Origin: Candidatus Helarchaeota archaeon
GTDB lineage: Archaea; Asgardarchaeota; Lokiarchaeia; Helarchaeales; RDOG01
DNA: 64,000 nt
Direction of reading: 5' to 3'
Assembly (NCBI GenBank): GCA_019058315.1
Contig: JAHPZH010000004.1
Span: 256,001 to 320,000 of the forward strand
The notes under the pieces were generated by a model, which saw only the letters and a program-made list of their open reading frames with translations, did not search any database and had not been told where the DNA came from. Position numbers and translations under genes: made by a program. How positions within the stretch are numbered: the stretch's first letter is position 1; the number at the start of each line of letters is the position of its first letter. Shown here piece after piece: positions 1 to 64,000 of this stretch.

Positions 1-547
1 TTTACAAAGTTAATTTCCCTACTGGCATGTTTAAGAACTTATTAATAAATCCTCAAGACCAATAAATTTGAATATTCCTTATTTGGGGATAATAGAGACG
101 GGATTATATAGTTAAAAAACTAAATTTGAAAGTTTTATTAAAAATATTCTTCTATTAATACCTTTATTAATCTCTTTTTATACAATTATTATCCATTTTA
201 CAAAATCATTCAATTAATTACATGAAATAATTATAAGATAGGGATGAATTGTAACAAAACATTAGTGTGAATATTTATATGAGGGATATAATCTGAAATG
301 AGGAGAAATCTAATATAAAAATAAATTTTTAAAGATTATTTGGAAACTAACATTGAATTTTTGATCAAATTTTGAAGCAAATTTATATATAACTTAATTT
401 ATTATTTAAATCAGAAAGATCTTGAGATTTTTATTAATTTTATATATCTTTCTACTTTTAAAATATAGTTTGTCTAAAAATCGAATTGGGAAATTCTTTT
501 TTTAAATGATAAATTAAAACATAGTTTATTTAACAGTTGATTTAAAT

Positions 548-1039
548 ATGACTGAAAGCGTTGAAGAATTTAAAATTGTTGATGAATTAAAACCTGATTT
601 AAGGGGCATCAATATAAAAGTAAAATGTAGTTCAATAAATGATGAAAAAGAAATAGTTTCTAGAAAAACTGGAGAAAAATTAAGAGTTACCGAAGCATTA
701 GTCGGTGATGAGACAGGAAGTATATATTTATCCCTATGGAACGACGATATTGATAAAATTGAAATGGGCCATGTTTATCAATTAACGAATGTTTATACTA
801 AAGTATTTAAAGGCTCTTTAAGACTAAATATTGGAAGATATGGAAGTTTTGAAGAAATAAATGGAGAAGAAAATATAGAAATAAACATTGAAAATAATCT
901 TTCGGATAAATATTATGAAGAACCTCGAAGATATCGCTCAAGTGGATATAATAGGGGATATGGCAATAGTAGATTTAGTGGCGGGCGAAAATCTTATAAA
1001 AACAATAGAAGAAGTTCCTATCGAAAATGGAATTATTAG
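548..1039 (+). CDS. ssb: Single-OB-fold single-stranded DNA-binding protein (crenarchaeal SSB/RPA-like) with basic R/S/G/Y-rich tail
   Basis: OB-fold motifs 'EALVGDETGSI.LSLW', 'NVYTKVFKGSLRLNIGRYG'; low-complexity RSG-rich C-terminus. Confidence 0.9.
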   Translation: MTESVEEFKIVDELKPDLRGINIKVKCSSINDEKEIVSRKTGEKLRVTEALVGDETGSIYLSLWNDDIDKIEMGHVYQLTNVYTKVFKGSLRLNIGRYGSFEEINGEENIEINIENNLSDKYYEEPRRYRSSGYNRGYGNSRFSGGRKSYKNNRRSSYRKWNY

Positions 1040-1231
1040 AATAAAGATAAATAATAAGCAAATTAATTATAGAAGTATTTTTTAAATAAAACCAAAAAAT
1101 ATCTTCTGCTTTTTTTTTAAATTTAAATAAAACATCCTATTATTTAATTTACGTTTTTTTGGGTACTGTTAGAGTTTGGATAAAATTTGATAGTTTGAGG
1201 ATTTATATAAATAAAAAAAAGAAAAGGTAGC

Positions 1232-2476
1232 TTACTCTTCATGGACCCTAAACAGGTCTATGTCACCAGGGGCTTTTGGAGCTTTCTCAGCTAATAATCT
1301 GACAAATTCCCTTGTAGAACGTTCTATATCACGAGATTGTGTTATATATCTACCTACTATTATTATATCTGCTCCACTACGAAGTGCTTCAGGCGCAGAA
1401 TCGGGACGAATGCCTCCAGCAACTGCAATAAGCATTCTCTCTTTTGGAAACTCTTGTTTTATCATCGCCACCATCTCAGCACGGCTTGTAATCTTGTCCA
1501 TACCACTGCCTTCTCCAGCTTCCGTATCTATAGCCTTGTGTAAAATGACTACATCGGGTAATTCTTTCATAGATTTCAATTTACTTATCGGATCGGGAAC
1601 ATTCATCATATCTACAATTGCATATATACCCACACGTTTTGCTTCGTAAATGAATTTATCCAAAGATTCCTTGTTTGCAAGTGCAGATGCTACTACTCCA
1701 TCTGCTGTTTCTTCATAAGCCATATCAACTTCTACTTTACCCACATCTAGAGTTTTTAAATCTGCTATAAAGAAAACATCTTTAGCTCCATCCACCTGAC
1801 GTAGCTCGTTAATGATAGAAACACCATACCGTTTAATCAATGGCGTTCCGGCTTCTAAAATAATCCTGTCACTCTTTGCCATTTCTTGTATGACTCTTTT
1901 CGCCATTTTAATTGAGGGATTATCCAAAGCAATTTGAAGGTAGGGTGGACGCCATAGACGTGGAACTTTAAAGCCCATGATAGGATGGCGGGCACGGTCC
2001 TTATCATACAATATCTTCTGTAAATCTGGATATCTCGTTAAAGCTCGTTTAAGTGCTAATTTAGTCGCCCCATAATTATAATGATATATCTTTCGCATAT
2101 CTTTTGCTTGAGGGCTGATAAATACACTAACGACGATTACCCACTCATCTAATTTATCAGAAGGAATAATCCCTTCTTCTACTGCATCCGCAATGGATTT
2201 TGCTACACTAGCCTGAGCAGGACCAAAGATTTTAGAGATATCTTCTCCAGTTTTGACTGTAACCTTCGGAATTATTGCAGTGAATGGTTTAGGTGGAAGA
2301 TTAGGACGAATAACTGCAAGTAGTGGGGTATGTCCCATAGAAAGCTGAGATAACGCATTTGCAAATGCTATACCAACGGGACCACTTTTATCACCTATCA
2401 TCAAGTCAATGTGTGCAACTTCTGCTCCAGAACCTAATAATGCTTCTCCTATTTCAAATACTTGTTTCATTACCAA
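1232..2476 (-). CDS. fae-hps: Bifunctional formaldehyde-activating enzyme / 3-hexulose-6-phosphate synthase (Fae-Hps)
   Basis: N-term 'IGEALLGSGAEVAHIDLMIG...GHTPLLAVIRPN' (Fae); C-term 'PYLQIALD...LEAGTPLIKRYG...IADLKTLDVG...VAGGI' (HPS/OMPDC barrel). Confidence 0.95.
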   Translation of the reverse strand: MVMKQVFEIGEALLGSGAEVAHIDLMIGDKSGPVGIAFANALSQLSMGHTPLLAVIRPNLPPKPFTAIIPKVTVKTGEDISKIFGPAQASVAKSIADAVEEGIIPSDKLDEWVIVVSVFISPQAKDMRKIYHYNYGATKLALKRALTRYPDLQKILYDKDRARHPIMGFKVPRLWRPPYLQIALDNPSIKMAKRVIQEMAKSDRIILEAGTPLIKRYGVSIINELRQVDGAKDVFFIADLKTLDVGKVEVDMAYEETADGVVASALANKESLDKFIYEAKRVGIYAIVDMMNVPDPISKLKSMKELPDVVILHKAIDTEAGEGSGMDKITSRAEMVAMIKQEFPKERMLIAVAGGIRPDSAPEALRSGADIIIVGRYITQSRDIERSTREFVRLLAEKAPKAPGDIDLFRVHEE

Positions 2477-2486
2477 GTTAAATACC

Positions 2487-2903
2487 TCATTTAATTATTT
2501 CTCTTCCTTTTTTATCTAATTGATACAATCCTTTTTCGATTTTTTTAATAAATCCTTTATCAAGTAGGCTTTTGATTAGTTTACTTATCCAAGATCGGGA
2601 TATTGTAGGAAGTTCTTTTACCATCAATTTAGGACTAGCAACGCTAAATTTTTCAATAATTTTTAATATTTTATATTCCGATAATGACCCTTCATACTCT
2701 AGGAGCTTCTCAATCTCATCAGACTGAGATAAATACTGTTCTATCAATTTGCCCACTTCTAAAAAATATAAATTATAATCTTGTAACAAGGGATTTACTT
2801 TATTTTCTATTTTAAGCAGCCCTTTTTTATTCAATTTCTGGATCATGTCTTCTGTTAGTTCAAGATTCCTTTCTAAAATTTCTAAAGTCGGCAATTGATA
2901 CAC
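2487..2903 (-). CDS. Winged-helix DNA-binding protein (MarR-like C-terminal wHTH)
   Basis: 'ISRSWISKLIKSLLDKGFIKK..KGLYQL..KG' wHTH pattern; co-oriented with fae-hps. Confidence 0.7.
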   Translation of the reverse strand: MYQLPTLEILERNLELTEDMIQKLNKKGLLKIENKVNPLLQDYNLYFLEVGKLIEQYLSQSDEIEKLLEYEGSLSEYKILKIIEKFSVASPKLMVKELPTISRSWISKLIKSLLDKGFIKKIEKGLYQLDKKGREIIK

Positions 2904-3072
2904 CCAGCTTGAAAAGGACTATACATTAAAATAAAATTAGCATACATATATAAAGATTTTGATCACCAAAATACACGACAAAAACATATTTGTATATAAC
3001 ACTATTTTATTTTATAAAAATTATTTATTAATAATACTAAAAGATTATTTTCACCGATAATGAGGAAAAAAA

Positions 3073-4311
3073 ATGAAGGCAATTTTAATTGTATGTGATG
3101 GAATGGGCGACCGACCTTCAAAATCATTAAATAATAAAACCCCATTAGCTTTTGCAAATACTCCAAACCTTGATAAATTATCAGAGCTTGGTATTAATGG
3201 AATAATGGATCCTATAAAACCAGGCGTTCCTCCTGGCTCAGATACTAGCCATTTAAGTATTTTTGGATACGATCCTTATAAATATTATACAGGAAGGGGT
3301 GGATTTGAGGCTTTAGGAATTGGAATGGATCTAAAGCAAGGTGAAATTGCACTTAGAGGAAATTTTGCAACCGTTAATGAAGATCTCATAGTGTTAGATC
3401 GAAGGGCAGGTCGTTATGTCCCAGAAGCAAAAGAATTCGATGCTTTAATAGATAATTATGTCCCTAAATGTGCAAATGATGTTAAAATCATAACCGAACC
3501 TTCAGTTGAACATAGAATTTCTATTAAAATAGTAGGACCCAATCTATCTCCTTATGTTTCTGATGTTGACCCTGAAGATTGTATTAAGATCCATCAATGT
3601 CACCCACTAAACAATAGCCCCGAAGCAAAACGAACAGCAGAAATTATTAATGAATTTACATATTTTACAAATAAAGTCTTAAAAGAAAGTCCAATAAATG
3701 AAAAAAGGAAGAAAGAAAATAGATTACCAGTAAATATTGTAATTTTACGAGGTGCAGGGACAATACCTAATGTGGAATCCATAGAAAAGAGGTTCGACAT
3801 AAGAGCTTCCTATATTGCTGGAGGAGCTTTATATAAAGGCGTCGCACATGCCGTAGGAATGCATCCTATTAATGTTCCTGGTGCTACAGGTGGAATTGAT
3901 ACTGATGTTATGGCAAAAGGAAAAACTGCATTAGACAATTTAGAGAAAAATGATTTTATATTCCTTCATGTAAAGGGCACAGATTCGGCGTCTCATGATG
4001 GAAGTGCAGAAAATAAAATTATGATGATCGAAAAAATAGATAAAATGGTAGGGTTAATTCTAGATAATGTTAATCTTAAGGAAACATTAATCTGTCTAAC
4101 CGCGGATCACACAACTCCGTTTGAAGTCGTCCGTGACCATACAGGAGATCCCGTCCCCCTTGTAATTTGTGCTGAAAATGTGTTAACCGATAATGTAAAA
4201 TCTTATTCCGAATTAACTTGTGCCAAAGGAGGATTGGGGAGAATCCGAGGAGTAAACTTAATTCACATTATAATGGATTTAATAGGTAAAACCAAGAAAT
4301 TTGGAGCTTAA
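3073..4311 (+). CDS. apgM: 2,3-bisphosphoglycerate-independent phosphoglycerate mutase (archaeal)
   Basis: 'DGMGDRP...KTPL..ANTPNLD', '[15 protein letters not shown]', '[12 protein letters not shown]', 'TADHTTP', 'HTGDPVP'. Confidence 0.95.
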
Positions 4312-4330
4312 GTTATTTTAAAACTAAATT

Positions 4331-5728
4331 TTAACTTTTTAATACTGAAATTACTTGCTCTTTAGCCTTCTGTTCTTCAGATTTTTCTTCTAAGTATTCT
4401 CTTTTTCTGATTTTATAATAGGATTTCTTAAAAAATTTTCTAATTCTTACTATAAAATTTCTAGTCCTTTGTAGAAGTAAAAGAAGGATTCTATATTGAT
4501 GTCCTCCTCCCCAAAATACGAGCTGTTTAATTTTAGTTCGTGCCGTGCCTCTTTCTGGATATGCGATATCATCTAAAGTCTTTCCAAATATCTTTTCTAT
4601 TGCGACAGGTATACTCTCACTTGCAATTTTACTTAATCCATTTATATTTGTCAACTCAAATCTTTTAGCATATTTTTTCGAACTAGAGAAACTCTGCCAA
4701 TTTAAGAATTGACATTGCTGGGATAAGTCCTCAATAGCATAAATTAATTTTTGAATTACAGGCTCTAGATTGATAAGGATTTTTCGATTTTCATATCCTT
4801 CCTTAAAGATTTTTCTTAATATTTTAAGATATTTCACTTGTTCCTTTATAGGGACTCTCCATAATACATGATAAAGATCAAATAGATAATCAGAGTGTGT
4901 TTTTTCAATTTTTTTAAATCGAATTTTAGTCCCTAAATCTTTAAAAAATCGTTTTATATGCTCTTTAAGTGGAATTGAGCTCCATTTCATACGAATTAAA
5001 TTATCTATCTCTACAACTAATTTAGTATATTCATACAAATCTAATTTAAGAATATTCTCTAAATGTTCGTGATCTAGGCATGGTATGTCTATTAAAATAT
5101 TCTCCCGAGTATCGAGATATCTTCGAATAATAAAATAATTATCAGGAACAAAAAATCCTTTAACTTTAACCCTTAATTTTGGTCTATCAACATAAATTGA
5201 ATGGTCTCCTGGATCAAATTTAAAATTAATTTTAGGATCACTTAAAACATCATTTATATTATCATACCTTCCAATTCTTTCCCATAAAAAGTCTGGGACA
5301 CCATGAATGATAGTGGATAAAGCATTAAATTCATTATTTTCATTTTTTTCGAAAATAACCCGTTCCAGATCTCCTAAATGGTCAAATCTCTCAACCGGAG
5401 CTTTACTAAAGGACATTATTCCCCAAAAACAGTAGCGTTCTTTATTTAGATCCAAACCTGCCATTCTCATATTTACACAAACAAAATCATAAGGTTTTGA
5501 ATCCATTAACCATCTGTGAGTTCTCTCCTCCCATTCGAAATCATCGCCAAGACTAGTAATTAATTCTCTTAATTCAGTTAAATCCCCAACTTCCAGTAAT
5601 TTCGACCCAACTTCTTTCGCCTTTAGAAGTTTTAGTTTCTCTTGACGTCTAGCGGATTTTGATATCGCTTTTTGGGAAGCTAATTCCTTCAAATAATCTA
5701 ATTTCGTTAATTTTACCTTGACATTCAT
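4331..5728 (-). CDS. Hypothetical protein (465 aa)
   Basis: Long ORF with host-like composition; no recognised motif. Confidence 0.6.
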   Translation of the reverse strand: MNVKVKLTKLDYLKELASQKAISKSARRQEKLKLLKAKEVGSKLLEVGDLTELRELITSLGDDFEWEERTHRWLMDSKPYDFVCVNMRMAGLDLNKERYCFWGIMSFSKAPVERFDHLGDLERVIFEKNENNEFNALSTIIHGVPDFLWERIGRYDNINDVLSDPKINFKFDPGDHSIYVDRPKLRVKVKGFFVPDNYFIIRRYLDTRENILIDIPCLDHEHLENILKLDLYEYTKLVVEIDNLIRMKWSSIPLKEHIKRFFKDLGTKIRFKKIEKTHSDYLFDLYHVLWRVPIKEQVKYLKILRKIFKEGYENRKILINLEPVIQKLIYAIEDLSQQCQFLNWQSFSSSKKYAKRFELTNINGLSKIASESIPVAIEKIFGKTLDDIAYPERGTARTKIKQLVFWGGGHQYRILLLLLQRTRNFIVRIRKFFKKSYYKIRKREYLEEKSEEQKAKEQVISVLKS

Positions 5729-6015
5729 AAATTTTCATCTGATTATGGAGAACCTTATTTGAGATTACTGTAAAGATACTATTCCTTTCAAATAGAATAG
5801 AAACTTGAACAATAACTACAAATAAATAAATAATTTAACCTAAAAAAATGTAATGTTATCAGCATATATAGGGGGATAAGAGTCACTTCATTTTGTTTTA
5901 GTTCATTTGATTACATTTGATTTCATCGCTTTCTTTCTTTATTTTAATGTTAATAAATTATTTTAAATCTAAGAATGAGTTAAAATTTATAAACAGATCT
6001 AACCTAATTCTTCCA

Positions 6016-6042
6016 ACCAATTTAAAAAAAACTTAAATTGGT
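6016..6042. promoter_or_regulatory. Inverted repeat ACCAATTTAA-N7-TTAAATTGGT upstream of a membrane-protein gene (putative operator)
   Basis: Perfect 10-bp arms ending ~24 bp before the 6066 start. Confidence 0.4.
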
Positions 6043-6065
6043 CTAAAAATTAAATGGGGATATAG

Positions 6066-6470
6066 TTGGCTGAAATAGCAAAAACTTTGAAAATAATATG
6101 GCTTATCAACATAATTCCGTGTATTCTCTGGGGCATTTTTTACGTTTTTTTAACTGAATCTGTATATATGACAGATATGACAATCCAATTTAACTCGGTT
6201 GCTGCTACTACAGCGCGATCTGTCGGTATCCTTCTTTTCCTTTTTGCAGCATTTTTAATCAGAATGTATCTACTAGATGACTGGGCTAAAATTCAATTTT
6301 ATGTTGAGTTTTGTCTATGTTGGATCGCATATACTATTGTATTAGATATTTGGAACTTAATTTTCCTTTCTGCATCTCCAATTGGATTTTTATTAACTTT
6401 AATTGGGACGATAGTTCTCATTGTGCTCGAAATTCCTTATATCTACTACTGGCTACAACTAAAAGAATAA
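6066..6470 (+). CDS. Small four-TM membrane protein
   Basis: Four hydrophobic segments. Confidence 0.7.
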   Translation: MAEIAKTLKIIWLINIIPCILWGIFYVFLTESVYMTDMTIQFNSVAATTARSVGILLFLFAAFLIRMYLLDDWAKIQFYVEFCLCWIAYTIVLDIWNLIFLSASPIGFLLTLIGTIVLIVLEIPYIYYWLQLKE

Positions 6471-6518
6471 TTTAACTATTCTAACTCTTTTTTTTTTAAA
6501 CAAGAAAGAACACAAATA

Positions 6519-6623
6519 AATTTTATAATTTTATGAAAATTTCCACAGTAGAGATCATACCAAGTGGGATAAGATTAAAGAATTTCATAATTTTATAAAA
6601 AATTCCACAGTAGATACCATGCC
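6519..6623 (+). repeat. Two imperfect ~43-bp direct repeats (period 62 bp) upstream of the Lrp/AsnC gene
   Basis: aattttataattttatgaaaatttccacagtagagatcatacc vs aatttcataattttataaaaaattccacagtagataccatgcc. Confidence 0.8.
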
Positions 6624-7143
6624 TGATGAACAATCTTATATCCCAGTTTATTATCTATCATATCTCATGATAACTCTTTCTAATTCTTCTAATAATAAAC
6701 TTGATGACCTTGATATTAAAATTCTAAGTTATCTAATTGAGGATGGTCGACAGTCTTTTATTACAATTGGAAAGGAAATAGGTGTAACTTCTGTTACAGT
6801 AAAGAATCGATTGAATAATATGCAAGCTGATGGAACTGTAAAAGAAATTAGTGCTAAGGTTAACCCAAAGAGCCTTGGATATCATATCTGTACTTTTCTT
6901 AATATAACTTTACATAGCAATAAATACATTCCAAAGGTAGTTAGAATGCTGGAAGAATTAGAAGGAGTAACTCAAGTATTTGTTCTCGCGGGAATTGTCC
7001 AGATTAAGGCGATATTATATACTAAAAATATGGATGATTTTTCATTAATTTTCGCTAAAATATCACAAATCGATGAGATAAAAGAAGTTCATAGTGAAAC
7101 AGTTTTAAACGATTCCATGATGGGTAAATTTATAGTTTCCTAA
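6619..7143 (+). CDS. Lrp/AsnC family transcriptional regulator (true start probably downstream, at MITLSN)
   Basis: 'LDDLDIKILSYLIEDGRQSF..IGKEIGVTSVTVKNRL' HTH plus RAM domain. Confidence 0.92.
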   Translation: MPDEQSYIPVYYLSYLMITLSNSSNNKLDDLDIKILSYLIEDGRQSFITIGKEIGVTSVTVKNRLNNMQADGTVKEISAKVNPKSLGYHICTFLNITLHSNKYIPKVVRMLEELEGVTQVFVLAGIVQIKAILYTKNMDDFSLIFAKISQIDEIKEVHSETVLNDSMMGKFIVS

Positions 7144-7188
7144 ACCAGAAATTTCCAATTTTATTTTAATCAGTCTAAATAAAATATT

Positions 7189-8094
7189 TCAAATTTCTTT
7201 TATACCTGCATCATCCATCATTTGCTTGAAAATCTTACGTACAGCTATGATTTGAGGGTCGGATTTTTCTGGTTGAATTACACGATTTAAAAATGAGAAT
7301 CCATTAATGATACGCTCCTTAAAAGAATCTCCGACATGATCTGCGCCATAAACAAGTCTAAATTCATGTTTAATATTATTATCAAATAAAATCCGGTGTA
7401 ATAATTCTGCACCACGATATAGACCTAGCATATCATCTGTGCCGACTTCTAAATATATTTTAATTCCAGATTCTCTAATTTTCATAGCATATTCCTTAAC
7501 AATGAATGCGGGATTATTGACTTTCCAATATTCTTCATCAATAGGGGATCCGAAAATCTTTTCCATAAAATCTTGTGTTCGATAAAACTTATCCTCTAAC
7601 TTAATATCTTTCCATTCGAGTACAGGTTCTATCCCCGGTTCAAAGGCTAATATTGCAGCGAATTTATCACAATATTTGAAACCCATGCGAAGTGAACCAA
7701 GTCCTCCCATAGACACACCTCCAATAAATGTTTTACTTGGATCATCATAAATACGATATTTTTTGCGTACATAAGGTAATAATTCGCTAATTATAAAGGT
7801 CTCCCATTTCTGTGAACCATCTCTATAGTCCATATATAGACCTCGTTTACAGTGAGGCATAACGAATACCATATCAGGTGTTAATTTCTTCTCCCACATT
7901 TCCTGAATAACCGGACCAATGATATTTTTAAAAAATCCTTGATGACCTCCCCCTCCATGAAGAGTTAACATTAATGGATATGTTTTTTTAGAGGTTTCAT
8001 AATCTTCTGGAAGCATTGCTTCACATTTAATAGGACTTGGAACTAGTTCGGTTTCAATTTTAAATTTCTGAATTTCAAACATACGAAAAACCAA
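7189..8094 (-). CDS. Esterase (S-formylglutathione hydrolase/FrmB-like alpha/beta hydrolase)
   Basis: 'YPLMLTLHGGGG', 'WETFIISELLPYV', nucleophile 'GVSMGG', catalytic 'VGTDD' and 'GADH'. Confidence 0.85.
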   Translation of the reverse strand: MVFRMFEIQKFKIETELVPSPIKCEAMLPEDYETSKKTYPLMLTLHGGGGHQGFFKNIIGPVIQEMWEKKLTPDMVFVMPHCKRGLYMDYRDGSQKWETFIISELLPYVRKKYRIYDDPSKTFIGGVSMGGLGSLRMGFKYCDKFAAILAFEPGIEPVLEWKDIKLEDKFYRTQDFMEKIFGSPIDEEYWKVNNPAFIVKEYAMKIRESGIKIYLEVGTDDMLGLYRGAELLHRILFDNNIKHEFRLVYGADHVGDSFKERIINGFSFLNRVIQPEKSDPQIIAVRKIFKQMMDDAGIKEI

Positions 8095-8126
8095 GTTTCA
8101 TTTATCATATTTTGTTTAAAAACTAT

Positions 8127-8975
8127 CTAAAAACCATTTTTCTTTAAGAAATTAACAATAATTGGATTAATTTCATCCGAATGGGTTATGAGAACCATAT
8201 GTCCCGCTCCATTTATTAAATGTAACTCTGAATTTGGCATTAATTCATTCATGGTTTTTTGATCTTGAACCGGAGTGATTAAATCATTCTTACCTGCTAA
8301 TATTAATGTTGGTATTTTTATATTACATAAATCATCTTTGAGATTAAATTTCAGAATTTCTTTTAGCTCCCTGGTCATTGTATCACGGTCTAATAGTAAT
8401 AAGTCATGTAGCCACATTGAAACATTATCCTTTGGCTTCTTCCAATAAATTGCTAAAAGAGGAGCTACCCTTCGTATTAATCTTTTCTTTCCAAAAATTA
8501 GTAATGGAGAAAAACCTAGATTTATCGGTAACATTAAGGAACTCCAAAGGGTTTTAGATATTGGATTGTGAATAACCGAATAATTGCCTCCGATTAATAT
8601 TAAACATTTAATAAAAGGTTGGAATTCAGGGTCAAGATACAATTGCTGAATAATTCCTGCTCCAGCAGACCAACCCAATAACCCAATTGGCTTATTTTTC
8701 AAATTTAGATTCTTGAGGACGTCATCAAAATCTAATCTAATTTGTTCATAAGTGTATCCTATGTTTCTTTTCTCAGAATATCTACCATGGCCTGGAAAGT
8801 CGAAAATTGTTATTCTATAGCCATGATCTTTAATATAAGGTATACTTTCTGAAAACCAGACGGAACTAACACCCCATCCATGAATAAAAATTAAATTAAA
8901 ACCCTCTTCTGGTCCATATTGTTCATAAAATACTTTAATTCCATCTTTTAAATTAAAAAACGGCATTACTATCAT
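8127..8975 (-). CDS. Alpha/beta fold hydrolase
   Basis: 'FIHGWG', 'DFPGHG', 'GWSAGA', 'PTLILAGKND', 'GAGH'. Confidence 0.9.
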   Translation of the reverse strand: MIVMPFFNLKDGIKVFYEQYGPEEGFNLIFIHGWGVSSVWFSESIPYIKDHGYRITIFDFPGHGRYSEKRNIGYTYEQIRLDFDDVLKNLNLKNKPIGLLGWSAGAGIIQQLYLDPEFQPFIKCLILIGGNYSVIHNPISKTLWSSLMLPINLGFSPLLIFGKKRLIRRVAPLLAIYWKKPKDNVSMWLHDLLLLDRDTMTRELKEILKFNLKDDLCNIKIPTLILAGKNDLITPVQDQKTMNELMPNSELHLINGAGHMVLITHSDEINPIIVNFLKKNGF

Positions 8976-9013
8976 TATTGACGAGAATATCTAGGTAATA
9001 CTAATGTATAACT

Positions 9014-9340
9014 ATGGTTTTATTCTGCATAATATCGATTAAAATGTTTAGGAAAATAATAAGATTTTTCGAAAAAACGGATTGGTATGGTATAGTTAAA
9101 GAATTAGAAAGTATTATCTTTAATACGAAAGCTACTAGACCAGCTAAAATATCTGATCCACACGCTTACCTAAAAAATTATAGTTTAGAAGTAATCAAGG
9201 GCATAGGTCCTAAAACTAAGACGAAATTAGAAAGTTTCGGGATAAATAATGCATACGATCTGATTAATTGTCAATCAATTCAAGGATTTTCTGAATCTAA
9301 AGTAAATACATGGAAGCAATGTGCATTAACTCTTGATTAA
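9014..9340 (+). CDS. Small helix-hairpin-helix domain protein
   Basis: 'LEVIKGIGPKTKTKLESFGI..AYDL' HhH. Confidence 0.75.
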   Translation: MVLFCIISIKMFRKIIRFFEKTDWYGIVKELESIIFNTKATRPAKISDPHAYLKNYSLEVIKGIGPKTKTKLESFGINNAYDLINCQSIQGFSESKVNTWKQCALTLD

Positions 9341-9494
9341 AAACTCTTTCTACATATTTTTGAGAGATCCAAAATTCATACTAAATTTTTTCCTTATAAT
9401 TTCCCAAAAACTTTTTTTATATTATTAAAAAAATAAGTAATTACTCCGTTTATTTAATTTAAATAATATTTACTCCATAAATGAGGATAAGAGA

Positions 9495-11420
9495 ATGTAT
9501 CAAAAATATTTACTTGGAGGAATTGGAAGTTTAATTTTTACGGCTACTTTTTTATTGGCGGGTACCATTGGCATGCTAGTTGGATCATTACCTGCTTTAG
9601 CGATTATAAATTTTATTATTGCTTCTATTAGTTTAATTTTTATAAGTCTTGGGTTTCGCGAATCTTATCAAATACACCAAATAAAAGATTTAGATACCCT
9701 TTACAAGTTTTTTTTGGTATTTGGAATTCTTTTTGGTCTTAATGCTTTTGCATCTTATATACCAATCATTGTTACTGGCATAATCTTAATAAAATTAAAA
9801 AAAATCATGAGATATCAAAATTTAAGTATAGCTACTGGATTGATAGCTTTAATTTGTGGATTTTTTAGTGCAATTGTTTTAATAGTCTTATCAGCTCTCC
9901 TTCCAAGTCATCATGGATTTACTTGTATTCAATTCCATTGGATAATTTGTGGATTCTCAGGAATTTTGATTGCAATCTTATTTTTTAAAGGATATGGAGA
10001 AGATTTTATCATAAAAGAAGGGGAAGAACTTCTCATTCATAAGGAAGAAATTGAAGAACCGCTAATTGAAGAATCGGGAATTTCATTCACCTATAAAGGC
10101 CAGCAAATTGTCTATATAATAATTATTTTGATCTTAATAGTTTTAGATATTGCTTTTATTATAGATATACTTAACCCAATCTATAGGAATAGTGTTGAAT
10201 GGAGAAATTTCTGGGGTGTATGTATTGTAATTTTTTCATTAACTATAATTTTTACAATTTTACTCATTAGAGCTTCAAAGAAATTAAGGGAGGAAGGATC
10301 GGTTCGGGATTACCTTATAGCAGCAAGTAGAAGAAAGAAGGGTGCTATAGAGGCAAATAAAAAAGGAAAAACTGAAAGAGCGATTATAAGGTTGAATAAA
10401 TCAATCGAATTCTTAGAAAAAGGGAAGATCGAAGCAAATAAATATAATCCATCGTTAATTCCGAAAATTGATGATGAAATTGAGATAATACAATCTTATA
10501 TATCCAATTTTTCTACAGAAACTATAATTTCTACCGAAATAAGGACTCCTACTGAAAAAATAACTCCCCCTATTGAAGCAGATTCAAGAAGGTATGTTGT
10601 GAAAAAAGATATTATTCTTAAACGTGGAGGCGAAATTCAAGGAGGAAAATATATTTTTAAAATAAAAGTCGAAAATAATTCCAGTTTTAACATCACAGAT
10701 TTAAATTTTCAAATTATTTCTTATCCTAGAGATAGTATTAATCTAATTGGGGACAAATTTCGCGAGATTTCAAAATTAAATGCCGGAGGGCTTGTTAGTC
10801 CGACTTTTGAGTTTCAACCTACAAGTGATTGTATTGTAGGAACTATTCATTCTACCGTTTCCTATATAGATCATTCAAATAATTTACATACTGAAAAAGT
10901 TCAGCCTCATGAGATTTCCATAGTCTGTGGTCTATTACAACCACGAAAAATTGATGTTAATGAATTCATAAAAGTTTGTCAGGAATTATTAGATTATGAA
11001 AAAGTAGGAGAGGAGATAAAAATACCCTATAATTCAAAATTGATATTTGAAAAATTGAAAGTGCTTTTACCTGACCAAAACTTCATGTTCGTTACAAATC
11101 CTGAATCAAAATTAATAGGAGATACATTTTTTGGAGAAATTAATGGATTTGCGGAAGGTAAATTCAATAAAAAGTGTGTAGGTTTAAAAATAACCATTAC
11201 AGGAAATACAAATCAAAATTCTAGCATAGGAATGATTGAAGTTTTTGCTCAAGATAGATCAATGCTCCCTTCACTAATTTCAGAATTGAGTGAAAGAATA
11301 ATATATTGGTACTGTAAACGATGTAAGGGGCCTTTAGAAATGGAAGATGTTGAAAAATTATTAAGAAATGAATTAATTAAATGTAGATATTGTGATCATG
11401 TGATGAGTAAATTATTATAA
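9495..11420 (+). CDS. Polytopic membrane protein with cytosolic helical segment, adaptin-appendage-like (Ig sandwich + platform) domain and C-terminal Zn ribbon
   Basis: ~7-8 TM N-terminal half; beta-rich 'FKIKVENNSSFNITDL...GTIHSTVSYID'; 'LQPRKIDVNEF...L'; terminal CKRC...CRYC. Confidence 0.6.
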   Translation: MYQKYLLGGIGSLIFTATFLLAGTIGMLVGSLPALAIINFIIASISLIFISLGFRESYQIHQIKDLDTLYKFFLVFGILFGLNAFASYIPIIVTGIILIKLKKIMRYQNLSIATGLIALICGFFSAIVLIVLSALLPSHHGFTCIQFHWIICGFSGILIAILFFKGYGEDFIIKEGEELLIHKEEIEEPLIEESGISFTYKGQQIVYIIIILILIVLDIAFIIDILNPIYRNSVEWRNFWGVCIVIFSLTIIFTILLIRASKKLREEGSVRDYLIAASRRKKGAIEANKKGKTERAIIRLNKSIEFLEKGKIEANKYNPSLIPKIDDEIEIIQSYISNFSTETIISTEIRTPTEKITPPIEADSRRYVVKKDIILKRGGEIQGGKYIFKIKVENNSSFNITDLNFQIISYPRDSINLIGDKFREISKLNAGGLVSPTFEFQPTSDCIVGTIHSTVSYIDHSNNLHTEKVQPHEISIVCGLLQPRKIDVNEFIKVCQELLDYEKVGEEIKIPYNSKLIFEKLKVLLPDQNFMFVTNPESKLIGDTFFGEINGFAEGKFNKKCVGLKITITGNTNQNSSIGMIEVFAQDRSMLPSLISELSERIIYWYCKRCKGPLEMEDVEKLLRNELIKCRYCDHVMSKLL

Positions 11421-11423
11421 ATG

Positions 11424-12725
11424 TTAAAAATCAATTTTTTTTCCATCATATGTATATTCAAATATTTTTTTACAAGCTTCTAAATCATAATCTGGTCTTG
11501 GAGAAAACCAGCTTGCACCATCGTTGAATGCGGTTTCAGCCAATAACTCTAATTTTTCTTTAAATTCTTTTTCATCAATTCCCCAATCTTTTATTGTAAG
11601 TGGAGTGTCTAACTTTCTCATTAATTCTTGATATTTCTTAACTAGTTTATCAAGATATTCTTCATTACTTGAAGCTTGAATACCCAAATCTTTAGCTAAA
11701 TCAAGATATCGGTCCGATGTTTTAGCTACATATTGTAAACAATAGGGGATAAAAATCCCACAACCAAGTCCGTGATGTGTTTTAAATATTAATTCCATTG
11801 TATGGGCAAAAGCATGATCAAGCGCAGGAGCTGAATTTGACGTTGCAAACGCAGCCATATTTGATGCAATATGCATATAATATTTAGCATCCAAATCTTC
11901 AGGATCTATATATGATCTTTCGAAATATTCAAATATTAATTTTATAGCTTTTAAAGCAAATGCTTCCGTATAAGGAGTGCACCAATGCGAAATATATGCA
12001 TTAGTGGCGTGACTTAATGCGTCAAAACCACTACCTTTAACCAATTTTGGTGGCATTGTTTGAACCATGCTTGTTTCCAAAATTGTGACATGTGGTATGG
12101 TTTCCATTGATATAATAGATACCTTTCTAGGTGGGGTGAACGATGTATCTGTAAGCACAGTTGCAGTTGTTGCTTCTGAGCCCGAACCGGACGAAGTTGG
12201 AATTGCAACAAACTTAACCTTGTGTAAATTTATAGGTACTAAAGGTTGTACATCATAAAGATCAAGATCTGGTCTCTCAAATAAAATCCAAATTCCTTTT
12301 GCTATATCTAAAACTGAGCCCCCACCAACAGCTATGATTAAATCCGCATCAAATTCGTTTAAAGCTTCAACACCTTTTTTGATGTTTTCTATTGGTAGAA
12401 CTGGTTCGATATTATTCCAAATTTTATATTCAAATTTAGCTCTTTTAAGCACCTTTTCTACTGGACCGCATAACGTTATTGTATGCTTTCCTGTTACTAT
12501 AAATGCTCTCTTCTTATTTGATAATACATTTAATAAGGTCCTAAATTGATCTTTTATTATTTTATCACCGAAAAAAGTCATGTTTCCTATGAAATAACTC
12601 ATGTTTCTTCTCGCTTTTTTAGTGCCCAAGGATTGTATAAGACCTCTTGCTACGGGATCTTCAAAATAGTACTTTTTTTTAGCCAATTTTTTCACTATCC
12701 CATTATTAATATAAAAAATAATCAA
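11424..12725 (-). CDS. Iron-containing alcohol dehydrogenase
   Basis: 'GGGSVLDIAK', 'AIPTSSGSGSE', 'DALSHA', 'HAFAH...HG'. Confidence 0.93.
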   Translation of the reverse strand: MIIFYINNGIVKKLAKKKYYFEDPVARGLIQSLGTKKARRNMSYFIGNMTFFGDKIIKDQFRTLLNVLSNKKRAFIVTGKHTITLCGPVEKVLKRAKFEYKIWNNIEPVLPIENIKKGVEALNEFDADLIIAVGGGSVLDIAKGIWILFERPDLDLYDVQPLVPINLHKVKFVAIPTSSGSGSEATTATVLTDTSFTPPRKVSIISMETIPHVTILETSMVQTMPPKLVKGSGFDALSHATNAYISHWCTPYTEAFALKAIKLIFEYFERSYIDPEDLDAKYYMHIASNMAAFATSNSAPALDHAFAHTMELIFKTHHGLGCGIFIPYCLQYVAKTSDRYLDLAKDLGIQASSNEEYLDKLVKKYQELMRKLDTPLTIKDWGIDEKEFKEKLELLAETAFNDGASWFSPRPDYDLEACKKIFEYTYDGKKIDF

Positions 12726-12772
12726 ATAAAACGGAATTTAAAGTTTAGTCAAGTTATGATTAAACCAAAGTT

Positions 12773-13690
12773 TTAATCTTCAAAATAAAATCCCATAAGA
12801 ATTTCAAATACCCTATTCGCAAGTTCGGGTAATTTCTCTAAAATTAATTTTTCAGTTCTGGAATTTCTAGAATATGCCATGATATAGTATTCTTCATCTT
12901 CGTAATTGAATTTTTGAAAATACCCTCTTCCCCCTTTTAATTCAATTTGTAGTTTTTCTGGTGGATTTCCTTGAGCAGCTTGTTTAGCCCAAGTACCAAC
13001 GAATTGTTGAAATCCTTCATCAGTAATTTTAAGATTTTCTTCGTTGCTAGCGTGTATATCAAGAATTAAAAAATTTGTATCAACGAGAATAACCCCAGAA
13101 GAGAAGGTGGCTCTTGCAAACTCTTTTAATATTTTATTAAGCACATCTTCTATCTTTCTAATCTTTCTAAAAGCTCCTGAAAATGAGAATATAATTGACC
13201 AATAATCATTAATAGAAGTTTCAAAATATTGAGCTTTTTTTATCGCATCAAAATTTTCTTTAATCTTTTTTACCCTAGAACGAATTCTGGGATCACTTTT
13301 AATCTCTGGATCCATTTTATGAATAAAAATAAAAATTTTATCTGGATCTATAGATTGAATTTCGGGTAAATTAAATAAATTCTTATAATATTCAATAGAA
13401 CTATCCAAATTCTCCATATCTTGAGCATCAACGAAATATAACATTAAGTCTATTTGGCTCAAATATCTATCTGGGTTTTTAAGATAATCCTCTCGATAAA
13501 TTTGTTGTCCACCATAATCGTAAATATAAAGATCAGAACCTAAAATTCTAATCTTGTTTCTATCAACTCCAACAGTGGCTCTAATATCATAAAGAGCCCT
13601 AAATTCTTGTTGTAAGGCTTCTAAATACGAAGTTTTTCCAGCTGCAGCTAGACCCAGCAGAGCGATTTTGCTTGCTTCTTTTGTGGACAT
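12773..13690 (-). CDS. Rag/Gtr-like small GTPase with C-terminal roadblock-like domain (Asgard eukaryotic signature protein)
   Basis: G1 GLAAAGKTS, G2 ATVG, G3 YDYGGQ, G4 HKMD, G5 ETSI; ~125-aa alpha/beta C-terminal domain. Confidence 0.85.
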   Translation of the reverse strand: MSTKEASKIALLGLAAAGKTSYLEALQQEFRALYDIRATVGVDRNKIRILGSDLYIYDYGGQQIYREDYLKNPDRYLSQIDLMLYFVDAQDMENLDSSIEYYKNLFNLPEIQSIDPDKIFIFIHKMDPEIKSDPRIRSRVKKIKENFDAIKKAQYFETSINDYWSIIFSFSGAFRKIRKIEDVLNKILKEFARATFSSGVILVDTNFLILDIHASNEENLKITDEGFQQFVGTWAKQAAQGNPPEKLQIELKGGRGYFQKFNYEDEEYYIMAYSRNSRTEKLILEKLPELANRVFEILMGFYFED

Positions 13691-13840
13691 TATAAAAATC
13701 TCATAAAAATTATGTTAAGATTAATATTATTTCATTTGAAAAAAAGTTGATGGAACTAAGGATAAATATAAAAATCGATAAAAATACAATAATTTATATT
13801 AAATTTAATAAAAAACAATTATTAATGAGTTAGAACGAAA

Positions 13841-14608
13841 ATGGGATTAATTTATTCAATTGAATTTGCTCTAAACCAATTAACGGGGTACTATTCCACT
13901 AAAGATCCATCAGGATTACTTACTCCCATTCTAGCATTTTCAATTTTAGGAGTAACCGCTTTAAGTATAGTAAATTTATTTAAAAAATATAAAGAAACTC
14001 ATGAACAATCAACATTGTCATGGGCATTATCATTATTGTTTGTAGAATTAGCTTTAACATTTATAATCATGGAAAATATTAGCTATACTATTTTAGGTCA
14101 ACCTGATTTTGGCAGAATAATGTCAGTATCGGCAATTAGTTGTATTATTTGTGGAGTTATTACTCTTGATAACTTTGCATTAAGTATGACATACCCAAAG
14201 TATAAGAATAAATTAATATTAATTGTGGCAATTTTAGGAATAATATCCATTCTATTAATAATTTATGCAAATATATTAGGACCTCCTTACGCAGAAGTTC
14301 GGGGTTTTGTATTAATATATGACCTTAATATTAGCTATTTTATTCTTGCATATGTTATACCTAATTTTTTCGTTGGTCCAATAATTTTCTTCTATTTCGC
14401 TTCAAAGATCCGTGAAGAAAATAGACCAAAATCCAATCTATCTTTATGGATGGGAACAGGATTAACTTGCTTTGGATTAGGTTATGTTTTAACATTTATT
14501 CCAATTATAGCGATATCTTTATCATTTTTCTTAGCAACTACTATAATAATGTACATCTGCTTTTCTATGCCTGAATGGTTCAAAAATAAGATCGGTTGGG
14601 TTACTTAA
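13841..14608 (+). CDS. Seven-TM membrane protein, paralog 1 of tandem pair A
   Basis: ~7 hydrophobic helices; high identity to 14789..15556. Confidence 0.8.
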   Translation: MGLIYSIEFALNQLTGYYSTKDPSGLLTPILAFSILGVTALSIVNLFKKYKETHEQSTLSWALSLLFVELALTFIIMENISYTILGQPDFGRIMSVSAISCIICGVITLDNFALSMTYPKYKNKLILIVAILGIISILLIIYANILGPPYAEVRGFVLIYDLNISYFILAYVIPNFFVGPIIFFYFASKIREENRPKSNLSLWMGTGLTCFGLGYVLTFIPIIAISLSFFLATTIIMYICFSMPEWFKNKIGWVT

Positions 14609-14788
14609 ATCGGAGCTTTAAAATAAAATTCATTCTTTGACAATTTTATTCAACAAAATTATGATAAATCTAATATTTCATTTAAAAAAAGTCGATTTTA
14701 ATAAAAGTATATATAATAAAATCGATATCTATAAGATATTCCATATTAAATTTAATAAGAAATAATCTAGTAATGGACAAGATAGATA

Positions 14789-15556
14789 ATGGGAATAATT
14801 TATTCTATAGAATTTTTTTTCAACCAACTAACGGGGTATGTTTACAATCGTGATCCGTCATTTTTCTTAGTTCCTTATCTTGCTTTAGCAATATTAGGAG
14901 TAACCGCTTTAAGTATAGTAAAACTATTTAAAAAATATCAAGTAACTCATGAACAATCAACTCTATCATGGGCATTTTCGTTATTATTTATAGAATTTAC
15001 TCTAATATTTTTAATTTTAGAAAATATTAGCTATACTACTCTAGGTCAACCCGATTTTGGCAGATTAATGTCAACAATGGCATTTACTTGTGTTATTTGT
15101 GGAATTATTACTCTTGATAACTTTGCATTAAGTATGACCTACCCAAAACAAAAGAATAAATTATTAATAATAGTGGCGATTTTAGGAATAATATCCCTCC
15201 TATTAGTAATTTTTGCAAATATATCAGGACCTCCATATGCAGAAGTTCAAGGATTTGTATTAAAACTTGATATTTATATTACTATTTTTGTTTTTGCATT
15301 TATTATACCGAACTTTTTCGTTGGTCCAATAATCTTCTACTATTTCGCTTTAATGATTCGAGAAGAAAATAGACCAAAATCCAATCTATCTTTATGGATG
15401 GGAATAGGATTAACTTGCTTTGGATTAGGCTACGTTTTAACATATATTCCAATCTTAGCAATAGCTTTTTCATTTTTCTTAGCAACTACTATAATAATGT
15501 ATATCTGCTTTAATATACCTGGATGGTTCAAAAATAGGATCGGTTGGGATTCCTAG
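14789..15556 (+). CDS. Seven-TM membrane protein, paralog 2 of tandem pair A
   Basis: Same length (255 aa) and long identical blocks, e.g. 'IREENRPKSNLSLWMG'. Confidence 0.8.
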   Translation: MGIIYSIEFFFNQLTGYVYNRDPSFFLVPYLALAILGVTALSIVKLFKKYQVTHEQSTLSWAFSLLFIEFTLIFLILENISYTTLGQPDFGRLMSTMAFTCVICGIITLDNFALSMTYPKQKNKLLIIVAILGIISLLLVIFANISGPPYAEVQGFVLKLDIYITIFVFAFIIPNFFVGPIIFYYFALMIREENRPKSNLSLWMGIGLTCFGLGYVLTYIPILAIAFSFFLATTIIMYICFNIPGWFKNRIGWDS

Positions 15557-15568
15557 TTAGCGGGGGAC

Positions 15569-16804
15569 TTAACTTAATTTCTCTATTTTTTTATAAATAT
15601 CATCAATTTCTTTTTTTATTAGCTGGTAATCACCTAATTTAAGCCCTTTAATGTTTAATTTTACTTTTAATAATTCGATTTTTTTAATATATCCCTCAAT
15701 TTTTCGTTTTTTACGAAGTTGGATGAATTCTTTTATTCCTTTTTCCCCTTTTTTGATTAATTCCCGCTCTTCATCATTTAAAATATGTTGGTCTATATAT
15801 AAATTCTTTAATTTAGTGAGATTCTCCAAACCCTCTATCTCTTTAATTGGGTTACCATAAAGAATTAATTCTTCTAATTGGTGAAGATTTTCTAAACCTT
15901 CAATTTTTGAAATCTTATTCTGATAGATAGACAAAAACTTCAATTTGGAAAGGTGTGCTAAACCTTCAATTTTTGAAATTTGGTTGCTATAAAGTGCTAA
16001 CCATTCCAATTGTAAGAGATTTTCTAATCCTTCTATTTTTTTAATTTTATTTTGGCCAATACTTAAATCTATTAAATGTGAAATTGCATCCAAATTCTCA
16101 AGTTTCGAGATTTTACAAAAAGAGAGCTCTAATTGTAGCAATTTTTTAAGATCCTCTAATCCTTCTATCTTTGTTATATTGTGTGTTCCTAAGTATAGCA
16201 CCTCTAATTGTGGAATAATATCAAATCCCTCTATTTTTTTAAATTGATTTGCGACTAGATATAAATTTTTTAATTTAGATAGTCCCTCCAACCCTTCTGT
16301 AGTTTTGATTTCATTATGGCTAATCTCAATTTGCATTAATTCTGATAAATTTTCAAATCCCTCAAATTTTTTTATTTGATTATTATAAAGAGCTATTTTT
16401 TTTAGTGTAGTAAGATTGTTTAAACCTTCTATCTTGGAGATGTTGTTTTCATGTAACCTTAATTCTTCTAATTTTGATAGATTGTCCAACCCTTCTATTT
16501 TCTTTATTTGATTATAACCAAGGTTTAATATACGTAATTTTGATAAAGAGTTTAAATTATCTATTTTTAAAATTTTATTACGATGAAATTCTAATTTTTC
16601 TACTTGTACAAATTTTTTTATTTCCGTAGGGATTTTGTTTAACCCTCTATCATTTAATTTTAATTTAATTACATGCCCCTCTTTATTAACCTCAAAATCT
16701 GAACTATATAATTTAAATTTGCTATCTAAATTCTTTATAGCGTCTCTTTCCTCCATACTTTTAATGATTCCAATATCATTCATTAAAAATACCAATAATT
16801 GCAA
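15569..16804 (-). CDS. Leucine-rich repeat protein (SDS22/internalin-like 22-aa LRRs)
   Basis: ~12 repeats of 'L..L.L..N.I.KIEGLE.L..'. Confidence 0.93.
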   Translation of the reverse strand: MQLLVFLMNDIGIIKSMEERDAIKNLDSKFKLYSSDFEVNKEGHVIKLKLNDRGLNKIPTEIKKFVQVEKLEFHRNKILKIDNLNSLSKLRILNLGYNQIKKIEGLDNLSKLEELRLHENNISKIEGLNNLTTLKKIALYNNQIKKFEGFENLSELMQIEISHNEIKTTEGLEGLSKLKNLYLVANQFKKIEGFDIIPQLEVLYLGTHNITKIEGLEDLKKLLQLELSFCKISKLENLDAISHLIDLSIGQNKIKKIEGLENLLQLEWLALYSNQISKIEGLAHLSKLKFLSIYQNKISKIEGLENLHQLEELILYGNPIKEIEGLENLTKLKNLYIDQHILNDEERELIKKGEKGIKEFIQLRKKRKIEGYIKKIELLKVKLNIKGLKLGDYQLIKKEIDDIYKKIEKLS

Positions 16805-17181
16805 TTATTTTATACTTTTTTATTTGGACATTAATGATATAGTAAATAATATTTATAATAAATTCAATTGATTGGGATAAATGGAGTAATAAAGTGGATA
16901 TCAATGAGATATAATTTAAATTTTTCATAGACTCGCAAAAAAATCAGAAAATTGTCACGAATTTCGTATAGAAATCCTTTTATATAGCTCAAGACATAAA
17001 TTTTTAACGATATACAACCTTAATAGGGAAATTTAATGAAAAAATAGATCTAATCAAATTGGACCTAATTAGGGAAATCGGAGCTAAAATTGTGAGCCTT
17101 ACCCTCGTTTCTCATAATTTAACCCCCCCTCTCCCTATATTCCCTATTTTTTCCGAGGGTGGGGCTCATCAAAATTATAAT

Positions 17182-18114
17182 TTAACCTTGATAAATAGCA
17201 TAAGTTGTAGAAAAATCCCTTTTTTTTAATGCATCCCTTTGAATGAAGACGAAAATTCGCCCCACATCGCCCCATTCCATTTGAGTTTTGTGATCTGAAT
17301 CAATTTGAAACAACTGTCTCCACTTAATACTCTCCTTGTCTATTCTTGCTTTTTCTGATTCATCTAGATTGGTGTATTTTTCACCACTATGTATCTCTTT
17401 CCAAGGAGTTCCCTCAAGACGTAATTGGCAATCTATCTCCATATTATTATCTATTCCATCAGAATATCCAAGCAATCTATGCGTTATAAACATAGGGAGC
17501 CTTCTCATTTTATCTTCTTTTCGATTGTAAAATTTCGAAATTTCACTATATAAACTAATATATAAGTCTTCTTCTTTATCTTTTAGTTCGAGATCTTTTA
17601 AAATTATTGAACGATATCTAGGAAGATCCTTTTCTTTTGAAAATTTGACTGCACATGCTTTGAAAATACCCGCATCCCAAAGATCCTCACGAATATCAAC
17701 TAGTTGTTTGGGAGGTGAGATGCGAGAGAGCTGGGAAGAATCCCCATCAAAATATAAAACCTCTGAGACTTCATTATAATTTTCGTCATAAACACAATCA
17801 TGAACAATGAATCTAATAGTGTCATAAAAAAAATAAAGCATACCAGAAGGTGGAAAGACTTTTTCTTCATCATACTTGGAAAGCTCATATAAATTAAATT
17901 GAGCGATAAAGGAAAGAGGGAGATCCTCATTTTTTGGCCAATCCAAGTCCTTGGGTAGATCAGGAGATCCTCCTATTTTTGATGCACCGATTCTAATTTT
18001 CTCTTCAGGAACTATTTCTGTCCTAACTCTTATAGAATCTCCTAATAAAGGTAGAATCCTATCCTTTATACTTGAAAATTTTCCAGAGTTAATTAATTTA
18101 ATAATTTCGGACAT
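17182..18114 (-). CDS. YwqG/DUF1963 family protein
   Basis: 'SKIGGSPDLP...WP', 'LSFIAQFNL', 'GMLYFFYD', 'LFQIDSD...WGDVG...FI...L..RDF'. Confidence 0.9.
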   Translation of the reverse strand: MSEIIKLINSGKFSSIKDRILPLLGDSIRVRTEIVPEEKIRIGASKIGGSPDLPKDLDWPKNEDLPLSFIAQFNLYELSKYDEEKVFPPSGMLYFFYDTIRFIVHDCVYDENYNEVSEVLYFDGDSSQLSRISPPKQLVDIREDLWDAGIFKACAVKFSKEKDLPRYRSIILKDLELKDKEEDLYISLYSEISKFYNRKEDKMRRLPMFITHRLLGYSDGIDNNMEIDCQLRLEGTPWKEIHSGEKYTNLDESEKARIDKESIKWRQLFQIDSDHKTQMEWGDVGRIFVFIQRDALKKRDFSTTYAIYQG

Positions 18115-18266
18115 TTATGCAATCTTCTTTGGCCATTTCTTTCTATAATCTATAAAAATTGAAAATTTTTATTTCAGATTAAAATGAGCATATTGACAAT
18201 ATTAATATGTTTTTTATTGATAACAGCATTAATAAGAACAAAATGAGAGATTAATGAAAATTAGAG

Positions 18267-19109
18267 GTGATTGGGATATCACAATCAGAGGACTTCTATA
18301 AATTTCTAGCAATTTTTTTACAGCGATATTTTTACCAAATGACATCAGATATAATTTCTATTATAATGTTTGTTCTCGTTGGATTAGTTGTTGTTTCAAT
18401 TCCTGTTGTTTATTATGCATTTAAATTACAAGGGTTTGTTAAATATTCCAAAATGTGGAAACCGTGGAAAAAATTAGCATTTGGTTGGGCTTTAACAACC
18501 GTTGCAGGGATAGTAGGTCTGACAATTATTTTTATTATTTTTTATTTTACAGATTTAATTAAACAAGTTATTGTTCCATTAACAATTCTGGGAATAATTC
18601 TTTCCCCTCTAGTCATCATTATTTTGGTAATAATTATTATGACTATTGATGGAATACGTTCTTTTTATAAAAAAGCACAAGTTTCAGTTAATCCAGAACA
18701 GGAAATAAAGAAATTACGTTATATATTTTCAATTCATAATGAAGTTGGTGTGACTATATATCAAAGAAAATTGGGAGAGTGGGAATTGGAAACGGATTTG
18801 ATAGGAGGATTTTTAACTGCAATACAAAGTTTCAGTTCCGAAATCAAAAAAAAGAGGACTTCCATGCGAAAAATGGAATATAAGGATTTTGAAATTATTA
18901 TAGAACGTGGAAAATATGCATTTTTTGCTATTTTTATTGATGGAACCGAATCTTACTGGATACGGGATAAACTCAGTCTGTTTTCAAAGGAATTTGAAAA
19001 TCTATTCGAAGAATATTTAAAAGTTTGGACTGGTGAATTAACTGTGTTCGAACAATCTGAAAAAAACGAATTTTTAATTAATAGAATCTTTGAATTATAT
19101 AGAATATGA
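18267..19109 (+). CDS. Membrane protein with C-terminal Asgard longin-like domain
   Basis: 3 TM helices then 'GVTIY...DLIGGFLTAIQSFSSEI...IIIERGKY...F..EFE..F...L..WTG'. Confidence 0.75.
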   Translation: MIGISQSEDFYKFLAIFLQRYFYQMTSDIISIIMFVLVGLVVVSIPVVYYAFKLQGFVKYSKMWKPWKKLAFGWALTTVAGIVGLTIIFIIFYFTDLIKQVIVPLTILGIILSPLVIIILVIIIMTIDGIRSFYKKAQVSVNPEQEIKKLRYIFSIHNEVGVTIYQRKLGEWELETDLIGGFLTAIQSFSSEIKKKRTSMRKMEYKDFEIIIERGKYAFFAIFIDGTESYWIRDKLSLFSKEFENLFEEYLKVWTGELTVFEQSEKNEFLINRIFELYRI

Positions 19110-19456
19110 GTTTAATGAATTAATTAAAAGAAAATATGGAACGAAATTGTATATAAAAGATCTTATTAGCTTGATTAATTTTAACGTATTTATTATCTTT
19201 TTCACTCCGTTTTAATAATCATTTTTTGAAGAACATTATAGTATTCAAAATTTTCAATAATATCATTTGAAATTTACTTATTATCAAAAATGAGAAAAAC
19301 AAACAATTAAAATTAAATTAGAACCCTTATCACTAAATCTTAAAACTTTTTTACAGAAAAGATGAAATTTTTCCTTTACAAGAATAAGTAAAATTCATTT
19401 TACTTAAGATTTTTTAAATTCCGATGAATTATATAAATACAATATGAATTAATATA

Positions 19457-20260
19457 TTGATTTTATATCAATCGGTGAATCAAATGATCTCATTTGGAGA
19501 TAAAGTTTATTCATTTATCCTTACCGAAACTGGTTATATTGCTTCAGTTTATGGTCCTGAATTTTTTATTTTGGGATATATTGCGGATATAATTTGGGCT
19601 TCTTTATTTATTGCTTTAATTATTTTAATATTGAAAACTAAATTAACCTATGTTGAAGGATTTAGGAACAATTTTCTTATTGGAATTATATTATTATTGT
19701 TAGAATCCCTAGTATGGATTTTAAACTTAAGAATTTTTTTTGTTTCGTTTGCTGAAAATCAAGGTCCTGCAAGTCTAATTATGGCTTCTCTTTATATATC
19801 TGCTGGTTATTTTCTGATTCGTGGTTTATTAAAGCTAAATAATTATCTTGATACAATCATTGGAACTAAAGAACAAAGAAACAATTTAAATGCACTAATT
19901 TTTGCAATTATAATAACAGCTACTTATCAAGTTTCTGATACACTGGTTCATGGTGTTAATCCCCTTGGAATACCAAGTATAATATTAACTTCGACTATAT
20001 TCATTTCTCAATTGTATATTTCTATATACTCATTTTATTTGCACCGTGATATGAAAGATCTTAAAATAAATATGATGTTATATTTCGGAATCGGTTTTCT
20101 CTTTCTAGTTCTCATAATAGCATTTGGAAGTATTTTTGAATTTGATACATCTCTTTATCTTACAAGTATCGGTTATACCTATTTAGGTTTTCAGGTATTT
20201 TTAATTCTTGGATATCTTGACTTTAAAAATCGAATTTCAAAAATTAAAACTGAAATTTAA
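19457..20260 (+). CDS. Multi-TM (~7) membrane protein, paralog 1 of tandem pair B
   Basis: Hydrophobic helices; paralogous to 20474..21253. Confidence 0.8.
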   Translation: MILYQSVNQMISFGDKVYSFILTETGYIASVYGPEFFILGYIADIIWASLFIALIILILKTKLTYVEGFRNNFLIGIILLLLESLVWILNLRIFFVSFAENQGPASLIMASLYISAGYFLIRGLLKLNNYLDTIIGTKEQRNNLNALIFAIIITATYQVSDTLVHGVNPLGIPSIILTSTIFISQLYISIYSFYLHRDMKDLKINMMLYFGIGFLFLVLIIAFGSIFEFDTSLYLTSIGYTYLGFQVFLILGYLDFKNRISKIKTEI

Positions 20261-20473
20261 GAAGTTTACAAATGAAATATTCGAGAAGAAAAATAGTACA
20301 GTATATTCTGAAGAGCTTTAATATAATCTATTTTCAATAATATCATTTAATTTTTTCCCATAATTCCACAATTTTTAAGTAAAATTCTTTTTACTTAAGA
20401 TTTTAAAAATCGATGAAATATAATAATAAAATGAATTTAAATTGATAATTCTACATTAATCAGGTAGTATTAA

Positions 20474-21253
20474 ATGATAATTGGATTTGGTGATACTGTT
20501 TATGCAGTTGATCTTCTAGACACAGGCCTTGCTATTTATAGTTATAGTCCTTTATATTATATTTTGAGAGATATTTCGCATATAATCTGGGCTTGTTTAT
20601 TTATTGCTTTATTTATTATAATAATTAAGACTAAATTAACTCATGTTGAAGGATTTAGGAAAAATTTCCTTATTGGAGTCATATTATTATTGCTAGCATC
20701 CTCAGTATGGGTCATTTTTTTAAGATTTTTTTTTCATTTGTACTATCAATTGATAAATCTTGTTAATCTAATTATGGCTGTATTTTTTATTACTTCTGCA
20801 TATTTCCTCATTCGTGGTTTATTAAAGCTAAATAATTATCTTGATTCAATAATTGGGACTAAAGAAAAAAGAAATAATTTAAGAGCATTAATTATTTCAA
20901 TTATAATCGCCGCTATTTATCAAGTTTATTATGTACTAGTGAGTGGTCTTACTTTCGCTATATTTACAAATATAATATTAATGTTAGCTATATTTACTTC
21001 TCAATTGTATATTTCTATATACTCGTTTTATTTACATCCAAATTTTAAAGATCTCAAAATAAATATGATGTTATACTTCGGAATCGGATTTCTCTTTCTA
21101 GTTCTCATATTAACATTTGGACAAATTTTTGCACTTAACGTGTCTTTAAATTTTACAAGTATCAATTTTTCCTTTTTGGCCTTTCAGTCATTTTTAATTC
21201 TTGGATATGTTGACTTTAAAAATCGAATTTCAAAAATCAAAGCTGAAATTTAA
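20474..21253 (+). CDS. Multi-TM (~7) membrane protein, paralog 2 of tandem pair B
   Basis: Shared blocks 'FLIRGLLKLNNYLD.IIGTKE', 'DLKINMMLYFGIGFLFLVLI', 'DFKNRISKIK'. Confidence 0.8.
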   Translation: MIIGFGDTVYAVDLLDTGLAIYSYSPLYYILRDISHIIWACLFIALFIIIIKTKLTHVEGFRKNFLIGVILLLLASSVWVIFLRFFFHLYYQLINLVNLIMAVFFITSAYFLIRGLLKLNNYLDSIIGTKEKRNNLRALIISIIIAAIYQVYYVLVSGLTFAIFTNIILMLAIFTSQLYISIYSFYLHPNFKDLKINMMLYFGIGFLFLVLILTFGQIFALNVSLNFTSINFSFLAFQSFLILGYVDFKNRISKIKAEI

Positions 21254-21296
21254 GAAGTTTTCAAAGAAAATTTGAGAAAAGAAAAATACTCCCTCT

Positions 21297-23528
21297 TTAA
21301 TTCATCTCTTTTTCAAAATAATTCATCATTTTTTGATAAATTTGGGTTTTTTCGGGATTAGAGCTAGAATTCTGTAATTTTTTTATGATATAATATGGCA
21401 TAGATTTAGCCAGATAATTAAATTTTGGATTTCTATCGACAATTAATCTACCCTCGGCGTCTATACCATTAGCTTCGATACCATCCACTCTTATATTAGT
21501 TTTAATCACCTTTAGAACTTGAGAAGCTAAATGTGAGACTAAGACCGTACACGAATTATTTGATTCTCCTAACATTTCTAATATACTGCCAATAACTTTG
21601 GCAGCTGCGCCAGGCTCAGTTATTGCTTCTAACTCATCCACTAGAACTAATTTCTCCTTTTTAGAAATAATTATATCAGTAAAATTCTTTACGCTGGATT
21701 CAAACGCACCCGAGGAATTACTACCCTGGCTTTTTGAAAAGAAAAATAATTCGTTGAAGAGGCCAATATTAACAGCCTGTGCAGCAACAGGCAGTCCCAT
21801 CTGTGCCATGATAGTAATTTGTGCAATAGTCTGAAGAAGCGTAGTTTTTCCACCAGAATTGGCCCCGGTTAAAATGATTAAGTTATTTTTTATATCAATT
21901 CTATTTTCAAAGATAACTGGAATATTACCGACATGATAATTAATTTGTTTAATTTCAATATTTTGTTCATGCTTAAGAAATAGATTAATTCCTCCTTCAA
22001 AACTCAATCCTAGTTTATCCTCAACAAAATTTGGATAAGTTAAATTATAATCTTTCATTATTGATGAAATTGCCAATAATTCATCTAATTCGAATAAAAT
22101 ATTCAAAAGTTTTGCTACTAATGGCTTTACTGCACTCAAGTTTTTAGCAAGTTGAGTTAGAATTTCAAATTTTAGGATTTTTTCTCGTCTTATTAGGTTA
22201 TTCTTTAGCTTTTCAAGGATGAAATTGTCAGCTTCAATAGGAAAATTCATATCATTAGGATATAGTTCAAAAACAATCGAACTTTCCGGTGCTTCAAGGT
22301 TTAATCTTTCAATTAATTTTTCTCGAGCTTCCATTAGTATTTCCTCAATAATCCCCGCAATATCTAAAGGTAAAAACTCCATTAACGCATTTAAAGAGAT
22401 TGAATTCGAGTCGTCAACTGATTTTAATAAATTAAAAATTTGACCTCCTTCTAAAACTGCTTTAGATTTTTTTATCTCATTTTCTATCGATTCATTAATT
22501 TCTATTTCTTGATCTGCAATAATTCCATCAAAACTATTCACAATTTTTAAAGCTTCATCATATTCTGGGTAATTTTCCTCTTTAATTTCACCATCTTTAT
22601 CAATTTTTGCTAGGTTTAGTATAAGACCTTTTAATAATTCCATACTAATATCTTTAAATCCCTCCAAGGTTTCCTCGTCTTGCTTTAATTCTTGTTTTAA
22701 AATCTTAAATAGCTTATAACCTGCAATCAGAATATTATAATTGACTCCTAAAAAATCACAAATAACCGATTCAGGCAATAAATCAGTAACTGAAAATTCA
22801 TTAATATCTAAAAAAATAGCATTTTTAATTTGATCAGTAAAAGAATTATTATTATAATCATTCGATATAAAAATTACAAGATCAAATGAATTTAAATAAT
22901 CTAGAACTTTCTCACTTAGCGATTCTATTAATAATAATTTACAATATTTTTCAATATCGAGCTCTATTAATTCATTATACTGCTTTTTATTATCAGTTAC
23001 GATAATTCGATGTAGTAAGAGTTTATCTTTAAAAGTCTGAGGTTTAAATGGTTTAATTTTTTTTAGTAAAATTTTGATTTTTTCTATTGTTTCTTCATTA
23101 ATTTTATTCAGTTTTGAAAGTCTATTTCGATAATTTTCTAATCTAGATTTAATTATGTTTAATTTGGTAGCGGGTAATGGATACATAAGTGAAAATTTAT
23201 CTTTAATATATTGGGTTTGGGCATAAGATTTTAAAATTTCAATAATTCTATCATAGACTTTTAAAATGTCATCAGTCATCAAAATCTGGTTTGTGTAATT
23301 TGTATAAACTCCAGATTCATCATCTGAATGAAATTCTTGAATAATCTTAAGAGCCATTTTTTGCCCAATACCTTTTATCGATGAAATTTCACTAATTCTC
23401 GCTTCAGAAATCGCATTGATAACATTTTCTTCAGTTAAAAAATGATTAATTAATTTTTCAGAAATCTTGGGTCCTAATCCTTGTATTGATTGTATGATCC
23501 TTTGTTTTTGTATTACACCATTTTTCAA
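21297..23528 (-). CDS. Archaeal MutS-family ATPase (N-terminal HhH + MutS domain V; MutS5-like)
   Basis: Two HhH motifs (GLGPK, GIGQK); 'LTGANSGGKTT', 'MAQMGLPV', 'GAFES', 'LVLVDELEAITEPGAA', 'VSHL'. Confidence 0.88.
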   Translation of the reverse strand: MKNGVIQKQRIIQSIQGLGPKISEKLINHFLTEENVINAISEARISEISSIKGIGQKMALKIIQEFHSDDESGVYTNYTNQILMTDDILKVYDRIIEILKSYAQTQYIKDKFSLMYPLPATKLNIIKSRLENYRNRLSKLNKINEETIEKIKILLKKIKPFKPQTFKDKLLLHRIIVTDNKKQYNELIELDIEKYCKLLLIESLSEKVLDYLNSFDLVIFISNDYNNNSFTDQIKNAIFLDINEFSVTDLLPESVICDFLGVNYNILIAGYKLFKILKQELKQDEETLEGFKDISMELLKGLILNLAKIDKDGEIKEENYPEYDEALKIVNSFDGIIADQEIEINESIENEIKKSKAVLEGGQIFNLLKSVDDSNSISLNALMEFLPLDIAGIIEEILMEAREKLIERLNLEAPESSIVFELYPNDMNFPIEADNFILEKLKNNLIRREKILKFEILTQLAKNLSAVKPLVAKLLNILFELDELLAISSIMKDYNLTYPNFVEDKLGLSFEGGINLFLKHEQNIEIKQINYHVGNIPVIFENRIDIKNNLIILTGANSGGKTTLLQTIAQITIMAQMGLPVAAQAVNIGLFNELFFFSKSQGSNSSGAFESSVKNFTDIIISKKEKLVLVDELEAITEPGAAAKVIGSILEMLGESNNSCTVLVSHLASQVLKVIKTNIRVDGIEANGIDAEGRLIVDRNPKFNYLAKSMPYYIIKKLQNSSSNPEKTQIYQKMMNYFEKEMN

Positions 23529-23783
23529 GCTATTTCACACTACAAAAATTATTTTAGGGAATAATGAGAATTATGTCGGAATATAACCTTTTGAATTTAA
23601 ACAGAAATCAATTAAAATACATAAATTATTGAAGAAATAAAAAAAGATTAAGGGTGTGTTTTAAAAATGAAAAAAGTAGCTTGATCTTTAATAAAAATCG
23701 TTAAATGATTGATTTGAATAGAATATATTAGAATCTTCTAATCCTAATTATAAAAACTTAAAAATAAACATTACACTAATTGA

Positions 23784-24017
23784 TTGAATGGGATTATAAA
23801 AATTATTGAAAATGATTTAAGTTGTAATAAAAAGGGACAAAAAATGAGCTACACTATCCAGGATGTTAAATTTAAATGCCAAAAATGTGATTTTGAATTT
23901 AGAGAAAAGAAAAAATTAATTTTCTCAAATTCAGCAGTTCGAAAAAGACCTATATTTAAAGCAAATTGTCCAAAATGTGGGAATATTTGTGTTAATAGCA
24001 GTTATCCTTCTAGTTGA
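23784..24017 (+). CDS. Small zinc-ribbon protein (likely start at MSYTIQ, ~23843)
   Basis: CQKC...CPKC. Confidence 0.7.
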   Translation: MNGIIKIIENDLSCNKKGQKMSYTIQDVKFKCQKCDFEFREKKKLIFSNSAVRKRPIFKANCPKCGNICVNSSYPSS

Positions 24018-24052
24018 TTGAAATGTCTTTTTTATAGATTAAAGTGAGTTTT

Positions 24053-24421
24053 TCATAAATCTAATTTCATTAATTTCTGATATTCCTCAATATGGAGACT
24101 GTTGAAATCATCAAAATAATAGCCATCCTCCTCTTTGGACAGCACTATTACATGAACCTGATTACCAATTTGACTCACTTTAGCAATTACAGAATCCCAT
24201 TGGATATAAAATGGAGGTTTTCGGATTTCTTCAACTTCGGTTACATCAGCGATTTTTTTTAGCTCATTTTGGCGAAGTCTCGATAATGTCTTTATTTTTT
24301 CTTCTGTAAGTGGTAAAAAAATTCTCCTATTTGCATTATTAAATACACTCGCCATTAGATCAAAGTCATTATTTCTAATTGCTTTTATTACAATATTTGC
24401 TACTTCTCGTGGGCTTTTCAT
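24053..24421 (-). CDS. Hypothetical protein (possible NTF2/DUF4878-like fold)
   Basis: 'SPREVA..VIKAI...DF' helix start and beta-hairpin end. Confidence 0.5.
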   Translation of the reverse strand: MKSPREVANIVIKAIRNNDFDLMASVFNNANRRIFLPLTEEKIKTLSRLRQNELKKIADVTEVEEIRKPPFYIQWDSVIAKVSQIGNQVHVIVLSKEEDGYYFDDFNSLHIEEYQKLMKLDL

Positions 24422-24531
24422 ATGTATTTCCTCTGATAGAGTTAATATAAAAAAATAACAATAAGTTCCTATTTATAAAAACTTAAAAGTAAATCTTAAA
24501 CTTAGTTATAACGAAAAATGAGAGGATTATT

Positions 24532-24849
24532 TTGAGAAAAATATTATTTAAAGGTATTTTAAGAGGTACAGCAACTTCAAATAAGATTGGATCAATCTTT
24601 GTTATTAAATTAGATGAAAAAATAGAAGGTTTACCCAAAGAATTTGTGGTTTTTAATACTTATATGGGATCTGATTCTAGGAGTCCAATGGGTACTTTAA
24701 AGAATGCTATGGCTACACCTATAAGAATAGGCGATAAAATAATTGTAGAAGGTGAAATTATTCAAGAATTTAAAGGAAAAGAAGCATTAGAATATATAAG
24801 AATGGATGCTAAGCATGTCTATAATGAAACATTAAAATATGGATTTTAA
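24532..24849 (+). CDS. Small OB-fold-like protein
   Basis: 'IRIGDKIIVEGEI' beta pattern; GAGGA RBS upstream of a TTG start. Confidence 0.55.
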   Translation: MRKILFKGILRGTATSNKIGSIFVIKLDEKIEGLPKEFVVFNTYMGSDSRSPMGTLKNAMATPIRIGDKIIVEGEIIQEFKGKEALEYIRMDAKHVYNETLKYGF

Positions 24850-24873
24850 GAAAAAAAATTGATTCTATTAAGT

Positions 24874-25158
24874 CTATTCTTCTTCTTTAATTGGGGCAAG
24901 GGTGAGTTTAAATTTTGCAGGGTCAAATTTCTTTCCCAAATCTTTTAAAGAAATTGTTTTGCTGTTTGTAACTTTAATATCACATAAATCAAATGCTACA
25001 CAAGCATTAACAAATGCAGATACGAAATTTCTATTCTTATCTAATTCTTTTGATATCTCATCTATTGTAAGATCTCCCTTCGTTTTCAAAATAGCAAAAA
25101 GTTCTTCTAAAAATAATTTTGCTTCTCTAATGTAATTATCTGTTTTTCTAGAACCCAT
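24874..25158 (-). CDS. Small winged-helix protein
   Basis: 'LTIDEISKELDKNRNFVSAFV' HTH. Confidence 0.7.
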   Translation of the reverse strand: MGSRKTDNYIREAKLFLEELFAILKTKGDLTIDEISKELDKNRNFVSAFVNACVAFDLCDIKVTNSKTISLKDLGKKFDPAKFKLTLAPIKEEE

Positions 25159-25246
25159 TTTAAAACCTCTTTTTTAATGATAAAACTTCGAAAGGAAGCA
25201 AAGTCACATAAACATTTATAAGTAACTGACTATATAAATATATTTA

Positions 25247-25262
25247 CACGCATGCATGCGTG
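25247..25262. promoter_or_regulatory. Perfect 16-bp palindrome CACGCATGCATGCGTG in a divergent promoter region
   Basis: Self-complementary GC-rich island in an AT-rich intergenic region, just downstream of a TATA-like tatataaata. Confidence 0.6.
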
Positions 25263-25282
25263 CGTAAAATAAACATGAAAAT

Positions 25283-25918
25283 GTGAAAAATATAGTTATT
25301 GAAAAAAAGAGATCGGGAGTAATTATGATGTTTAATGTGATGACATTGAATGACAAGTATATTAGAAAGATTATTTATGAGGCTAATCATTTATATAACA
25401 AATATGATTTAGATAAGAATATAATTCCAGTTGCATTAGATATTTCAATTAGATATATTAAAAATTCGATTCCATCAGAACCAAGAGAAAAAGATGTACT
25501 ATATTGTGCGGCATATTTTATTGCAATTAGACATCCATTCTCACATCCTTCTAATGTAACAAGAGATGGCTTTGCAGATCAATTTAATATAAAGACAACG
25601 AGCTTAGATTGGTATATAAATAGAATATTGACCGAATTAAATTTCATTCGCATTCATGATCTTCAGACAATCCCTTATTTCATTGATCCGACCTCATTAA
25701 TTTATACAGTGACAATATCAATAATTCATTCTAATTTAAGTGAAAATCTGATAAATGCTATAATATACAAAAAGCTGCCTGATGTCAATATACTAGTAGA
25801 TAAAATTACAGGGATTCTTGTAGATAGACTTAAGATCTTGCCAGAAATCTTTAAAAGAAGCCTAAGAGGTTTAGTCCTTGATATTATAAGAGGTGAAATA
25901 AAGAATCTAAGGTTATAA
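25283..25918 (+). CDS. Protein with a TFIIB/cyclin-fold repeat
   Basis: 'ALDI..RY...REKDVLYCAAYFIAIR...VTRDGFADQFNI...SL..YINRI' resembles the TFB core repeat; no Zn ribbon. Confidence 0.55.
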   Translation: MKNIVIEKKRSGVIMMFNVMTLNDKYIRKIIYEANHLYNKYDLDKNIIPVALDISIRYIKNSIPSEPREKDVLYCAAYFIAIRHPFSHPSNVTRDGFADQFNIKTTSLDWYINRILTELNFIRIHDLQTIPYFIDPTSLIYTVTISIIHSNLSENLINAIIYKKLPDVNILVDKITGILVDRLKILPEIFKRSLRGLVLDIIRGEIKNLRL

Positions 25919-25936
25919 TATAATCGGAGGAATTAT

Positions 25937-26224
25937 TTGGAGTATTTCGGAAAGAAATTTTTATTTAAAGTAATTGTAGAAACATTAAACGATTTAAAAT
26001 TGAGAAATCAAGCATTTATAAATGCTAGAAAAATCCGAAATATTATTGAAAGAAAATTAAATCGCACTATCTCATCGAATTTATTAAGTCGTTTTATTTC
26101 AATAAGTTTAGATTGGTTAGTTGCTTCTGAATACTTAGTTTTAATAAAAAAAACCAGTCCAAAAAAATATAAGATCCCAGATCAGTTCCTTATTAACTCT
26201 AAAAATATAAAAATATATTTTTAA
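25937..26224 (+). CDS. Small winged-helix-like protein
   Basis: 'INARKIR...SRFISISLDWLV..EYL......PKKYKI' wHTH-like. Confidence 0.55.
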   Translation: MEYFGKKFLFKVIVETLNDLKLRNQAFINARKIRNIIERKLNRTISSNLLSRFISISLDWLVASEYLVLIKKTSPKKYKIPDQFLINSKNIKIYF

Positions 26225-26790
26225 AACCCATATTCTTAAGTAAATTCTCTAATCTCTATATTTTTTTAAATTTTTTTTATTGAAAAATACAAATTTATTT
26301 TCCACTAGTTTCAATTTTTTTAGTTTTTTTGGAAAGGGCGCTATTTTGAGATCAATTCGATAAAAGCGTGCATTTGGGTATTATCTGGATGATGCTAAGG
26401 TATATTATATAATTATGAAATTCAAAAAAATAAGAAAAAAAATTGCGATTTTAACTATTACCGATACAATAATGAATTTAAATAAAGTGGACCAATTTTA
26501 TATATTAGGAAATTTTTAATTTCTTTACCAAAAAATTGTATTTTTTACAATTGAAAGGTGTAAATTTTTGGTGACCGCAAAAGAAAATCCAACAATAGAC
26601 GACGTGAATAGGCCCCAGCCAATTGGAGTAACCGCCCCTCCGGCTTGTTTCCAAGATGGGACCACTTTTAGAAAAACTAACATGGATTGTATTTTGTGTG
26701 ATTATTTCGAAGATTGTAAAAAGGTAAAATATACTTAATTAACTAATTTTTCAAAAATAGTTCCGATTTTTTGAGAATACAAGCCATTTA

Positions 26791-27564
26791 TTATTCTATT
26801 TGTTTAATTGCTGATTCTGTCCAAATTGTTAATCTACCTGGGTGTCCACCTGGAGCTAATTTTTCTGCATTTAAATATTCCACATAAGAAATATCTACCC
26901 CTTGGATATTTCTAGCACCTTTCAGTATATCCTTATTTAAGCTTGAAATTACAATCAGTATACTTTTCTTTCTTTTATATTTACGCCCTCTCATTTTTCC
27001 CTTTCCAGCACGAATTTTCTTAGTAGATGCTCTTACGATATCAGGGTAAATTTTCAAATTTTTAAATATTTCAATAATTTCTTTAGTTTTTGAAACATCT
27101 TCTAGCTCATCAGAAACTACAATAGGCAATTTTAAGCCTTCTTCAAATTGATGTCCCCTAAGTCGGACCAACGTTTCATTTGCTGTTGCGGCAATTGCCG
27201 ATTTAATAGCTAATTTTCGTTCTTTTTTATTAATTTTTTCTTTTATATTTTTCCAAACTTTAGGTGGGAAAGCTGCACGACCGCCTACAACCATAGGAAC
27301 AAAGGCACCTTGATCAACTTTCCTTGTTCCACCGCCTCTAATTCTCGGAACTCGTGCCCTTCCAAAACCAGATCCTCTCGAAACAGCTGTATTTCTAGTT
27401 CCAGCTAGAGGATCCCGTCCTTGGGGTTGTTTCCTATTCGCACTAGATGCTATTACTGCTCTACGGATGAGATCTGGACGATAGACGGTTTGAAAAGTTG
27501 AGGGTAAGGAAATATCTCTTATTTTTTTTCCATCTAATCCCAAAACATCAACTTTGGTTTCCAT
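26791..27564 (-). CDS. rpl4: 50S ribosomal protein L4 (uL4)
   Basis: 'RPDLIRRAV', 'GRARVPR', 'GGRAAFPP', 'KIRAGKGKMRGRKY', 'LAPGGHPGRLTIWTESAI'. Confidence 0.98.
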   Translation of the reverse strand: METKVDVLGLDGKKIRDISLPSTFQTVYRPDLIRRAVIASSANRKQPQGRDPLAGTRNTAVSRGSGFGRARVPRIRGGGTRKVDQGAFVPMVVGGRAAFPPKVWKNIKEKINKKERKLAIKSAIAATANETLVRLRGHQFEEGLKLPIVVSDELEDVSKTKEIIEIFKNLKIYPDIVRASTKKIRAGKGKMRGRKYKRKKSILIVISSLNKDILKGARNIQGVDISYVEYLNAEKLAPGGHPGRLTIWTESAIKQIE

Positions 27565-27581
27565 AATTTTGCACTTTTTCT

Positions 27582-28607
27582 TTATTTTCCTTGCTTAGAT
27601 TGTGTGGAAATGTATGAAATATCTGGAACTGCTTCAAGATGTGGTTTAGGTCGTAGTGCATAACGCATTTTAATTAAACGTTTGCAAGGACCGGGAACAG
27701 ATCCCTCTAAAAGGATATAATCTCCTTTAATTAAGCCGTATCTTACAAATCCGCCTTCGGGGTTGATTTCCTTCGGATCTGAACCAATTTTTAAAATTCG
27801 TTTATTATATTCGACTCGTTGGTGAAATCCCATTTGTCCAGCACGAGCAACTGTGTAGGGCACACGAGAAGGTTTCCATGCGCCAATTGCTCCCACAGCT
27901 CTTCGTGCTTTCCGAGATTTTCGCGGTAAGATTTTAATTCCAAACCGTTTCACAGGACCTTGGAAGCCTTTTCCCTTTGAAACGGCTGCAGTATCAATAA
28001 ATTGCCCTTCTTTAAATACATCAAATGCTCTAATTTCATTTCCAAGCATATCTTTAGAATATTTTATAAGTTCTTCATAGTTTCCCGCAATAGCTTTAAT
28101 TTCCATTAAATCTGGTTTCTTTTTTGGAATTGCAGCCAAACGGGGTTGTGTATATGCTAATAATCGTAATTGTAATAACTTAGAATCCTTATAAGGTTCT
28201 AATTTCTCCTCAAATTCTAATAATGATTTATCAGTATCATATTCTTTTGGTAGAGAAAAATTTCTGGATAAATCTTCATTTAATTCTCCAGCCCAAGCCT
28301 CCCCAATGGCTTTTAACCCATATTCGGTTAATTTATACGCTTTTATTGCACATATGGAAATAGGAGGTGTGTCAATAACAGTAACCGCCCTTGAAACTTC
28401 TTGTCCAAAATTTGGGTCTGTTTTTCTGTTTTCTACATATATTAAATGTGTCATGCCAGCTTTATATCCCATAAATCCTAAAATAGTCGGTGTTGTACTT
28501 TCAATTTTTGACCAAGATTTAACTCTGGCATTTGGATTACGAGCTCTTTTTCTAGGTCTGTAAGATAATGACCCATGTCTTGGTGCATGTTGCTTTCTAT
28601 GTCCCAT
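27582..28607 (-). CDS. rpl3: 50S ribosomal protein L3 (uL3)
   Basis: 'HAPRHGSL..RPRKRA', 'GYKAGMTH', 'KGKGFQGPVKRFG', 'RAGQMGFHQR'. Confidence 0.98.
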   Translation of the reverse strand: MGHRKQHAPRHGSLSYRPRKRARNPNARVKSWSKIESTTPTILGFMGYKAGMTHLIYVENRKTDPNFGQEVSRAVTVIDTPPISICAIKAYKLTEYGLKAIGEAWAGELNEDLSRNFSLPKEYDTDKSLLEFEEKLEPYKDSKLLQLRLLAYTQPRLAAIPKKKPDLMEIKAIAGNYEELIKYSKDMLGNEIRAFDVFKEGQFIDTAAVSKGKGFQGPVKRFGIKILPRKSRKARRAVGAIGAWKPSRVPYTVARAGQMGFHQRVEYNKRILKIGSDPKEINPEGGFVRYGLIKGDYILLEGSVPGPCKRLIKMRYALRPKPHLEAVPDISYISTQSKQGK

Positions 28608-28787
28608 TTGTTACATATCCTACTTTAATCATTAATTTTTTATGTTTCATTGGTTTCCTAGTATGAAGGTTTGATAATATTTCATTTAAATAATAGATTC
28701 TAATAAATAAGAATAAATTGTTTAATGTATAATGAATGATTTACTTTTTAAAAATTTAACTTAATAAAAAAAGAAAGAAATTTGGAT

Positions 28788-30095
28788 TTATTTTCTCTTT
28801 CTCTTTATTACTACGACCATTATTACTACTATAATGACTGTTACACCTATTCCCAAAATGATCCATATGGTATTTGATTCTGGCTGTTGTAAAGCTAAGA
28901 GTAGAATTAAGGGATTTGGAGGTTCTTCTGAAGTTTTCATGGAATAAAAGAAAACCCTTTGAGCTGCTCCGGCAGCAAAGTATGAACCATTCTTATTAAT
29001 TGCAACAGATAATACATCTTGTCCTGCCATTGTTGAAGTTTTAAATATTGGACTTGAACTGGAATTTTTGAATACATAAACATCTCCATTATCATTTCCA
29101 GTTACTATATACTGACCATCTGCTGAAATATCTACTGAACGGATAGGAGCTCCTGTAGAATAAGACCATCCTAGCCCTGTCTTATTACGTAGTTGGATTT
29201 GTCCACTTGCATATCCAAAAACAATATTTTCTCCATCTGCTGAAATTGCTACTGAAACGGCATCAAAAGCGGTTCCATAATCCCATACGGGAGTCGAACT
29301 AGTATTTTCAAAAAAATAAATCCTCACGTTATCAGTACTCGCAGCTATATATCTACCATCTGCTGACATTGCTACCGAAAGAACATCACCATTAGTCGTA
29401 TAATTCCAAATTGGTGTCGAACTGTCTTTATCAAAGAGTGTAACATTATTATTGTCATCTCCAGTAACAAAATATTTTCCATTCTCAGAAATATCTACAT
29501 CCTGAACTCGATCATCTGCATCATAGCTCCAAATAAAATTCTCATTAAGAATTTCATATAACATAATTTGCCCATTAGTGTCTCCTGCAACAACATAGTT
29601 TCCATCTTCTGAAATCTTAATTGAATAGCCATCATATGTTGTATTTCGCCACATCTCTTGATCGGTTCTATTAAGAAGTACTACATCTGATGTATCATCT
29701 GCTGCTGCAATATATACACCGTCTGCTGAAATATCCACATCATTGATATACCCTAGAGTTCCTCCAACATCGTAACTCCATAAAAAATTATGAGTGCTGT
29801 TAAATAGAAAAACATCTCTAGATGCAAAGCCACTATAGCCACCAGCAGCTATATAGGTGCCATTTGCCGAAATTGCCACCGAATAAGGGGCCTCACTCAT
29901 AAGATAAACCCATAAATTCTCATAGCTTGCAGAAGTTGAAAGTTTATTTTTTAAACTAGAACTAATTATTGGTATATTCCAAACTGGCTTGCAATTATTT
30001 AATGAGGATAGAGAGACTACAGAAGTCATTGCTAGAATTGTGAATAAAGAGACTAAAAGTAGAGTTTTTAATTTAAATTTCATTAATTTAAACAC
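28788..30095 (-). CDS. Secreted/surface WD40/PQQ-like beta-propeller protein with C-terminal membrane anchor
   Basis: Signal peptide; ~8 repeats 'W.Y.....V.SV.ISADG.YI..G'; C-terminal TM plus KRKRK. Confidence 0.88.
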   Translation of the reverse strand: MFKLMKFKLKTLLLVSLFTILAMTSVVSLSSLNNCKPVWNIPIISSSLKNKLSTSASYENLWVYLMSEAPYSVAISANGTYIAAGGYSGFASRDVFLFNSTHNFLWSYDVGGTLGYINDVDISADGVYIAAADDTSDVVLLNRTDQEMWRNTTYDGYSIKISEDGNYVVAGDTNGQIMLYEILNENFIWSYDADDRVQDVDISENGKYFVTGDDNNNVTLFDKDSSTPIWNYTTNGDVLSVAMSADGRYIAASTDNVRIYFFENTSSTPVWDYGTAFDAVSVAISADGENIVFGYASGQIQLRNKTGLGWSYSTGAPIRSVDISADGQYIVTGNDNGDVYVFKNSSSSPIFKTSTMAGQDVLSVAINKNGSYFAAGAAQRVFFYSMKTSEEPPNPLILLLALQQPESNTIWIILGIGVTVIIVVIMVVVIKRKRK

Positions 30096-30296
30096 CTTTG
30101 CAATGAAAAAATATCTTCTTTTTGTATTAAAGTAGGTTACTAATATTTATTGTATATTTAAATCTTTTTATCCCCTTTTTCTTCATATTATATACATTAA
30201 TACCTTTGATTCTTTAGTAAAAAGAATTAATATGGTTGTTTTACATATTAAAATACTAATATGAAACCATAATTACTAGATTTTTGACTAAATATA

Positions 30297-30704
30297 TTAA
30301 CTTAAAATTTGCACTAAAACGTTCCTTGATCTTGGTCCATCGAATTCAGCAAAAAATATAGATTGCCACGTTCCAAGTTTTAAATTTCCTTTTAATAAAG
30401 GTATAGTTTCGGAGGGTCCTATAAAAGAAGCTTTAATATGACTATGTGCATTGCCGCCATGTCTATATCCGGCACTTATTGGAATCCATTTTTTTAAAGA
30501 ATTTATCATATCTGTCATCAATCTACTTTCGGCTTCATTGATAATAATAGCAGCAGTCGTGTGGCGTGTGTAAATAAGAACAATTCCATCCGAAATTTTC
30601 GACTTGTTAATCACTTTTTGTACTTCCGATGTAATGTCAACTAATTCAATTTGATCATTACTCCTAATTTTTATCTCATCATAAAATACATTCATATCAA
30701 TCAA
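30297..30704 (-). CDS. yjbQ: YjbQ/UPF0047 family protein
   Basis: 'HTTAAIIINE', 'NAHSHIKA', 'LGTWQSIFFAEFDGPR'. Confidence 0.93.
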   Translation of the reverse strand: MIDMNVFYDEIKIRSNDQIELVDITSEVQKVINKSKISDGIVLIYTRHTTAAIIINEAESRLMTDMINSLKKWIPISAGYRHGGNAHSHIKASFIGPSETIPLLKGNLKLGTWQSIFFAEFDGPRSRNVLVQILS

Positions 30705-30740
30705 TATCCTTCTTATAGCAATTTTTCAATTCTATTTGTT

Positions 30741-31163
30741 TTATTCACCCATTATTGTTAATGTTATTTTGCGATTCCTTGGTTTTTCGTCAAATTCGCA
30801 AAAAATTATTTGTTCCCACGTTCCTAAGAGTAGTTTCTGATTTTTAAATGGGAAGGTTTGACTTGTCTTAACGAGAAAGCTTCTTACATGTCCAGCTCCA
30901 TTATGATCTCCCCAAGTTCTGTGATGTTTATAATCTCTATCATAAGGAATTATTTTTTCAAGAAATTCTTCAATATCACTTTTAACTAGACCTGGTTCGT
31001 ATTCTAAAGTAGAAATTGCTCCTGTAGAACCCCCAACATGCACATTTACGATACCATCGTTAATTCCGCTTTTTTTAATAGCCTTTCCTATATCTGAAGT
31101 AATATCAATTAGATCACAATATGCTTTTGTCTTTAAATTAATAATATCAAAAATTACCGTCAT
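30741..31163 (-). CDS. yjbQ: YjbQ/UPF0047 family protein (second subtype)
   Basis: 'GSTGAISTLEYEPGL', 'NGAGHVRS', 'LGTWEQIIFCEFD..PR'. Confidence 0.9.
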   Translation of the reverse strand: MTVIFDIINLKTKAYCDLIDITSDIGKAIKKSGINDGIVNVHVGGSTGAISTLEYEPGLVKSDIEEFLEKIIPYDRDYKHHRTWGDHNGAGHVRSFLVKTSQTFPFKNQKLLLGTWEQIIFCEFDEKPRNRKITLTIMGE

Positions 31164-31224
31164 AATTTCTTTTTAGATATTGAGTTTTATTTAATTTTTG
31201 TAAAAATTACTAGATGAAATAGCT

Positions 31225-31536
31225 TTATTCTCTTATCATAGTTAAAAGCATTTTATATTTTTTTAGCGCTTTTAAGGCATGAGGTTCATTAGCTGGCATT
31301 ATAATCATTTCACCCTCCTTCAAGTGAATAGGTCTGCCAGAGATAGTAATTTCTACCTCACCTTCAAGTACTTGGACCATAGCATCATAAGGTGCTGTAT
31401 GCTCGCTTAAACCTTGTCCTTCATCAAATGCAAAAAGAGTAACAGTGCCAACTTTTTTATCAATAAGAGCTCGACTAACAACAGAACCTTTTTGATAATC
31501 TATAAGATCCATTAATTTTACTTTTTCTTGTGTCAT
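31225..31536 (-). CDS. Cupin domain protein
   Basis: 'TLFAFDEGQGLSEHTAPYDA', 'MPANEPHAL'. Confidence 0.92.
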   Translation of the reverse strand: MTQEKVKLMDLIDYQKGSVVSRALIDKKVGTVTLFAFDEGQGLSEHTAPYDAMVQVLEGEVEITISGRPIHLKEGEMIIMPANEPHALKALKKYKMLLTMIRE

Positions 31537-32501
31537 TATTCAATCAACAACTTACCCAATTCTCTTAATTTATCAAGACCCCTAATTTCTGTGGGAAATA
31601 GAGGTATATTTACTAAGGTGAAATCCTCTGCATAAATGTCTTTAATTTCAACTAAATTTCTTTGTTGCATTTCACGTCTTGAGGAACAAAAACTGCAATC
31701 CAGATTTTCGGGAAATAATTGATTTATAATTATTGCAGAGCTTGGAATCTCTACTTCATATAAATTTGATAATAGTCTTTCAGTTTCATAAATTGCCATC
31801 ATTTCAGATATCATTACAATAACAAAAGAAGTTTTTTTAGGATCTGTCAATTCTTTATTAGCATTCTCGATTACTTCTTTTAATTTTTTCATTTGATCTA
31901 ATCCATCTTCTTTATAATCCTCTCTTTTTAAAAATGCTTTCATTTTACCCCAAATCTGCCCCATTTTTAGGCGGAATGTAATCAATTTCCCAAAAAAACT
32001 ATCTAATAAGGTAGGTAAATGAAGCAGTCTTAGTGTATGACCCGTAGGAGCTGTATCAAAGACTATTTTATCATATTCAGGTGTAGTTTCTATGAATTCA
32101 AGAACTTTGGAAAAAGCAAGCGTTTCATCTGTGCCAGGTGGAGTCATCGATTGTAAATCATCGAGTCCTTCCATCATAAATCCAACTTCTTTAGGGATTT
32201 CCACATCAGATTCTTGCATTGTCTTCTGATATTTTGAATATTCTTTCTTTGGATCCATTTCAAAGCCATATAACCCCTTCACTCCTTTTATTGGAACGAT
32301 CTCGCCACCGCTTAAATCTTGATCAAAACTATCACTTAATGAATGTGCGGGGTCTGTGGATAAAATAAGAACTTCTTTTTTAAGATTTTCAGCCATCCAG
32401 ACCGATGTCGCAGCAGAACAGCTAGTTTTACCAACTCCGCCTTTACCTCCAAATAATAGGAAGCGTAAACTTTTCTGTTTCACTAAATTTTTAAGGGACA
32501 T
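31536..32501 (-). CDS. ArsA/Get3 (TRC40)-family ATPase, Get3-like
   Basis: GKGGVGKT, STDPAHSLSD, DTAPTGHTLRLL, 'ETERL', C-terminal CxxC (CSFC), Met-rich helical insert. Confidence 0.92.
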   Translation of the reverse strand: MSLKNLVKQKSLRFLLFGGKGGVGKTSCSAATSVWMAENLKKEVLILSTDPAHSLSDSFDQDLSGGEIVPIKGVKGLYGFEMDPKKEYSKYQKTMQESDVEIPKEVGFMMEGLDDLQSMTPPGTDETLAFSKVLEFIETTPEYDKIVFDTAPTGHTLRLLHLPTLLDSFFGKLITFRLKMGQIWGKMKAFLKREDYKEDGLDQMKKLKEVIENANKELTDPKKTSFVIVMISEMMAIYETERLLSNLYEVEIPSSAIIINQLFPENLDCSFCSSRREMQQRNLVEIKDIYAEDFTLVNIPLFPTEIRGLDKLRELGKLLIE

Positions 32502-32581
32502 TTTCTTTTACCTACTAAATAAATAAATTAGATTTACATTTTGGTATAATATTATATGTTAATTTTAATAAAAATATGATT

Positions 32582-33022
32582 TTATTGATAAAAGAACATA
32601 AAAAAAATCATTGTTCCTAGAATAGCTATTAGAATAATCAGCCAATATTCATATTTATAACGCCATAACCCGATTAATAAACACCCAAAACCGGCAGCAT
32701 AAAGAATATAGAAAGCTAATCTATCATATATTGTCACATTATATCCAACGAGAGACCCAAAGATGTTATAAGAAGCGACTGGAACAAAAGGATAAGTACC
32801 TTGCCAGAAAGAGATTAATAGAAAAAATACGACACATATAAAAACTAAAAAGCCAAAAAAACCTATGCCATCTACTCTGGGCTCCCCTTCCTTCAGCTCG
32901 ACTTCCTCTTCTTCTTCTTCCTCCTCCTCCTCATCTAATTCTTCATCTTCTTCCTCTTCATCAATATCTTCTTCTTCAGAAAGTTCCGATTCCTCATCTT
33001 TTGAGTCTTTAGGCTCATTCAA
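32582..33022 (-). CDS. Membrane protein with highly acidic N-terminus and ~3 TM helices
   Basis: ~40-residue D/E tract followed by three hydrophobic segments. Confidence 0.7.
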   Translation of the reverse strand: MNEPKDSKDEESELSEEEDIDEEEEDEELDEEEEEEEEEEVELKEGEPRVDGIGFFGFLVFICVVFFLLISFWQGTYPFVPVASYNIFGSLVGYNVTIYDRLAFYILYAAGFGCLLIGLWRYKYEYWLIILIAILGTMIFFMFFYQ

Positions 33023-33139
33023 AGTTAAATTTCATCCTTTCAAAATGTAAAAATATTTTATAATGTTAATATGGAGAAATTATTTTAACTGTTTTCTCTC
33101 ATGTTGAAAAAGATAAAATAATTTAATTGAGGGCTAATT

Positions 33140-33832
33140 TTGGTCAATAAAGAAAAATGTAAATTGACAGCTGCGAGAGCTGCTGTTGAATATATTAAAG
33201 ATAATCAAATTGTTGGTATCGGGTCGGGTTCTACTATAGCTCATGCAATCCATTGTTTAGGAGAAAAAATCCAAAGTACAGGAATAAAAATTATGGCAGT
33301 TCCCACCTCATATCAATCTGCTATGCTATTAACAGAATATAACATTCCAATTACTACTTTAAATGAGCATCCAGTTCTAGATATCGCGATCGATGGAACT
33401 GATGAGGTGGACCCAAATTTTAATCTTATAAAAGGTGGAGGTGCGGCGTTAACTCAAGAAAAAATAATTGATTCTGCTGCCAAGAAATTAATAATAATTG
33501 CTGATGAATCTAAAAAAGTCAAATTTTTGGGGGAAAAGACCGCTTTACCGATAGAAGTTATTCCCATGGCACTTAAAACAGTAACAAATAAGATAAAAGA
33601 ATTGACTACTGAGATAAAACTACGGATGGCGGTTAAGAAATTAGGACCTGTAGTAACTGATAATGGTAATTTCATTATAGACGCTCGTTTTTCAAAAATT
33701 AAAGATCCAGAATCACTTGAGAAAGAATTAAACGTTATTCCAGGTGTTGTTGAGAACGGATTATTCGTAAATATGACAGATATTGTAATAATTGGTCAAG
33801 AAGATAAAGTGGAAATTTTAGAGAAAAAATAA
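33140..33832 (+). CDS. rpiA: Ribose-5-phosphate isomerase A
   Basis: 'GIGSGST', 'IDGTDEVD', 'IKGGGAALTQEKII', 'VVTDNGN', 'IPGVVENGLF'. Confidence 0.97.
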   Translation: MVNKEKCKLTAARAAVEYIKDNQIVGIGSGSTIAHAIHCLGEKIQSTGIKIMAVPTSYQSAMLLTEYNIPITTLNEHPVLDIAIDGTDEVDPNFNLIKGGGAALTQEKIIDSAAKKLIIIADESKKVKFLGEKTALPIEVIPMALKTVTNKIKELTTEIKLRMAVKKLGPVVTDNGNFIIDARFSKIKDPESLEKELNVIPGVVENGLFVNMTDIVIIGQEDKVEILEKK

Positions 33833-33840
33833 GTTGAAAA

Positions 33841-33951
33841 TGGCGGACTCGCTGGGATTTGAACCCAGGATTCCAAACTTAGGAGGCTTGTGCCTTATCC
33901 ATACTAGGATCAGAGTTTTCTACTCACTGGATCTTGCTAGGCTACGAGTCC
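33841..33951 (-). tRNA. tRNA-Arg(CCT) with encoded CCA and a 33-nt non-canonical D-loop intron (33902..33934)
   Basis: Minus strand GGACTCG..CGAGTCC acceptor stem, anticodon loop CT-CCT-AA, T-loop TTCAAAT, 3' GCCA; strict BHB around the insert. Confidence 0.95.
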
Positions 33952-34026
33952 TTCTTTTCTATTATTTGTAATAATATTAATCAAGATTTAAAAATTTTTT
34001 ATAAGGTATATTCTTATTGAATATAA

Positions 34027-34560
34027 ATGCAATCAAAAATTAAAATAATTCTAGCTACTGAAAAACATCTCGAATCAATAGATGAGATGTATAAGGCATG
34101 TATAAATGATTTAAATGATAAAGGGTTACTCCAATGGGATGAAACATACCCCAATAGAGAATTCTTTCTAAAATGGATAAATAATAAAGAATTATATATT
34201 TTAATGACCGAATCAAAAATAATTGGAGCTGTTGCATTAAATGAAGAACAAGCTCCTGAATGGAACTCAGTAAAATGGAAAAATAAGAAGGGCAGAGATC
34301 TTGTAATTCATGCCCTTGCAATACATCCTGACTTTCAAAATAATGGATATGGAAAAATAATTTATAATTTCTGTGAAGATTTTGCAATTAAAAATACTTA
34401 TAATGGAATACGTTTAGATGCCTTTTCTGAGAATAAAAATGCATTAGAATTTTATAAGAGAAAGGGATTTGAGAAAACAGGAGAAGTTTATTTTACATTT
34501 AAACCTAAAGGGCACCAATGTTATTTTTGTTTTGAAAAAATTTTTGATAATAAAGAATAA
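34027..34560 (+). CDS. GNAT family N-acetyltransferase
   Basis: 'QWDETYP', 'IHALAIHPDFQNNGYGK', 'IRLDAFSENKNALEFYKRKGF'. Confidence 0.93.
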   Translation: MQSKIKIILATEKHLESIDEMYKACINDLNDKGLLQWDETYPNREFFLKWINNKELYILMTESKIIGAVALNEEQAPEWNSVKWKNKKGRDLVIHALAIHPDFQNNGYGKIIYNFCEDFAIKNTYNGIRLDAFSENKNALEFYKRKGFEKTGEVYFTFKPKGHQCYFCFEKIFDNKE

Positions 34561-34851
34561 AAACTCTAGAATCTTATTAATTTAAAATTATCTAATTAAT
34601 TTTGATTTTTGATAAGAGCATAGAACCATGTTACATTCATTATTTATTTTAAGGGATAACGGCGTTTGGGTTTACTACAACCATTATTTTTTGAAAAGAG
34701 TTTAGCCCCAAAATCAAGGAAATCCAAAAAAGCATAAAAAAAGTTTCCCAAACCACAATACCAAAAAATCAAAAATCGTTCACACTTTAAAAATTTTGAG
34801 ATTTTCATAAAACGAATTAGAAAAAAAGAGATAAAAGAAAAGTAAAAAAAT

Positions 34852-36981
34852 TTAGAATTTCAAAAATAGATATTCAACAAGTAGCAATAATTTCATAATT
34901 TGTCGGTATTTAACAACAGTCCTTCTACTACATTTATGTTTCTTCACTAAAGCACTAGCTTTAACATTCTTATTATTCTTTATTATGTCATGACAATCCT
35001 TCATTAATTCCAAAACATTTGACTTTTTTCCCATTCTTCCGTTTAAAGTGTTAAACTTTATTTTGAAATCATCCTTCAAAATCTTGTGCAAATAGCCATA
35101 ACTTACATCATGTTTTTCAGCAAACTTAACCCAATGTTTTTTCTCATTTGGAATTTCCTTCAATTTATGCTGTTTATTTACTTTTGTATTTAACTTTATT
35201 TCTATATCGTTAAAAAGTTCTTTTCTTTGTTCCTTTGATAACCTTTTCGACTTAGAATAATTTAGACCTCTAAATTTCTTTTTAGGAAAATAATTCTTTC
35301 GAATTGTTGAAATGTATGCTTCTGAAGTTTCAAATTGCTCTGCAAATTCTTTTTGATTTAGTTCTAAGCCATTATCTAAAATCCTTTGTAGTTCTTTGAT
35401 TATTTCCTCATTTTTATTATCCTCAGTAAATTGATTATGATATCTCTTTTTGATATAATTGTTGTAATGGTTTATATAATCGAAATTATGCTCATTTAGA
35501 AAATAATGTGTTATTGCCTTAGTTCTCCTATCCTTGAATAAAACTTTGGTTTGCCATTTCCAAGAAGCATAAATCTGTTTTGTATTTTGTAACTTATCAT
35601 AACTCTTTCGCATAGTCCTACTAACCTCTTTGTAAGTTGTATGCCCCATTAAAGCTATTGCCTCATCTGGATTCAAATGATGTTTGTGAAAATCTGAACC
35701 AATAACATACCTAATGTCATGATAATTCACCCATTTCTTTGATTGTTTAATTAATTCCTTTGGTTTAAAATTGAAATATCTCAAAAATTCATCTAATTCC
35801 TCAGATATTGCGTAATCTGTTAAGTAATATTTCTTTGAAACCTCCCGTAAATACACGTTTAAACTGTTTTCATACATTGCTTGTTCTAACTTAAATGGAG
35901 AAAATATTACATGCCTTATCTGAATCTTTGGGTTTAATTTTCCATTGATATACCTAATTCTATTTCTTGTTTTCATGGTAACAAAGCCCAATAATTTCAA
36001 TAACAAGATTAATTTGTATTCAAAGCCCTGAGGTTTAAATTCCTGAAACCTAGCCCTCGATTTACATTGAATGTTGCCATTTTTCAAAGAATCAATGTAA
36101 TATCTAATTTCCTTAAGAATGTTTCTTATAACCGGATGAATGTAAGAAAATTTCAATCCTCTTGGTTTTTTCTTATAAGAGATTACCCAATCATCTTTTT
36201 TCAAAAACCATAATTCTTTCTCATCAAATCTTAATTCGTTTATCAATTGTTCCTTAGTGTAAATATTCTCCCATTTTAACCGGCAAATTTCAATCCTTCT
36301 ACTACAAAAAGCCAAATTCATCATGAATGAAGCTAAATGTAACAAAGTTTTCAAATGAATCCCGCGTACAGTTTTTTGATCCTTGCTTTTCTTTAGTTCA
36401 ATTTCCGATTTATGAGCTAAATAGTCATCAAAGATACAATTTAGAGTTTTCATCAATAAATTTAGATTGTGATATTCTCTTTGTTTTCCAGATTCATCAA
36501 TGTCATAAGGTAATTCAAAACCCTTCATTACAAATTTCTGTAAATCCTCACTTTCAAAGAAACCTAATAGCAAAGAATAAGCCCTTGTTAAATAAGTTCT
36601 AATGGTTGTAATGTTCAATAGCCCTACTTTATTTTTAGCCATTAACCAATTATAATATTGATTAATTACTTGTTTATCAATTTCATGAACATAGTTTAAA
36701 CCTAAGTGTTTTTTTGCAAAAGTACAAATCCCATTTTTATGGTAAATTTGTTTTAATGCTTTTAATGAACTTGGTTTTCGTTTATTTTTGTAAATTCTCT
36801 TATATTCTGTTAATGCTTCATCTAATCGGATTTGTCTATAATCAGTTTTAAATCCCATTTCTTGAAAAGATTCTTTGAATGTATCTTTGAGAAAATCTTT
36901 GAATAACATAGCTTTCTCATCTTTGGATAAATCTTGTAAAACATCAGCAGTTTTTTTCTTTGGAATAATTGCATTAGCCAT
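34852..36981 (-). CDS. Large tyrosine recombinase/integrase with C-terminal HTH repeats
   Basis: SAM-like N domain; 'CSRRIEICRLKW' (R), 'YHDIRY' (HxxR), 'ALMGH', 'KSYD' (Y); three HTH-like motifs in last ~200 aa. Confidence 0.8.
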   Translation of the reverse strand: MANAIIPKKKTADVLQDLSKDEKAMLFKDFLKDTFKESFQEMGFKTDYRQIRLDEALTEYKRIYKNKRKPSSLKALKQIYHKNGICTFAKKHLGLNYVHEIDKQVINQYYNWLMAKNKVGLLNITTIRTYLTRAYSLLLGFFESEDLQKFVMKGFELPYDIDESGKQREYHNLNLLMKTLNCIFDDYLAHKSEIELKKSKDQKTVRGIHLKTLLHLASFMMNLAFCSRRIEICRLKWENIYTKEQLINELRFDEKELWFLKKDDWVISYKKKPRGLKFSYIHPVIRNILKEIRYYIDSLKNGNIQCKSRARFQEFKPQGFEYKLILLLKLLGFVTMKTRNRIRYINGKLNPKIQIRHVIFSPFKLEQAMYENSLNVYLREVSKKYYLTDYAISEELDEFLRYFNFKPKELIKQSKKWVNYHDIRYVIGSDFHKHHLNPDEAIALMGHTTYKEVSRTMRKSYDKLQNTKQIYASWKWQTKVLFKDRRTKAITHYFLNEHNFDYINHYNNYIKKRYHNQFTEDNKNEEIIKELQRILDNGLELNQKEFAEQFETSEAYISTIRKNYFPKKKFRGLNYSKSKRLSKEQRKELFNDIEIKLNTKVNKQHKLKEIPNEKKHWVKFAEKHDVSYGYLHKILKDDFKIKFNTLNGRMGKKSNVLELMKDCHDIIKNNKNVKASALVKKHKCSRRTVVKYRQIMKLLLLVEYLFLKF

Positions 36982-36982
36982 T

Positions 36983-37186
36983 TTATTTAACCTCCATATT
37001 AATCTTTTTTAATATATCATTCAAATTCAACTTATTTTCTTGGTATAGCTTAATCTCATTATTGGATAACCTATACAGAATTTTGTCTTTCGACCTCTTA
37101 CGGATTCTATCATACTTATCCACAATGAGATAGCCATAAACCTTTTCTTTCCAATACACAAGTTTAATTCTTACCGAAATAGCCAC
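36983..37186 (-). CDS. Small basic beta-sheet DNA-binding-like protein co-transcribed with the integrase (possible excisionase/arm-binding factor)
   Basis: 67 aa, basic, 'YGYLIVDKYDR.RKRSKDKILYRL'; stop abuts integrase start, GGAGG RBS. Confidence 0.55.
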   Translation of the reverse strand: MAISVRIKLVYWKEKVYGYLIVDKYDRIRKRSKDKILYRLSNNEIKLYQENKLNLNDILKKINMEVK

Positions 37187-37421
37187 CTTCTTAAAATTTT
37201 TTTATTAACCATTTTGTAAATATACGGAAATTATATTTTATAAATATTTCCGCATATCATCAGAAAACCGATTAAATTAACGATATACGGAAAACCTCCT
37301 ATCTCATTCAAAATCAAAAAATGGGAATTTCTAATCAAAATGGACACTTTTCGATTAATCGAAAAGTTTTTGTTTCAAGCTTACAAGATATATAGTTAGT
37401 TAGATTCAGGATCTGCTATCT

Positions 37422-37958
37422 TTGGTATTGATGATTTATTATAGAGATAAAAAAACAGGCATGGTTTCGGCTTTAAAGAAATATGCTGGAGAAAAGTTGA
37501 TCAATAAGCAACCGGAAGGTGAAGGACTTATCATTATCTATTGGCTTGGAGGTAAAAGGAAATATCCAAAGATTAAGGGGAAAGGAAAGGCAAAGTCAAG
37601 AATAACCTATATCGGAGAATGGGAATATTTCAAACCAATTCCATACAATTTAGCCAAAAAAATTAATTATAAAATCATAAATGATGAGATTATAATGAAA
37701 AAAATAACTGATAAAAAAGATATTCTAACAAACTTTGCTTTAAACTGCATTGATTTATATTCCGGTAAAAAACTATCAGATGAGTTGAAAGAGGGGATAA
37801 AAGAAGAATTCATTGACTTATATAACGAATTGAGGAAATTGATAATCGAACCTGCTGACTCTCCAAAAATTTATGATTCAAAAATACTAAAAAAGCAGGA
37901 TATTACTAAAAAAATTAAGGCACAAGATAAATGGGATGAATATATTCACGGTACTTGA
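37422..37958 (+). CDS. Hypothetical element protein (basic N-terminal beta region)
   Basis: ORF divergent from the integrase operon; 'KGKAKSRITYIGEW'. Confidence 0.55.
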   Translation: MVLMIYYRDKKTGMVSALKKYAGEKLINKQPEGEGLIIIYWLGGKRKYPKIKGKGKAKSRITYIGEWEYFKPIPYNLAKKINYKIINDEIIMKKITDKKDILTNFALNCIDLYSGKKLSDELKEGIKEEFIDLYNELRKLIIEPADSPKIYDSKILKKQDITKKIKAQDKWDEYIHGT

Positions 37959-38148
37959 AATGACTGAAAGTAAAAAAGATATTTTGGTAAGATTAATAGA
38001 TATCGAATTCGAATTAAACGCTACTAAAAAAATAGTTAAGAACTTAGAAAAAAAGATTGATGGATTAGTCGAATTATTGAAAAAATTCATAATAGTTAGT
38101 GAATCATTCCAAGCTTGTAAGGAATCTCTAGCAGAATTCGAATTTTGA
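37936..38148 (+). CDS. Small coiled-coil protein (likely start MTESKK)
   Basis: Heptad pattern; follows the 37422 ORF. Confidence 0.55.
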   Translation: MNIFTVLEMTESKKDILVRLIDIEFELNATKKIVKNLEKKIDGLVELLKKFIIVSESFQACKESLAEFEF

Positions 38149-38326
38149 AATGATTTAATTTCTTTTATCAGATTTCAATTGTCCAGGATTATTTATTTTA
38201 AAAATAGGTAATAATAATTATTAACTCACACAAAATCTAGAGAGATTTTGAATTAAAATATAGGAGATAGAAAAGATTAAACCTTCAAATACATATCTAT
38301 TAGATATAAAAGAATACTTAAACGAT

Positions 38327-39007
38327 ATGGTAATAATTTTTCCTAATAATAAACTTCATAATGCCAATCTAAAAATTTTAAATTCATTTTTAGAAGTGAA
38401 AAATCGTAAGAAACCCTTTAATTGTCAAAAATGTGGATTTTGTTGTTATTTTGATCCAAAAAGGGAATCAAAAGCCGGAATTACACTTCTTAAGGATGAA
38501 TATAAATTCTTTAGGAAATTAGCTGAAAAAGAGCAAATTGATATAAGATTAGATCATCGTGAGAGAGGATTCTTTTCATATTCATCTATTGATGAACCTC
38601 AATATTGTTTTTTATTTGATAAACAAAATAAGCTTTGTAAAATTTATGATAAGCGACCATTATATTGTAAACATTATCCATTATATCTTATGGATTCAAA
38701 TCCAATATTTGATAAAATTAGGATAAATCAGTCTATAATTTTTTCTTATATTCTTATTAATACAGTTTATTCTTGTAGAGAAATTAATCGTTTGTATGGA
38801 AAAAGCACAAAAATGAATTTATTTGAACTATATCTAACTTTAGATTTCTATTTCCCATCAACACTTCTAAATGATTTAAGAAAATTAGCAAAAATATATG
38901 AAAATGAATATTCAGATTTAAATGTAAAAGTAATTCTAAATTTTGAAGACTATATTGAGATTATATATAAAAATTACGTTGGAAATAAACCAGAATGGGA
39001 AATTTGA
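38327..39007 (+). CDS. YkgJ/FliB-like CxxCxxCC cysteine-cluster protein
   Basis: 'FNCQKCGFCC', 'CFLFD...LCKIYDKRPLYCKHYP'. Confidence 0.9.
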   Translation: MVIIFPNNKLHNANLKILNSFLEVKNRKKPFNCQKCGFCCYFDPKRESKAGITLLKDEYKFFRKLAEKEQIDIRLDHRERGFFSYSSIDEPQYCFLFDKQNKLCKIYDKRPLYCKHYPLYLMDSNPIFDKIRINQSIIFSYILINTVYSCREINRLYGKSTKMNLFELYLTLDFYFPSTLLNDLRKLAKIYENEYSDLNVKVILNFEDYIEIIYKNYVGNKPEWEI

Positions 39008-39035
39008 ATAAATTTTTTCCCTCATTCAATATCAT

Positions 39036-39248
39036 TTATTTCTTCTCCCAAAAATAAAACTCGATAGCATCTCCCAGACTTTTAATCTTATTCTCAATCA
39101 AATCCTTTAACTCGGTAAGAAAATTTCTTAATTCAAAATTCTCATCAGTAATTTTTTTGCAAAAATCAACAATCTGATTATTTTTAACCCTTCTCCTGAC
39201 AAACTCTTCAAACGATAATTTCTTTTCATTTTCATCCATGTCGAACAA
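39036..39248 (-). CDS. Small hypothetical protein
   Basis: 70-aa helical ORF. Confidence 0.5.
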   Translation of the reverse strand: MFDMDENEKKLSFEEFVRRRVKNNQIVDFCKKITDENFELRNFLTELKDLIENKIKSLGDAIEFYFWEKK

Positions 39249-39470
39249 CTCTTAATTATTGAGGGAAATCAAAAGTTTGACCAAATCGGGAACACTAAAG
39301 TTCTTGATAGACAAATTTACTTAACAAATGAAAATATTAAGCAACCTAATAAAGTTTGTGGAGTATCTGATAAGTAATAAGTGGAGAATCAGAGTATCTC
39401 AAAAGTATCAGAGAGTTAGAGTATTGTGAAAGTAAAACGGTAAATTTTAAAAAGAAGATTTTCTTGTTTT

Positions 39471-39514
39471 CTAATATATTATCTGGTTTATATAAAAACC
39501 CGACAATATATTAG
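39471..39514. repeat. Palindromic site 1: ATATTATCTGGTTT-ATATAA-AAACCCGACAATAT (arms extend to 19 bp)
   Basis: Inverted repeat with 6-bp spacer; near-identical arms recur at 54758..54791. Confidence 0.8.
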
Positions 39515-39849
39515 TAAATCCCCAAACCACCGTTGGATCCTCAGATATTGAATTATTGAATTTCCCCTGTCACTTTTCAAAGTTAAAATTTCAAAATATG
39601 TTTCAGGACATCACAAATTTTAATTCTCAAAAACCCTAATATCATCAGATTAATTGCAAAAATTGGATATACAAACTTAATTTCATTATTTTAATTTCTC
39701 GGTTTAATTAAATCATTTTTTTTAGTTATAATAAGTATTTAATTATTTAAATAAGAATAATATCAAACAATAAATAGGTAAAATCAAAATTTTTTTTTGT
39801 CATTAATGTAAATAATAACTATTGTAATTTTTGGGAATTTGGTGAGATT

Positions 39850-41187
39850 TTGTCGAAACGATTATCATTGGAAGTAAAATCGATTAATGATTTGAAAATT
39901 CTTGATAAATACCCTCAATACTGGAAGGATATTACATCATTTTTAGTAATTAGCTCAAAAACCCTATCAATAAAAGATAAACAAGGTCTAATAAAAAGAT
40001 TAAAACAAATTAACATACCAATTCATGTTGAATCTTATTCTTGGTGGTTCACACATCCAAGAACTAAACAGAAATTATCAGATCCCGATAATAACCCAAA
40101 TTTTGAAAAAAACCCAAATTTATTATTTGCTATTCAAAATATCTCTGAAGATTTAATCTTAGAAGGATGGGAATCAACAATTCTCCATGATAAAAATTTT
40201 GATTGTATTGATAATTGGATAGGATATCAACGAAACTTGAATAAAAATTTTAGAAAAAAACAACAATCCCTAAATAAAATAAAATCTTTACGCTCAAGAT
40301 TAGTTAAAAAAGATGATGCGTGTGCTGAACTTGAGTCATTTTCCCTTCCATATATTCCAATTATCGATATTTCAGGTCATAAAGAAGAAGTAACAAATGC
40401 TATAAATGCAAATATTGAAATTATTAAATATTTCAATAATAAAAATACTCAAACATTTAAGAAGCAAGTGTGCCCATCAATAGTAATTAATTTTAAAGCA
40501 ATTGAATGTAAAAGTCTAGAAAAATTGGTAAATTTGATTAAAGATAATTTTGAAATGTGCTGGATTTGGTTCGTTGATATAGACGATAGAAAACTTCCAG
40601 AAATTGATATAAGAAAATTATGGAAATATATCAGATATCTAAATAGAGGGAGTAAAAAAATCTTTAGACTAAGATTGGGAGGATTTTTATCCCATAGATT
40701 CTTAAAAAATGAATTTCCATCAATTTGTTCTTTCATAGATGGTTGGGGTGCTTATAATTTTACACCAAATTATTATCAAGATGAAGAAGATATAACTTAT
40801 TATGGAAGAAAGAGACATGTTTTCTCCCCACAATTAGGAAGATTTGTTTCAGGCAATACTTTAAGTAAAGAGTTAGAGCAGAAAAAATGTAATTTCAAAT
40901 GTGATTGTTTTGCTTGTAAAAAACTAATTGCGGAATCAAAATTAACAATTCCAGAGATGGAGTATAAAAGAAATGAAGCTAGAAAAGAAGAGAAAAGATT
41001 GAACATAGAGTCAGTTGGTGTATCCCAAAATAAGCAATCAGAATTTTTAAGACTTCATGGTATGATATGTTTTTATAATTTATTAAAAATTAGTGATAAA
41101 GAATTCAGTAATCTTGAAAAAAAGTGGGTCAATCCAGGATTAAAAAAATGGAAAATCATAGAAAAAGAAATGAGTAGAGGTGATTAG
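39850..41187 (+). CDS. TGT/queuine-tRNA-ribosyltransferase-like TIM-barrel protein with C-terminal Zn site
   Basis: Alternating beta/alpha pattern; C-terminal CxCxxC (CDCFAC) plus downstream His (RLHG), like the TGT Zn site. Confidence 0.55.
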   Translation: MSKRLSLEVKSINDLKILDKYPQYWKDITSFLVISSKTLSIKDKQGLIKRLKQINIPIHVESYSWWFTHPRTKQKLSDPDNNPNFEKNPNLLFAIQNISEDLILEGWESTILHDKNFDCIDNWIGYQRNLNKNFRKKQQSLNKIKSLRSRLVKKDDACAELESFSLPYIPIIDISGHKEEVTNAINANIEIIKYFNNKNTQTFKKQVCPSIVINFKAIECKSLEKLVNLIKDNFEMCWIWFVDIDDRKLPEIDIRKLWKYIRYLNRGSKKIFRLRLGGFLSHRFLKNEFPSICSFIDGWGAYNFTPNYYQDEEDITYYGRKRHVFSPQLGRFVSGNTLSKELEQKKCNFKCDCFACKKLIAESKLTIPEMEYKRNEARKEEKRLNIESVGVSQNKQSEFLRLHGMICFYNLLKISDKEFSNLEKKWVNPGLKKWKIIEKEMSRGD

Positions 41188-42223
41188 AATTAATCAATTA
41201 ATAGAAGAAAGTGAAGAAGATTTTAACGAAGATAATTATGATTTATTATTGATATTATTAAATAGTCTTTATCCAAAAACTATTCTAAAGACTCGTTTAA
41301 TGAAATTAAGTTGGTTTTTTTTTGAACTTGGAAATCTACCAAAGATATTAAATTTAGAAAATTACTCAATGGACTTTGAACCTCATTTACTTGGTGGAAG
41401 CGATTATGCTATTGATAATAATCTATCTATTATGGAAAATGATGGATTAATAGAAACAACACAGAGAGTATCAAACCAAGCAAATGATTATGAAGTAATT
41501 TCAATTAGAAAAGATAAACATGATGAAATTTCAGAAAATATAAAACAATATTGGATTGATAAAGAAGCAGATAAATTTATTAATTTAAATGATTTTAAAA
41601 ATTCCCTTGATATTTTTAATTCATTATTTAAAGATGATAATAGCCTGATTGGATTTTTATATAGATTAGATCCTGAAAGAACCAAGAACTCAATTATTAT
41701 TTCAAAAGTAAAGAAAATCATGACACCTGAAAAATTTAAGGATTGCATTTACAATATATTTCAAAATTTACGACCAATTTTTTCATTAACTTTGTTTTAT
41801 TCAAGAAAACAAGCGAATTCAGTAGTAAGAATTTTAAATAACGAAGAAAAAATCATTGAAATTAATACAGAATGGTTATATAATTTATCTGAAGCTTTGG
41901 TAAACCATTATTTAAAGAATGAAAATGAAATAATGAATAGAATAATAAGTAAACTAGCTGGTCAGATATCATTAAAATGTCGAACAGGAGGGTACGAACA
42001 ACTTGAGAAATATTTTGTTATTATTGAAGGATTATGGAGGTATAATTTATCGTCAGATATCCCAGTTGAATTCTTAAGACAAATAACCGTTAATCTTTTG
42101 TTTAATATTGAAAATAAACAATTATTAGAAACAGAGATTATAAATTTACAACAATTATTCAAAAAGCATGATCTTGAAATTACACCAAAAATTGACCTCT
42201 TTAAAACTTATTTACAGGTTTAG
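41180..42223 (+). CDS. SocA/Panacea(DUF4065)/YwgA-like wHTH antitoxin-like protein with helical C-terminal extension
   Basis: 'KTRLMKLSWFF...FEPHLLGG.D..I...L..M..DGLI' matches the K.kLqKL.f...F....yGP pattern; overlaps upstream stop. Confidence 0.6.
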   Translation: MIRINQLIEESEEDFNEDNYDLLLILLNSLYPKTILKTRLMKLSWFFFELGNLPKILNLENYSMDFEPHLLGGSDYAIDNNLSIMENDGLIETTQRVSNQANDYEVISIRKDKHDEISENIKQYWIDKEADKFINLNDFKNSLDIFNSLFKDDNSLIGFLYRLDPERTKNSIIISKVKKIMTPEKFKDCIYNIFQNLRPIFSLTLFYSRKQANSVVRILNNEEKIIEINTEWLYNLSEALVNHYLKNENEIMNRIISKLAGQISLKCRTGGYEQLEKYFVIIEGLWRYNLSSDIPVEFLRQITVNLLFNIENKQLLETEIINLQQLFKKHDLEITPKIDLFKTYLQV

Positions 42224-42226
42224 AAT

Positions 42227-43102
42227 TTGGATGAACGCACAAAAAGTATAAATTCATTAATTATTGACTCAGACGCCATTATCAATCTTTTTTTTGGGAC
42301 AGAAAACGCACGAAAAGACATAAAAACCATCATTAAAGATAGTGAGAATGTTTTCATCACCACTTACACAATAGGTGAGTTAAAAAGAGTCATCTTAAGT
42401 ACTTTAATAAATATTCATTATACAATCCAAAATTGGATCATTAAGGAGAAATGGGAAGATTTTAATAAAAAATTATTAATCCAGAGAAGTAGAGATATTT
42501 TTCTAAAACTATATGGAGGAAGCGAACGGAAAACTTTACGATTAAAAGAATTTTATATGTCGATATTTCTCGATTTCTTATCAGATACTTTTGATTTACC
42601 AATAAGAGATTCTAGAACTGTATTTTTAAAAAGATTAGAGAACTATATCGAGAATTTTGATGTTCTATTTATTAATGATGATTTTGAAAAAAGGAATAGT
42701 TCAATGAATTGTAATTGGCTAAATTATAAAATTCAAATAGAAAATAAGGAATTAAAATTTTATAAAAAGGGCTTTGGATGTTTAAAATTAAAATGTAATA
42801 CATTAAATGAGATATTGAAGTATTTTACATCAAATAAGGAAAGATTGCTAAAGGTTTATAAAATAAAAAATTTTAAACCAATTCCGAATTGGTATCCTAA
42901 TTTCAAAATGTTATTTAATTTATTTTTAAACAAGATGTTGGATAAAAGCTATAAAAGATTATCTTATAAATGTAAATCGTTAGGAGACTTAATTCTAATT
43001 ATCGACACTAATGAAAATGAAACTATCCTTACTTCAAATAATCGAGATTTTCAAGCTACAACTCATATTCTTGGAATCAATTTAATAATTTTTAAAAGAT
43101 GA
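42227..43102 (+). CDS. PIN-domain nuclease with large insertion
   Basis: 'LIIDSDAII', 'YTIGELKR', 'LGDLILI', 'ILTSNNRDF': four acidic PIN positions. Confidence 0.8.
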   Translation: MDERTKSINSLIIDSDAIINLFFGTENARKDIKTIIKDSENVFITTYTIGELKRVILSTLINIHYTIQNWIIKEKWEDFNKKLLIQRSRDIFLKLYGGSERKTLRLKEFYMSIFLDFLSDTFDLPIRDSRTVFLKRLENYIENFDVLFINDDFEKRNSSMNCNWLNYKIQIENKELKFYKKGFGCLKLKCNTLNEILKYFTSNKERLLKVYKIKNFKPIPNWYPNFKMLFNLFLNKMLDKSYKRLSYKCKSLGDLILIIDTNENETILTSNNRDFQATTHILGINLIIFKR

Positions 43103-43251
43103 TTGTTAATTTTAAAAATTAAATTTTATCGGCTTTTTCTAAACCCTAGATTCTCTAAAAGCTATTAGACTTGAAAAGGTATTAAGTTTAGCTCAGCTAA
43201 CCTGAAAGGTTCAAATTATTGTATGGTCGAATGTTTATAACCCAAAAATAA

Positions 43252-43686
43252 TTATTGTTGCTGGGGAATTGATTTCAAAAAAATAGCCAAATTTTCTAAA
43301 AAATTTCCAAGATAAGCAGGATTATAAAGCAATTCTTTAACTTCTTGTGCAATTTTGGGTTTATCTTTCTCTTTATCGGTAACTCCTATTGTAAAAAACT
43401 TTAAACCCCTTAAAGTATCAATCCCGACCTTTTTATAATCAAACCTTTCTTCTGCTGTAACTTCTGTTATCTTTCCCCTCTTAATCATTGCTTTGAATTT
43501 CTTTGGTTTCTCCTTTTTGACTTTCTTTATCGGTTTTTTCTTTGGTACAACTTCATCTTTTTTAATAACTTCCTCATAAGCTTTTATTTTAGTTTCAACA
43601 TGGGTTTCTACACTTTTTTTAATGTAATCTTCTGTTGATTCCGGTTCTTCTTCCTTATCCTCAAAAAAATCCCAATCATCAGGCAC
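43252..43686 (-). CDS. Hypothetical element protein
   Basis: Acidic then Lys-rich N-terminus; overlaps 43679 ORF. Confidence 0.6.
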   Translation of the reverse strand: MPDDWDFFEDKEEEPESTEDYIKKSVETHVETKIKAYEEVIKKDEVVPKKKPIKKVKKEKPKKFKAMIKRGKITEVTAEERFDYKKVGIDTLRGLKFFTIGVTDKEKDKPKIAQEVKELLYNPAYLGNFLENLAIFLKSIPQQQ

Positions 43687-43996
43687 TTTTATAACGCCCC
43701 ACTATATCTTTAAAGAATTGTTTATCTTCCGTACTTAAAATTAAAGCCCCTTTATTCTTTTGAAAAAAATCCATGAAATATTTAATATCTTCTTTTTTCC
43801 ATTTCTCATTTTCTTTTGTTTTGGTTTCAATCTTTTTTATATCATTGCCTAGCCCTTCCAACTCCATAAGCAACGATTTGTCATTGATATCTGCTATCAT
43901 AGTAACTTTCTCAAAATCAATCCCATTCCTTTTTAGCAATCTACGGGTTTTATTCTTTAAGACTTTATTTTCGGGATATTTTATTACAACCTTCAA
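43679..43996 (-). CDS. Hypothetical element protein
   Basis: 105-aa ORF translationally coupled to 43252 ORF. Confidence 0.6.
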   Translation of the reverse strand: MKVVIKYPENKVLKNKTRRLLKRNGIDFEKVTMIADINDKSLLMELEGLGNDIKKIETKTKENEKWKKEDIKYFMDFFQKNKGALILSTEDKQFFKDIVGRYKSA

Positions 43997-44026
43997 ATTC
44001 TAACTTCCTAAAAGTTAATTAATTAT

Positions 44027-44145
44027 GATACTTAGTGTCAAATCAAGATTTAAAGCTTTCGGAAATATACGGAAACCCACAAATCCAACACTTCCCCAAT
44101 AAACTAATTGATACTAAGTGTCAAACCAAACGATACAAAGTATCA
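44027..44145. promoter_or_regulatory. Three copies of a (T)GATAC-N3-GT(G/A)TC(A) palindrome in a divergent promoter region
   Basis: tgatacttagtgtca (~44027), tgatactaagtgtca (~44109), cgatacaaagtatca (~44131). Confidence 0.65.
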
Positions 44146-44252
44146 ACACAAAATTACAAGTTCAAAAATTTGAATGATTTCTATATTAAGGTTTAAATCT
44201 AATTAAGATTTAAAATAAAATATTTAATCAATAAAATAAAAGAGGGTGTTAA

Positions 44253-45383
44253 ATGAATAAAACAGCACTTTTTAAAATTCTAGATAATTTAAAAACTAAA
44301 TTAGATAGCTTCTCCAAGAAGTATGATGAGACGCTTAAGAAAAACTATGAAAACTTAAGTAAACTCAGCGATATTCTTTGGGAGATCCACGAAGCTTCTA
44401 GCTATTCTTGGATTGGACATCAATCTGAAGCATACCACCTAATTGGTAATGAATTTACGATCCCTCCCCCTAGTGAGGGATTTGATATAATGTCTGGACA
44501 TCCAAGATCAGTAAATTGGAAAAGAATACCATATATTGGTATTCAACAATGGATTGAGAATAAAACAGGGTTAAATATCTCAACTATTAGAAAACAAATA
44601 ATCGAAATAATGAATGAAACCCAACAAATACAAGAAGAAATTATTACCGATTTATCTATTTTGAAAGAGTTAAACCAATATAAAACTGAAATAGCGACTT
44701 TAGACGAAATAAATAATATGAAATGGGGTGTTCCAGAATCTTATCTTGTTAAGCAAAAAAGACCAAGTAATTTTTTTACAAGAGATATGCAAGCACTTAA
44801 TCTAGGGATGAGAACTCCTCCACATATAGAATACCTAGTCAATGTGGAATCAAGTCAAACAAAAATTTATTCAATTCGAAATTTTATAAAATTAGCAAAT
44901 AGATTAATAACACAGATTAAAATTAGAGAGGATTTAGAAATCAAGGTTCAACCTACGGATTTAGAAACTTATTATAATCTTATCGAGGAGACTAAAGAAA
45001 ATTTCAGAGCCACAATCATAAAAGAACCAATTAATGAATCTGATGTTCAAGATTATTATGAAAGCTTTTTGAAATCCAATAAATTTGATTTTAACCGCGA
45101 AAAAGATCAAGTCCTTTTTTCTGAGAAATTATTTGTTCCCGACTTCACAAGTGATGAATTTAAAATGGCAATCGAAGTTAAGTTCGTAAAAGATAACAAA
45201 ACTAAATCTGTTGTTATTGAAGGAATGAGTGCAGACTTGAAACCTTACTCTAAAAAGTGGGACAAAATCCTATACATTGTATATGATAAGGGTGGTAATA
45301 TTAACGATGGTAGGAAATTTACAAAAGATTTTAACGAAGAAACAGACGAATTAAGGACAGTATGTTTAGTAATTAAACATTAA
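44253..45383 (+). CDS. Putative defence protein: helical N-terminal domain + C-terminal PD-(D/E)xK nuclease (DpnII/MboI-like C domain)
   Basis: 'NESDVQD...L', 'RE', 'FVPDF......IEVKF', 'D..PY', 'YIVYD'. Confidence 0.75.
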   Translation: MNKTALFKILDNLKTKLDSFSKKYDETLKKNYENLSKLSDILWEIHEASSYSWIGHQSEAYHLIGNEFTIPPPSEGFDIMSGHPRSVNWKRIPYIGIQQWIENKTGLNISTIRKQIIEIMNETQQIQEEIITDLSILKELNQYKTEIATLDEINNMKWGVPESYLVKQKRPSNFFTRDMQALNLGMRTPPHIEYLVNVESSQTKIYSIRNFIKLANRLITQIKIREDLEIKVQPTDLETYYNLIEETKENFRATIIKEPINESDVQDYYESFLKSNKFDFNREKDQVLFSEKLFVPDFTSDEFKMAIEVKFVKDNKTKSVVIEGMSADLKPYSKKWDKILYIVYDKGGNINDGRKFTKDFNEETDELRTVCLVIKH

Positions 45384-45399
45384 ATAGGAGAAACTATAT

Positions 45400-45978
45400 T
45401 TGGAAACACATAGCAAATATCTGTTATCATTTATTATAGTTCTTATTACTATAATCATTATAATATCATTAACCTTCTTCTCAACTTTTATCCTAATATC
45501 TGATCGGGAATGTGGTGTTACTATAAATGGAATCTCAATAATTAACATTGACAAAAAAATATTCCTATTTAATATAATTTCTCCTATTTCATCGCTTTTA
45601 ATAGCAATCATTTTACCTTTCTTTATCTTAAAATATCAGACCGAAAGAGAAAATAATGATAAAAAACAACTTGCAAATTTCATTTTTAACCAAGAAAAAC
45701 AATCAATAAATAATATGATTAAAGAATTTCATCCTTTATATGAAAGACATATCTTAAAACATACACCTACAACTATTTCGGTTGAATCAAAATTCCAAGA
45801 AGCTAAATTTAGCATTTCTCGTTGGAATATTTTAATATCTAAAGGATTATTTATCTATTTATCAAAAAAAGATACGCTTTTCAACATATATCAAAAAATC
45901 GAGGATTTCAATGTATCCACACCATTGAAAAAACTGAATAAAATAAACGACATTAAGATTGAATTTGATAAATTATGA
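45400..45978 (+). CDS. Two-TM membrane protein with cytosolic helical domain
   Basis: Two N-terminal hydrophobic helices; GGAG RBS. Confidence 0.65.
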   Translation: METHSKYLLSFIIVLITIIIIISLTFFSTFILISDRECGVTINGISIINIDKKIFLFNIISPISSLLIAIILPFFILKYQTERENNDKKQLANFIFNQEKQSINNMIKEFHPLYERHILKHTPTTISVESKFQEAKFSISRWNILISKGLFIYLSKKDTLFNIYQKIEDFNVSTPLKKLNKINDIKIEFDKL

Positions 45979-46269
45979 AATTTATTCTATAACTTTTTTT
46001 GAATACTTTTGAATAATAGTATGGTAAAAAAGTCTGAAATAGTTGAAAATAAGCCAATTTCTCTAAAAAACTTATCTTCTTACTCGTAAGCTTCCAAATT
46101 TCGTATTTTGGCGATTTTTCCAATAGAAATAAGGGGGTTTTTGAGAAAATTTACTTAAAAAAAATAAACTAAATACAGGAAAGAAAAAGTAAAATCAAAA
46201 AAGAAAAAACTTAAAATTAGTGATAGGTTTATTCAAAATTCTTATCTTGAAAACAAGATTAACTCTAAA

Positions 46270-48105
46270 TTATTTAAACATTAACTGAAAATATTCACTT
46301 GTTTCATTTCCAAAAATGTCTACGACGGTTAAAACTACTGTATAACTTCCTGCATTCTCATATTTATGCCTTATTTTAGTTTTCGCTGTTTTTATTATTT
46401 TTCTTCCCGAACCAATTTGTCTAAATGAATAATCACTTGCTCTAAATAATTTTTCTTCGTTATAGTCCCAATCTATTGCCCAGAAATCTATTAAATCTAA
46501 TGATTCTTCATCTTTTAAATCCAGACCATAAAGAGTTGTATGATAATTCGAATGAAATCTTATAAATTCGATATCAATTGTTAGATTAATTGGATTGATA
46601 GACTGTCGAAATTCTAAGAATGGTAATTCAGAAAAATGATGTTCATTTTCTTCCTCATCATTAATTAAAGATTGAGGAATAATTCTCAGTTCTACTTCTA
46701 TTTTTTGATCTTCTTGGAATAATTTTTTAAAGAAACCAACTTCCATAAAATATTCCCAACCCAAAATTATCAATTTATTTTTATTTAAACTCTTGACTTC
46801 TTCAATTGCATTTTGAATTTCTTTTGGAGAAATTATTGTATCAATACCACCGATATGGATATATGCATCGTTTATTTCGCCATGTAAGTGATCGTAACCA
46901 TCCAAATAAGAACCTTTAAATTGTTTCAAGATATACTCATAATATTTTTTATGGGTTTCGCCAATGTATTCTTCTGATTTTAGTTTCAAAAAGAGAAGAT
47001 GCTTGTTATACATCTCTAAATTTAATAATTGAAATGGGAAACTCGTAGATTTCGAATTTAAGAGAATTCGTTTTCTAATTTCATTTATAGAATATCTACT
47101 AATATCAACTGCTATCCATTTTCGCCCTAATTCTTGACCTGTTGCAACAGTTGTTCCTGACCCGCAAAAAAAATCTGCAATGATGTCATTTTTATTAGAA
47201 CATTGACGAATGATTCTATCAAGTAAAGAAATAGAATTTTCTGTGGGGTAAAGAGTCTTTTTTGTTTTTTCATATCCTGGTATATCAATCCAAATATTAT
47301 CATCATCAGCTTCATATTCAATAGGATCTGCAGTTTTTCGTTTCTTTTTTTCAAATTTTTCAAAAAATTTTGCGTTATTGCTCTTTCGATATAAAAATAA
47401 ACTGTCAACTTGAATAATTAAATGTTTTTGTCGTTCTAATGCTTTATCTGATACTGGTTTATAAATTCTTCTTACAAGATATTCACAAATAAAGTTATTC
47501 TCACCAAAAATTTCATCTAAAATTACTTTAATATAATGCCCATAATGATAATCAAATCTTACAGCCATAAAACCAATATCTTTTAATAATTTATAGATGA
47601 GAAAAGCTCTTTCATAAAACCATTGACATAAATTTTGGATATGATTTGAACCAGTCCATATATTTTTGTATGCAATATCCTTTATTGGACTTGGAAATTG
47701 TTTAATCGTTTTTTTAGTGCCTAATCCAATAGGAATATCAATATATTCATTAGCTCCAGTATAAAAAGGAGGATCAATATATACGAATTGAATTTTATTG
47801 CGGAATTTTCCCTCTAAACTCTTTAATACATATAAATTATCTCCCCAAATGAGTAAATTTTTCCAATTTTTTAAATAATCTTCTTCTTTTTCTTCTTTTT
47901 TTTTCTCATCAGACTCGAAATACTGCATTAAAGTTCTTGGAACTATTTTTTTTATCTTCTTTTTCTTTGATCTCTTCTGTTTTTGTTTTTGCAATAGTGA
48001 ATCATCATCATTTTTAGAGAGATATGTTTCTAAAAATTGTAAGTTTAATTTTGGAATTTCTCGAATATTTTTTTTCCATTTTAATTTTAAAGGGAATTCA
48101 TTCAT
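46270..48105 (-). CDS. mod: Type III R-M methyltransferase subunit (beta class), catalytic motifs intact, TRD truncated
   Basis: 'LIWGDNL', 'YIDPPF', 'DEIFGENNF', 'YPTENS..LLDRII', 'DFFCGSGTT', 'GRKWIAVD', C-terminal 'IDFWAIDWDY...VVDIFGN'. Confidence 0.9.
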   Translation of the reverse strand: MNEFPLKLKWKKNIREIPKLNLQFLETYLSKNDDDSLLQKQKQKRSKKKKIKKIVPRTLMQYFESDEKKKEEKEEDYLKNWKNLLIWGDNLYVLKSLEGKFRNKIQFVYIDPPFYTGANEYIDIPIGLGTKKTIKQFPSPIKDIAYKNIWTGSNHIQNLCQWFYERAFLIYKLLKDIGFMAVRFDYHYGHYIKVILDEIFGENNFICEYLVRRIYKPVSDKALERQKHLIIQVDSLFLYRKSNNAKFFEKFEKKKRKTADPIEYEADDDNIWIDIPGYEKTKKTLYPTENSISLLDRIIRQCSNKNDIIADFFCGSGTTVATGQELGRKWIAVDISRYSINEIRKRILLNSKSTSFPFQLLNLEMYNKHLLFLKLKSEEYIGETHKKYYEYILKQFKGSYLDGYDHLHGEINDAYIHIGGIDTIISPKEIQNAIEEVKSLNKNKLIILGWEYFMEVGFFKKLFQEDQKIEVELRIIPQSLINDEEENEHHFSELPFLEFRQSINPINLTIDIEFIRFHSNYHTTLYGLDLKDEESLDLIDFWAIDWDYNEEKLFRASDYSFRQIGSGRKIIKTAKTKIRHKYENAGSYTVVLTVVDIFGNETSEYFQLMFK

Positions 48106-50716
48106 TTTTATTCTCCAAAATGAACTTTGCCATTTCCAAAAATGGAATCTTTTGAAATGTATTGTAAAATAAATTCTCTTCTACAAACAGATAATTCCAG
48201 TTTTCACCCGCTTTTCTAACCCAATCTTCAGCAACTTTTCTCTTGAGTTTAGTACTTTGTTTATCAATGAATACCTCTCCTTTTGTTTCAATAATATAAT
48301 ATTGATTGTTTGTTGTTAAAACAAAAAAATCTGGTATATATCTTTTAAGAAAACCCTTTTCGTTATAATATAAATAAAATTTCATCTGCTTACTGACTTT
48401 ACAGAAACTTTTAACATCATTATCAGTATCTAAATATAATGCAAATTCTCTCTCTAACGCACTATCAAATGAGATATAATTAAAAATTGTCTTTTTAAAA
48501 CTCTCAACATTTTTACTCGTGAATTGGTGTCCACTTTCAGAAATTTTATAAATTTTTCCAGATTTTTTAAATTCGGTTTCTTTAATGTTTACATCAGAAA
48601 AAATCCTAGTCACTATGTCATAAATTTTCTTAATTACTAAAGGGTGATTTAATTTTAACATGATATTTTCATCTAAAAAGTCAATAGACCTTTCAAAGAA
48701 ATGATTTTTTAAATATTTTTTGAATTTAGGTAAGAAGGGTTGATAAGAATTTGAGATATGGAATTTTTTGAAAAAATGTTTTGTTAAATGGACTATATAA
48801 TCATTAATATCTTGAAAAAATGAAAAATCGATGTTTAATTCTCTTATAATTTCATCATTTCCATATTCCTTTTCATAGTATTTAGGCAGTTGAATTTTTA
48901 TTTCATCAATTTTCATTACTTGTTTTTCTAATTTCTCCCATGGAAAATCTTCTAAAGAGTTAATATGATAAAAAAAACCTCCTGACAATATTGGAATCTC
49001 AATGTCCAATTCTTTTTTTGAATGTAAAGGAAAAATTAATATTTCACTTGGTCTGAAGTCACCTATTTTACTAGTTTCAATATCAAAGAAGGTAAAATCA
49101 TCTTCACTTATACCTTCCTTCTTCAAAGCATTCACTATTAATGGTTCAAACCGTTCATGTTCAATTACCGTTAAATATTCATCTTGATCTTGAAATTGTT
49201 TCCTTAGTCCTCTTCCAAGAGTCTGTTCAACAAGAATATTCGATTCATAGGATCTTAATGGAACGATTACCTTAACACTTTTTACATCCCATCCTTCTTT
49301 CAACATCATAACACTTACAATAATTTTATAAGGATTAGTTGATTCATCGATAGTTTCAGCTGCATCCATAAGGTCGTCTATTTCCTCATCTAAGATTTCT
49401 CCTGCATTAACTCCTTTTTCTATCGTATGAATTAACAATACATTTCTTTTCGTATAGTTAGGATATTCTTCAACTATAAACTTCCAAACTTCATCAGCAT
49501 GTTTATTTTTATCTGTCATAATAAAAAGTATTGCTTTTTTATTTAAGGGCGTTAATAATTCTTCATATTCTTCGAGAATTCTAATACCTGCTTGAATCTG
49601 ATATTGGTTTATATATGCAAAATTATCAGATGATACTTCAGGAATATGAGTCAATTTTCCTATTTTAGGAATTTTCACAATTTTGTTATGAATAGCCTTA
49701 GAAAGAGGATAGTCTATAATGATATGTTCAAAGAATTTAGTCTGATCAGTCTGATATCTTGGCGTTGCAGTAAAATCTAATTGGAATTTAATATTATTTA
49801 AGTTATTACGGGTTTTTAGAGCTTTATTAATTTCTATAATGATTCTATTCCATGCTAAATATTCCGAATGGACATGATGAGCTTCATCATTAATAACCAT
49901 TATATTATCTCTAGTGCTTACACTTGAAAATAAAGGATTTTCAGTTGAAGATTTATTTATTAAATCATTTTTATCTATTGAATAATCCGAACTAGACATC
50001 AAACTAGCTTTCTTTAATATAGCAGGTATTGAATCTTGTTTTGAATATAGTTGATGAACATTAGTTAAGAAAATAACTCCTTTTTTATTTATTGGAGTAA
50101 TTTCAGAGCGATAGATAATTTGGATATCAAAGAACTTTTCCCAACCTTTTGGTATGAAAGGATACTTACGAAAAATAGAATTTGCACTGGAAATTGGTAA
50201 AAAATCTTTTTTTAATCTTTTATAAACAATCTTATTTGGAGCTATGACAAGAAAAGTATTAGCTAATCTATCACATATAGGTTCTTTATTTATAAAATTA
50301 AAATAACTCCAAATAATAGCAAGAACCATAATAAAAGTTTTCCCAGAGCCAGTTGCCATTTTAAAGCAATATTTAGGAAATTCGGATTGTTCGGCTTTTT
50401 TATCATATATTTGAGCTAAACTATCATCCCAAAATTTATTAAAAATATCTAGAATGTCTTTAGCTTCTAAAATTTCAACAATATAAATTAGAGTTTCTAT
50501 AGCTAATTGTTGAATTGGATAAAAAGAAAAAATATTTCCATCTGTTGTCTCATGATCAGTTTCAAACCAAAATCCTAAGAGTTGTTTAGTGGTTTTAGTT
50601 ACGCCTTTGTACCTTTCTTCCCAATTTGCATCGGAGTTTCTCCATTCAATTACTTTTTCTAATAATTGTTGAACTATTGGAAATTGGGAAGATGTCAAAT
50701 AATCATTACTATTCAA
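48098..50716 (-). CDS. res: Type III R-M restriction subunit (SF2 helicase-like ATPase + PD-(D/E)xK nuclease)
   Basis: 'KMATGSGKT', 'NDEAHH', 'FTATP', 'MLKEGWDV', 'EQTLGRGLR', 'YIPDF...IIETKG'. Confidence 0.92.
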   Translation of the reverse strand: MNSNDYLTSSQFPIVQQLLEKVIEWRNSDANWEERYKGVTKTTKQLLGFWFETDHETTDGNIFSFYPIQQLAIETLIYIVEILEAKDILDIFNKFWDDSLAQIYDKKAEQSEFPKYCFKMATGSGKTFIMVLAIIWSYFNFINKEPICDRLANTFLVIAPNKIVYKRLKKDFLPISSANSIFRKYPFIPKGWEKFFDIQIIYRSEITPINKKGVIFLTNVHQLYSKQDSIPAILKKASLMSSSDYSIDKNDLINKSSTENPLFSSVSTRDNIMVINDEAHHVHSEYLAWNRIIIEINKALKTRNNLNNIKFQLDFTATPRYQTDQTKFFEHIIIDYPLSKAIHNKIVKIPKIGKLTHIPEVSSDNFAYINQYQIQAGIRILEEYEELLTPLNKKAILFIMTDKNKHADEVWKFIVEEYPNYTKRNVLLIHTIEKGVNAGEILDEEIDDLMDAAETIDESTNPYKIIVSVMMLKEGWDVKSVKVIVPLRSYESNILVEQTLGRGLRKQFQDQDEYLTVIEHERFEPLIVNALKKEGISEDDFTFFDIETSKIGDFRPSEILIFPLHSKKELDIEIPILSGGFFYHINSLEDFPWEKLEKQVMKIDEIKIQLPKYYEKEYGNDEIIRELNIDFSFFQDINDYIVHLTKHFFKKFHISNSYQPFLPKFKKYLKNHFFERSIDFLDENIMLKLNHPLVIKKIYDIVTRIFSDVNIKETEFKKSGKIYKISESGHQFTSKNVESFKKTIFNYISFDSALEREFALYLDTDNDVKSFCKVSKQMKFYLYYNEKGFLKRYIPDFFVLTTNNQYYIIETKGEVFIDKQSTKLKRKVAEDWVRKAGENWNYLFVEENLFYNTFQKIPFLEMAKFILENKNE

Positions 50717-50718
50717 AT

Positions 50719-52518
50719 TTATGTCCCCTTTTCTAATTTATAACATGCACCACATATATCGTAAATCTCTAATTTAATTAATTTAATCTCTTTTTCTAAT
50801 GTTATTTTTATTAATTTTTCAAGATTTAGTACATCAATCTTACGATGAAATATTTTTGAAAAGACAATATTACCTCTATTATCTAATAGTTGTAAGATCC
50901 AATGGCTTAATCTTCCAAAAGTTAATTTAGTATGATCAAATTCTATTATCTTTAATGAAATGATTTGATCATTCAAGAAAAAAAAATCTTCAATTTCACA
51001 TTTAAATTCAGAATTAATTATATCCATATTCACTTCCACAACTGGAGCTTTTAAAAATATCCCATTAGTTTTCGACTTTTCCCATATTTGTTCGAGTTTC
51101 CAGAACTGAACTTTTTGTCTCTTATTAGATAGTTCGCTTTTTAACTGATCCCATTTCTCATCTTCAAGAAAATCAGGTGCAATAATGATAAAAGATTCAA
51201 ATATGTGTTTAAAATCTCCAAATTCGGAAATACATATTTCTAATTCATGAGCCGTAAACGTGTGGTGTGGCGGTGAAATATGTAGAAGAGAATTATTGTA
51301 AATTGCTGAAAATATTAATGAATTTGAGATTACTTTTGCATTTAAGAGTTTGCATATAAATTCTATGAATCCATTTTCAAAATACTCTTCTATATAATCA
51401 TATTGATATGAACCTATGGCAATTGACTCAATTGAAAATTTATTCGTTATAAAAAAGTTTTGACATAACGAAATGCCTAACATTCTGGGATCAATGCCTA
51501 CATAATTTCTATTTAACTCGGTAGTTACTTTTGCACAAGTTCCAGATCCTACGAAAATATGCAATAGAATTCCATTTTCTTCCGAAAAGCTTTGTATTAT
51601 TCGTTCATAAACTTTATCTTGTAATTCCCAACCCAAATGAGATAGGGCGAAAGCTTCTAAATCAAGCCAGTTATTATCAACAATATGACCTTGTTTTGGT
51701 TCAACCCAATAAACCGGTTTTCCTTCTGTATTTAACTTAATAGTCCCATTGGCACATCTTTTGTCTATGGTAGCTTGTTTGAATTTCCAATGACTGCCAA
51801 CAGGTGGTGCAATTTTATGTTCTTTTCCGTTAATTTTAAATATACGGGGAGGTCCTTGTCCTTTTGAATGCATTGTGTGCCAATATCCGCCAGATTCTTT
51901 TTCTTTATAACTTGGAATTATTTTGGGATTTTCACTTTTAGTATATATAAAAAAGCAAGAAGTAACTTCTTTTGTAAGAGAATTTGAATCATCAGAGTTT
52001 TTTTGGTAAAATGGAGATTGAATAAAAACCTCATTTAAAAACTTATCATAGCCCAAAGTGTTATCTAATAAAATTTTTAAGTAATGTCTGTACCTTCCAA
52101 TATATTTAATAATAAAGAAACCTTGTTCGCTTAAAAGATCCCAAGTTTCTTTTATTAAAGACTCCAAATTCGTGAAATATTCTTCTATCGAACCTTTAAA
52201 ATAAACTTCTGCTGGCAGACCTATTGGATTATAAAAATTATGAAATTTATTTGGGTCATATAGATTTGGTCTTTTTAAAATAGATGCTTTGTCCTCACTT
52301 TCCTCTTTATAAGGTAAATCAATAAGTATGATTTGATAATCTTTTGGTATTTTACATCGTTCATTAGAAAATTTTAATCCTTTAATAACAGTTATTAAAT
52401 TATGACCCCATAGGAGGAAATTTTGTTTTTTATCAAATTTCTTTGAAAATATTTTTATTAGTGGAGGTAAATTATTTAATCCTGCCAAATTTTGTTTATT
52501 TTTGTTCCAATTTAGCAT
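50719..52518 (-). CDS. Second Mod-like subunit with degenerate catalytic motifs and full TRD
   Basis: 'LLWGHNL', 'LIDLPY' (vs DPPY/F), 'LDNTLGYDKFLNEV', TRD 'PPVGSHWKF', 'HIFVGSGT' (vs DFF.GSGT), 'LNRNYVGID'. Confidence 0.8.
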   Translation of the reverse strand: MLNWNKNKQNLAGLNNLPPLIKIFSKKFDKKQNFLLWGHNLITVIKGLKFSNERCKIPKDYQIILIDLPYKEESEDKASILKRPNLYDPNKFHNFYNPIGLPAEVYFKGSIEEYFTNLESLIKETWDLLSEQGFFIIKYIGRYRHYLKILLDNTLGYDKFLNEVFIQSPFYQKNSDDSNSLTKEVTSCFFIYTKSENPKIIPSYKEKESGGYWHTMHSKGQGPPRIFKINGKEHKIAPPVGSHWKFKQATIDKRCANGTIKLNTEGKPVYWVEPKQGHIVDNNWLDLEAFALSHLGWELQDKVYERIIQSFSEENGILLHIFVGSGTCAKVTTELNRNYVGIDPRMLGISLCQNFFITNKFSIESIAIGSYQYDYIEEYFENGFIEFICKLLNAKVISNSLIFSAIYNNSLLHISPPHHTFTAHELEICISEFGDFKHIFESFIIIAPDFLEDEKWDQLKSELSNKRQKVQFWKLEQIWEKSKTNGIFLKAPVVEVNMDIINSEFKCEIEDFFFLNDQIISLKIIEFDHTKLTFGRLSHWILQLLDNRGNIVFSKIFHRKIDVLNLEKLIKITLEKEIKLIKLEIYDICGACYKLEKGT

Positions 52519-52749
52519 ATTTTGCCTCTTTTACGTTATTCCCTCAATATATATTAACTTTTATTTAACTTAAAAATCAAAATTTATTATGTTTCAATGA
52601 TTATGAAAATTAATTATTTAGATTTAACTATCAATTAAAATTATATGAAAAGATTTTACCAAATCCTTAAATTTGTTTTTAAATTACTTATAAATAATTC
52701 TTAACTCAATAAGTATAGAATTAACATTCTATTTAAAGGAGGAAATTAG

Positions 52750-53019
52750 TTGTCTGATAGAGGAATTGAAGTAATTAATCAATTAATTGAGACTGGAGAA
52801 AAATTAGCAAAAAAAGAAAAAGTAACCGAAACTGAATATGCTCACTGGTATTTTAACTGCAATTTTGTAGTGAAAGGTTTTTATGTATCTAAAAAAGAGC
52901 TAAATGTAATTATGACTGAATTTAATGAGCAATTCTCAATGGCAAATAATAATATGAAAATTAAAATGATAATTGGCTTATTATTATCATTGAAAGATCG
53001 GAAGGAAAAGAAACTTTAA
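52750..53019 (+). CDS. Small helical hypothetical protein
   Basis: GGAGG RBS before TTG; 89 aa. Confidence 0.65.
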   Translation: MSDRGIEVINQLIETGEKLAKKEKVTETEYAHWYFNCNFVVKGFYVSKKELNVIMTEFNEQFSMANNNMKIKMIIGLLLSLKDRKEKKL

Positions 53020-53045
53020 ATCAGATTAATAAGTTAAACATTTAC

Positions 53046-54254
53046 TCACTTATTCAATAACTCTAATTCTAAATTATGAATTTTAACGTCTTTCTCTTTT
53101 ATTTGCTTTTCTAATTCATTAATTTTAGCTTCATCAGTCCGTACAAAAAGCATGACCGCATTTTCCCACTTTAAAAATTGTTCATAAAGCCAACTATCCG
53201 ATTTAATTAAGTCATTGTAATGATCGATTTGCTTATCATAGTGAAAGGTAATCAATTTTAAGTACCAATCATCTAATTTCGGTTTTACATATAATCTAAT
53301 GGAAGTTTCCATGTATCTACGAAAACAATTTGAAGAAAGGGATTCTCTCTTAATTAAATTTAATTTATTGTGAAAATAATTTAACGTATCATTGAAATTT
53401 TTTTCTGAAATTCGTTTCCCATGCCTAGTTAAAAATAATTGTTGTAAATCCAACTCTCTTAAATCCTCTAAATTAAAAAACAACTTCAATTTCTGCTCTA
53501 TTTCTTTTGTAATAAACAGTTTCTTTAACCCCACCATTCTTTTAGAACTCATGAACTCAACTTCCCCTTTTTTTGTCGTTATGTGGTATCTTTCTTGAAA
53601 TTTATTAAGAAAATAATTTCCATTAGTAATTTTATTTAAAATATCATCAATTCGTAACCCTGTTTGACTTAGAAATAAATGTAATAACGCATAATCTTTA
53701 GACCTAAAGCATAAATGGATTTTTCTGTTCAATTTTTTATCCACAAGAACAAAGTTCTTTTCTGAACCATATTTATTTGAATCAATATACCCTTCTATTC
53801 TTTTATTAATAGAAGAAAAATAACTCATTACCCTAGATTGTATCGTGTTCAATATGGTAGTTTCCCCAAACTTCCTCACACCTTTAATTTTAGAATCTCT
53901 AGAAATTTCTAATAAATGGTTAATAAAAGCAATGAAAATTTCACTCCTTTTAGTATCTTCTAATTCTGCAAATCTTTCAATATCCGAATTATGATTATTC
54001 TCTAAAAATTGATTAAACAAGTTCAAATAGTCTATATATTGCCGAAATTTGAATTTATGAATATTTTTTGTGAATTTGCTTCTTGAATGGTATTGACTTA
54101 CTCTTATTCTTAACCAAGAATTCACCTTTTCAGGAAACTTTTTATAAACTCCAAACCTTCTAGCCCAAGTATCCCTGTTATTTTCAATAATTTTATCAAT
54201 TGACATTTTAGTTACTCCCTTTTTTTCATCAAAGGTATTATTTGAATTATACAA
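53046..54254 (-). CDS. Second tyrosine recombinase (XerC/D-like) with C-terminal coiled coil; likely start MSIDKII (~54205)
   Basis: 'SQTGLRIDDI' (R), 'SSKR' (K), 'SNCFRRY' (xxxR), 'ITFH', 'DHYND' (Y); coiled-coil tail. Confidence 0.82.
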   Translation of the reverse strand: MYNSNNTFDEKKGVTKMSIDKIIENNRDTWARRFGVYKKFPEKVNSWLRIRVSQYHSRSKFTKNIHKFKFRQYIDYLNLFNQFLENNHNSDIERFAELEDTKRSEIFIAFINHLLEISRDSKIKGVRKFGETTILNTIQSRVMSYFSSINKRIEGYIDSNKYGSEKNFVLVDKKLNRKIHLCFRSKDYALLHLFLSQTGLRIDDILNKITNGNYFLNKFQERYHITTKKGEVEFMSSKRMVGLKKLFITKEIEQKLKLFFNLEDLRELDLQQLFLTRHGKRISEKNFNDTLNYFHNKLNLIKRESLSSNCFRRYMETSIRLYVKPKLDDWYLKLITFHYDKQIDHYNDLIKSDSWLYEQFLKWENAVMLFVRTDEAKINELEKQIKEKDVKIHNLELELLNK

Positions 54255-54439
54255 CTTGGATTCAAATAAATTGGTTGTTTCTTATCCGGTGTACTGATTT
54301 CTACGAATTTTACATCCCCTATTACCCTAATTTTATCAAAAAAAGCATAGTAAGTCATTCCTTCTATTTGAAAAATGTATTGCATGTCTTTAATCAGACC
54401 GCCTTCTTGCTCATCTAATAACTTTAAATACTCACTCAT
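54212..54439 (-). CDS. Small hypothetical (Sm/Hfq-like beta) protein
   Basis: 'VKFVEI......PIYLNPSCIIQIIP' beta pattern; GAGGTGA RBS. Confidence 0.5.
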   Translation of the reverse strand: MSEYLKLLDEQEGGLIKDMQYIFQIEGMTYYAFFDKIRVIGDVKFVEISTPDKKQPIYLNPSCIIQIIPLMKKRE

Positions 54440-54443
54440 TAAA

Positions 54444-54689
54444 TCACCTCAAAAAATTAGTTATTTTGGATTGTTTCGAAACCGATTTTTTAAGTTTCGC
54501 TTGTTTTGGAACAAATGAAAATAAGGAGTCGAAGAATTGCGGATTTAAACAAACTGATAAATGATAAATGTTGTTTTTATATTGCTTACAATAACCTTTA
54601 TTTCCTTTATTATCAAAACAACGACACCCTTTACAAACTTTCAAGCTAGGTCTAAAACCCTCAGTTCCGTACCAATCGATCTTGCTCAT
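54444..54689 (-). CDS. Small cysteine-rich protein
   Basis: CKGCRCF...GYCK...C pattern typical of viral small Zn/Fe-S proteins; GGAG RBS. Confidence 0.6.
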   Translation of the reverse strand: MSKIDWYGTEGFRPSLKVCKGCRCFDNKGNKGYCKQYKNNIYHLSVCLNPQFFDSLFSFVPKQAKLKKSVSKQSKITNFLR

Positions 54690-54757
54690 GGGAAATTTTC
54701 TCCTTATTTCCGTCTACGACTAATATACGGGAAATTTCAATTTATTAATTTTCTGAA

Positions 54758-54791
54758 ATATTATCGGGTTTTCATGTAAATCCGATAATAT
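54758..54791. repeat. Palindromic site 2: ATATTATCGGGTTT-TCATGT-AAATCCGATAATAT
   Basis: 14-6-14 inverted repeat; arms match site 1 at 39476..39509. Confidence 0.8.
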
Positions 54792-54796
54792 GTTAG

Positions 54797-54958
54797 CAAT
54801 CAAACAAATCCTTGCTCTTTTGTCAAAATACCCAAGATATCAAACTTCTAACCAACCTCCCAGGTTTTTTGAACGGTTATTCGGTGGTAGCGATAGAGGA
54901 GGAAATGGTCTATGAAAGGAGAAAAAGAGTGGAAAAGACCTTTACGACATTGAAATGA
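54797..54958 (+). pseudogene. Possible IS4-superfamily DDE transposase fragment
   Basis: Unlisted open frame reads ...KLLTNLP-(16 aa)-YERRKRVEKTFTTLK*, matching LLTNL plus Y-2-R-3-E-6-K. Confidence 0.4.
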
Positions 54959-55084
54959 GCCATTGTTATTAACCTTTTCATTTATTTATTTAAAAATTAG
55001 AAATAAATTGATTTCAAAATTAAACTATAAGATTTAATAGTCAATTATTTCAAATATTAAATTTGTATATACTTGGTGGGATAA

Positions 55085-55393
55085 ATGTCGATTGAAGATG
55101 CAATTGAGGAAAGTATGGTTAAACAAAAGAAAAAGGAACAAGAAGAATTACCTTGGAAAATGTGTTTTTGTGTAATCAGCGTAATAATAGTAATAATTGT
55201 TTCTGTTTGGGCGGGAGTTTATTATGCTGATGACCAATCAAAATCTGATTTAGTCTGGTTATTAACATTCGCTGGTTTATCTGGATTCCTTGGAGATATT
55301 ACTGTTGGAGAATGGTTTATAATTGCTTATGCAATACATCCCCAAACTGCAATGACAGCATTATTCTTTGTTTTTGATTTATTTGGAGGTTAG
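55085..55393 (+). CDS. Small membrane protein
   Basis: 2-3 hydrophobic helices. Confidence 0.65.
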   Translation: MSIEDAIEESMVKQKKKEQEELPWKMCFCVISVIIVIIVSVWAGVYYADDQSKSDLVWLLTFAGLSGFLGDITVGEWFIIAYAIHPQTAMTALFFVFDLFGG

Positions 55394-55398
55394 ATAAT

Positions 55399-55590
55399 AT
55401 GGCAGAAGAATATAGAGTAATCGAAGTAAGTTTAGGCGGAATGAGAGGACCAGAAATAAATATTAAAAAGTGGGACGATTTTATAGCCGCAATTAAATTA
55501 AACAATATCAAAACAGTATTTAAAACAGGGAAAACTTTTTTCTTTCATTTAGGCGGTGCCGAAATAAAGTGCAAATATAAGAATGCGTAA
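55399..55590 (+). CDS. 63-aa hypothetical protein, tandem paralog 1
   Basis: Shares 'EEY.V.E.S...IK.WDDFI.AIKLNN.KTVFK.GK.FFF.L.G..I.CKYK' with next ORF. Confidence 0.75.
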   Translation: MAEEYRVIEVSLGGMRGPEINIKKWDDFIAAIKLNNIKTVFKTGKTFFFHLGGAEIKCKYKNA

Positions 55591-55604
55591 GAAGGAAGAA
55601 AATT

Positions 55605-55796
55605 ATGAGTGAAGAATATAAAGTAGTTGAAATGAGTCATTCGACATCAATGGCAGGACATACATTTTATATTAAGAATTGGGATGATTTCATAAAAGCA
55701 ATAAAATTAAACAATGTTAAAACGGTATTTAAAAGCGGAAAGGAATTTTTCTTTCCTTTAGAAGGCGTAGTAATAAGGTGTAAATATAAAAAATAA
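55605..55796 (+). CDS. 63-aa hypothetical protein, tandem paralog 2
   Basis: See paralog 1. Confidence 0.75.
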   Translation: MSEEYKVVEMSHSTSMAGHTFYIKNWDDFIKAIKLNNVKTVFKSGKEFFFPLEGVVIRCKYKK

Positions 55797-55920
55797 ACAA
55801 TTTTTTTTATTTTTTACTGAAAAAAGGGAATGTGTAAAATATATGAGTGTTAAAAACAATAAAAAAGTTTTACTACTGATTTTTAGCTTCGTCATTATTA
55901 ATATTTTAAAGTGATTAAAA

Positions 55921-56178
55921 ATGGTAAAACAAATTACTATAGAAGATAGGTTTAGAGAATGGGAAAGAATGCTTGGAATTGCAGAAAATCTGAAAAAGGA
56001 CAGAGATTCTTTAGAAGATAATACTAAACGAAATCTATTTGATAAAATTATTTTACATTATAAAGGAGAAATAGAGCCATTAGAAGATAACGTAAGAAGA
56101 GAATTAAGAGCTAACCCTGAATTAAAAAAGAAATATGAAGGATTAGCAAAAAGAACTAATGCAGTATTTAAGAGTTAA
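55921..56178 (+). CDS. Small helical hypothetical protein
   Basis: 85-aa ORF, GTGA RBS. Confidence 0.6.
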   Translation: MVKQITIEDRFREWERMLGIAENLKKDRDSLEDNTKRNLFDKIILHYKGEIEPLEDNVRRELRANPELKKKYEGLAKRTNAVFKS

Positions 56179-56496
56179 GGGAGTTGAAATTGAGTGAAAC
56201 GAGACTCCAATTTTTTTCATAAGAGATATAAACAAATTGAAGACGCTATGGTTAAAGTAAACTTCAATTCATTGATTTTCATATATTGATACTTTGAAAT
56301 TATTCTATTTATTTGCTAAAATCCCAAAAATCAAATTTGCAATCTGCAATAAATCAAAAAAGATTAAAAATCCTTGAATCTAATCAATCCCCCTTTTTTT
56401 ATCTTCTTTCAATATAAAATACGATCCAAATGAGAAACAAAGGAATTTTTAGGTTTTAAAAGTCGTTCTTGATCTTACAGTCAAATTATCCTCTCA

Positions 56497-57168
56497 TTAT
56501 CCCAATAAGTTCCCTAAGAATAAAAAATATACGACATCCCTAATATCAATCGAATCATAAAATTCGAAAGGAACAAAGAAAATATGTAAATAAATATCAT
56601 GCAAAGCCACCCCTAAACAAAAGCTACACAATAAAGCAAAAAAAATATTTTGATTTACAGTTAAACCCTTTGCATTATAGAAAATAAACAATAAAAGTAG
56701 AAAACCACCAATGCCCCAATACAAATGATGAATATGAACTCCATTAAATATTAATTCCCCATAATTAAAAACTCTAATGAATACTTCTGCAATAAAAAAT
56801 CCTAAAAACAATCCCAAACTAAAAAAAATGCTATATCTTCTAACCCTTCTTTCCTTAACATACAATTTTTCATATTCCTCATCAATATATTTATCTAAAA
56901 GGGTTTCTTTTTTCTGAAAATTGCTCCAAAAAATTATTTTAAATAAATAAATAAATCCGACAATTCCGATCCCTGTTGCAATGGGAAATAAAATAAACTC
57001 AAATAGAGCTTCATTAAAGTTATTTATATGAATGATTACCCAATAATCGTTATTCCATGCTATCAAAAATGTATAATATAAAACAAACCACTCTAATAGG
57101 AGAAAAAAATAACCAAATGCAACTAAAGAATATATTACTCTTCTCTTATTCAACATTTCAATCCCCAT
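56497..57168 (-). CDS. Membrane protein with His-rich intramembrane motif (HIHHLYWG...LHDIYLH)
   Basis: 5-6 TM; clustered His/Asp suggest a metal site. Confidence 0.65.
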   Translation of the reverse strand: MGIEMLNKRRVIYSLVAFGYFFLLLEWFVLYYTFLIAWNNDYWVIIHINNFNEALFEFILFPIATGIGIVGFIYLFKIIFWSNFQKKETLLDKYIDEEYEKLYVKERRVRRYSIFFSLGLFLGFFIAEVFIRVFNYGELIFNGVHIHHLYWGIGGFLLLLFIFYNAKGLTVNQNIFFALLCSFCLGVALHDIYLHIFFVPFEFYDSIDIRDVVYFLFLGNLLG

Positions 57169-57282
57169 TCATGCTTTAAACTAAAATTTCTAATTGTATT
57201 AACATTTATTTGAAATAAGGAAAATAAAGCAAAAACTGAATGTAGGCCAACAAAGAAATTTTTTTGATTTTTATACATTTTT

Positions 57283-58596
57283 TCACCAAAATAGATAATC
57301 AAAAGGATTAAAGTTGTCCTCCACTGTAAATAAGGGATAAGCATAAATTTCTCCTAAAGTTAGATTGTGTCCTGCTTTATAGTAATAAGTATAAAGTCCA
57401 TGAATCGTTATAGTTTTAGATATTGGTGTATTTTCGATGAAAAACGGGAAAAAACCCCTTCCCCAAGCCAATTCATCAGTATAATTATATTTGTATAAAA
57501 ACCAAACCGTTAAACCCATTATATTATGAGATTTGGGGATTTTAACGGTAAATTCCAAGTTTCCTAAATAAAACATATTCAAAGCCATTGGTTTGATAAC
57601 GCTTAAGAATGGAATTGAAAGATCCACTATAGTTCCATTGCTAAATTGTGATAAATCCATTGCCATTAAATCAATCAAATCAAATGGTAATGAATACAAA
57701 CCCACACCTGTCATAAAACCCCAACTTGTAACATTCCTATATTCTCCATACACATTAAAGGAAGGTGAAAACCTAATTCTAATTGTGGTATCTTTGCTCA
57801 AAACGAAATTAGCTATGACTGTAGAGGAAAAAACAATAAATGCGATTAAAAAGATTGTTGCAACTTTAGATAATTGAGTTTTATCAGAAAATTTAATTCC
57901 TAATTTCGAACTAACTTTCTTTTCAAATTCTAGTTCTTGTTTTGTTGTTATGCCCGTAACCTTCCTTTTTCGATAAAACTTTCTCTTGCTCAACTTATAA
58001 TAAACATAAAAACCTAAATCCACGATTAAAACTCCTAAATAGCCAAAAAGTAACCCCGAAACCCCAATAGATAGAGCAAATTCGATTATATGTTTAAAAT
58101 AATCCTTTACATTCATAACGAATATCGTGATGATATTGAAATTGAATAGATTTTCCATTCTAAAAGTAGAAACAACTAAATAAACTCCTATTCCTAAACC
58201 ACCGTACAACCCCAACAATTTTCCTATTTTGTGATTTTTAGTTCTTTTTACTTCTACTCCAATTTGATTTATAATGGTATGTACAAAGAAATAAGCAATA
58301 CCCACGATTAGTATTATGATAGAAATGATGATAACACTTGACTGAAACATGAAATAGCCACCCCAAGCAAAAAGCAACGACAAATCTAAGCCAATAGCAA
58401 TGGGGAATAATATAATGAAGATTGCAACAAATTGGATATTAACCGTACCTCCTAGCAAAGGAAATAATATGTAAAATATTGGTTCGACATAGTAAAATAC
58501 TAAAACCAAAACAATAGCAGTTACAAAGACTATAAAAATATGTGTGAAATCTTTTGAAAATATTTCTTTCATACGACTTGGTTTTGTTTCTTCCAT
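57283..58596 (-). CDS. Polytopic membrane protein with C-terminal extracellular beta domain
   Basis: ~6 TM then beta-rich domain. Confidence 0.75.
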   Translation of the reverse strand: MEETKPSRMKEIFSKDFTHIFIVFVTAIVLVLVFYYVEPIFYILFPLLGGTVNIQFVAIFIILFPIAIGLDLSLLFAWGGYFMFQSSVIIISIIILIVGIAYFFVHTIINQIGVEVKRTKNHKIGKLLGLYGGLGIGVYLVVSTFRMENLFNFNIITIFVMNVKDYFKHIIEFALSIGVSGLLFGYLGVLIVDLGFYVYYKLSKRKFYRKRKVTGITTKQELEFEKKVSSKLGIKFSDKTQLSKVATIFLIAFIVFSSTVIANFVLSKDTTIRIRFSPSFNVYGEYRNVTSWGFMTGVGLYSLPFDLIDLMAMDLSQFSNGTIVDLSIPFLSVIKPMALNMFYLGNLEFTVKIPKSHNIMGLTVWFLYKYNYTDELAWGRGFFPFFIENTPISKTITIHGLYTYYYKAGHNLTLGEIYAYPLFTVEDNFNPFDYLFW

Positions 58597-59384
58597 TATC
58601 CTTCACTCTTTGAATAATATTCCCATTCCTCAATGCTTACTACTTGTTGCTTTGTTAATTTTCTAAAAATCCAAAAAATTGAATCAACTATGAAAACTGA
58701 AATTAGGACTATCAGGAACAAGAAAAAAATTCTAACAAGCATATCAATGGCTACAATTCCACCCATGAACCAAAGAGGAATTGCATAAGCAAAGGGCAAT
58801 ATATAAATAGTTGTTAAATCCGCTAAATCAATCGTAATGTCAACATTAAAAATCCCAAAAGATCCAAATGTAGCTAATGAATATTCAAAAAAGGGGAACA
58901 TATAGAAAATTAATACTATTCCAACTCCAACCCCAACAGATTCTATCAAAATTTTTACTATATTTTGCCCTCTAGTCCTTTTAACCTTATACCTAAATGA
59001 AATTGGGGTGGATAATCCCCAAAAAGCAATAATAACGAAAATAGAAATAACAACTGAATAAACTAAAATTCCAAGATAATTCAAAATAAGGTAATCAACA
59101 AAATGAAACAGTATCCAAATAATATCACCTAAAGTACTTATTGCCGGTGCAAGTAAAACCAATTCTATTGGTAAATACAAAGCGAAATAAGTAATTTGGC
59201 TAAATACTTGGACATAAGAAAATGTAATTTGTGGAATATAGGTTAAAATCATAAAAGAAATTATAAAAATCGTTATCAAAACAAGAATTTTCGTGATATC
59301 ACCTGAAATTATTCCTCTAACATCCTCAGGCACTAGATTCCAACCTTCCTTTATTTTTTCCTCAAATTTTTTCTCTATTTCCAT
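58596..59384 (-). CDS. Polytopic membrane protein (distantly similar to the N-half of 57283 ORF)
   Basis: Hydrophobic; 'KVKRTRGQNIVKIL...GVGVG' parallels 'EVKRTKNHKIGKLL...GLGIG'. Confidence 0.75.
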   Translation of the reverse strand: MEIEKKFEEKIKEGWNLVPEDVRGIISGDITKILVLITIFIISFMILTYIPQITFSYVQVFSQITYFALYLPIELVLLAPAISTLGDIIWILFHFVDYLILNYLGILVYSVVISIFVIIAFWGLSTPISFRYKVKRTRGQNIVKILIESVGVGVGIVLIFYMFPFFEYSLATFGSFGIFNVDITIDLADLTTIYILPFAYAIPLWFMGGIVAIDMLVRIFFLFLIVLISVFIVDSIFWIFRKLTKQQVVSIEEWEYYSKSEG

Positions 59385-59399
59385 TACGATAACCTCATT

Positions 59400-60245
59400 T
59401 TAAATTAAAAATTGGAAAATACTAAGTGTGGGTGTTGCACTTCGATAAGCTAATACATTGTTTAGAATGTGAGCTAAACAGCAAGATGAAATTCTCCTAC
59501 CATAAACATAATCAATCGCATAAACGCCTCTCGCAATTGCTGTAAAAAGTAGTTTACTCAGTTCACCACCATAAACCGAGAGATGATAAACCCCAAATAA
59601 AAAAACTACTAATGGGATTGTTAAACCGTCAATGTGTGGCAAAAAGAAGGTTTCAAATCCCCATGTAAACAATAATTCCTCTCCAACTGCAATTATTATG
59701 CTAACCACATATTGATTATAGCTTAAATTGAAAAATGATAAAGCTGTACTAAAGAAAAAAACTGAAATAAAAGAATTGATTACAAACATTAAAAGCAAAT
59801 GTAAACCAACTTCGCCAAACTCTCTTAAAGAAAATAAACCCTCAATTGTTGTTCTTGTTGTTGTTAAAGGTATTTGATTGCCTTTTTCATCTTTATAAAA
59901 AATCTGTACCCATCTTGTTTTTTCTTTCTTGGTTTCCTCATCAACATATTTTTCTTTCTTTTTCGCTAATATTATATTGCTCACAATCTTTAAGCAAATC
60001 CCAAAAATCCCCAACAAGCCGATAATCATTAATTTAATGACCATTTTTTGAATTTCAAACATTATGGGGTTCAATTGGGGATATTGGAACGTAATGATAT
60101 TGATTAGAGTAAAATTATAGGTAATAACGATTGCAAAAACTCCTAAAATTAGAATAAACGGAAAATCCACCTTATCAGGTCTAAACCACCTATTTTTTGG
60201 GTGGTAATCCCAACCATATTCTAAAATAAATTCCTCTAAACTCAT
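59400..60245 (-). CDS. CPBP (CAAX/Abi/Rce1-like) intramembrane glutamic protease
   Basis: 'GEELLF', 'FGVYH', 'AHILNN' motifs. Confidence 0.85.
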   Translation of the reverse strand: MSLEEFILEYGWDYHPKNRWFRPDKVDFPFILILGVFAIVITYNFTLINIITFQYPQLNPIMFEIQKMVIKLMIIGLLGIFGICLKIVSNIILAKKKEKYVDEETKKEKTRWVQIFYKDEKGNQIPLTTTRTTIEGLFSLREFGEVGLHLLLMFVINSFISVFFFSTALSFFNLSYNQYVVSIIIAVGEELLFTWGFETFFLPHIDGLTIPLVVFLFGVYHLSVYGGELSKLLFTAIARGVYAIDYVYGRRISSCCLAHILNNVLAYRSATPTLSIFQFLI

Positions 60246-61138
60246 TTATACTTCCCTTTCACTACCTTTTCCTTTTTTAATTTGAGAAATTTGTTTCTTA
60301 ATATTGCATACTGAATTAATAAGCCAATAGTAATGCTACCATAAACTAACCCCATTATACTCCCGATTCCAATAACAAAATAAAGTAAATCGTCTTTCTC
60401 TTTTAATAAAAAAGGTAATAACAATAATTGCTCTAGAGTTGGTTCTTTAACGATTGTTTGATTTACTATTTCAAATGAATAAATTGGGGTTTGGTTTATA
60501 TTATTAAAAGAATCATTGCACCACCAAAAATAATAATGAGTTCCGATTGAGAAATTCCCTAAAACAATATAATAATCGCTTGAAATATCGTCTATTACTA
60601 CATATTCAACATAATCTAAATGTAAAATGACTTTTGAAATATTTGAATCCTGATCAATCCACCTGGCACTAAAATTTATTTTTAGATCAAGAGTCCAGTT
60701 CAATGGTGAACTTATATTTATTGTAACATGGGAATATTCTGGAGCTAGAGAATCAAAGGGATATAATTTATATTCAAGCAATTCATTACTTTGATGATTG
60801 ATTGTTTCACTAATATTAGTATATTGAAATTTAGAAATAGAAAGGTTATAATGTCCCTTTTTCAATCTTTTCCATTGACTATGACCACTAGAACTAGTGA
60901 ATTTAGTATCAACCCACAAATTTTGTTGCAGAGTTACGTTTGCATTTTCAATGGGTACTCCTTCTTTATCGGTTACATATATAATTAAGTCATTTTTGTG
61001 ATGTCCCCATCCCCAACTAGCTACCATTAACTCATTTGTTGGTGCAGGGTTAGAATTAAAAAAACTATATCCACCTAATAACAGAAGGGCAATGATAAAA
61101 CCACCACCAAATTTAACTTTATTTTTAAACGAAATCAT
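60242..61138 (-). CDS. Exported protein with carboxypeptidase-regulatory-like (transthyretin-like) and Ig-like domains, C-terminal TM anchor
   Basis: 'IYVTDKEGVPIENANVTL...T...G......L..GHYNLSISK'; many N-x-S/T sequons; C-terminal TM plus basic tail. Confidence 0.75.
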   Translation of the reverse strand: MISFKNKVKFGGGFIIALLLLGGYSFFNSNPAPTNELMVASWGWGHHKNDLIIYVTDKEGVPIENANVTLQQNLWVDTKFTSSSGHSQWKRLKKGHYNLSISKFQYTNISETINHQSNELLEYKLYPFDSLAPEYSHVTINISSPLNWTLDLKINFSARWIDQDSNISKVILHLDYVEYVVIDDISSDYYIVLGNFSIGTHYYFWWCNDSFNNINQTPIYSFEIVNQTIVKEPTLEQLLLLPFLLKEKDDLLYFVIGIGSIMGLVYGSITIGLLIQYAILRNKFLKLKKEKVVKGKYK

Positions 61139-61154
61139 TTATCCAACCACTTTA

Positions 61155-61577
61155 CTAAACCAAAACCAAGAATTGAACAACACCACAATTTAAAATTTCT
61201 TCAAATATTCTCAAATATGCATTGTAACACCAAATTTTAGAAATTTCAGAATCCACCCATGATAATAAGGTTAAACTCCCAAGAATCCAAGAAAAATCCC
61301 AAAAATAGATTAAACTCAATATTGCAATTAATAATCTAGTTCCAAATAAAAAATTAACCAAACCAAATTCTTTCTTTTTGCTTAATCTCTTACATTTTGG
61401 TTTCTCATTTGAGGATTTAAAATATTTTTCAAAAAGTAATGATAATAATATGGAAATAATAACAATCGCTAAAATTAACGGAATAAAAGGAATTTTGAGG
61501 AAAAATAAACTAACCCAATAACTTTCCAAAAATACCAAAATCAAAAATAACTCCTTTCTGCTAATCTCATACGACAT
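61155..61577 (-). CDS. Small membrane protein
   Basis: 4 hydrophobic segments. Confidence 0.6.
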   Translation of the reverse strand: MSYEISRKELFLILVFLESYWVSLFFLKIPFIPLILAIVIISILLSLLFEKYFKSSNEKPKCKRLSKKKEFGLVNFLFGTRLLIAILSLIYFWDFSWILGSLTLLSWVDSEISKIWCYNAYLRIFEEILNCGVVQFLVLV

Positions 61578-61606
61578 TAAGAAAAATCACCCTAAAAAAA
61601 AATAAA

Positions 61607-63532
61607 TTATAAGAAAAGTAACCAAAGGTTAGGAATTATTAGCCAAAGTACTAATATAACACCACTTAAACCAATACTGAATAACATTAACTTTTGAAAT
61701 TGTTTTTGCCTATCCTTTTCTATTTGATAATCAATTTCCTTCTCTGTTGGCGGTCTTTGATATTCCTTTTCTAATTTTATTGATATATCAGTTCTATGAC
61801 CTGCCATTTCTCTTTTCTTTTGACCACGTTTATAGAGATAATAGCCAATTACAACGATTATAGCTATCACAACACCAATTATAACATAAACCCAAATATT
61901 CTTAAACCAATTCAAAGAACTAAATGGATTTTGTGCCATTTCCAAAGCATCAGCTACCGCATCAACCCATTGAGGATTAACTAAAACTCCACCCGCCAAA
62001 ACTCCACGTGGTAACCCGTCAAATATATCATCACCCCGTTCTTCATCATAGTAACCCAATTGACCATTTACATTAGAACTATGTGGAGTATAGTTGTAAT
62101 ATGCACCAAAATAAATATCAGCTTGAAAAGTTTCCCAAAGATAGACATTTCTAACTTCATAACCGTTGATTGTTACAGGATATATGTCGTGCGACCAATC
62201 ACCCGAAGTATGCGGGGTTATTATCAATGGCGGTATTGTTGCACAAACTCCATAATCAACCCGTTTATGTTCATAGTGTATCTTGTGTTGAAGTTGATAT
62301 AACTGTAACATAGGTCGCATTTTAAACCAATCAGCAAAGAGCAAACTATCTAATTGACCAATTGAAGAATCTATAAATCTACCGCGTATTGTAATATCTT
62401 GAGAATTATTGATTTGGTCTTTGAATGTTCTTGGTGATGAATTTTCTGGCAAACCCGCAATTATATGACCGCGTTGTATTGTGTTTAATGTTGGCGGTGC
62501 ATCATAATAACCGTATGCAGAAGTACCTTTTTTACTTACTCCGTCTAAAGCTCTTGAAAATGGTACTAATGGATTACCGCCAAGCACCAAATCAAGAACA
62601 TCCCCAATTTGATCATTTCGGGTATAGGTTTCAAAACCGCCCTGATCAACATCAGTCATTAATCGGTTTATCTGTACCGTTGATTCATTATGAACTAATC
62701 CCATTTCCGATTGCTTCTTTGCCACATCACCTATATAGGTATAGGTTTTACCCGTATAACTGTAATTTCCTAATTCGTGAGCTATTACCCGTTTAAAGTA
62801 ATCGGGTAAGGTTTCGCTATTCACAAACAGTCTAAATAAGACATTGGAATGTAAGATTTTTTGGCTAATATTATCTAATTGTGCTTCACCAATCTGATAG
62901 CTTGGCATTGAGAAATATTTTTTTCCAACGACATTAGAATCCGTAAAGCAAACGGGAATGATACCAACCATTCCCCCCGCTGTTACCCGTTCATCTAATC
63001 TACAAATCTCATAAGTTTCCTCTATTCGTTCAGGTCGCCCAAGATAATCAAATGCTTCACACATTGTTACATATAGGATTTGCCATTCTACCGTAAATCG
63101 CTTTACAAATAGAGTTTCACCGTCAATAAAAATTTGTCCTTCATACCCTTCGTCAATAATATACGGGGTATTCTGAAATATCTTAAAACTTGGATCATTC
63201 GTCAATTCTCCATTATAATAATCGCTTTGTATATCTACCGCGACAGTTGGCTTGTTAGTTACAGGATCAAGAGAATCTAAATCCAAAAATTTAACAGGTC
63301 GTACAGAAATCCAACTTCTAATATCCTCAGTCAGTTCTATACCTGTTGTTGGCGGTATATAGAAAAAATCTGGAATTGTCGCGTTATCTTGAAGTATTCT
63401 TGTAACGAAATCATTATTAGCTTGGTCTAAATTCATTTGAAATATCGTATTTCCGATTGTCATTTGTCCCATTGAAATAAAAAAAGGTAAAAGGATTAAA
63501 AGAGCTATTATTTTTTTCCGAATTGGTTTCAA
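61607..63532 (-). CDS. Large exported protein with two C-terminal TM helices (candidate virion spike/surface protein)
   Basis: Signal peptide, ~510-aa beta-rich ectodomain, TM-cytosolic loop-TM. Confidence 0.7.
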   Translation of the reverse strand: MKPIRKKIIALLILLPFFISMGQMTIGNTIFQMNLDQANNDFVTRILQDNATIPDFFYIPPTTGIELTEDIRSWISVRPVKFLDLDSLDPVTNKPTVAVDIQSDYYNGELTNDPSFKIFQNTPYIIDEGYEGQIFIDGETLFVKRFTVEWQILYVTMCEAFDYLGRPERIEETYEICRLDERVTAGGMVGIIPVCFTDSNVVGKKYFSMPSYQIGEAQLDNISQKILHSNVLFRLFVNSETLPDYFKRVIAHELGNYSYTGKTYTYIGDVAKKQSEMGLVHNESTVQINRLMTDVDQGGFETYTRNDQIGDVLDLVLGGNPLVPFSRALDGVSKKGTSAYGYYDAPPTLNTIQRGHIIAGLPENSSPRTFKDQINNSQDITIRGRFIDSSIGQLDSLLFADWFKMRPMLQLYQLQHKIHYEHKRVDYGVCATIPPLIITPHTSGDWSHDIYPVTINGYEVRNVYLWETFQADIYFGAYYNYTPHSSNVNGQLGYYDEERGDDIFDGLPRGVLAGGVLVNPQWVDAVADALEMAQNPFSSLNWFKNIWVYVIIGVVIAIIVVIGYYLYKRGQKKREMAGHRTDISIKLEKEYQRPPTEKEIDYQIEKDRQKQFQKLMLFSIGLSGVILVLWLIIPNLWLLFL

Positions 63533-63981
63533 AGTGTTTCACCTTCCAATAACACATAGTTATCATAGGGATCATCTATCCAATCTTGACCTAATATTAC
63601 TCCTACTCCAGATATTTTGTAAAAGTAACCACTTACAAAGAATGTTTCACAACAATAGCATAATTGACCTGTTGTAACATTAAAACTTCCAATATTGTAA
63701 ATTGGGCTTAAGAATCCGTCAATCTCCATATTGGTAACCGTACCGTTCCAATACATCCAAGAATTAGTTCCCTTAGTGTTTTTACTGACTGTTAGAGCTT
63801 TATGTTGATAAGTTCCATTGGGTAAATAAAATCCTTCACCCCAAAGTGATAAATTCGTGGCGAAACCGTCATTTGTTATTTCAAAGGTTATTTGGTGAAA
63901 TCCATCAGTAATATCGCTTACTGAATTTTTTGAAAAATTCCCGTCAATAGCTTTAATCTCAAAACTCATGGTTGTATTCAT
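63529..63981 (-). CDS. Beta-rich hypothetical protein (may be the C-terminal part of a longer ORF extending beyond the window)
   Basis: Overlaps the start of the 61607 ORF; N-glycosylation sequons. Confidence 0.6.
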   Translation of the reverse strand: MNTTMSFEIKAIDGNFSKNSVSDITDGFHQITFEITNDGFATNLSLWGEGFYLPNGTYQHKALTVSKNTKGTNSWMYWNGTVTNMEIDGFLSPIYNIGSFNVTTGQLCYCCETFFVSGYFYKISGVGVILGQDWIDDPYDNYVLLEGETL

Positions 63982-64000
63982 AGCTCTCCTTTTTAGAAAA

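Follow-up and report, generated by a model that had tools for sequence, protein, structure and literature searches.

A coupled three-gene cassette on a Candidatus Helarchaeota contig looks like an unnamed toxin–antitoxin or antiviral module that joins a TGT-fold zinc protein, an antitoxin-like protein, and a PIN-like nuclease. Within the window (the whole 64,000-nucleotide stretch of DNA that was analysed), ORF1 and ORF2 overlap by 8 bp and ORF2 and ORF3 are separated by a 3-bp gap, all three genes being translationally coupled on the plus strand. Three co-oriented, coupled genes had been described here in a first-pass annotation, with which the coordinates, strand, overlap, and gap agree exactly, and public collections carry identical gene calls (P0004 and P0006, 100% identical). 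The cassette had also been described as oriented opposite to its flanks, which is true of the immediate neighbours at 39036-39248 and 43252-43996, all on the minus strand, but not of 37422-39007 and 44253-45383. The features of the cassette are the following:

39639-39849, plus strand: non-coding leader, a probable promoter region, which moves with the cassette and opens the block shared with locus L001
39850-41187, plus strand: ORF1, 445 aa, a divergent TGT-superfamily (beta/alpha)8 barrel with a C-terminal zinc subdomain (predicted structure)
40576-40578, plus strand: D243 of ORF1, candidate active-site carboxylate at the end of strand 6, kept in 9 of 10 family members
40738-40740, plus strand: D297 of ORF1, candidate active-site carboxylate at the end of strand 8, kept in 8 of 10 members
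40900-40917, plus strand: CxCxxC zinc motif of ORF1 (C351, C353, C356), aligned by hhalign to the CxCxxC of TGT
41056-41058, plus strand: H403, the fourth predicted zinc ligand of ORF1
41180-42223, plus strand: ORF2, 347 aa, a SocA/Panacea-like N-terminal domain with a C-terminal helical domain
41213-41725, plus strand: SocA/Panacea-like N-terminal domain of ORF2, approximately residues 12-182 (hhalign)
41948-42199, plus strand: C-terminal helical domain of ORF2, approximately residues 257-340, predicted to bind ORF3 (complex model)
42227-43102, plus strand: ORF3, 291 aa, a putative PIN-like nuclease split by an insert
42410-42961, plus strand: insert of ORF3, approximately residues 62-245 (about 185 aa), which splits the PIN-like domain

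A gene-neighbourhood check found the triplet elsewhere, with the three genes lying side by side in every one of the seven Asgard genomes and three metagenome contigs examined. Translational coupling is kept, either in the triplet or in the triplet plus a small PD-(D/E)xK gene, in L001, L004, G002, G228, G147, G179, G253, and G183, and also in L003, L007, and L008, where contig ends leave only a pair of the genes. The small PD-(D/E)xK gene of the four-gene form is absent from the window and from the close clade, both of which were examined. Among 400 Asgard genomes, every long-form ORF3 homologue (7/7) stands beside ORF1-like and ORF2-like genes, and the coupling to the ORF1-like gene holds in all 7 across 16–60% protein identity. 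Short forms of ORF3, which have no TGT-like companion gene, are partnered by a simple wHTH gene in the manner of two-gene toxin–antitoxin loci. The cassette is rare, occurring in about 2% of the Asgard genomes searched. Word-index searches returned just 2–3 relatives per protein, and 3 matches came from searching 1.84 billion representatives with a profile; this profile was built from four close sequences, so that the count is no measure of the wider family. Pattern scans of genome, metagenome, and viral contig collections found no relative, and tblastn against plasmids and phages gave no match.

The cassette moves horizontally. It is 95.9% identical to that of L001, whereas the flanking rpiA core region is only 72% identical; the shared block starts at 39639, 211 bp before ORF1, and the GC content of the cassette is 25.3%, compared with 32.7% for nearby core genes. 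Its neighbours differ in every genome. Here it adjoins a DpnII-like restriction endonuclease and a type III restriction–modification locus; the neighbours are Mrr and Schlafen genes at L078, a PLD nuclease at L004, and a NucS/PD-(D/E)xK gene at L001. However, defence-like neighbours are present at only about 4 of 10 loci, and several loci lie among housekeeping genes, so that a plain addiction role is equally compatible with these settings. In such a role, the ORF2–ORF3 pair would stabilise an integrative element by post-segregational killing, and ORF1 would be accessory cargo with no part in defence, e.g., a nucleic-acid-modifying enzyme. The cassette indeed sits inside a variable region beside rpiA with putative recombinase-like genes, although Pfam gave no integrase match for the 709-aa and 402-aa proteins, and a third, accessory gene of doubtful relevance to toxicity is common in Panacea toxin–antitoxin loci (PMC8832971). 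However, other genomes have the cassette without an obvious surrounding mobile element, and the linkage of ORF1-like genes to long-form ORF3 is stronger than that of the PanAT accessory genes, the third gene being constant here and sporadic there. Plain addiction with ORF1 as mere cargo is thus considered rather unlikely.

The Panacea domain is an experimentally established, promiscuous antitoxin domain (PMC8832971). On profile evidence, the N-terminal half of ORF2 is remotely related to SocA/Panacea: when the ORF2 family was compared by hhalign with six PF13274-matching Asgard proteins, the result was 96.6% with an E-value of 5.7e-10 over 143 columns (controls 0.1–0.5%), and an ORF2 HMM recovers three of these six proteins with E-values of 1.7e-13 to 2.6e-6. 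This comparison confirms that the N-terminal domain is SocA/Panacea-like, as had been read from the KTRLMKL...FEPHLLGG stretch (taken as a wHTH), which corresponds to ORF2 residues 37-73. A direct Pfam search gave no PF13274 match for ORF2 or its relatives, and a six-frame search of the genome with PF13274 (DUF4065) gave no match. The cassette resembles PanAT and SocAB loci in that the N-terminal domain of ORF2 is remotely homologous to PF13274-matching proteins, its gene adjoins that of a putative nuclease toxin, with translational coupling between the two, an accessory gene is conserved, and the whole is mobile. However, ORF2 receives no score from the PF13274 HMM and is three times the size of the Panacea domain, with the predicted toxin contact made through its extra C-terminal domain.

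ORF3 was called a PIN nuclease in the first-pass annotation, and PIN-like is the description that the comparisons support. The Pfam PIN model scores ORF3 at 15.8 bits, below the cut-off of 23.6, and its relatives at 14.6–18.9 bits; in five family members the sub-threshold match lies in the N-terminal half (E 0.0025–0.054). Comparison of ORF3 with 28 Asgard PIN proteins by hhalign gave probabilities of 70–81% (E 1e-5 to 4e-5), in the N-terminal half only, and the C-terminal half alone gave no significant match to PIN. D14, E51, D/E90, D254, and N271 are invariant across 10 members. The large insertion noticed earlier, then put at about 190 aa, is recovered as a spacing of about 185 aa between E51 and D254. 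The full acidic quartet that had been claimed is only partly right, since three residues, D14, E51, and D254, never vary, whereas D274 is His in some members, and the expected position of the fourth PIN Asp is taken by the invariant N271. Features in common with VapBC PIN toxins are an N-terminal strand–helix carrying the first Asp, a Glu that is conserved, and a 'GD(l/f)(i/f)L' helix that contributes the third Asp and precedes a 'T-x-N/D' strand; the partner gene of ORF3 also lies directly upstream. In contrast to VapBC, the Pfam PIN scores stay below threshold, the fourth Asp is an invariant Asn, the domain is split by an insert of about 185 aa associated with four cysteines (C162, C185, C190, and C249, invariant in 10 members), and the partner resembles Panacea and not the DNA-binding antitoxins of VapB type.

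Binding of ORF3 by ORF2 is supported by a model of the complex, which scores an ipSAE of 0.83, compared with 0.01 for the best of three controls. Among solved complexes, 58 of 80 attain this score, as do 2 of 110 mismatched pairs; these counts apply only roughly, since the alignments used for the model were our own. The model runs share at least 89% of contacts, with a partner pLDDT of at least 81. The predicted contact with ORF3 uses the C-terminal domain of ORF2 and not its Panacea-like domain; thus, the classic PanA neutralisation mode is not what the model shows.

TGT-fold proteins have long been viewed solely as tRNA and DNA base-exchange enzymes. The predicted structure of ORF1 is a (beta/alpha)8 barrel that continues at its C-terminal end into a hairpin and a helical extension, supporting its earlier assignment as a zinc TIM barrel of the TGT superfamily. 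As modelled, it resembles members of this superfamily (ArcTGT 1iq8, bacterial TGT 3unt, QTRT2 6fv5, DpdA 7ui4, Cap10 9ntn; PF01702) in the order of barrel and then hairpin plus helical zinc subdomain, in the CxCxxC...H ligand pattern followed by an HN(I)xxF motif in distant members, and in an Asp at the end of strand 8, the TGT nucleophile site. All 10 full-length family members keep C351, C353, C356, and H403, and the motif aligns to that of TGT, which bears out the likeness to the TGT zinc site seen at first reading. ORF1 differs from the superfamily in its low identity (7–12%), in a helical insertion (about 95 aa) that separates strands 3 and 4, in the Asp/Ser that reads the nucleobase edge, which is not conserved in the ORF1 family, and in its context, a mobile nuclease cassette rather than a tRNA-modification or dpd locus. 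Matches of ORF1 to TGT alignments by hhalign are local, collinear, and weak, the best (P 3e-4) falling on the CxCxxC motif, so that sequence alone is insufficient to establish the relationship. ORF1 and nine relatives had no Pfam match at E ≤ 0.1, and a six-frame search of the genome with PF01702 matched three other loci and not that of ORF1.

In the catalytic face of the modelled barrel, D297 probably occupies the position of the TGT nucleophile Asp, and D243 is a further candidate; this mapping combines the strand ends of the model with an hhalign alignment of ORF1 residues 288-374 onto the TGT 'GiDLFDSV...CxCxxC' segment. No obvious DSG motif had been noticed at first, and the aligned position is indeed E61-S62, with D, N, P, or Y in relatives; the second guanine-recognition Asp of TGT maps to S165. 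The mostly conserved D243 and D297 suggest an enzyme, while the loss of each carboxylate in one or two members (L078 and L038) suggests a binder.

If ORF1 is an enzyme, it could itself be the toxin, i.e., a (trans)glycosylase that acts on tRNA, rRNA, or DNA by base removal or exchange and is neutralised by ORF2, with ORF3 as a second effector or as a nuclease that cuts the damaged site. The two mostly conserved carboxylates at the catalytic face of the barrel would fit such a role, and DNA glycosylases are reportedly emerging as defence enzymes. However, the carboxylates are not kept in L078 and L038, the interface modelled joins ORF2 to ORF3, and we know of no TGT-family toxin. Even though Panacea antitoxins neutralise very diverse toxin folds (PMC8832971), a toxic ORF1 is thus regarded as very unlikely.

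A miniature Dpd-like restriction–modification system would instead have ORF1, like DpdA, insert a 7-deazaguanine (from host preQ0) in the DNA of the element or host, with the PIN-like protein, joined by the PD-(D/E)xK protein in four-gene forms, cutting unmodified DNA and ORF2 acting as a DNA-binding or controller subunit. However, the guanine/deazaguanine-edge residues of TGT, DpdA, and Cap10 (the Asp-Ser of DSGG and the second Asp) are not conserved in ORF1, where E61-S62 is variable and S165 replaces the Asp. In addition, a DpdB-like ATPase is lacking, the PD-(D/E)xK nuclease is missing from the three-gene form, short ORF3 forms occur without any TGT-like gene, and ORF2, a relative of an antitoxin domain, is predicted to form a tight complex with ORF3. 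A Dpd-like arrangement is therefore judged distinctly unlikely.

The reading that we favour, to which we give a roughly even chance, is that the cassette is a mobile PanAT-like toxin–antitoxin or abortive-infection/defence (or element-addiction) module in which a TGT-fold protein acts as regulator or sensor. What the analysis shows are the folds and remote homologies, the conserved gene order, the horizontal movement, and, at the level of a model, the ORF2–ORF3 interface; that ORF3 is toxic and ORF2 neutralises it, what triggers the module, and any catalysis by ORF1 are inferred. In this module, ORF3 would be the effector, a metal-dependent PIN-like nuclease stiffened by its Cys4 zinc insert. 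ORF2 would be its keeper, the C-terminal helical domain clamping the ORF3 insert and the loop beside the catalytic D14 and thereby restraining the nuclease. ORF1, in which the TGT fold and zinc site persist without the residues that recognise guanine, would be a regulatory or sensing subunit that may bind a nucleic-acid or nucleobase cue, or make a base-transfer product or mark, setting the state of the ORF2–ORF3 pair. The first-pass annotation had proposed a related mechanism, in which the TGT-like protein would sense modified nucleic acid and free the PIN protein from its antitoxin. A more specific version, which appears improbable, has ORF1 as an active nucleobase-transfer enzyme, a new TGT branch that would covalently attach a 7-deazaguanine made by the host, or a different base, to ORF2, ORF3, or a specific nucleic acid, the loss or removal of this mark during virus infection unleashing the zinc-PIN protein. 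If so, archaea would have in this cassette a switch that corresponds to the 'deazaguanylation' by Cap9/Cap10 in type IV CBASS but does not depend on QueC.

The proposed control of ORF2–ORF3 by ORF1 parallels that proposed for phage P4 beta (TIM-B) over Gop. TGT-related TIM-B proteins such as P4 beta are predicted to be negative regulators of linked effectors (10.64898/2026.10.19.760177). As in the cassette, P4 gop-beta-cII and other TIM-B systems link a deazaguanine transglycosylase-related TIM barrel to an exchangeable effector, sometimes PanA or a REase-fold nuclease, and the barrel is predicted to restrain the effector until infection. The cassette differs in its PIN-like effector, which is absent from the list of TIM-B effectors in that preprint (10.64898/2026.10.19.760177). 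ORF1 was also considered as a member of TIM-B/PF14350 (Beta_protein) and rejected, with no HMM match and an hhalign probability of 0.1% against seven TIM-B proteins. These seven lack the CxCxxC motif, which is invariant in the ORF1 family, and PF14350 has matches in 1 of 301 Asgard genomes and in none carrying the cassette. The combination of genes had been thought unlike any named system. This stands insofar as no PADLOC model matches it, PADLOC-DB 2.0 giving no family at E ≤ 0.1 for ORF1, ORF2, or ORF3, but the concept has a precedent in the TIM-B systems. Searches of Pfam, NCBIfam, PHROGs, and PADLOC with the three proteins, and phmmer and profile hmmsearch against PDB sequences, returned nothing useful.

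Together, Cap10 in CBASS and P4 beta/TIM-B suggest that TGT folds have been repeatedly recruited to control immune effectors. The cassette would be a third, sequence-unrelated lineage with that arrangement, in which the zinc subdomain is kept and the fold is coupled to two partners, a Panacea-like protein and a putative PIN nuclease with a zinc site. Its four protein families, counting the small PD-(D/E)xK nuclease found in the four-gene form, have no annotation and escape the defence-finding tools now in use. All occurrences so far are in Asgard archaea, a group whose defence systems have been little charted. The cassette offers a compact three-protein system for asking what a non-tRNA-modifying TGT fold senses or transfers.

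The cassette lies in AT-rich DNA (window GC 28.7%), with two restriction loci downstream.

Cassette genes and downstream loci (window positions)
39850-41187, + strand: ORF1, 445 aa, TTG start
41180-42223, + strand: ORF2, 347 aa, GTG start
42227-43102, + strand: ORF3, 291 aa, TTG start
44253-45383: DpnII/MboI-like endonuclease gene
46270-52518: type III restriction-modification locus

The tight coupling claimed in the first-pass annotation is exact, with an 8-bp overlap between ORF1 and ORF2 and a 3-bp gap between ORF2 and ORF3, while its statement that the flanking genes run in the opposite direction applies to the immediate neighbours on either side, which are on the other strand, but not to 37422-39007 and 44253-45383. 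The recorded gene products P0004 and P0006 are identical to cassette proteins, and near-identical recorded proteins place the window, by their names, in an Asgard archaeon ('Candidatus Helarchaeota' for P0001, 98% identical). In the variable region upstream, 38327-39007 encodes a putative zinc/iron-chelating CxxCxxCC protein (PF03692, 226 aa). One sub-threshold PIN match of ORF3 excepted, none of the three proteins has a meaningful match in Pfam, NCBIfam, PHROGs, PADLOC or PDB sequences.

A structure model of ORF1, built from 11 sequences including distant relatives, is confident (pLDDT 81.7, pTM 0.83) and shows eight beta/alpha units followed by a beta hairpin and, at the C terminus, a helical subdomain. 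In an exhaustive comparison with 48,161 PDB representatives, the TGT superfamily took the top five ranks, i.e., archaeosine TGT (1iq8, 18.1), bacterial TGT (3unt, 16.8), QTRT2 (6fv5, 16.2), DpdA (7ui4, 15.5) and Cap10 (9ntn, 13.4), with unrelated TIM barrels following from 12.3; Foldseek against the PDB and viral models agreed, bearing out the TGT-like barrel read earlier from sequence. The CxCxxC...H zinc motif proposed at the same time is likewise present, since C351, C353, C356 and H403 are invariant in the 10 full-length members, and hhalign places these ligands on the TGT CxCxxC motif. The hhalign matches, each weak individually, are collinear, with ORF1 53-78 aligned to the 'DSGGFQ' strand and 288-374 to the 'GiDLFDSV...CxCxxC' stretch. 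Based on the structural ranking, the invariant zinc ligands and this collinearity, the modelled ORF1 is therefore taken to be a genuine, very divergent TGT-superfamily protein. Assignment to Pfam PF01702 was rejected, as a PF01702 search of the genome gave no match there, and so was assignment to TIM-B/Beta_protein (PF14350), a family that lacks the zinc motif. In genome G000, PF01702 also matches at contig C5, 116700-117053, a third and partial hit over profile positions 227-354 that lies within an open frame of 326 aa; ArcTGT and a bacterial-type TGT account for the other two.

The weak hhalign mapping puts D297, kept in 8 of 10 members, where TGT has its nucleophile Asp; D243, kept in 9 of 10, is found where strand 6 ends. 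By the same mapping, the guanine-edge Asp-Ser of TGT, DpdA and Cap10 corresponds to E61-S62, which varies within the family, in keeping with the reported absence of an obvious DSG motif, and the guanine-edge Asp corresponds to S165. ORF1, which may be an enzyme or a binder, probably does not take guanine or preQ as its ligand in the canonical pose.

For ORF2, hhalign comparison of the family alignment with six Asgard proteins matching the SocA_Panacea model gave 96.6% probability (E 5.7e-10, 143 columns, ORF2 residues 12-182) against cross-controls of at most 0.5%, upholding the predicted SocA/Panacea-like domain, and the ORF2-family HMM directly recovers three of the six. The C-terminal 165 residues are helical, with relatives detectable within the ORF2 family and none outside it.

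Pfam PIN or PIN_3 matched the same N-terminal region in five ORF3-family members, below threshold (E 0.0025-0.054), and the ORF3 profile scored 70-81% against 28 Asgard PIN proteins. D14, E51, D/E90, D254 and N271 are invariant in ten members, as are C162, C185, C190 and C249, which lie within or at the edge of an insert of ~185 aa. The sequence pattern fits a predicted PIN-like, metal-dependent nuclease with a predicted structural zinc site. The earlier PIN reading stands in part, ORF3 being predicted to be PIN-like, with invariant D14, E51 and D254 and the insert; however, the full acidic quartet is not a family feature, because the usual fourth Asp is an invariant Asn.

The ORF2-ORF3 complex model scored 0.83 (three runs, range 0.83-0.84), compared with three controls of which the best scored 0.01; the tool's calibration places 58 of 80 solved complexes at or above that mark, along with 2 of 110 mismatched pairs, counts that are only approximate here because custom alignments were used. 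At least 89% of contacts are common to the runs, with partner pLDDT of at least 81. On the ORF2 side, the modelled interface is formed by residues 257-340, among them the conserved 'DLEITP' tail at the C terminus; on the ORF3 side, it takes in the insert helices 108-152 and the 'FFGT' loop (22-33) that closely follows D14. The model supports binding of ORF3 by ORF2, and suggests that the nuclease would be held by the extra domain of ORF2 rather than by the Panacea-like domain. That ORF1 is itself the toxin seems very improbable.

Relatives of the cassette are very scarce, and finding one gene reveals its companions. The earlier expectation that the triplet recurs elsewhere was borne out by the following loci and by a four-gene form in five genomes.

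Loci carrying cassette relatives
L001, another Helarchaeota genome: complete triplet
L037, genome G002: complete triplet
L004, metagenome contig: ORF1 3' end, then ORF2 and ORF3, with a PLD-type nuclease adjoining
L003, L007, L008, metagenome contigs: ORF1 and ORF2 as a pair, truncated where the contig ends

Of 400 Asgard genomes searched with profiles, 8 carry ORF1-like genes and 17 carry ORF3-like genes, and all seven long-form ORF3 genes have ORF1-like and ORF2-like genes alongside. The short ORF3 forms (243-244 aa; G013, G018) have a small winged-helix gene as sole partner, resembling ordinary two-gene toxin-antitoxin loci. A plain addiction pair to which ORF1 is attached as an accessory enzyme is an unlikely account of the cassette.

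In the four-gene units (G228, G147, G179, G253, G183), a PD-(D/E)xK gene (133-147 aa) with a clear RxD...ExK motif is followed by ORF1-like, ORF2-like and ORF3-like genes, which overlap or abut. The wider family (133-181 aa) carries the motif RxD...(V/I)E(V/F)K and so appears nuclease-like, with weak Pfam matches alone (SfsA, Hjc, HSDR_N, NERD); at L045 its gene comes after a stand-alone Panacea-like gene.

Small PD-(D/E)xK-like genes
L038 9448-9891; L039 5202-5603; L040 6673-7086
L078 5726-6145; L079 5048-5473; L045 2539-3084

Several copies are irregular. At L008 (1372-2257), the ORF1 homologue is reduced to its final 113 residues, which comprise the zinc subdomain alone; a truncated VapC-like gene lies immediately 5' of this remnant, and an ORF2 homologue still follows on its 3' side. 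The G179 ORF3-like gene has stop codons at the expected N-terminal PIN strand (L040 9210-9330); this copy, which may be in decay, probably lacks the first catalytic Asp. In the G228 ORF3-like gene, the 'IPDTS' strand is kept upstream of the first ATG/GTG/TTG (L038 6831-6866), probably reflecting a non-canonical or mis-called start.

Over 39639-43180, which takes in the 211-bp leader, the cassette matches L001 at 95.9% identity, compared with just 72% for the adjacent rpiA region; its GC is 25.3% versus 32.7% for nearby core genes, and its neighbours differ in each genome compared. The cassette therefore moves horizontally as one unit. Variable DNA follows rpiA in both genomes (window 33140-39547; L001 1-7948), at what looks like a hotspot of repeated integration. 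The cassette aside, these insertions share only 37697-38148 (91%) and 39034-39547 (90%), so the element is a mosaic. Shortly before the cassette lies a short sequence (39472-39518) that is found again ~15 kb downstream (54749-54810) and in L001, at 83-86% identity.

PADLOC returned no catalogued match, in line with the first-pass annotation, which did not recognise the combination as a named system, and a literature search found no paper describing this ORF1-ORF2-ORF3 combination. The nearest idea is phage P4 gop-beta-cII and the 'TIM-B systems' of a 2026 preprint, in which a TGT-related barrel is predicted to hold a linked effector off via base-transfer-related activity (10.64898/2026.10.19.760177); ORF1 lies outside that family. 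In type IV CBASS, Cap10 shows that a TGT fold can act on protein-linked deazaguanine. The host genome encodes QueC and two TGTs and thus makes preQ0, so that a deazaguanine-based mark is chemically possible there. A small Dpd-like modification-restriction system is quite unlikely. In the simplest interpretation, the three genes make up a toxin-antitoxin-like module that would act in abortive infection, defence or element maintenance, and in which ORF3 would be the PIN-like effector, ORF2 its Panacea-like keeper and ORF1 a constant third subunit with a TGT fold.

What the first reader, a model, noticed from the sequence alone, without database searches (positions are those of the whole stretch)
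46270..52518. Type III R-M locus with two complementary half-broken Mod subunits: a candidate obligate heterodimeric (METTL3/METTL14-like) DNA methyltransferase
Seen: a tightly coupled operon modA(50719..52518)-res(48098..50716)-modB(46270..48105). ModB has intact motif IV (YIDPPF), motif I (DFFCGSGTT) and YPTENS, but only ~26 residues between YRKS and DNIW where the target-recognition domain (TRD) sits. ModA has ~85 residues there, including the typical PPxGxxW TRD signature, but its motif IV is DLPY, motif I is HIFVGSGT, GDNL is GHNL and the YPTxxx motif is lost. Established: in the type III enzyme EcoP15I the Mod2 homodimer divides labour, one protomer reading the sequence through its TRD and the other methylating the flipped adenine. 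The eukaryotic beta-class m6A writer METTL3-METTL14 is a catalytic + pseudo-catalytic heterodimer. Inference: this division of labour has been genetically fixed into a 'reader' and a 'writer' gene, giving ModA-ModB-Res. Specificity could then be changed by swapping only modA. In an apparent Asgard element this is a conceptual parallel to METTL3/14, not necessarily an ancestor.
Basis: partly seen in the sequence, partly recalled or inferred. Interest (0 to 1): 0.85.

Follow-up and report, generated by a model that had tools for sequence, protein, structure and literature searches.

The report
Two-gene reader-writer restriction methyltransferase
An Asgard archaeon carries a type III restriction-modification operon whose DNA methyltransferase appears to be split into a catalytically dead paralog that keeps the DNA-reading module and a live paralog that has lost it; I found no description of such an active-plus-dead pairing in prokaryotes, only in eukaryotic m6A writers.

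Summary
The operon modA-res-modB lies on the minus strand. ModB has DPPF, YPTENS and FCGSGTT, but only 26 residues where the recognition module should be. ModA keeps an 85-residue module but has DLPY, GHNL and no motif X.

The pattern holds across the family. No ModA-type sequence (0 of 33) has a canonical motif IV, all 35 lack motif X, and all keep the recognition block. All ModB-type sequences show the reverse. The closest stand-alone relatives carry everything in one chain and sit in ordinary mod-res operons.

- modA-res-modB recurs in at least five further Asgard loci.
- More than 25 protein clusters are single-chain ModA-ModB fusions, none next to a res gene. One family has the fusion in 18 of 21 genomes.
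- The ModA and ModB subtrees are congruent.
- ModA is under purifying selection (dN/dS 0.26).
- A heterodimer prediction scored 0.81 against a best control of 0.00. This could reflect memory of the solved EcoP15I dimer.

The best reading is a hard-wired EcoP15I-type division of labour, ModA-ModB-Res, and I put my confidence at about 0.75. Nothing has been shown biochemically, and homodimers were not modelled. It is a new variant of a known kind.

The parts
50719..52518 (-). modA: 599-aa beta-class MTase paralog with eroded catalytic motifs, the proposed 'reader'. It has an NTD, a pseudo-MTase core, a recognition (TRD) block, an alpha/beta C-terminal domain and an Ig-like end domain.
   Evidence: AF2 model pLDDT 91. 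VIA Z 22-23 to the type III Mods 7dsu, 6k0w and 4zcf.
52309..52320 (-). ModA eroded motif IV, DLPY in place of (D/N/S)PP(Y/F/W)
   Evidence: None of 33 ModA-type sequences has a canonical motif IV.
51661..51933 (-). ModA recognition (TRD) block, residues 196-286, from GGYWHTMHSKGQG through PPVGSHWKFKQ to DNNWLD
   Evidence: It is the most conserved part of ModA-type proteins: 3.10 bits per column against 1.75 for the rest of the core. It is homologous to the block in complete stand-alone Mods.
51619..51660 (-). ModA position equivalent to motif X; YPTENS is lost and the sequence reads LEAFALSHLGWELQ
   Evidence: Conservation is 1.07 bits per column.
51535..51555 (-). ModA motif I, FVGSGTC. It still looks like FxGxG here but is eroded in most family members.
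48098..50716 (-). res: 872-aa type III restriction subunit with an SF2 helicase (GSGKT, DEAH, TATP, GRGLR) and a C-terminal PD...ETK nuclease
   Evidence: It is 33% identical over its full length to the Res of a canonical mod-res operon.
46270..48105 (-). modB: 611-aa catalytic Mod lacking the TRD block, the proposed 'writer'
   Evidence: AF2 model pLDDT 84. VIA Z 27.5 to 6k0w_B and 26.7 to EcoP15I Mod 4zcf_A.
47764..47775 (-). ModB motif IV, DPPF
   Evidence: Conservation is 4.08 bits per column in ModB-type sequences.
47302..47379 (-). ModB 26-residue remnant at the site where complete relatives and ModA carry the TRD block
   Evidence: The spacing from motif IV to motif I is 199-206 in all Asgard ModB-type sequences and mostly 247-299 in stand-alone relatives; three stand-alone relatives have 210-217.
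47233..47250 (-). ModB motif X, YPTENS
   Evidence: Conservation is 4.18 bits per column.
47149..47169 (-). ModB motif I, FCGSGTT
   Evidence: Conservation is 3.88 bits per column.

Best explanation
This is a type III restriction-modification system in which the usual Mod2 homodimer has been replaced by two paralogous gene products with complementary losses.

ModA keeps the beta-class MTase fold, the dimer interface, the N-terminal domain, the roughly 90-residue recognition block and the C-terminal alpha/beta domain. It has lost motif X and has an eroded motif IV. It is the proposed DNA reader, and by analogy with EcoP15I it is also the protomer that docks Res.

ModB keeps intact motifs IV (DPPF), X (YPTENS) and I (FCGSGTT). 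It has precisely deleted the recognition block. It is the proposed writer that flips and N6-methylates the target adenine.

The two proteins pair through their MTase cores and N-termini, like the two EcoP15I protomers. Res (SF2 helicase plus PD-ExK nuclease) joins them to give ModA-ModB-Res, which would cut unmethylated DNA.

Shown here:
- the motif states;
- their family-wide complementarity;
- natural fusions of ModA and ModB;
- co-divergence of the two families;
- purifying selection on ModA;
- a predicted interface.

Inferred, not shown: DNA reading by ModA, m6A transfer by ModB, docking of Res on ModA's C-terminal domain, stoichiometry, and restriction activity.
For: 1. Complementary erosion.
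- None of 33 ModA-type sequences has a canonical motif IV. All 35 lack motif X and all 35 keep the TRD blocks.
- All ModB-type sequences have DPP[FYH], the motif X position conserved at 4.18 bits per column (YPTENS in most) and FxGSGT(T), and no TRD block.
- 16 of 16 sampled complete relatives carry everything in one chain.
- Conservation in ModA-type sequences is 3.10 bits per column for the TRD, 2.45 for the predicted interface, 1.75 for the rest of the core, 1.07 for motif X and 1.70 for motif I. In ModB-type sequences the three motifs score 3.9-4.2.

2. ModA's TRD block is homologous to the block in stand-alone Mods (P0041, P0068, P0037). ModB lacks exactly that block.

3. Fusion evidence. 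Twenty-five clusters of 760-860-aa single-chain ModA-ModB proteins come from Hod-, Heimdall-, Prometh-, Odin- and Sigynarchaeota.

4. The modA-res-modB operon recurs at L003, L006/L007, L013 (partial), L014 and L005+L009 (res interrupted at an IS66 and a contig break).

5. The tree gives a ModA clade at 100*, a ModB clade at 98* and a complete-Mod clade at 97*. The ModA and ModB subtrees have matching topology.

6. dN/dS is 0.26 for ModA over 384 codons and 0.16 for Res.

7. The heterodimer prediction gave ipSAE 0.81 against a best control of 0.00.
- This mark was reached by 58 of 80 solved complexes and 2 of 110 mismatched pairs; these counts hold only roughly here, because my own alignments were used.
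- The three runs agree in at least 85% of their contacts, and the partner's pLDDT is at least 70.
- The interface uses homologous helices, ModA 142-149 and ModB 186-194, and both N-termini.
- The EcoP15I Mod2 dimer is a solved structure, so the pass may come from memory.

8. Both AF2 models match type III Mods best. ModA aligns 320 residues to EcoP15I Mod and ModB aligns 277.

9. In EcoP15I one protomer reads the DNA, the other methylates it, and a single Mod cannot geometrically do both. [quoted passage not shown]

10. ModA carries its roughly 240-aa C-terminal region in all 5 loci that have res where its full length is known (L013 is partial). It lacks that region in all 13 loci without res: 12 fused loci and L008.
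Against: - There is no biochemical evidence of any kind.
- In this window's ModA, motif I (FVGSGT) and the following GID still look able to bind SAM, and D..PY of motif IV remains. Residual activity of this particular copy is therefore not excluded by its sequence alone.
- A few stand-alone Mods have short inserts. P0122 has a spacing of 217 and sits in a plain mod-res operon (L010). P0130 has a spacing of 210. A beta-class Mod with a tiny TRD may therefore work without a partner.
- The ModA TRD block is the most conserved segment of the protein. That is unlike the hypervariable TRDs of classical type III mod alleles. It could be a structural scaffold rather than the specificity determinant.
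Confidence: 0.75

Rival explanations
1. A ModB homodimer is the working methyltransferase. It reads DNA through other parts of the protein, such as the lysine-rich N-terminal linker or the C-terminal domains. ModA is an accessory subunit, for example a Res adaptor or regulator, and does not read the target sequence.
For: Short-insert stand-alone Mods exist in plain mod-res operons (P0122 in L010). ModB has a disordered, lysine-rich 45-residue insert at residues 31-78. The ModA TRD block is unusually invariant for a specificity domain.
Against: Fusion proteins fix ModA and ModB at 1:1 even where no Res exists, so ModA's role cannot be only Res-related. The TRD is the most conserved part of ModA, and it is the very block that complete relatives use in cis. 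The EcoP15I geometry requires a partner's TRD (PMC4490356).
Confidence: 0.13
2. There are two independently active methyltransferases (M1 and M2). Each modifies one strand or a different site, as in type IIS systems or the non-canonical type I PacII M1M2S enzyme.
For: This window's ModA still has an FxGxG-like motif I and a D..PY remnant. Precedents with two different active M subunits exist (PMC9613975 abstract).
Against: Motif X is absent from all 35 ModA-type sequences. Motif IV is never canonical (examples: DLPA, NLTH, DLSK, KTPV). Motif I is destroyed in most members (examples: LSVDFGES, INSPNFFN). The proteins nevertheless stay under selection.
Confidence: 0.05
3. modA is a decaying duplicate with no function.
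For: Branches are about twice as long as those of ModB, and the catalytic motifs are eroded.
Against: The ORFs are full length in every locus, across identities down to 29%. dN/dS is 0.26. The TRD contains invariant residues. The fused form is retained in 18 of 21 genomes of one family.
Confidence: 0.02

Closest known systems
EcoP15I-type type III R-M (Mod2Res1; PDB 4ZCF)
   Same: Both have a beta-class Mod with the same motif order, NTD and C-terminal domain. Both have a Res with an SF2 helicase and a PD-ExK nuclease, and adjacent, translationally coupled genes. The proposed mechanism is EcoP15I's own division of labour. ModB matches 4zcf at E 1.4e-16 with VIA Z 26.7, and ModA at Z 22.4.
   Different: EcoP15I uses two identical protomers that adopt different roles. 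Here the roles are fixed in two genes with complementary losses. The gene order is modA-res-modB rather than mod-res. An extra Ig-like (PKD-like) end domain is present.
METTL3-METTL14 and ciliate MTA1-MTA9 (eukaryotic m6A writers)
   Same: Both designs pair a class-beta MTase-fold active subunit with a paralog that has an eroded motif IV (PMC7544214).
   Different: The family differs: MT-A70 there, PF01555 here. The structural match is much weaker, Z about 13 against 23-27 for type III Mods. The eukaryotic dead subunits do not carry a TRD insert of this kind. No Res partner is involved there. No phylogenetic link is shown.
Stand-alone complete Mods of Thermoplasmata, DPANN archaea and bacteria (e.g. 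P0071 of Cuniculiplasma, in mod-res locus L016)
   Same: They share the NTD, the MTase core, the TRD block (HMDSAGQG, PPxGKHW, DTNWTD), the alpha/beta C-terminal domain and the Ig-like end. Their Res is 33% identical over its full length to the window's Res.
   Different: One chain holds both the catalytic motifs and the TRD, and the operon is the canonical mod-res.
Tandem two-domain MTases such as M.FokI (from my own knowledge), and the non-canonical type I M1M2S enzyme PacII
   Same: Two MTase modules work in one enzyme. The fused Asgard relatives resemble this architecture.
   Different: In those enzymes both modules are catalytically active and each modifies one strand. Here the N-terminal module is catalytically eroded.

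Membership tests
Type III restriction-modification system | Mod subunit is a beta-class N6/N4 amino-MTase with motif order IV...X-I | tested here: met
   ModB matches PF01555 at 115 bits. DPPF is at residue 111, YPTENS at 286 and FCGSGTT at 313. The 4zcf match has E 1.4e-16 and VIA Z 26.7.
Type III restriction-modification system | Res subunit has an N-terminal SF2 helicase and a C-terminal PD-(D/E)xK nuclease | tested here: met
   PF04851 at 73 bits and PF19778 at 36 bits. PADLOC calls it REase_III. The motifs GSGKT, DEAH, TATP, GRGLR and PD...ETK are present.
Type III restriction-modification system | mod and res are adjacent and co-oriented in one operon | tested here: met
   A 2-nt gap separates modA from res, and res overlaps modB by 8 nt. 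The same layout is seen in L003, L006 and L014.
Type III restriction-modification system | The methyltransferase is a homodimer of one Mod (Mod2Res1/2) | tested here: inconclusive
   Two complementary paralogs and a passing heterodimer prediction (0.81 against a best control of 0.00) argue for ModA-ModB. Homodimers were not modelled and stoichiometry cannot be measured here.
Type III restriction-modification system | Hemimethylation of an asymmetric site; ATP-dependent cleavage needing two inversely oriented unmodified sites | not testable with these tools
   This needs methylome sequencing and cleavage assays.
MT-A70 family (METTL3/METTL14, MTA1/MTA9) | Sequence membership in PF05063 (MT-A70) | tested here: not met
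   Only PF01555 is found in both proteins at E <= 0.1. METTL3 and MTA1 chains score Z about 12-14, against 22-27 for type III Mods.
Active/pseudo-active MTase heterodimers (a design class, not a sequence family) | One paralog with intact catalytic motifs and one with eroded motifs, conserved together | tested here: met
   complementary motif states in 35 ModA-type and 34 ModB-type sequences, with congruent trees.
Active/pseudo-active MTase heterodimers (a design class, not a sequence family) | Physical heterodimer | tested here: inconclusive
   A prediction passed and natural fusions exist. There is no physical measurement.

The most novel reading that the evidence does not exclude
One is a patchy, mobile ModA-Res-ModB defence system. 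The other is a Res-free single-chain fusion that is inherited as a near-core gene in one Heimdall/Hod family (18 of 21 genomes) and acts as a housekeeping DNA m6A writer. If so, the design principle of eukaryotic m6A writers, a live subunit plus a dead paralog, was already in use in the archaeal relatives of eukaryotes. It would have arisen independently of MT-A70.
Probability: 0.45. Interest if true: 0.85.

Novelty: new variant of a known kind. Interest (0 to 1): 0.78.

Why it matters
The crystal structure of EcoP15I suggested that class-beta DNA methyltransferases must work as dimers, with one protomer reading the DNA and the other writing the methyl mark. That idea rests on a few structures of homodimers, where the two roles cannot be separated genetically.

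Here nature seems to have separated them. One gene keeps only the reading parts and the other only the writing parts. This gives a clean system for testing the model by mutating or swapping one role at a time.

In the review I read (PMC7544214), active/eroded class-beta heterodimers are described only for eukaryotes (METTL3-METTL14, MTA1-MTA9). If the reading here is right, this would be a prokaryotic example, found in the archaeal group closest to eukaryotes.

The fused form is conserved in one Asgard family and points to a candidate epigenetic writer there. A separable reader module could also make it easier to engineer methyltransferase specificity.

Tried and rejected
- **RNA evidence.** No RNA holder was listed for the operon. 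The only holder is a sediment metagenome that is probably the source of the DNA. This says nothing about expression.
- **Flanking repeats.** My repeat scan used a 12-nt seed and a minimum length of 20 nt, found nothing convincing, and could not have seen 14-nt arms. The claim is therefore not evaluated.
- **Prior description.** Five full-text searches and three papers read turned up no prokaryotic Mod heterodimer with an eroded subunit. [quoted passage not shown] Failing to find a description does not prove there is none.
- **Reader/writer pairs outside Asgard.** Long hits with N-terminal extensions proved to be complete MTase domains. All seven non-Asgard loci from the genome scan encode complete Mods.
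- **MT-A70 membership.** Rejected.
- **A hidden TRD in ModB.** Rejected. ModB has the same domains as complete relatives, minus the TRD block and plus a disordered lysine-rich linker.
- **Pseudogene reading of modA.** Rejected.
Full report
**Observation.** modA and res are 2 nt apart. res and modB overlap by 8 nt.

- Pfam finds PF01555 (N6_N4_Mtase) in both Mods, at 60 bits for ModA and 115 bits for ModB. It finds ResIII plus RE_endonuc in Res.
- PADLOC labels the three proteins MTase_III, REase_III and MTase_III.
- Res has the SF2 motifs GSGKT, DEAH, TATP and GRGLR, and a PD...ETK nuclease motif.
- Against EcoP15I Mod (4zcf, E 1.4e-16), ModB aligns on both sides of the recognition domain (TRD) but has about 110 fewer residues between them.

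**Is the complementarity a family property?** It is.

ModA homologs all come from Asgard MAGs where a source names them: Hel-, Prometh-, Sigyn-, Heimdall- and Odinarchaeota. In their alignment, motif IV and motif I drift, while the block at residues 212-286 is nearly invariant.

ModB homologs fall into two classes by the spacing between motif IV and motif I.
- All Asgard ModB-type sequences have 199-206 residues.
- Stand-alone relatives from Thermoplasmata, DPANN archaea and bacteria (about 34% identity) mostly have 247-299. Most of these carry PPxGx[HRK]W about 85 residues before motif I.

A joint alignment shows that ModA's block, from GYWHTMHSKGQG through PPVGSHWKF.Q..ID, G.IKLN and G.PVYW to DNNWLD, is homologous to the block in these complete Mods. 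ModB has deleted exactly that block.

A profile search of 1.84 billion representative proteins, followed by motif extraction, gave these counts.
- None of 33 ModA-type sequences has a canonical motif IV.
- Motif X is lost in all 35.
- Motif I is destroyed in most.
- The TRD blocks are present in all 35.
- 16 of 16 sampled complete relatives have everything in one chain.

Column conservation quantifies this.

| Region | ModA-type (bits per column) | ModB-type (bits per column) |
|---|---|---|
| TRD block | 3.10 | absent |
| Predicted interface | 2.45 | 2.78 |
| Rest of core | 1.75 | 2.89 |
| Motif IV | 2.54 | 4.08 |
| Motif X | 1.07 | 4.18 |
| Motif I | 1.70 | 3.88 |

**Fusions and gene contexts.** Three of the first ModA hits were 840-860-aa proteins in which a ModA-type N-half is joined to a ModB-type C-half. 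In all, 25 clusters of such fusions were found. Each has the TRD block near residue 210 and DPPF near residue 430.

The split operon modA-res-modB recurs at these loci:
- L003 (Promethearchaeota; ModA 34%, ModB 43-46% and Res 48% identical to the window's);
- L006/L007, with the same 8-nt res/modB overlap;
- L013, which is partial;
- L014, a deep-branching pair (P0132/P0022);
- one Heimdall assembly in which res is interrupted at an IS66 and a contig break (L005 plus L009).

Fused genes have no res gene nearby in any of 12 loci. One Hermodarchaeota locus (L008) has a 342-aa ModA-type gene directly upstream of a ModB-type gene, again without res.

In a sample of 301 genomes of the phylum, ModA-type genes occur in 20. 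Eighteen of the 21 genomes of one family carry a single fused gene of about 800 aa; this is the family that includes the closed genome CP070695.1. None was found, at E <= 1e-25, in 68 genomes of a family in the window's own class. The fusion therefore looks vertically kept, and the R-M form looks patchy.

The closest complete relative that I looked up (P0071, Cuniculiplasma) sits in a canonical mod-res operon. Its Res is 33% identical to the window's Res over its full length.

**Evolution.** A maximum-likelihood tree of 88 MTase cores gives three supported groups: ModA-type at 100*, ModB-type at 98* and complete Mods at 97*.
- The ModA and ModB subtrees mirror each other. Examples are {P0012, P0013}, {P0056, P0133}, {P0096, P0121}, {P0029, P0034}, and P0009 next to the window's clade in both.
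- This pattern fits one old duplication followed by joint descent, with several fusion or fission events.
- ModA branches are about twice as long as ModB branches.
- The root is only a midpoint root, so I do not claim which form came first.

For the closest pair of operons (L006 and L013), dN/dS is 0.26 for ModA and 0.16 for Res. So modA is under purifying selection.

Within that pair the TRD segment has dS 1.23, against 0.106 for the rest of modA. Nucleotide identity is 65-88% there and about 95% elsewhere. This is a mosaic that looks like exchange of the TRD by recombination. It is one case, covers 73 codons, and is only a hint that specificity can be reset through modA.

**Structure.** The AF2 models are confident: ModA pLDDT 91 and ModB pLDDT 84.
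- Both match type III Mods best. ModB scores VIA Z 27.5 to 6k0w_B and 26.7 to EcoP15I 4zcf_A, with 277 residues aligned. ModA scores Z 23.0 to 7dsu_B and 22.4 to 4zcf_B, with 320 residues aligned.
- METTL3 and MTA1 chains score only Z 12-14.
- ModB has the same domain set as complete relatives: NTD, MTase core, alpha/beta domain and Ig-like end. It lacks the TRD block and has an added disordered lysine-rich linker (residues 31-78, pLDDT 45-59). No TRD is hidden elsewhere in the protein.

The heterodimer prediction used ModA 1-485 and ModB 1-488, each with its alignment.
- It scored ipSAE 0.81 against a best control of 0.00.
- That mark was reached by 58 of 80 solved complexes and 2 of 110 mismatched pairs. 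These counts hold only roughly here, because my own alignments were used.
- The runs agree in at least 85% of their contacts, and the partner's pLDDT is at least 70.
- The interface uses homologous helices, ModA 142-149 and ModB 186-194, neighbouring strands and both N-termini. It leaves ModA 210-277 free.
- The EcoP15I Mod2 dimer is a solved structure, so this pass may reflect likeness to it rather than independent evidence.

**Mechanism.** In EcoP15I one protomer's TRD reads the site and the other protomer methylates the flipped adenine. A single Mod cannot geometrically do both. [quoted passage not shown]

The Asgard system fits that picture with the roles fixed genetically. ModA reads and docks Res. 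ModB writes; its DPPF motif predicts m6A.

One correlation supports the Res-docking step. ModA carries its roughly 240-aa C-terminal region in all five res-containing loci where its full length is known, and never in the 13 loci without res.

Everything about activity, stoichiometry and the recognised sequence remains inference.

**Caveats and rivals.**
- This window's ModA still has FVGSGT and D..PY, so residual activity of this one copy is not excluded by its sequence alone.
- A few stand-alone Mods have short inserts. P0122 (spacing 217) sits in a plain mod-res operon. A ModB homodimer acting alone is therefore conceivable.
- The ModA TRD block is unusually invariant for a specificity domain.
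- Homodimers were not modelled.

**Novelty.** A review of class-beta MTases describes them as obligate dimers. It describes active/eroded heterodimers only for eukaryotes, namely MTA1-MTA9 and METTL3-METTL14 (PMC7544214). My other searches found no prokaryotic case.

The system is a member of the type III kind by its Mod, its Res and its operon features. It departs from that kind in the defining homodimer. It is not an MT-A70 member. I therefore rate it a new variant of a known kind, of high interest to people working on restriction-modification systems, methyltransferases and Asgard archaea.

Noticed in passing
window 44253-45383 (+): This 376-aa ORF has a C-terminal DpnII/MboI-type restriction endonuclease domain (PF18742, E 1.8e-12). 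It lies just downstream of modB on the opposite strand. I did not look for a partner methylase.
   Followed up: no
window 53046-54254 (-): This 402-aa ORF lies directly upstream of modA and has a weak tyrosine-recombinase match (PF00589, E 0.008, below the cutoff). Together with the neighbouring nuclease genes it suggests a defence island or an integrated element.
   Followed up: no
L006:8325-8620 against L013: Two operons that are about 95% identical differ sharply in the ModA TRD segment only: 65-88% nucleotide identity, dS 1.23 against 0.106 elsewhere. This looks like recombinational replacement of the TRD.
   Followed up: partly
L005:9751-11231 and L009:168-2201 (same Heimdall assembly, GCA_026702845.1): The res gene of a modA-res-modB operon is split across two contigs. 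An IS66-family transposase follows the N-terminal fragment. This could be an insertion that inactivated Res, or an assembly break at a repeat.
   Followed up: no
The genome search family f25 (e.g. G259:C1:4733729-4734442, which is L015): One fused ModA-ModB gene of about 800 aa is present in 18 of 21 species-level genomes of one Asgard family. It sits among housekeeping genes with no res gene nearby.
   Followed up: partly
L001:3910-5370 (-); weaker homologs at L020:263-1636, L021:385-1725 and L022:259-1635: A separate MTase of about 450-490 aa recurs 3-6 kb from the fused ModA-ModB gene in several genomes. Its motif order is DPFMGTGTA followed by SSPPY, the reverse of the beta-class order (motif I before IV).
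   Followed up: partly
protein P0177 (1598 aa): This protein has three complete beta-class MTase domains in tandem (DPPF three times, FxGSGT three times).
   Followed up: no
fused proteins compared with split ModB (alignment A2, columns 500-600): The fused protein in alignment A2 lacks the alpha/beta middle domain, and the C-halves of all 25 fused proteins are about 120 aa shorter than split ModB. Split ModA, split ModB and stand-alone Mods all have that domain. It corresponds to the Res-contacting C-terminal domain of EcoP15I.
   Followed up: partly
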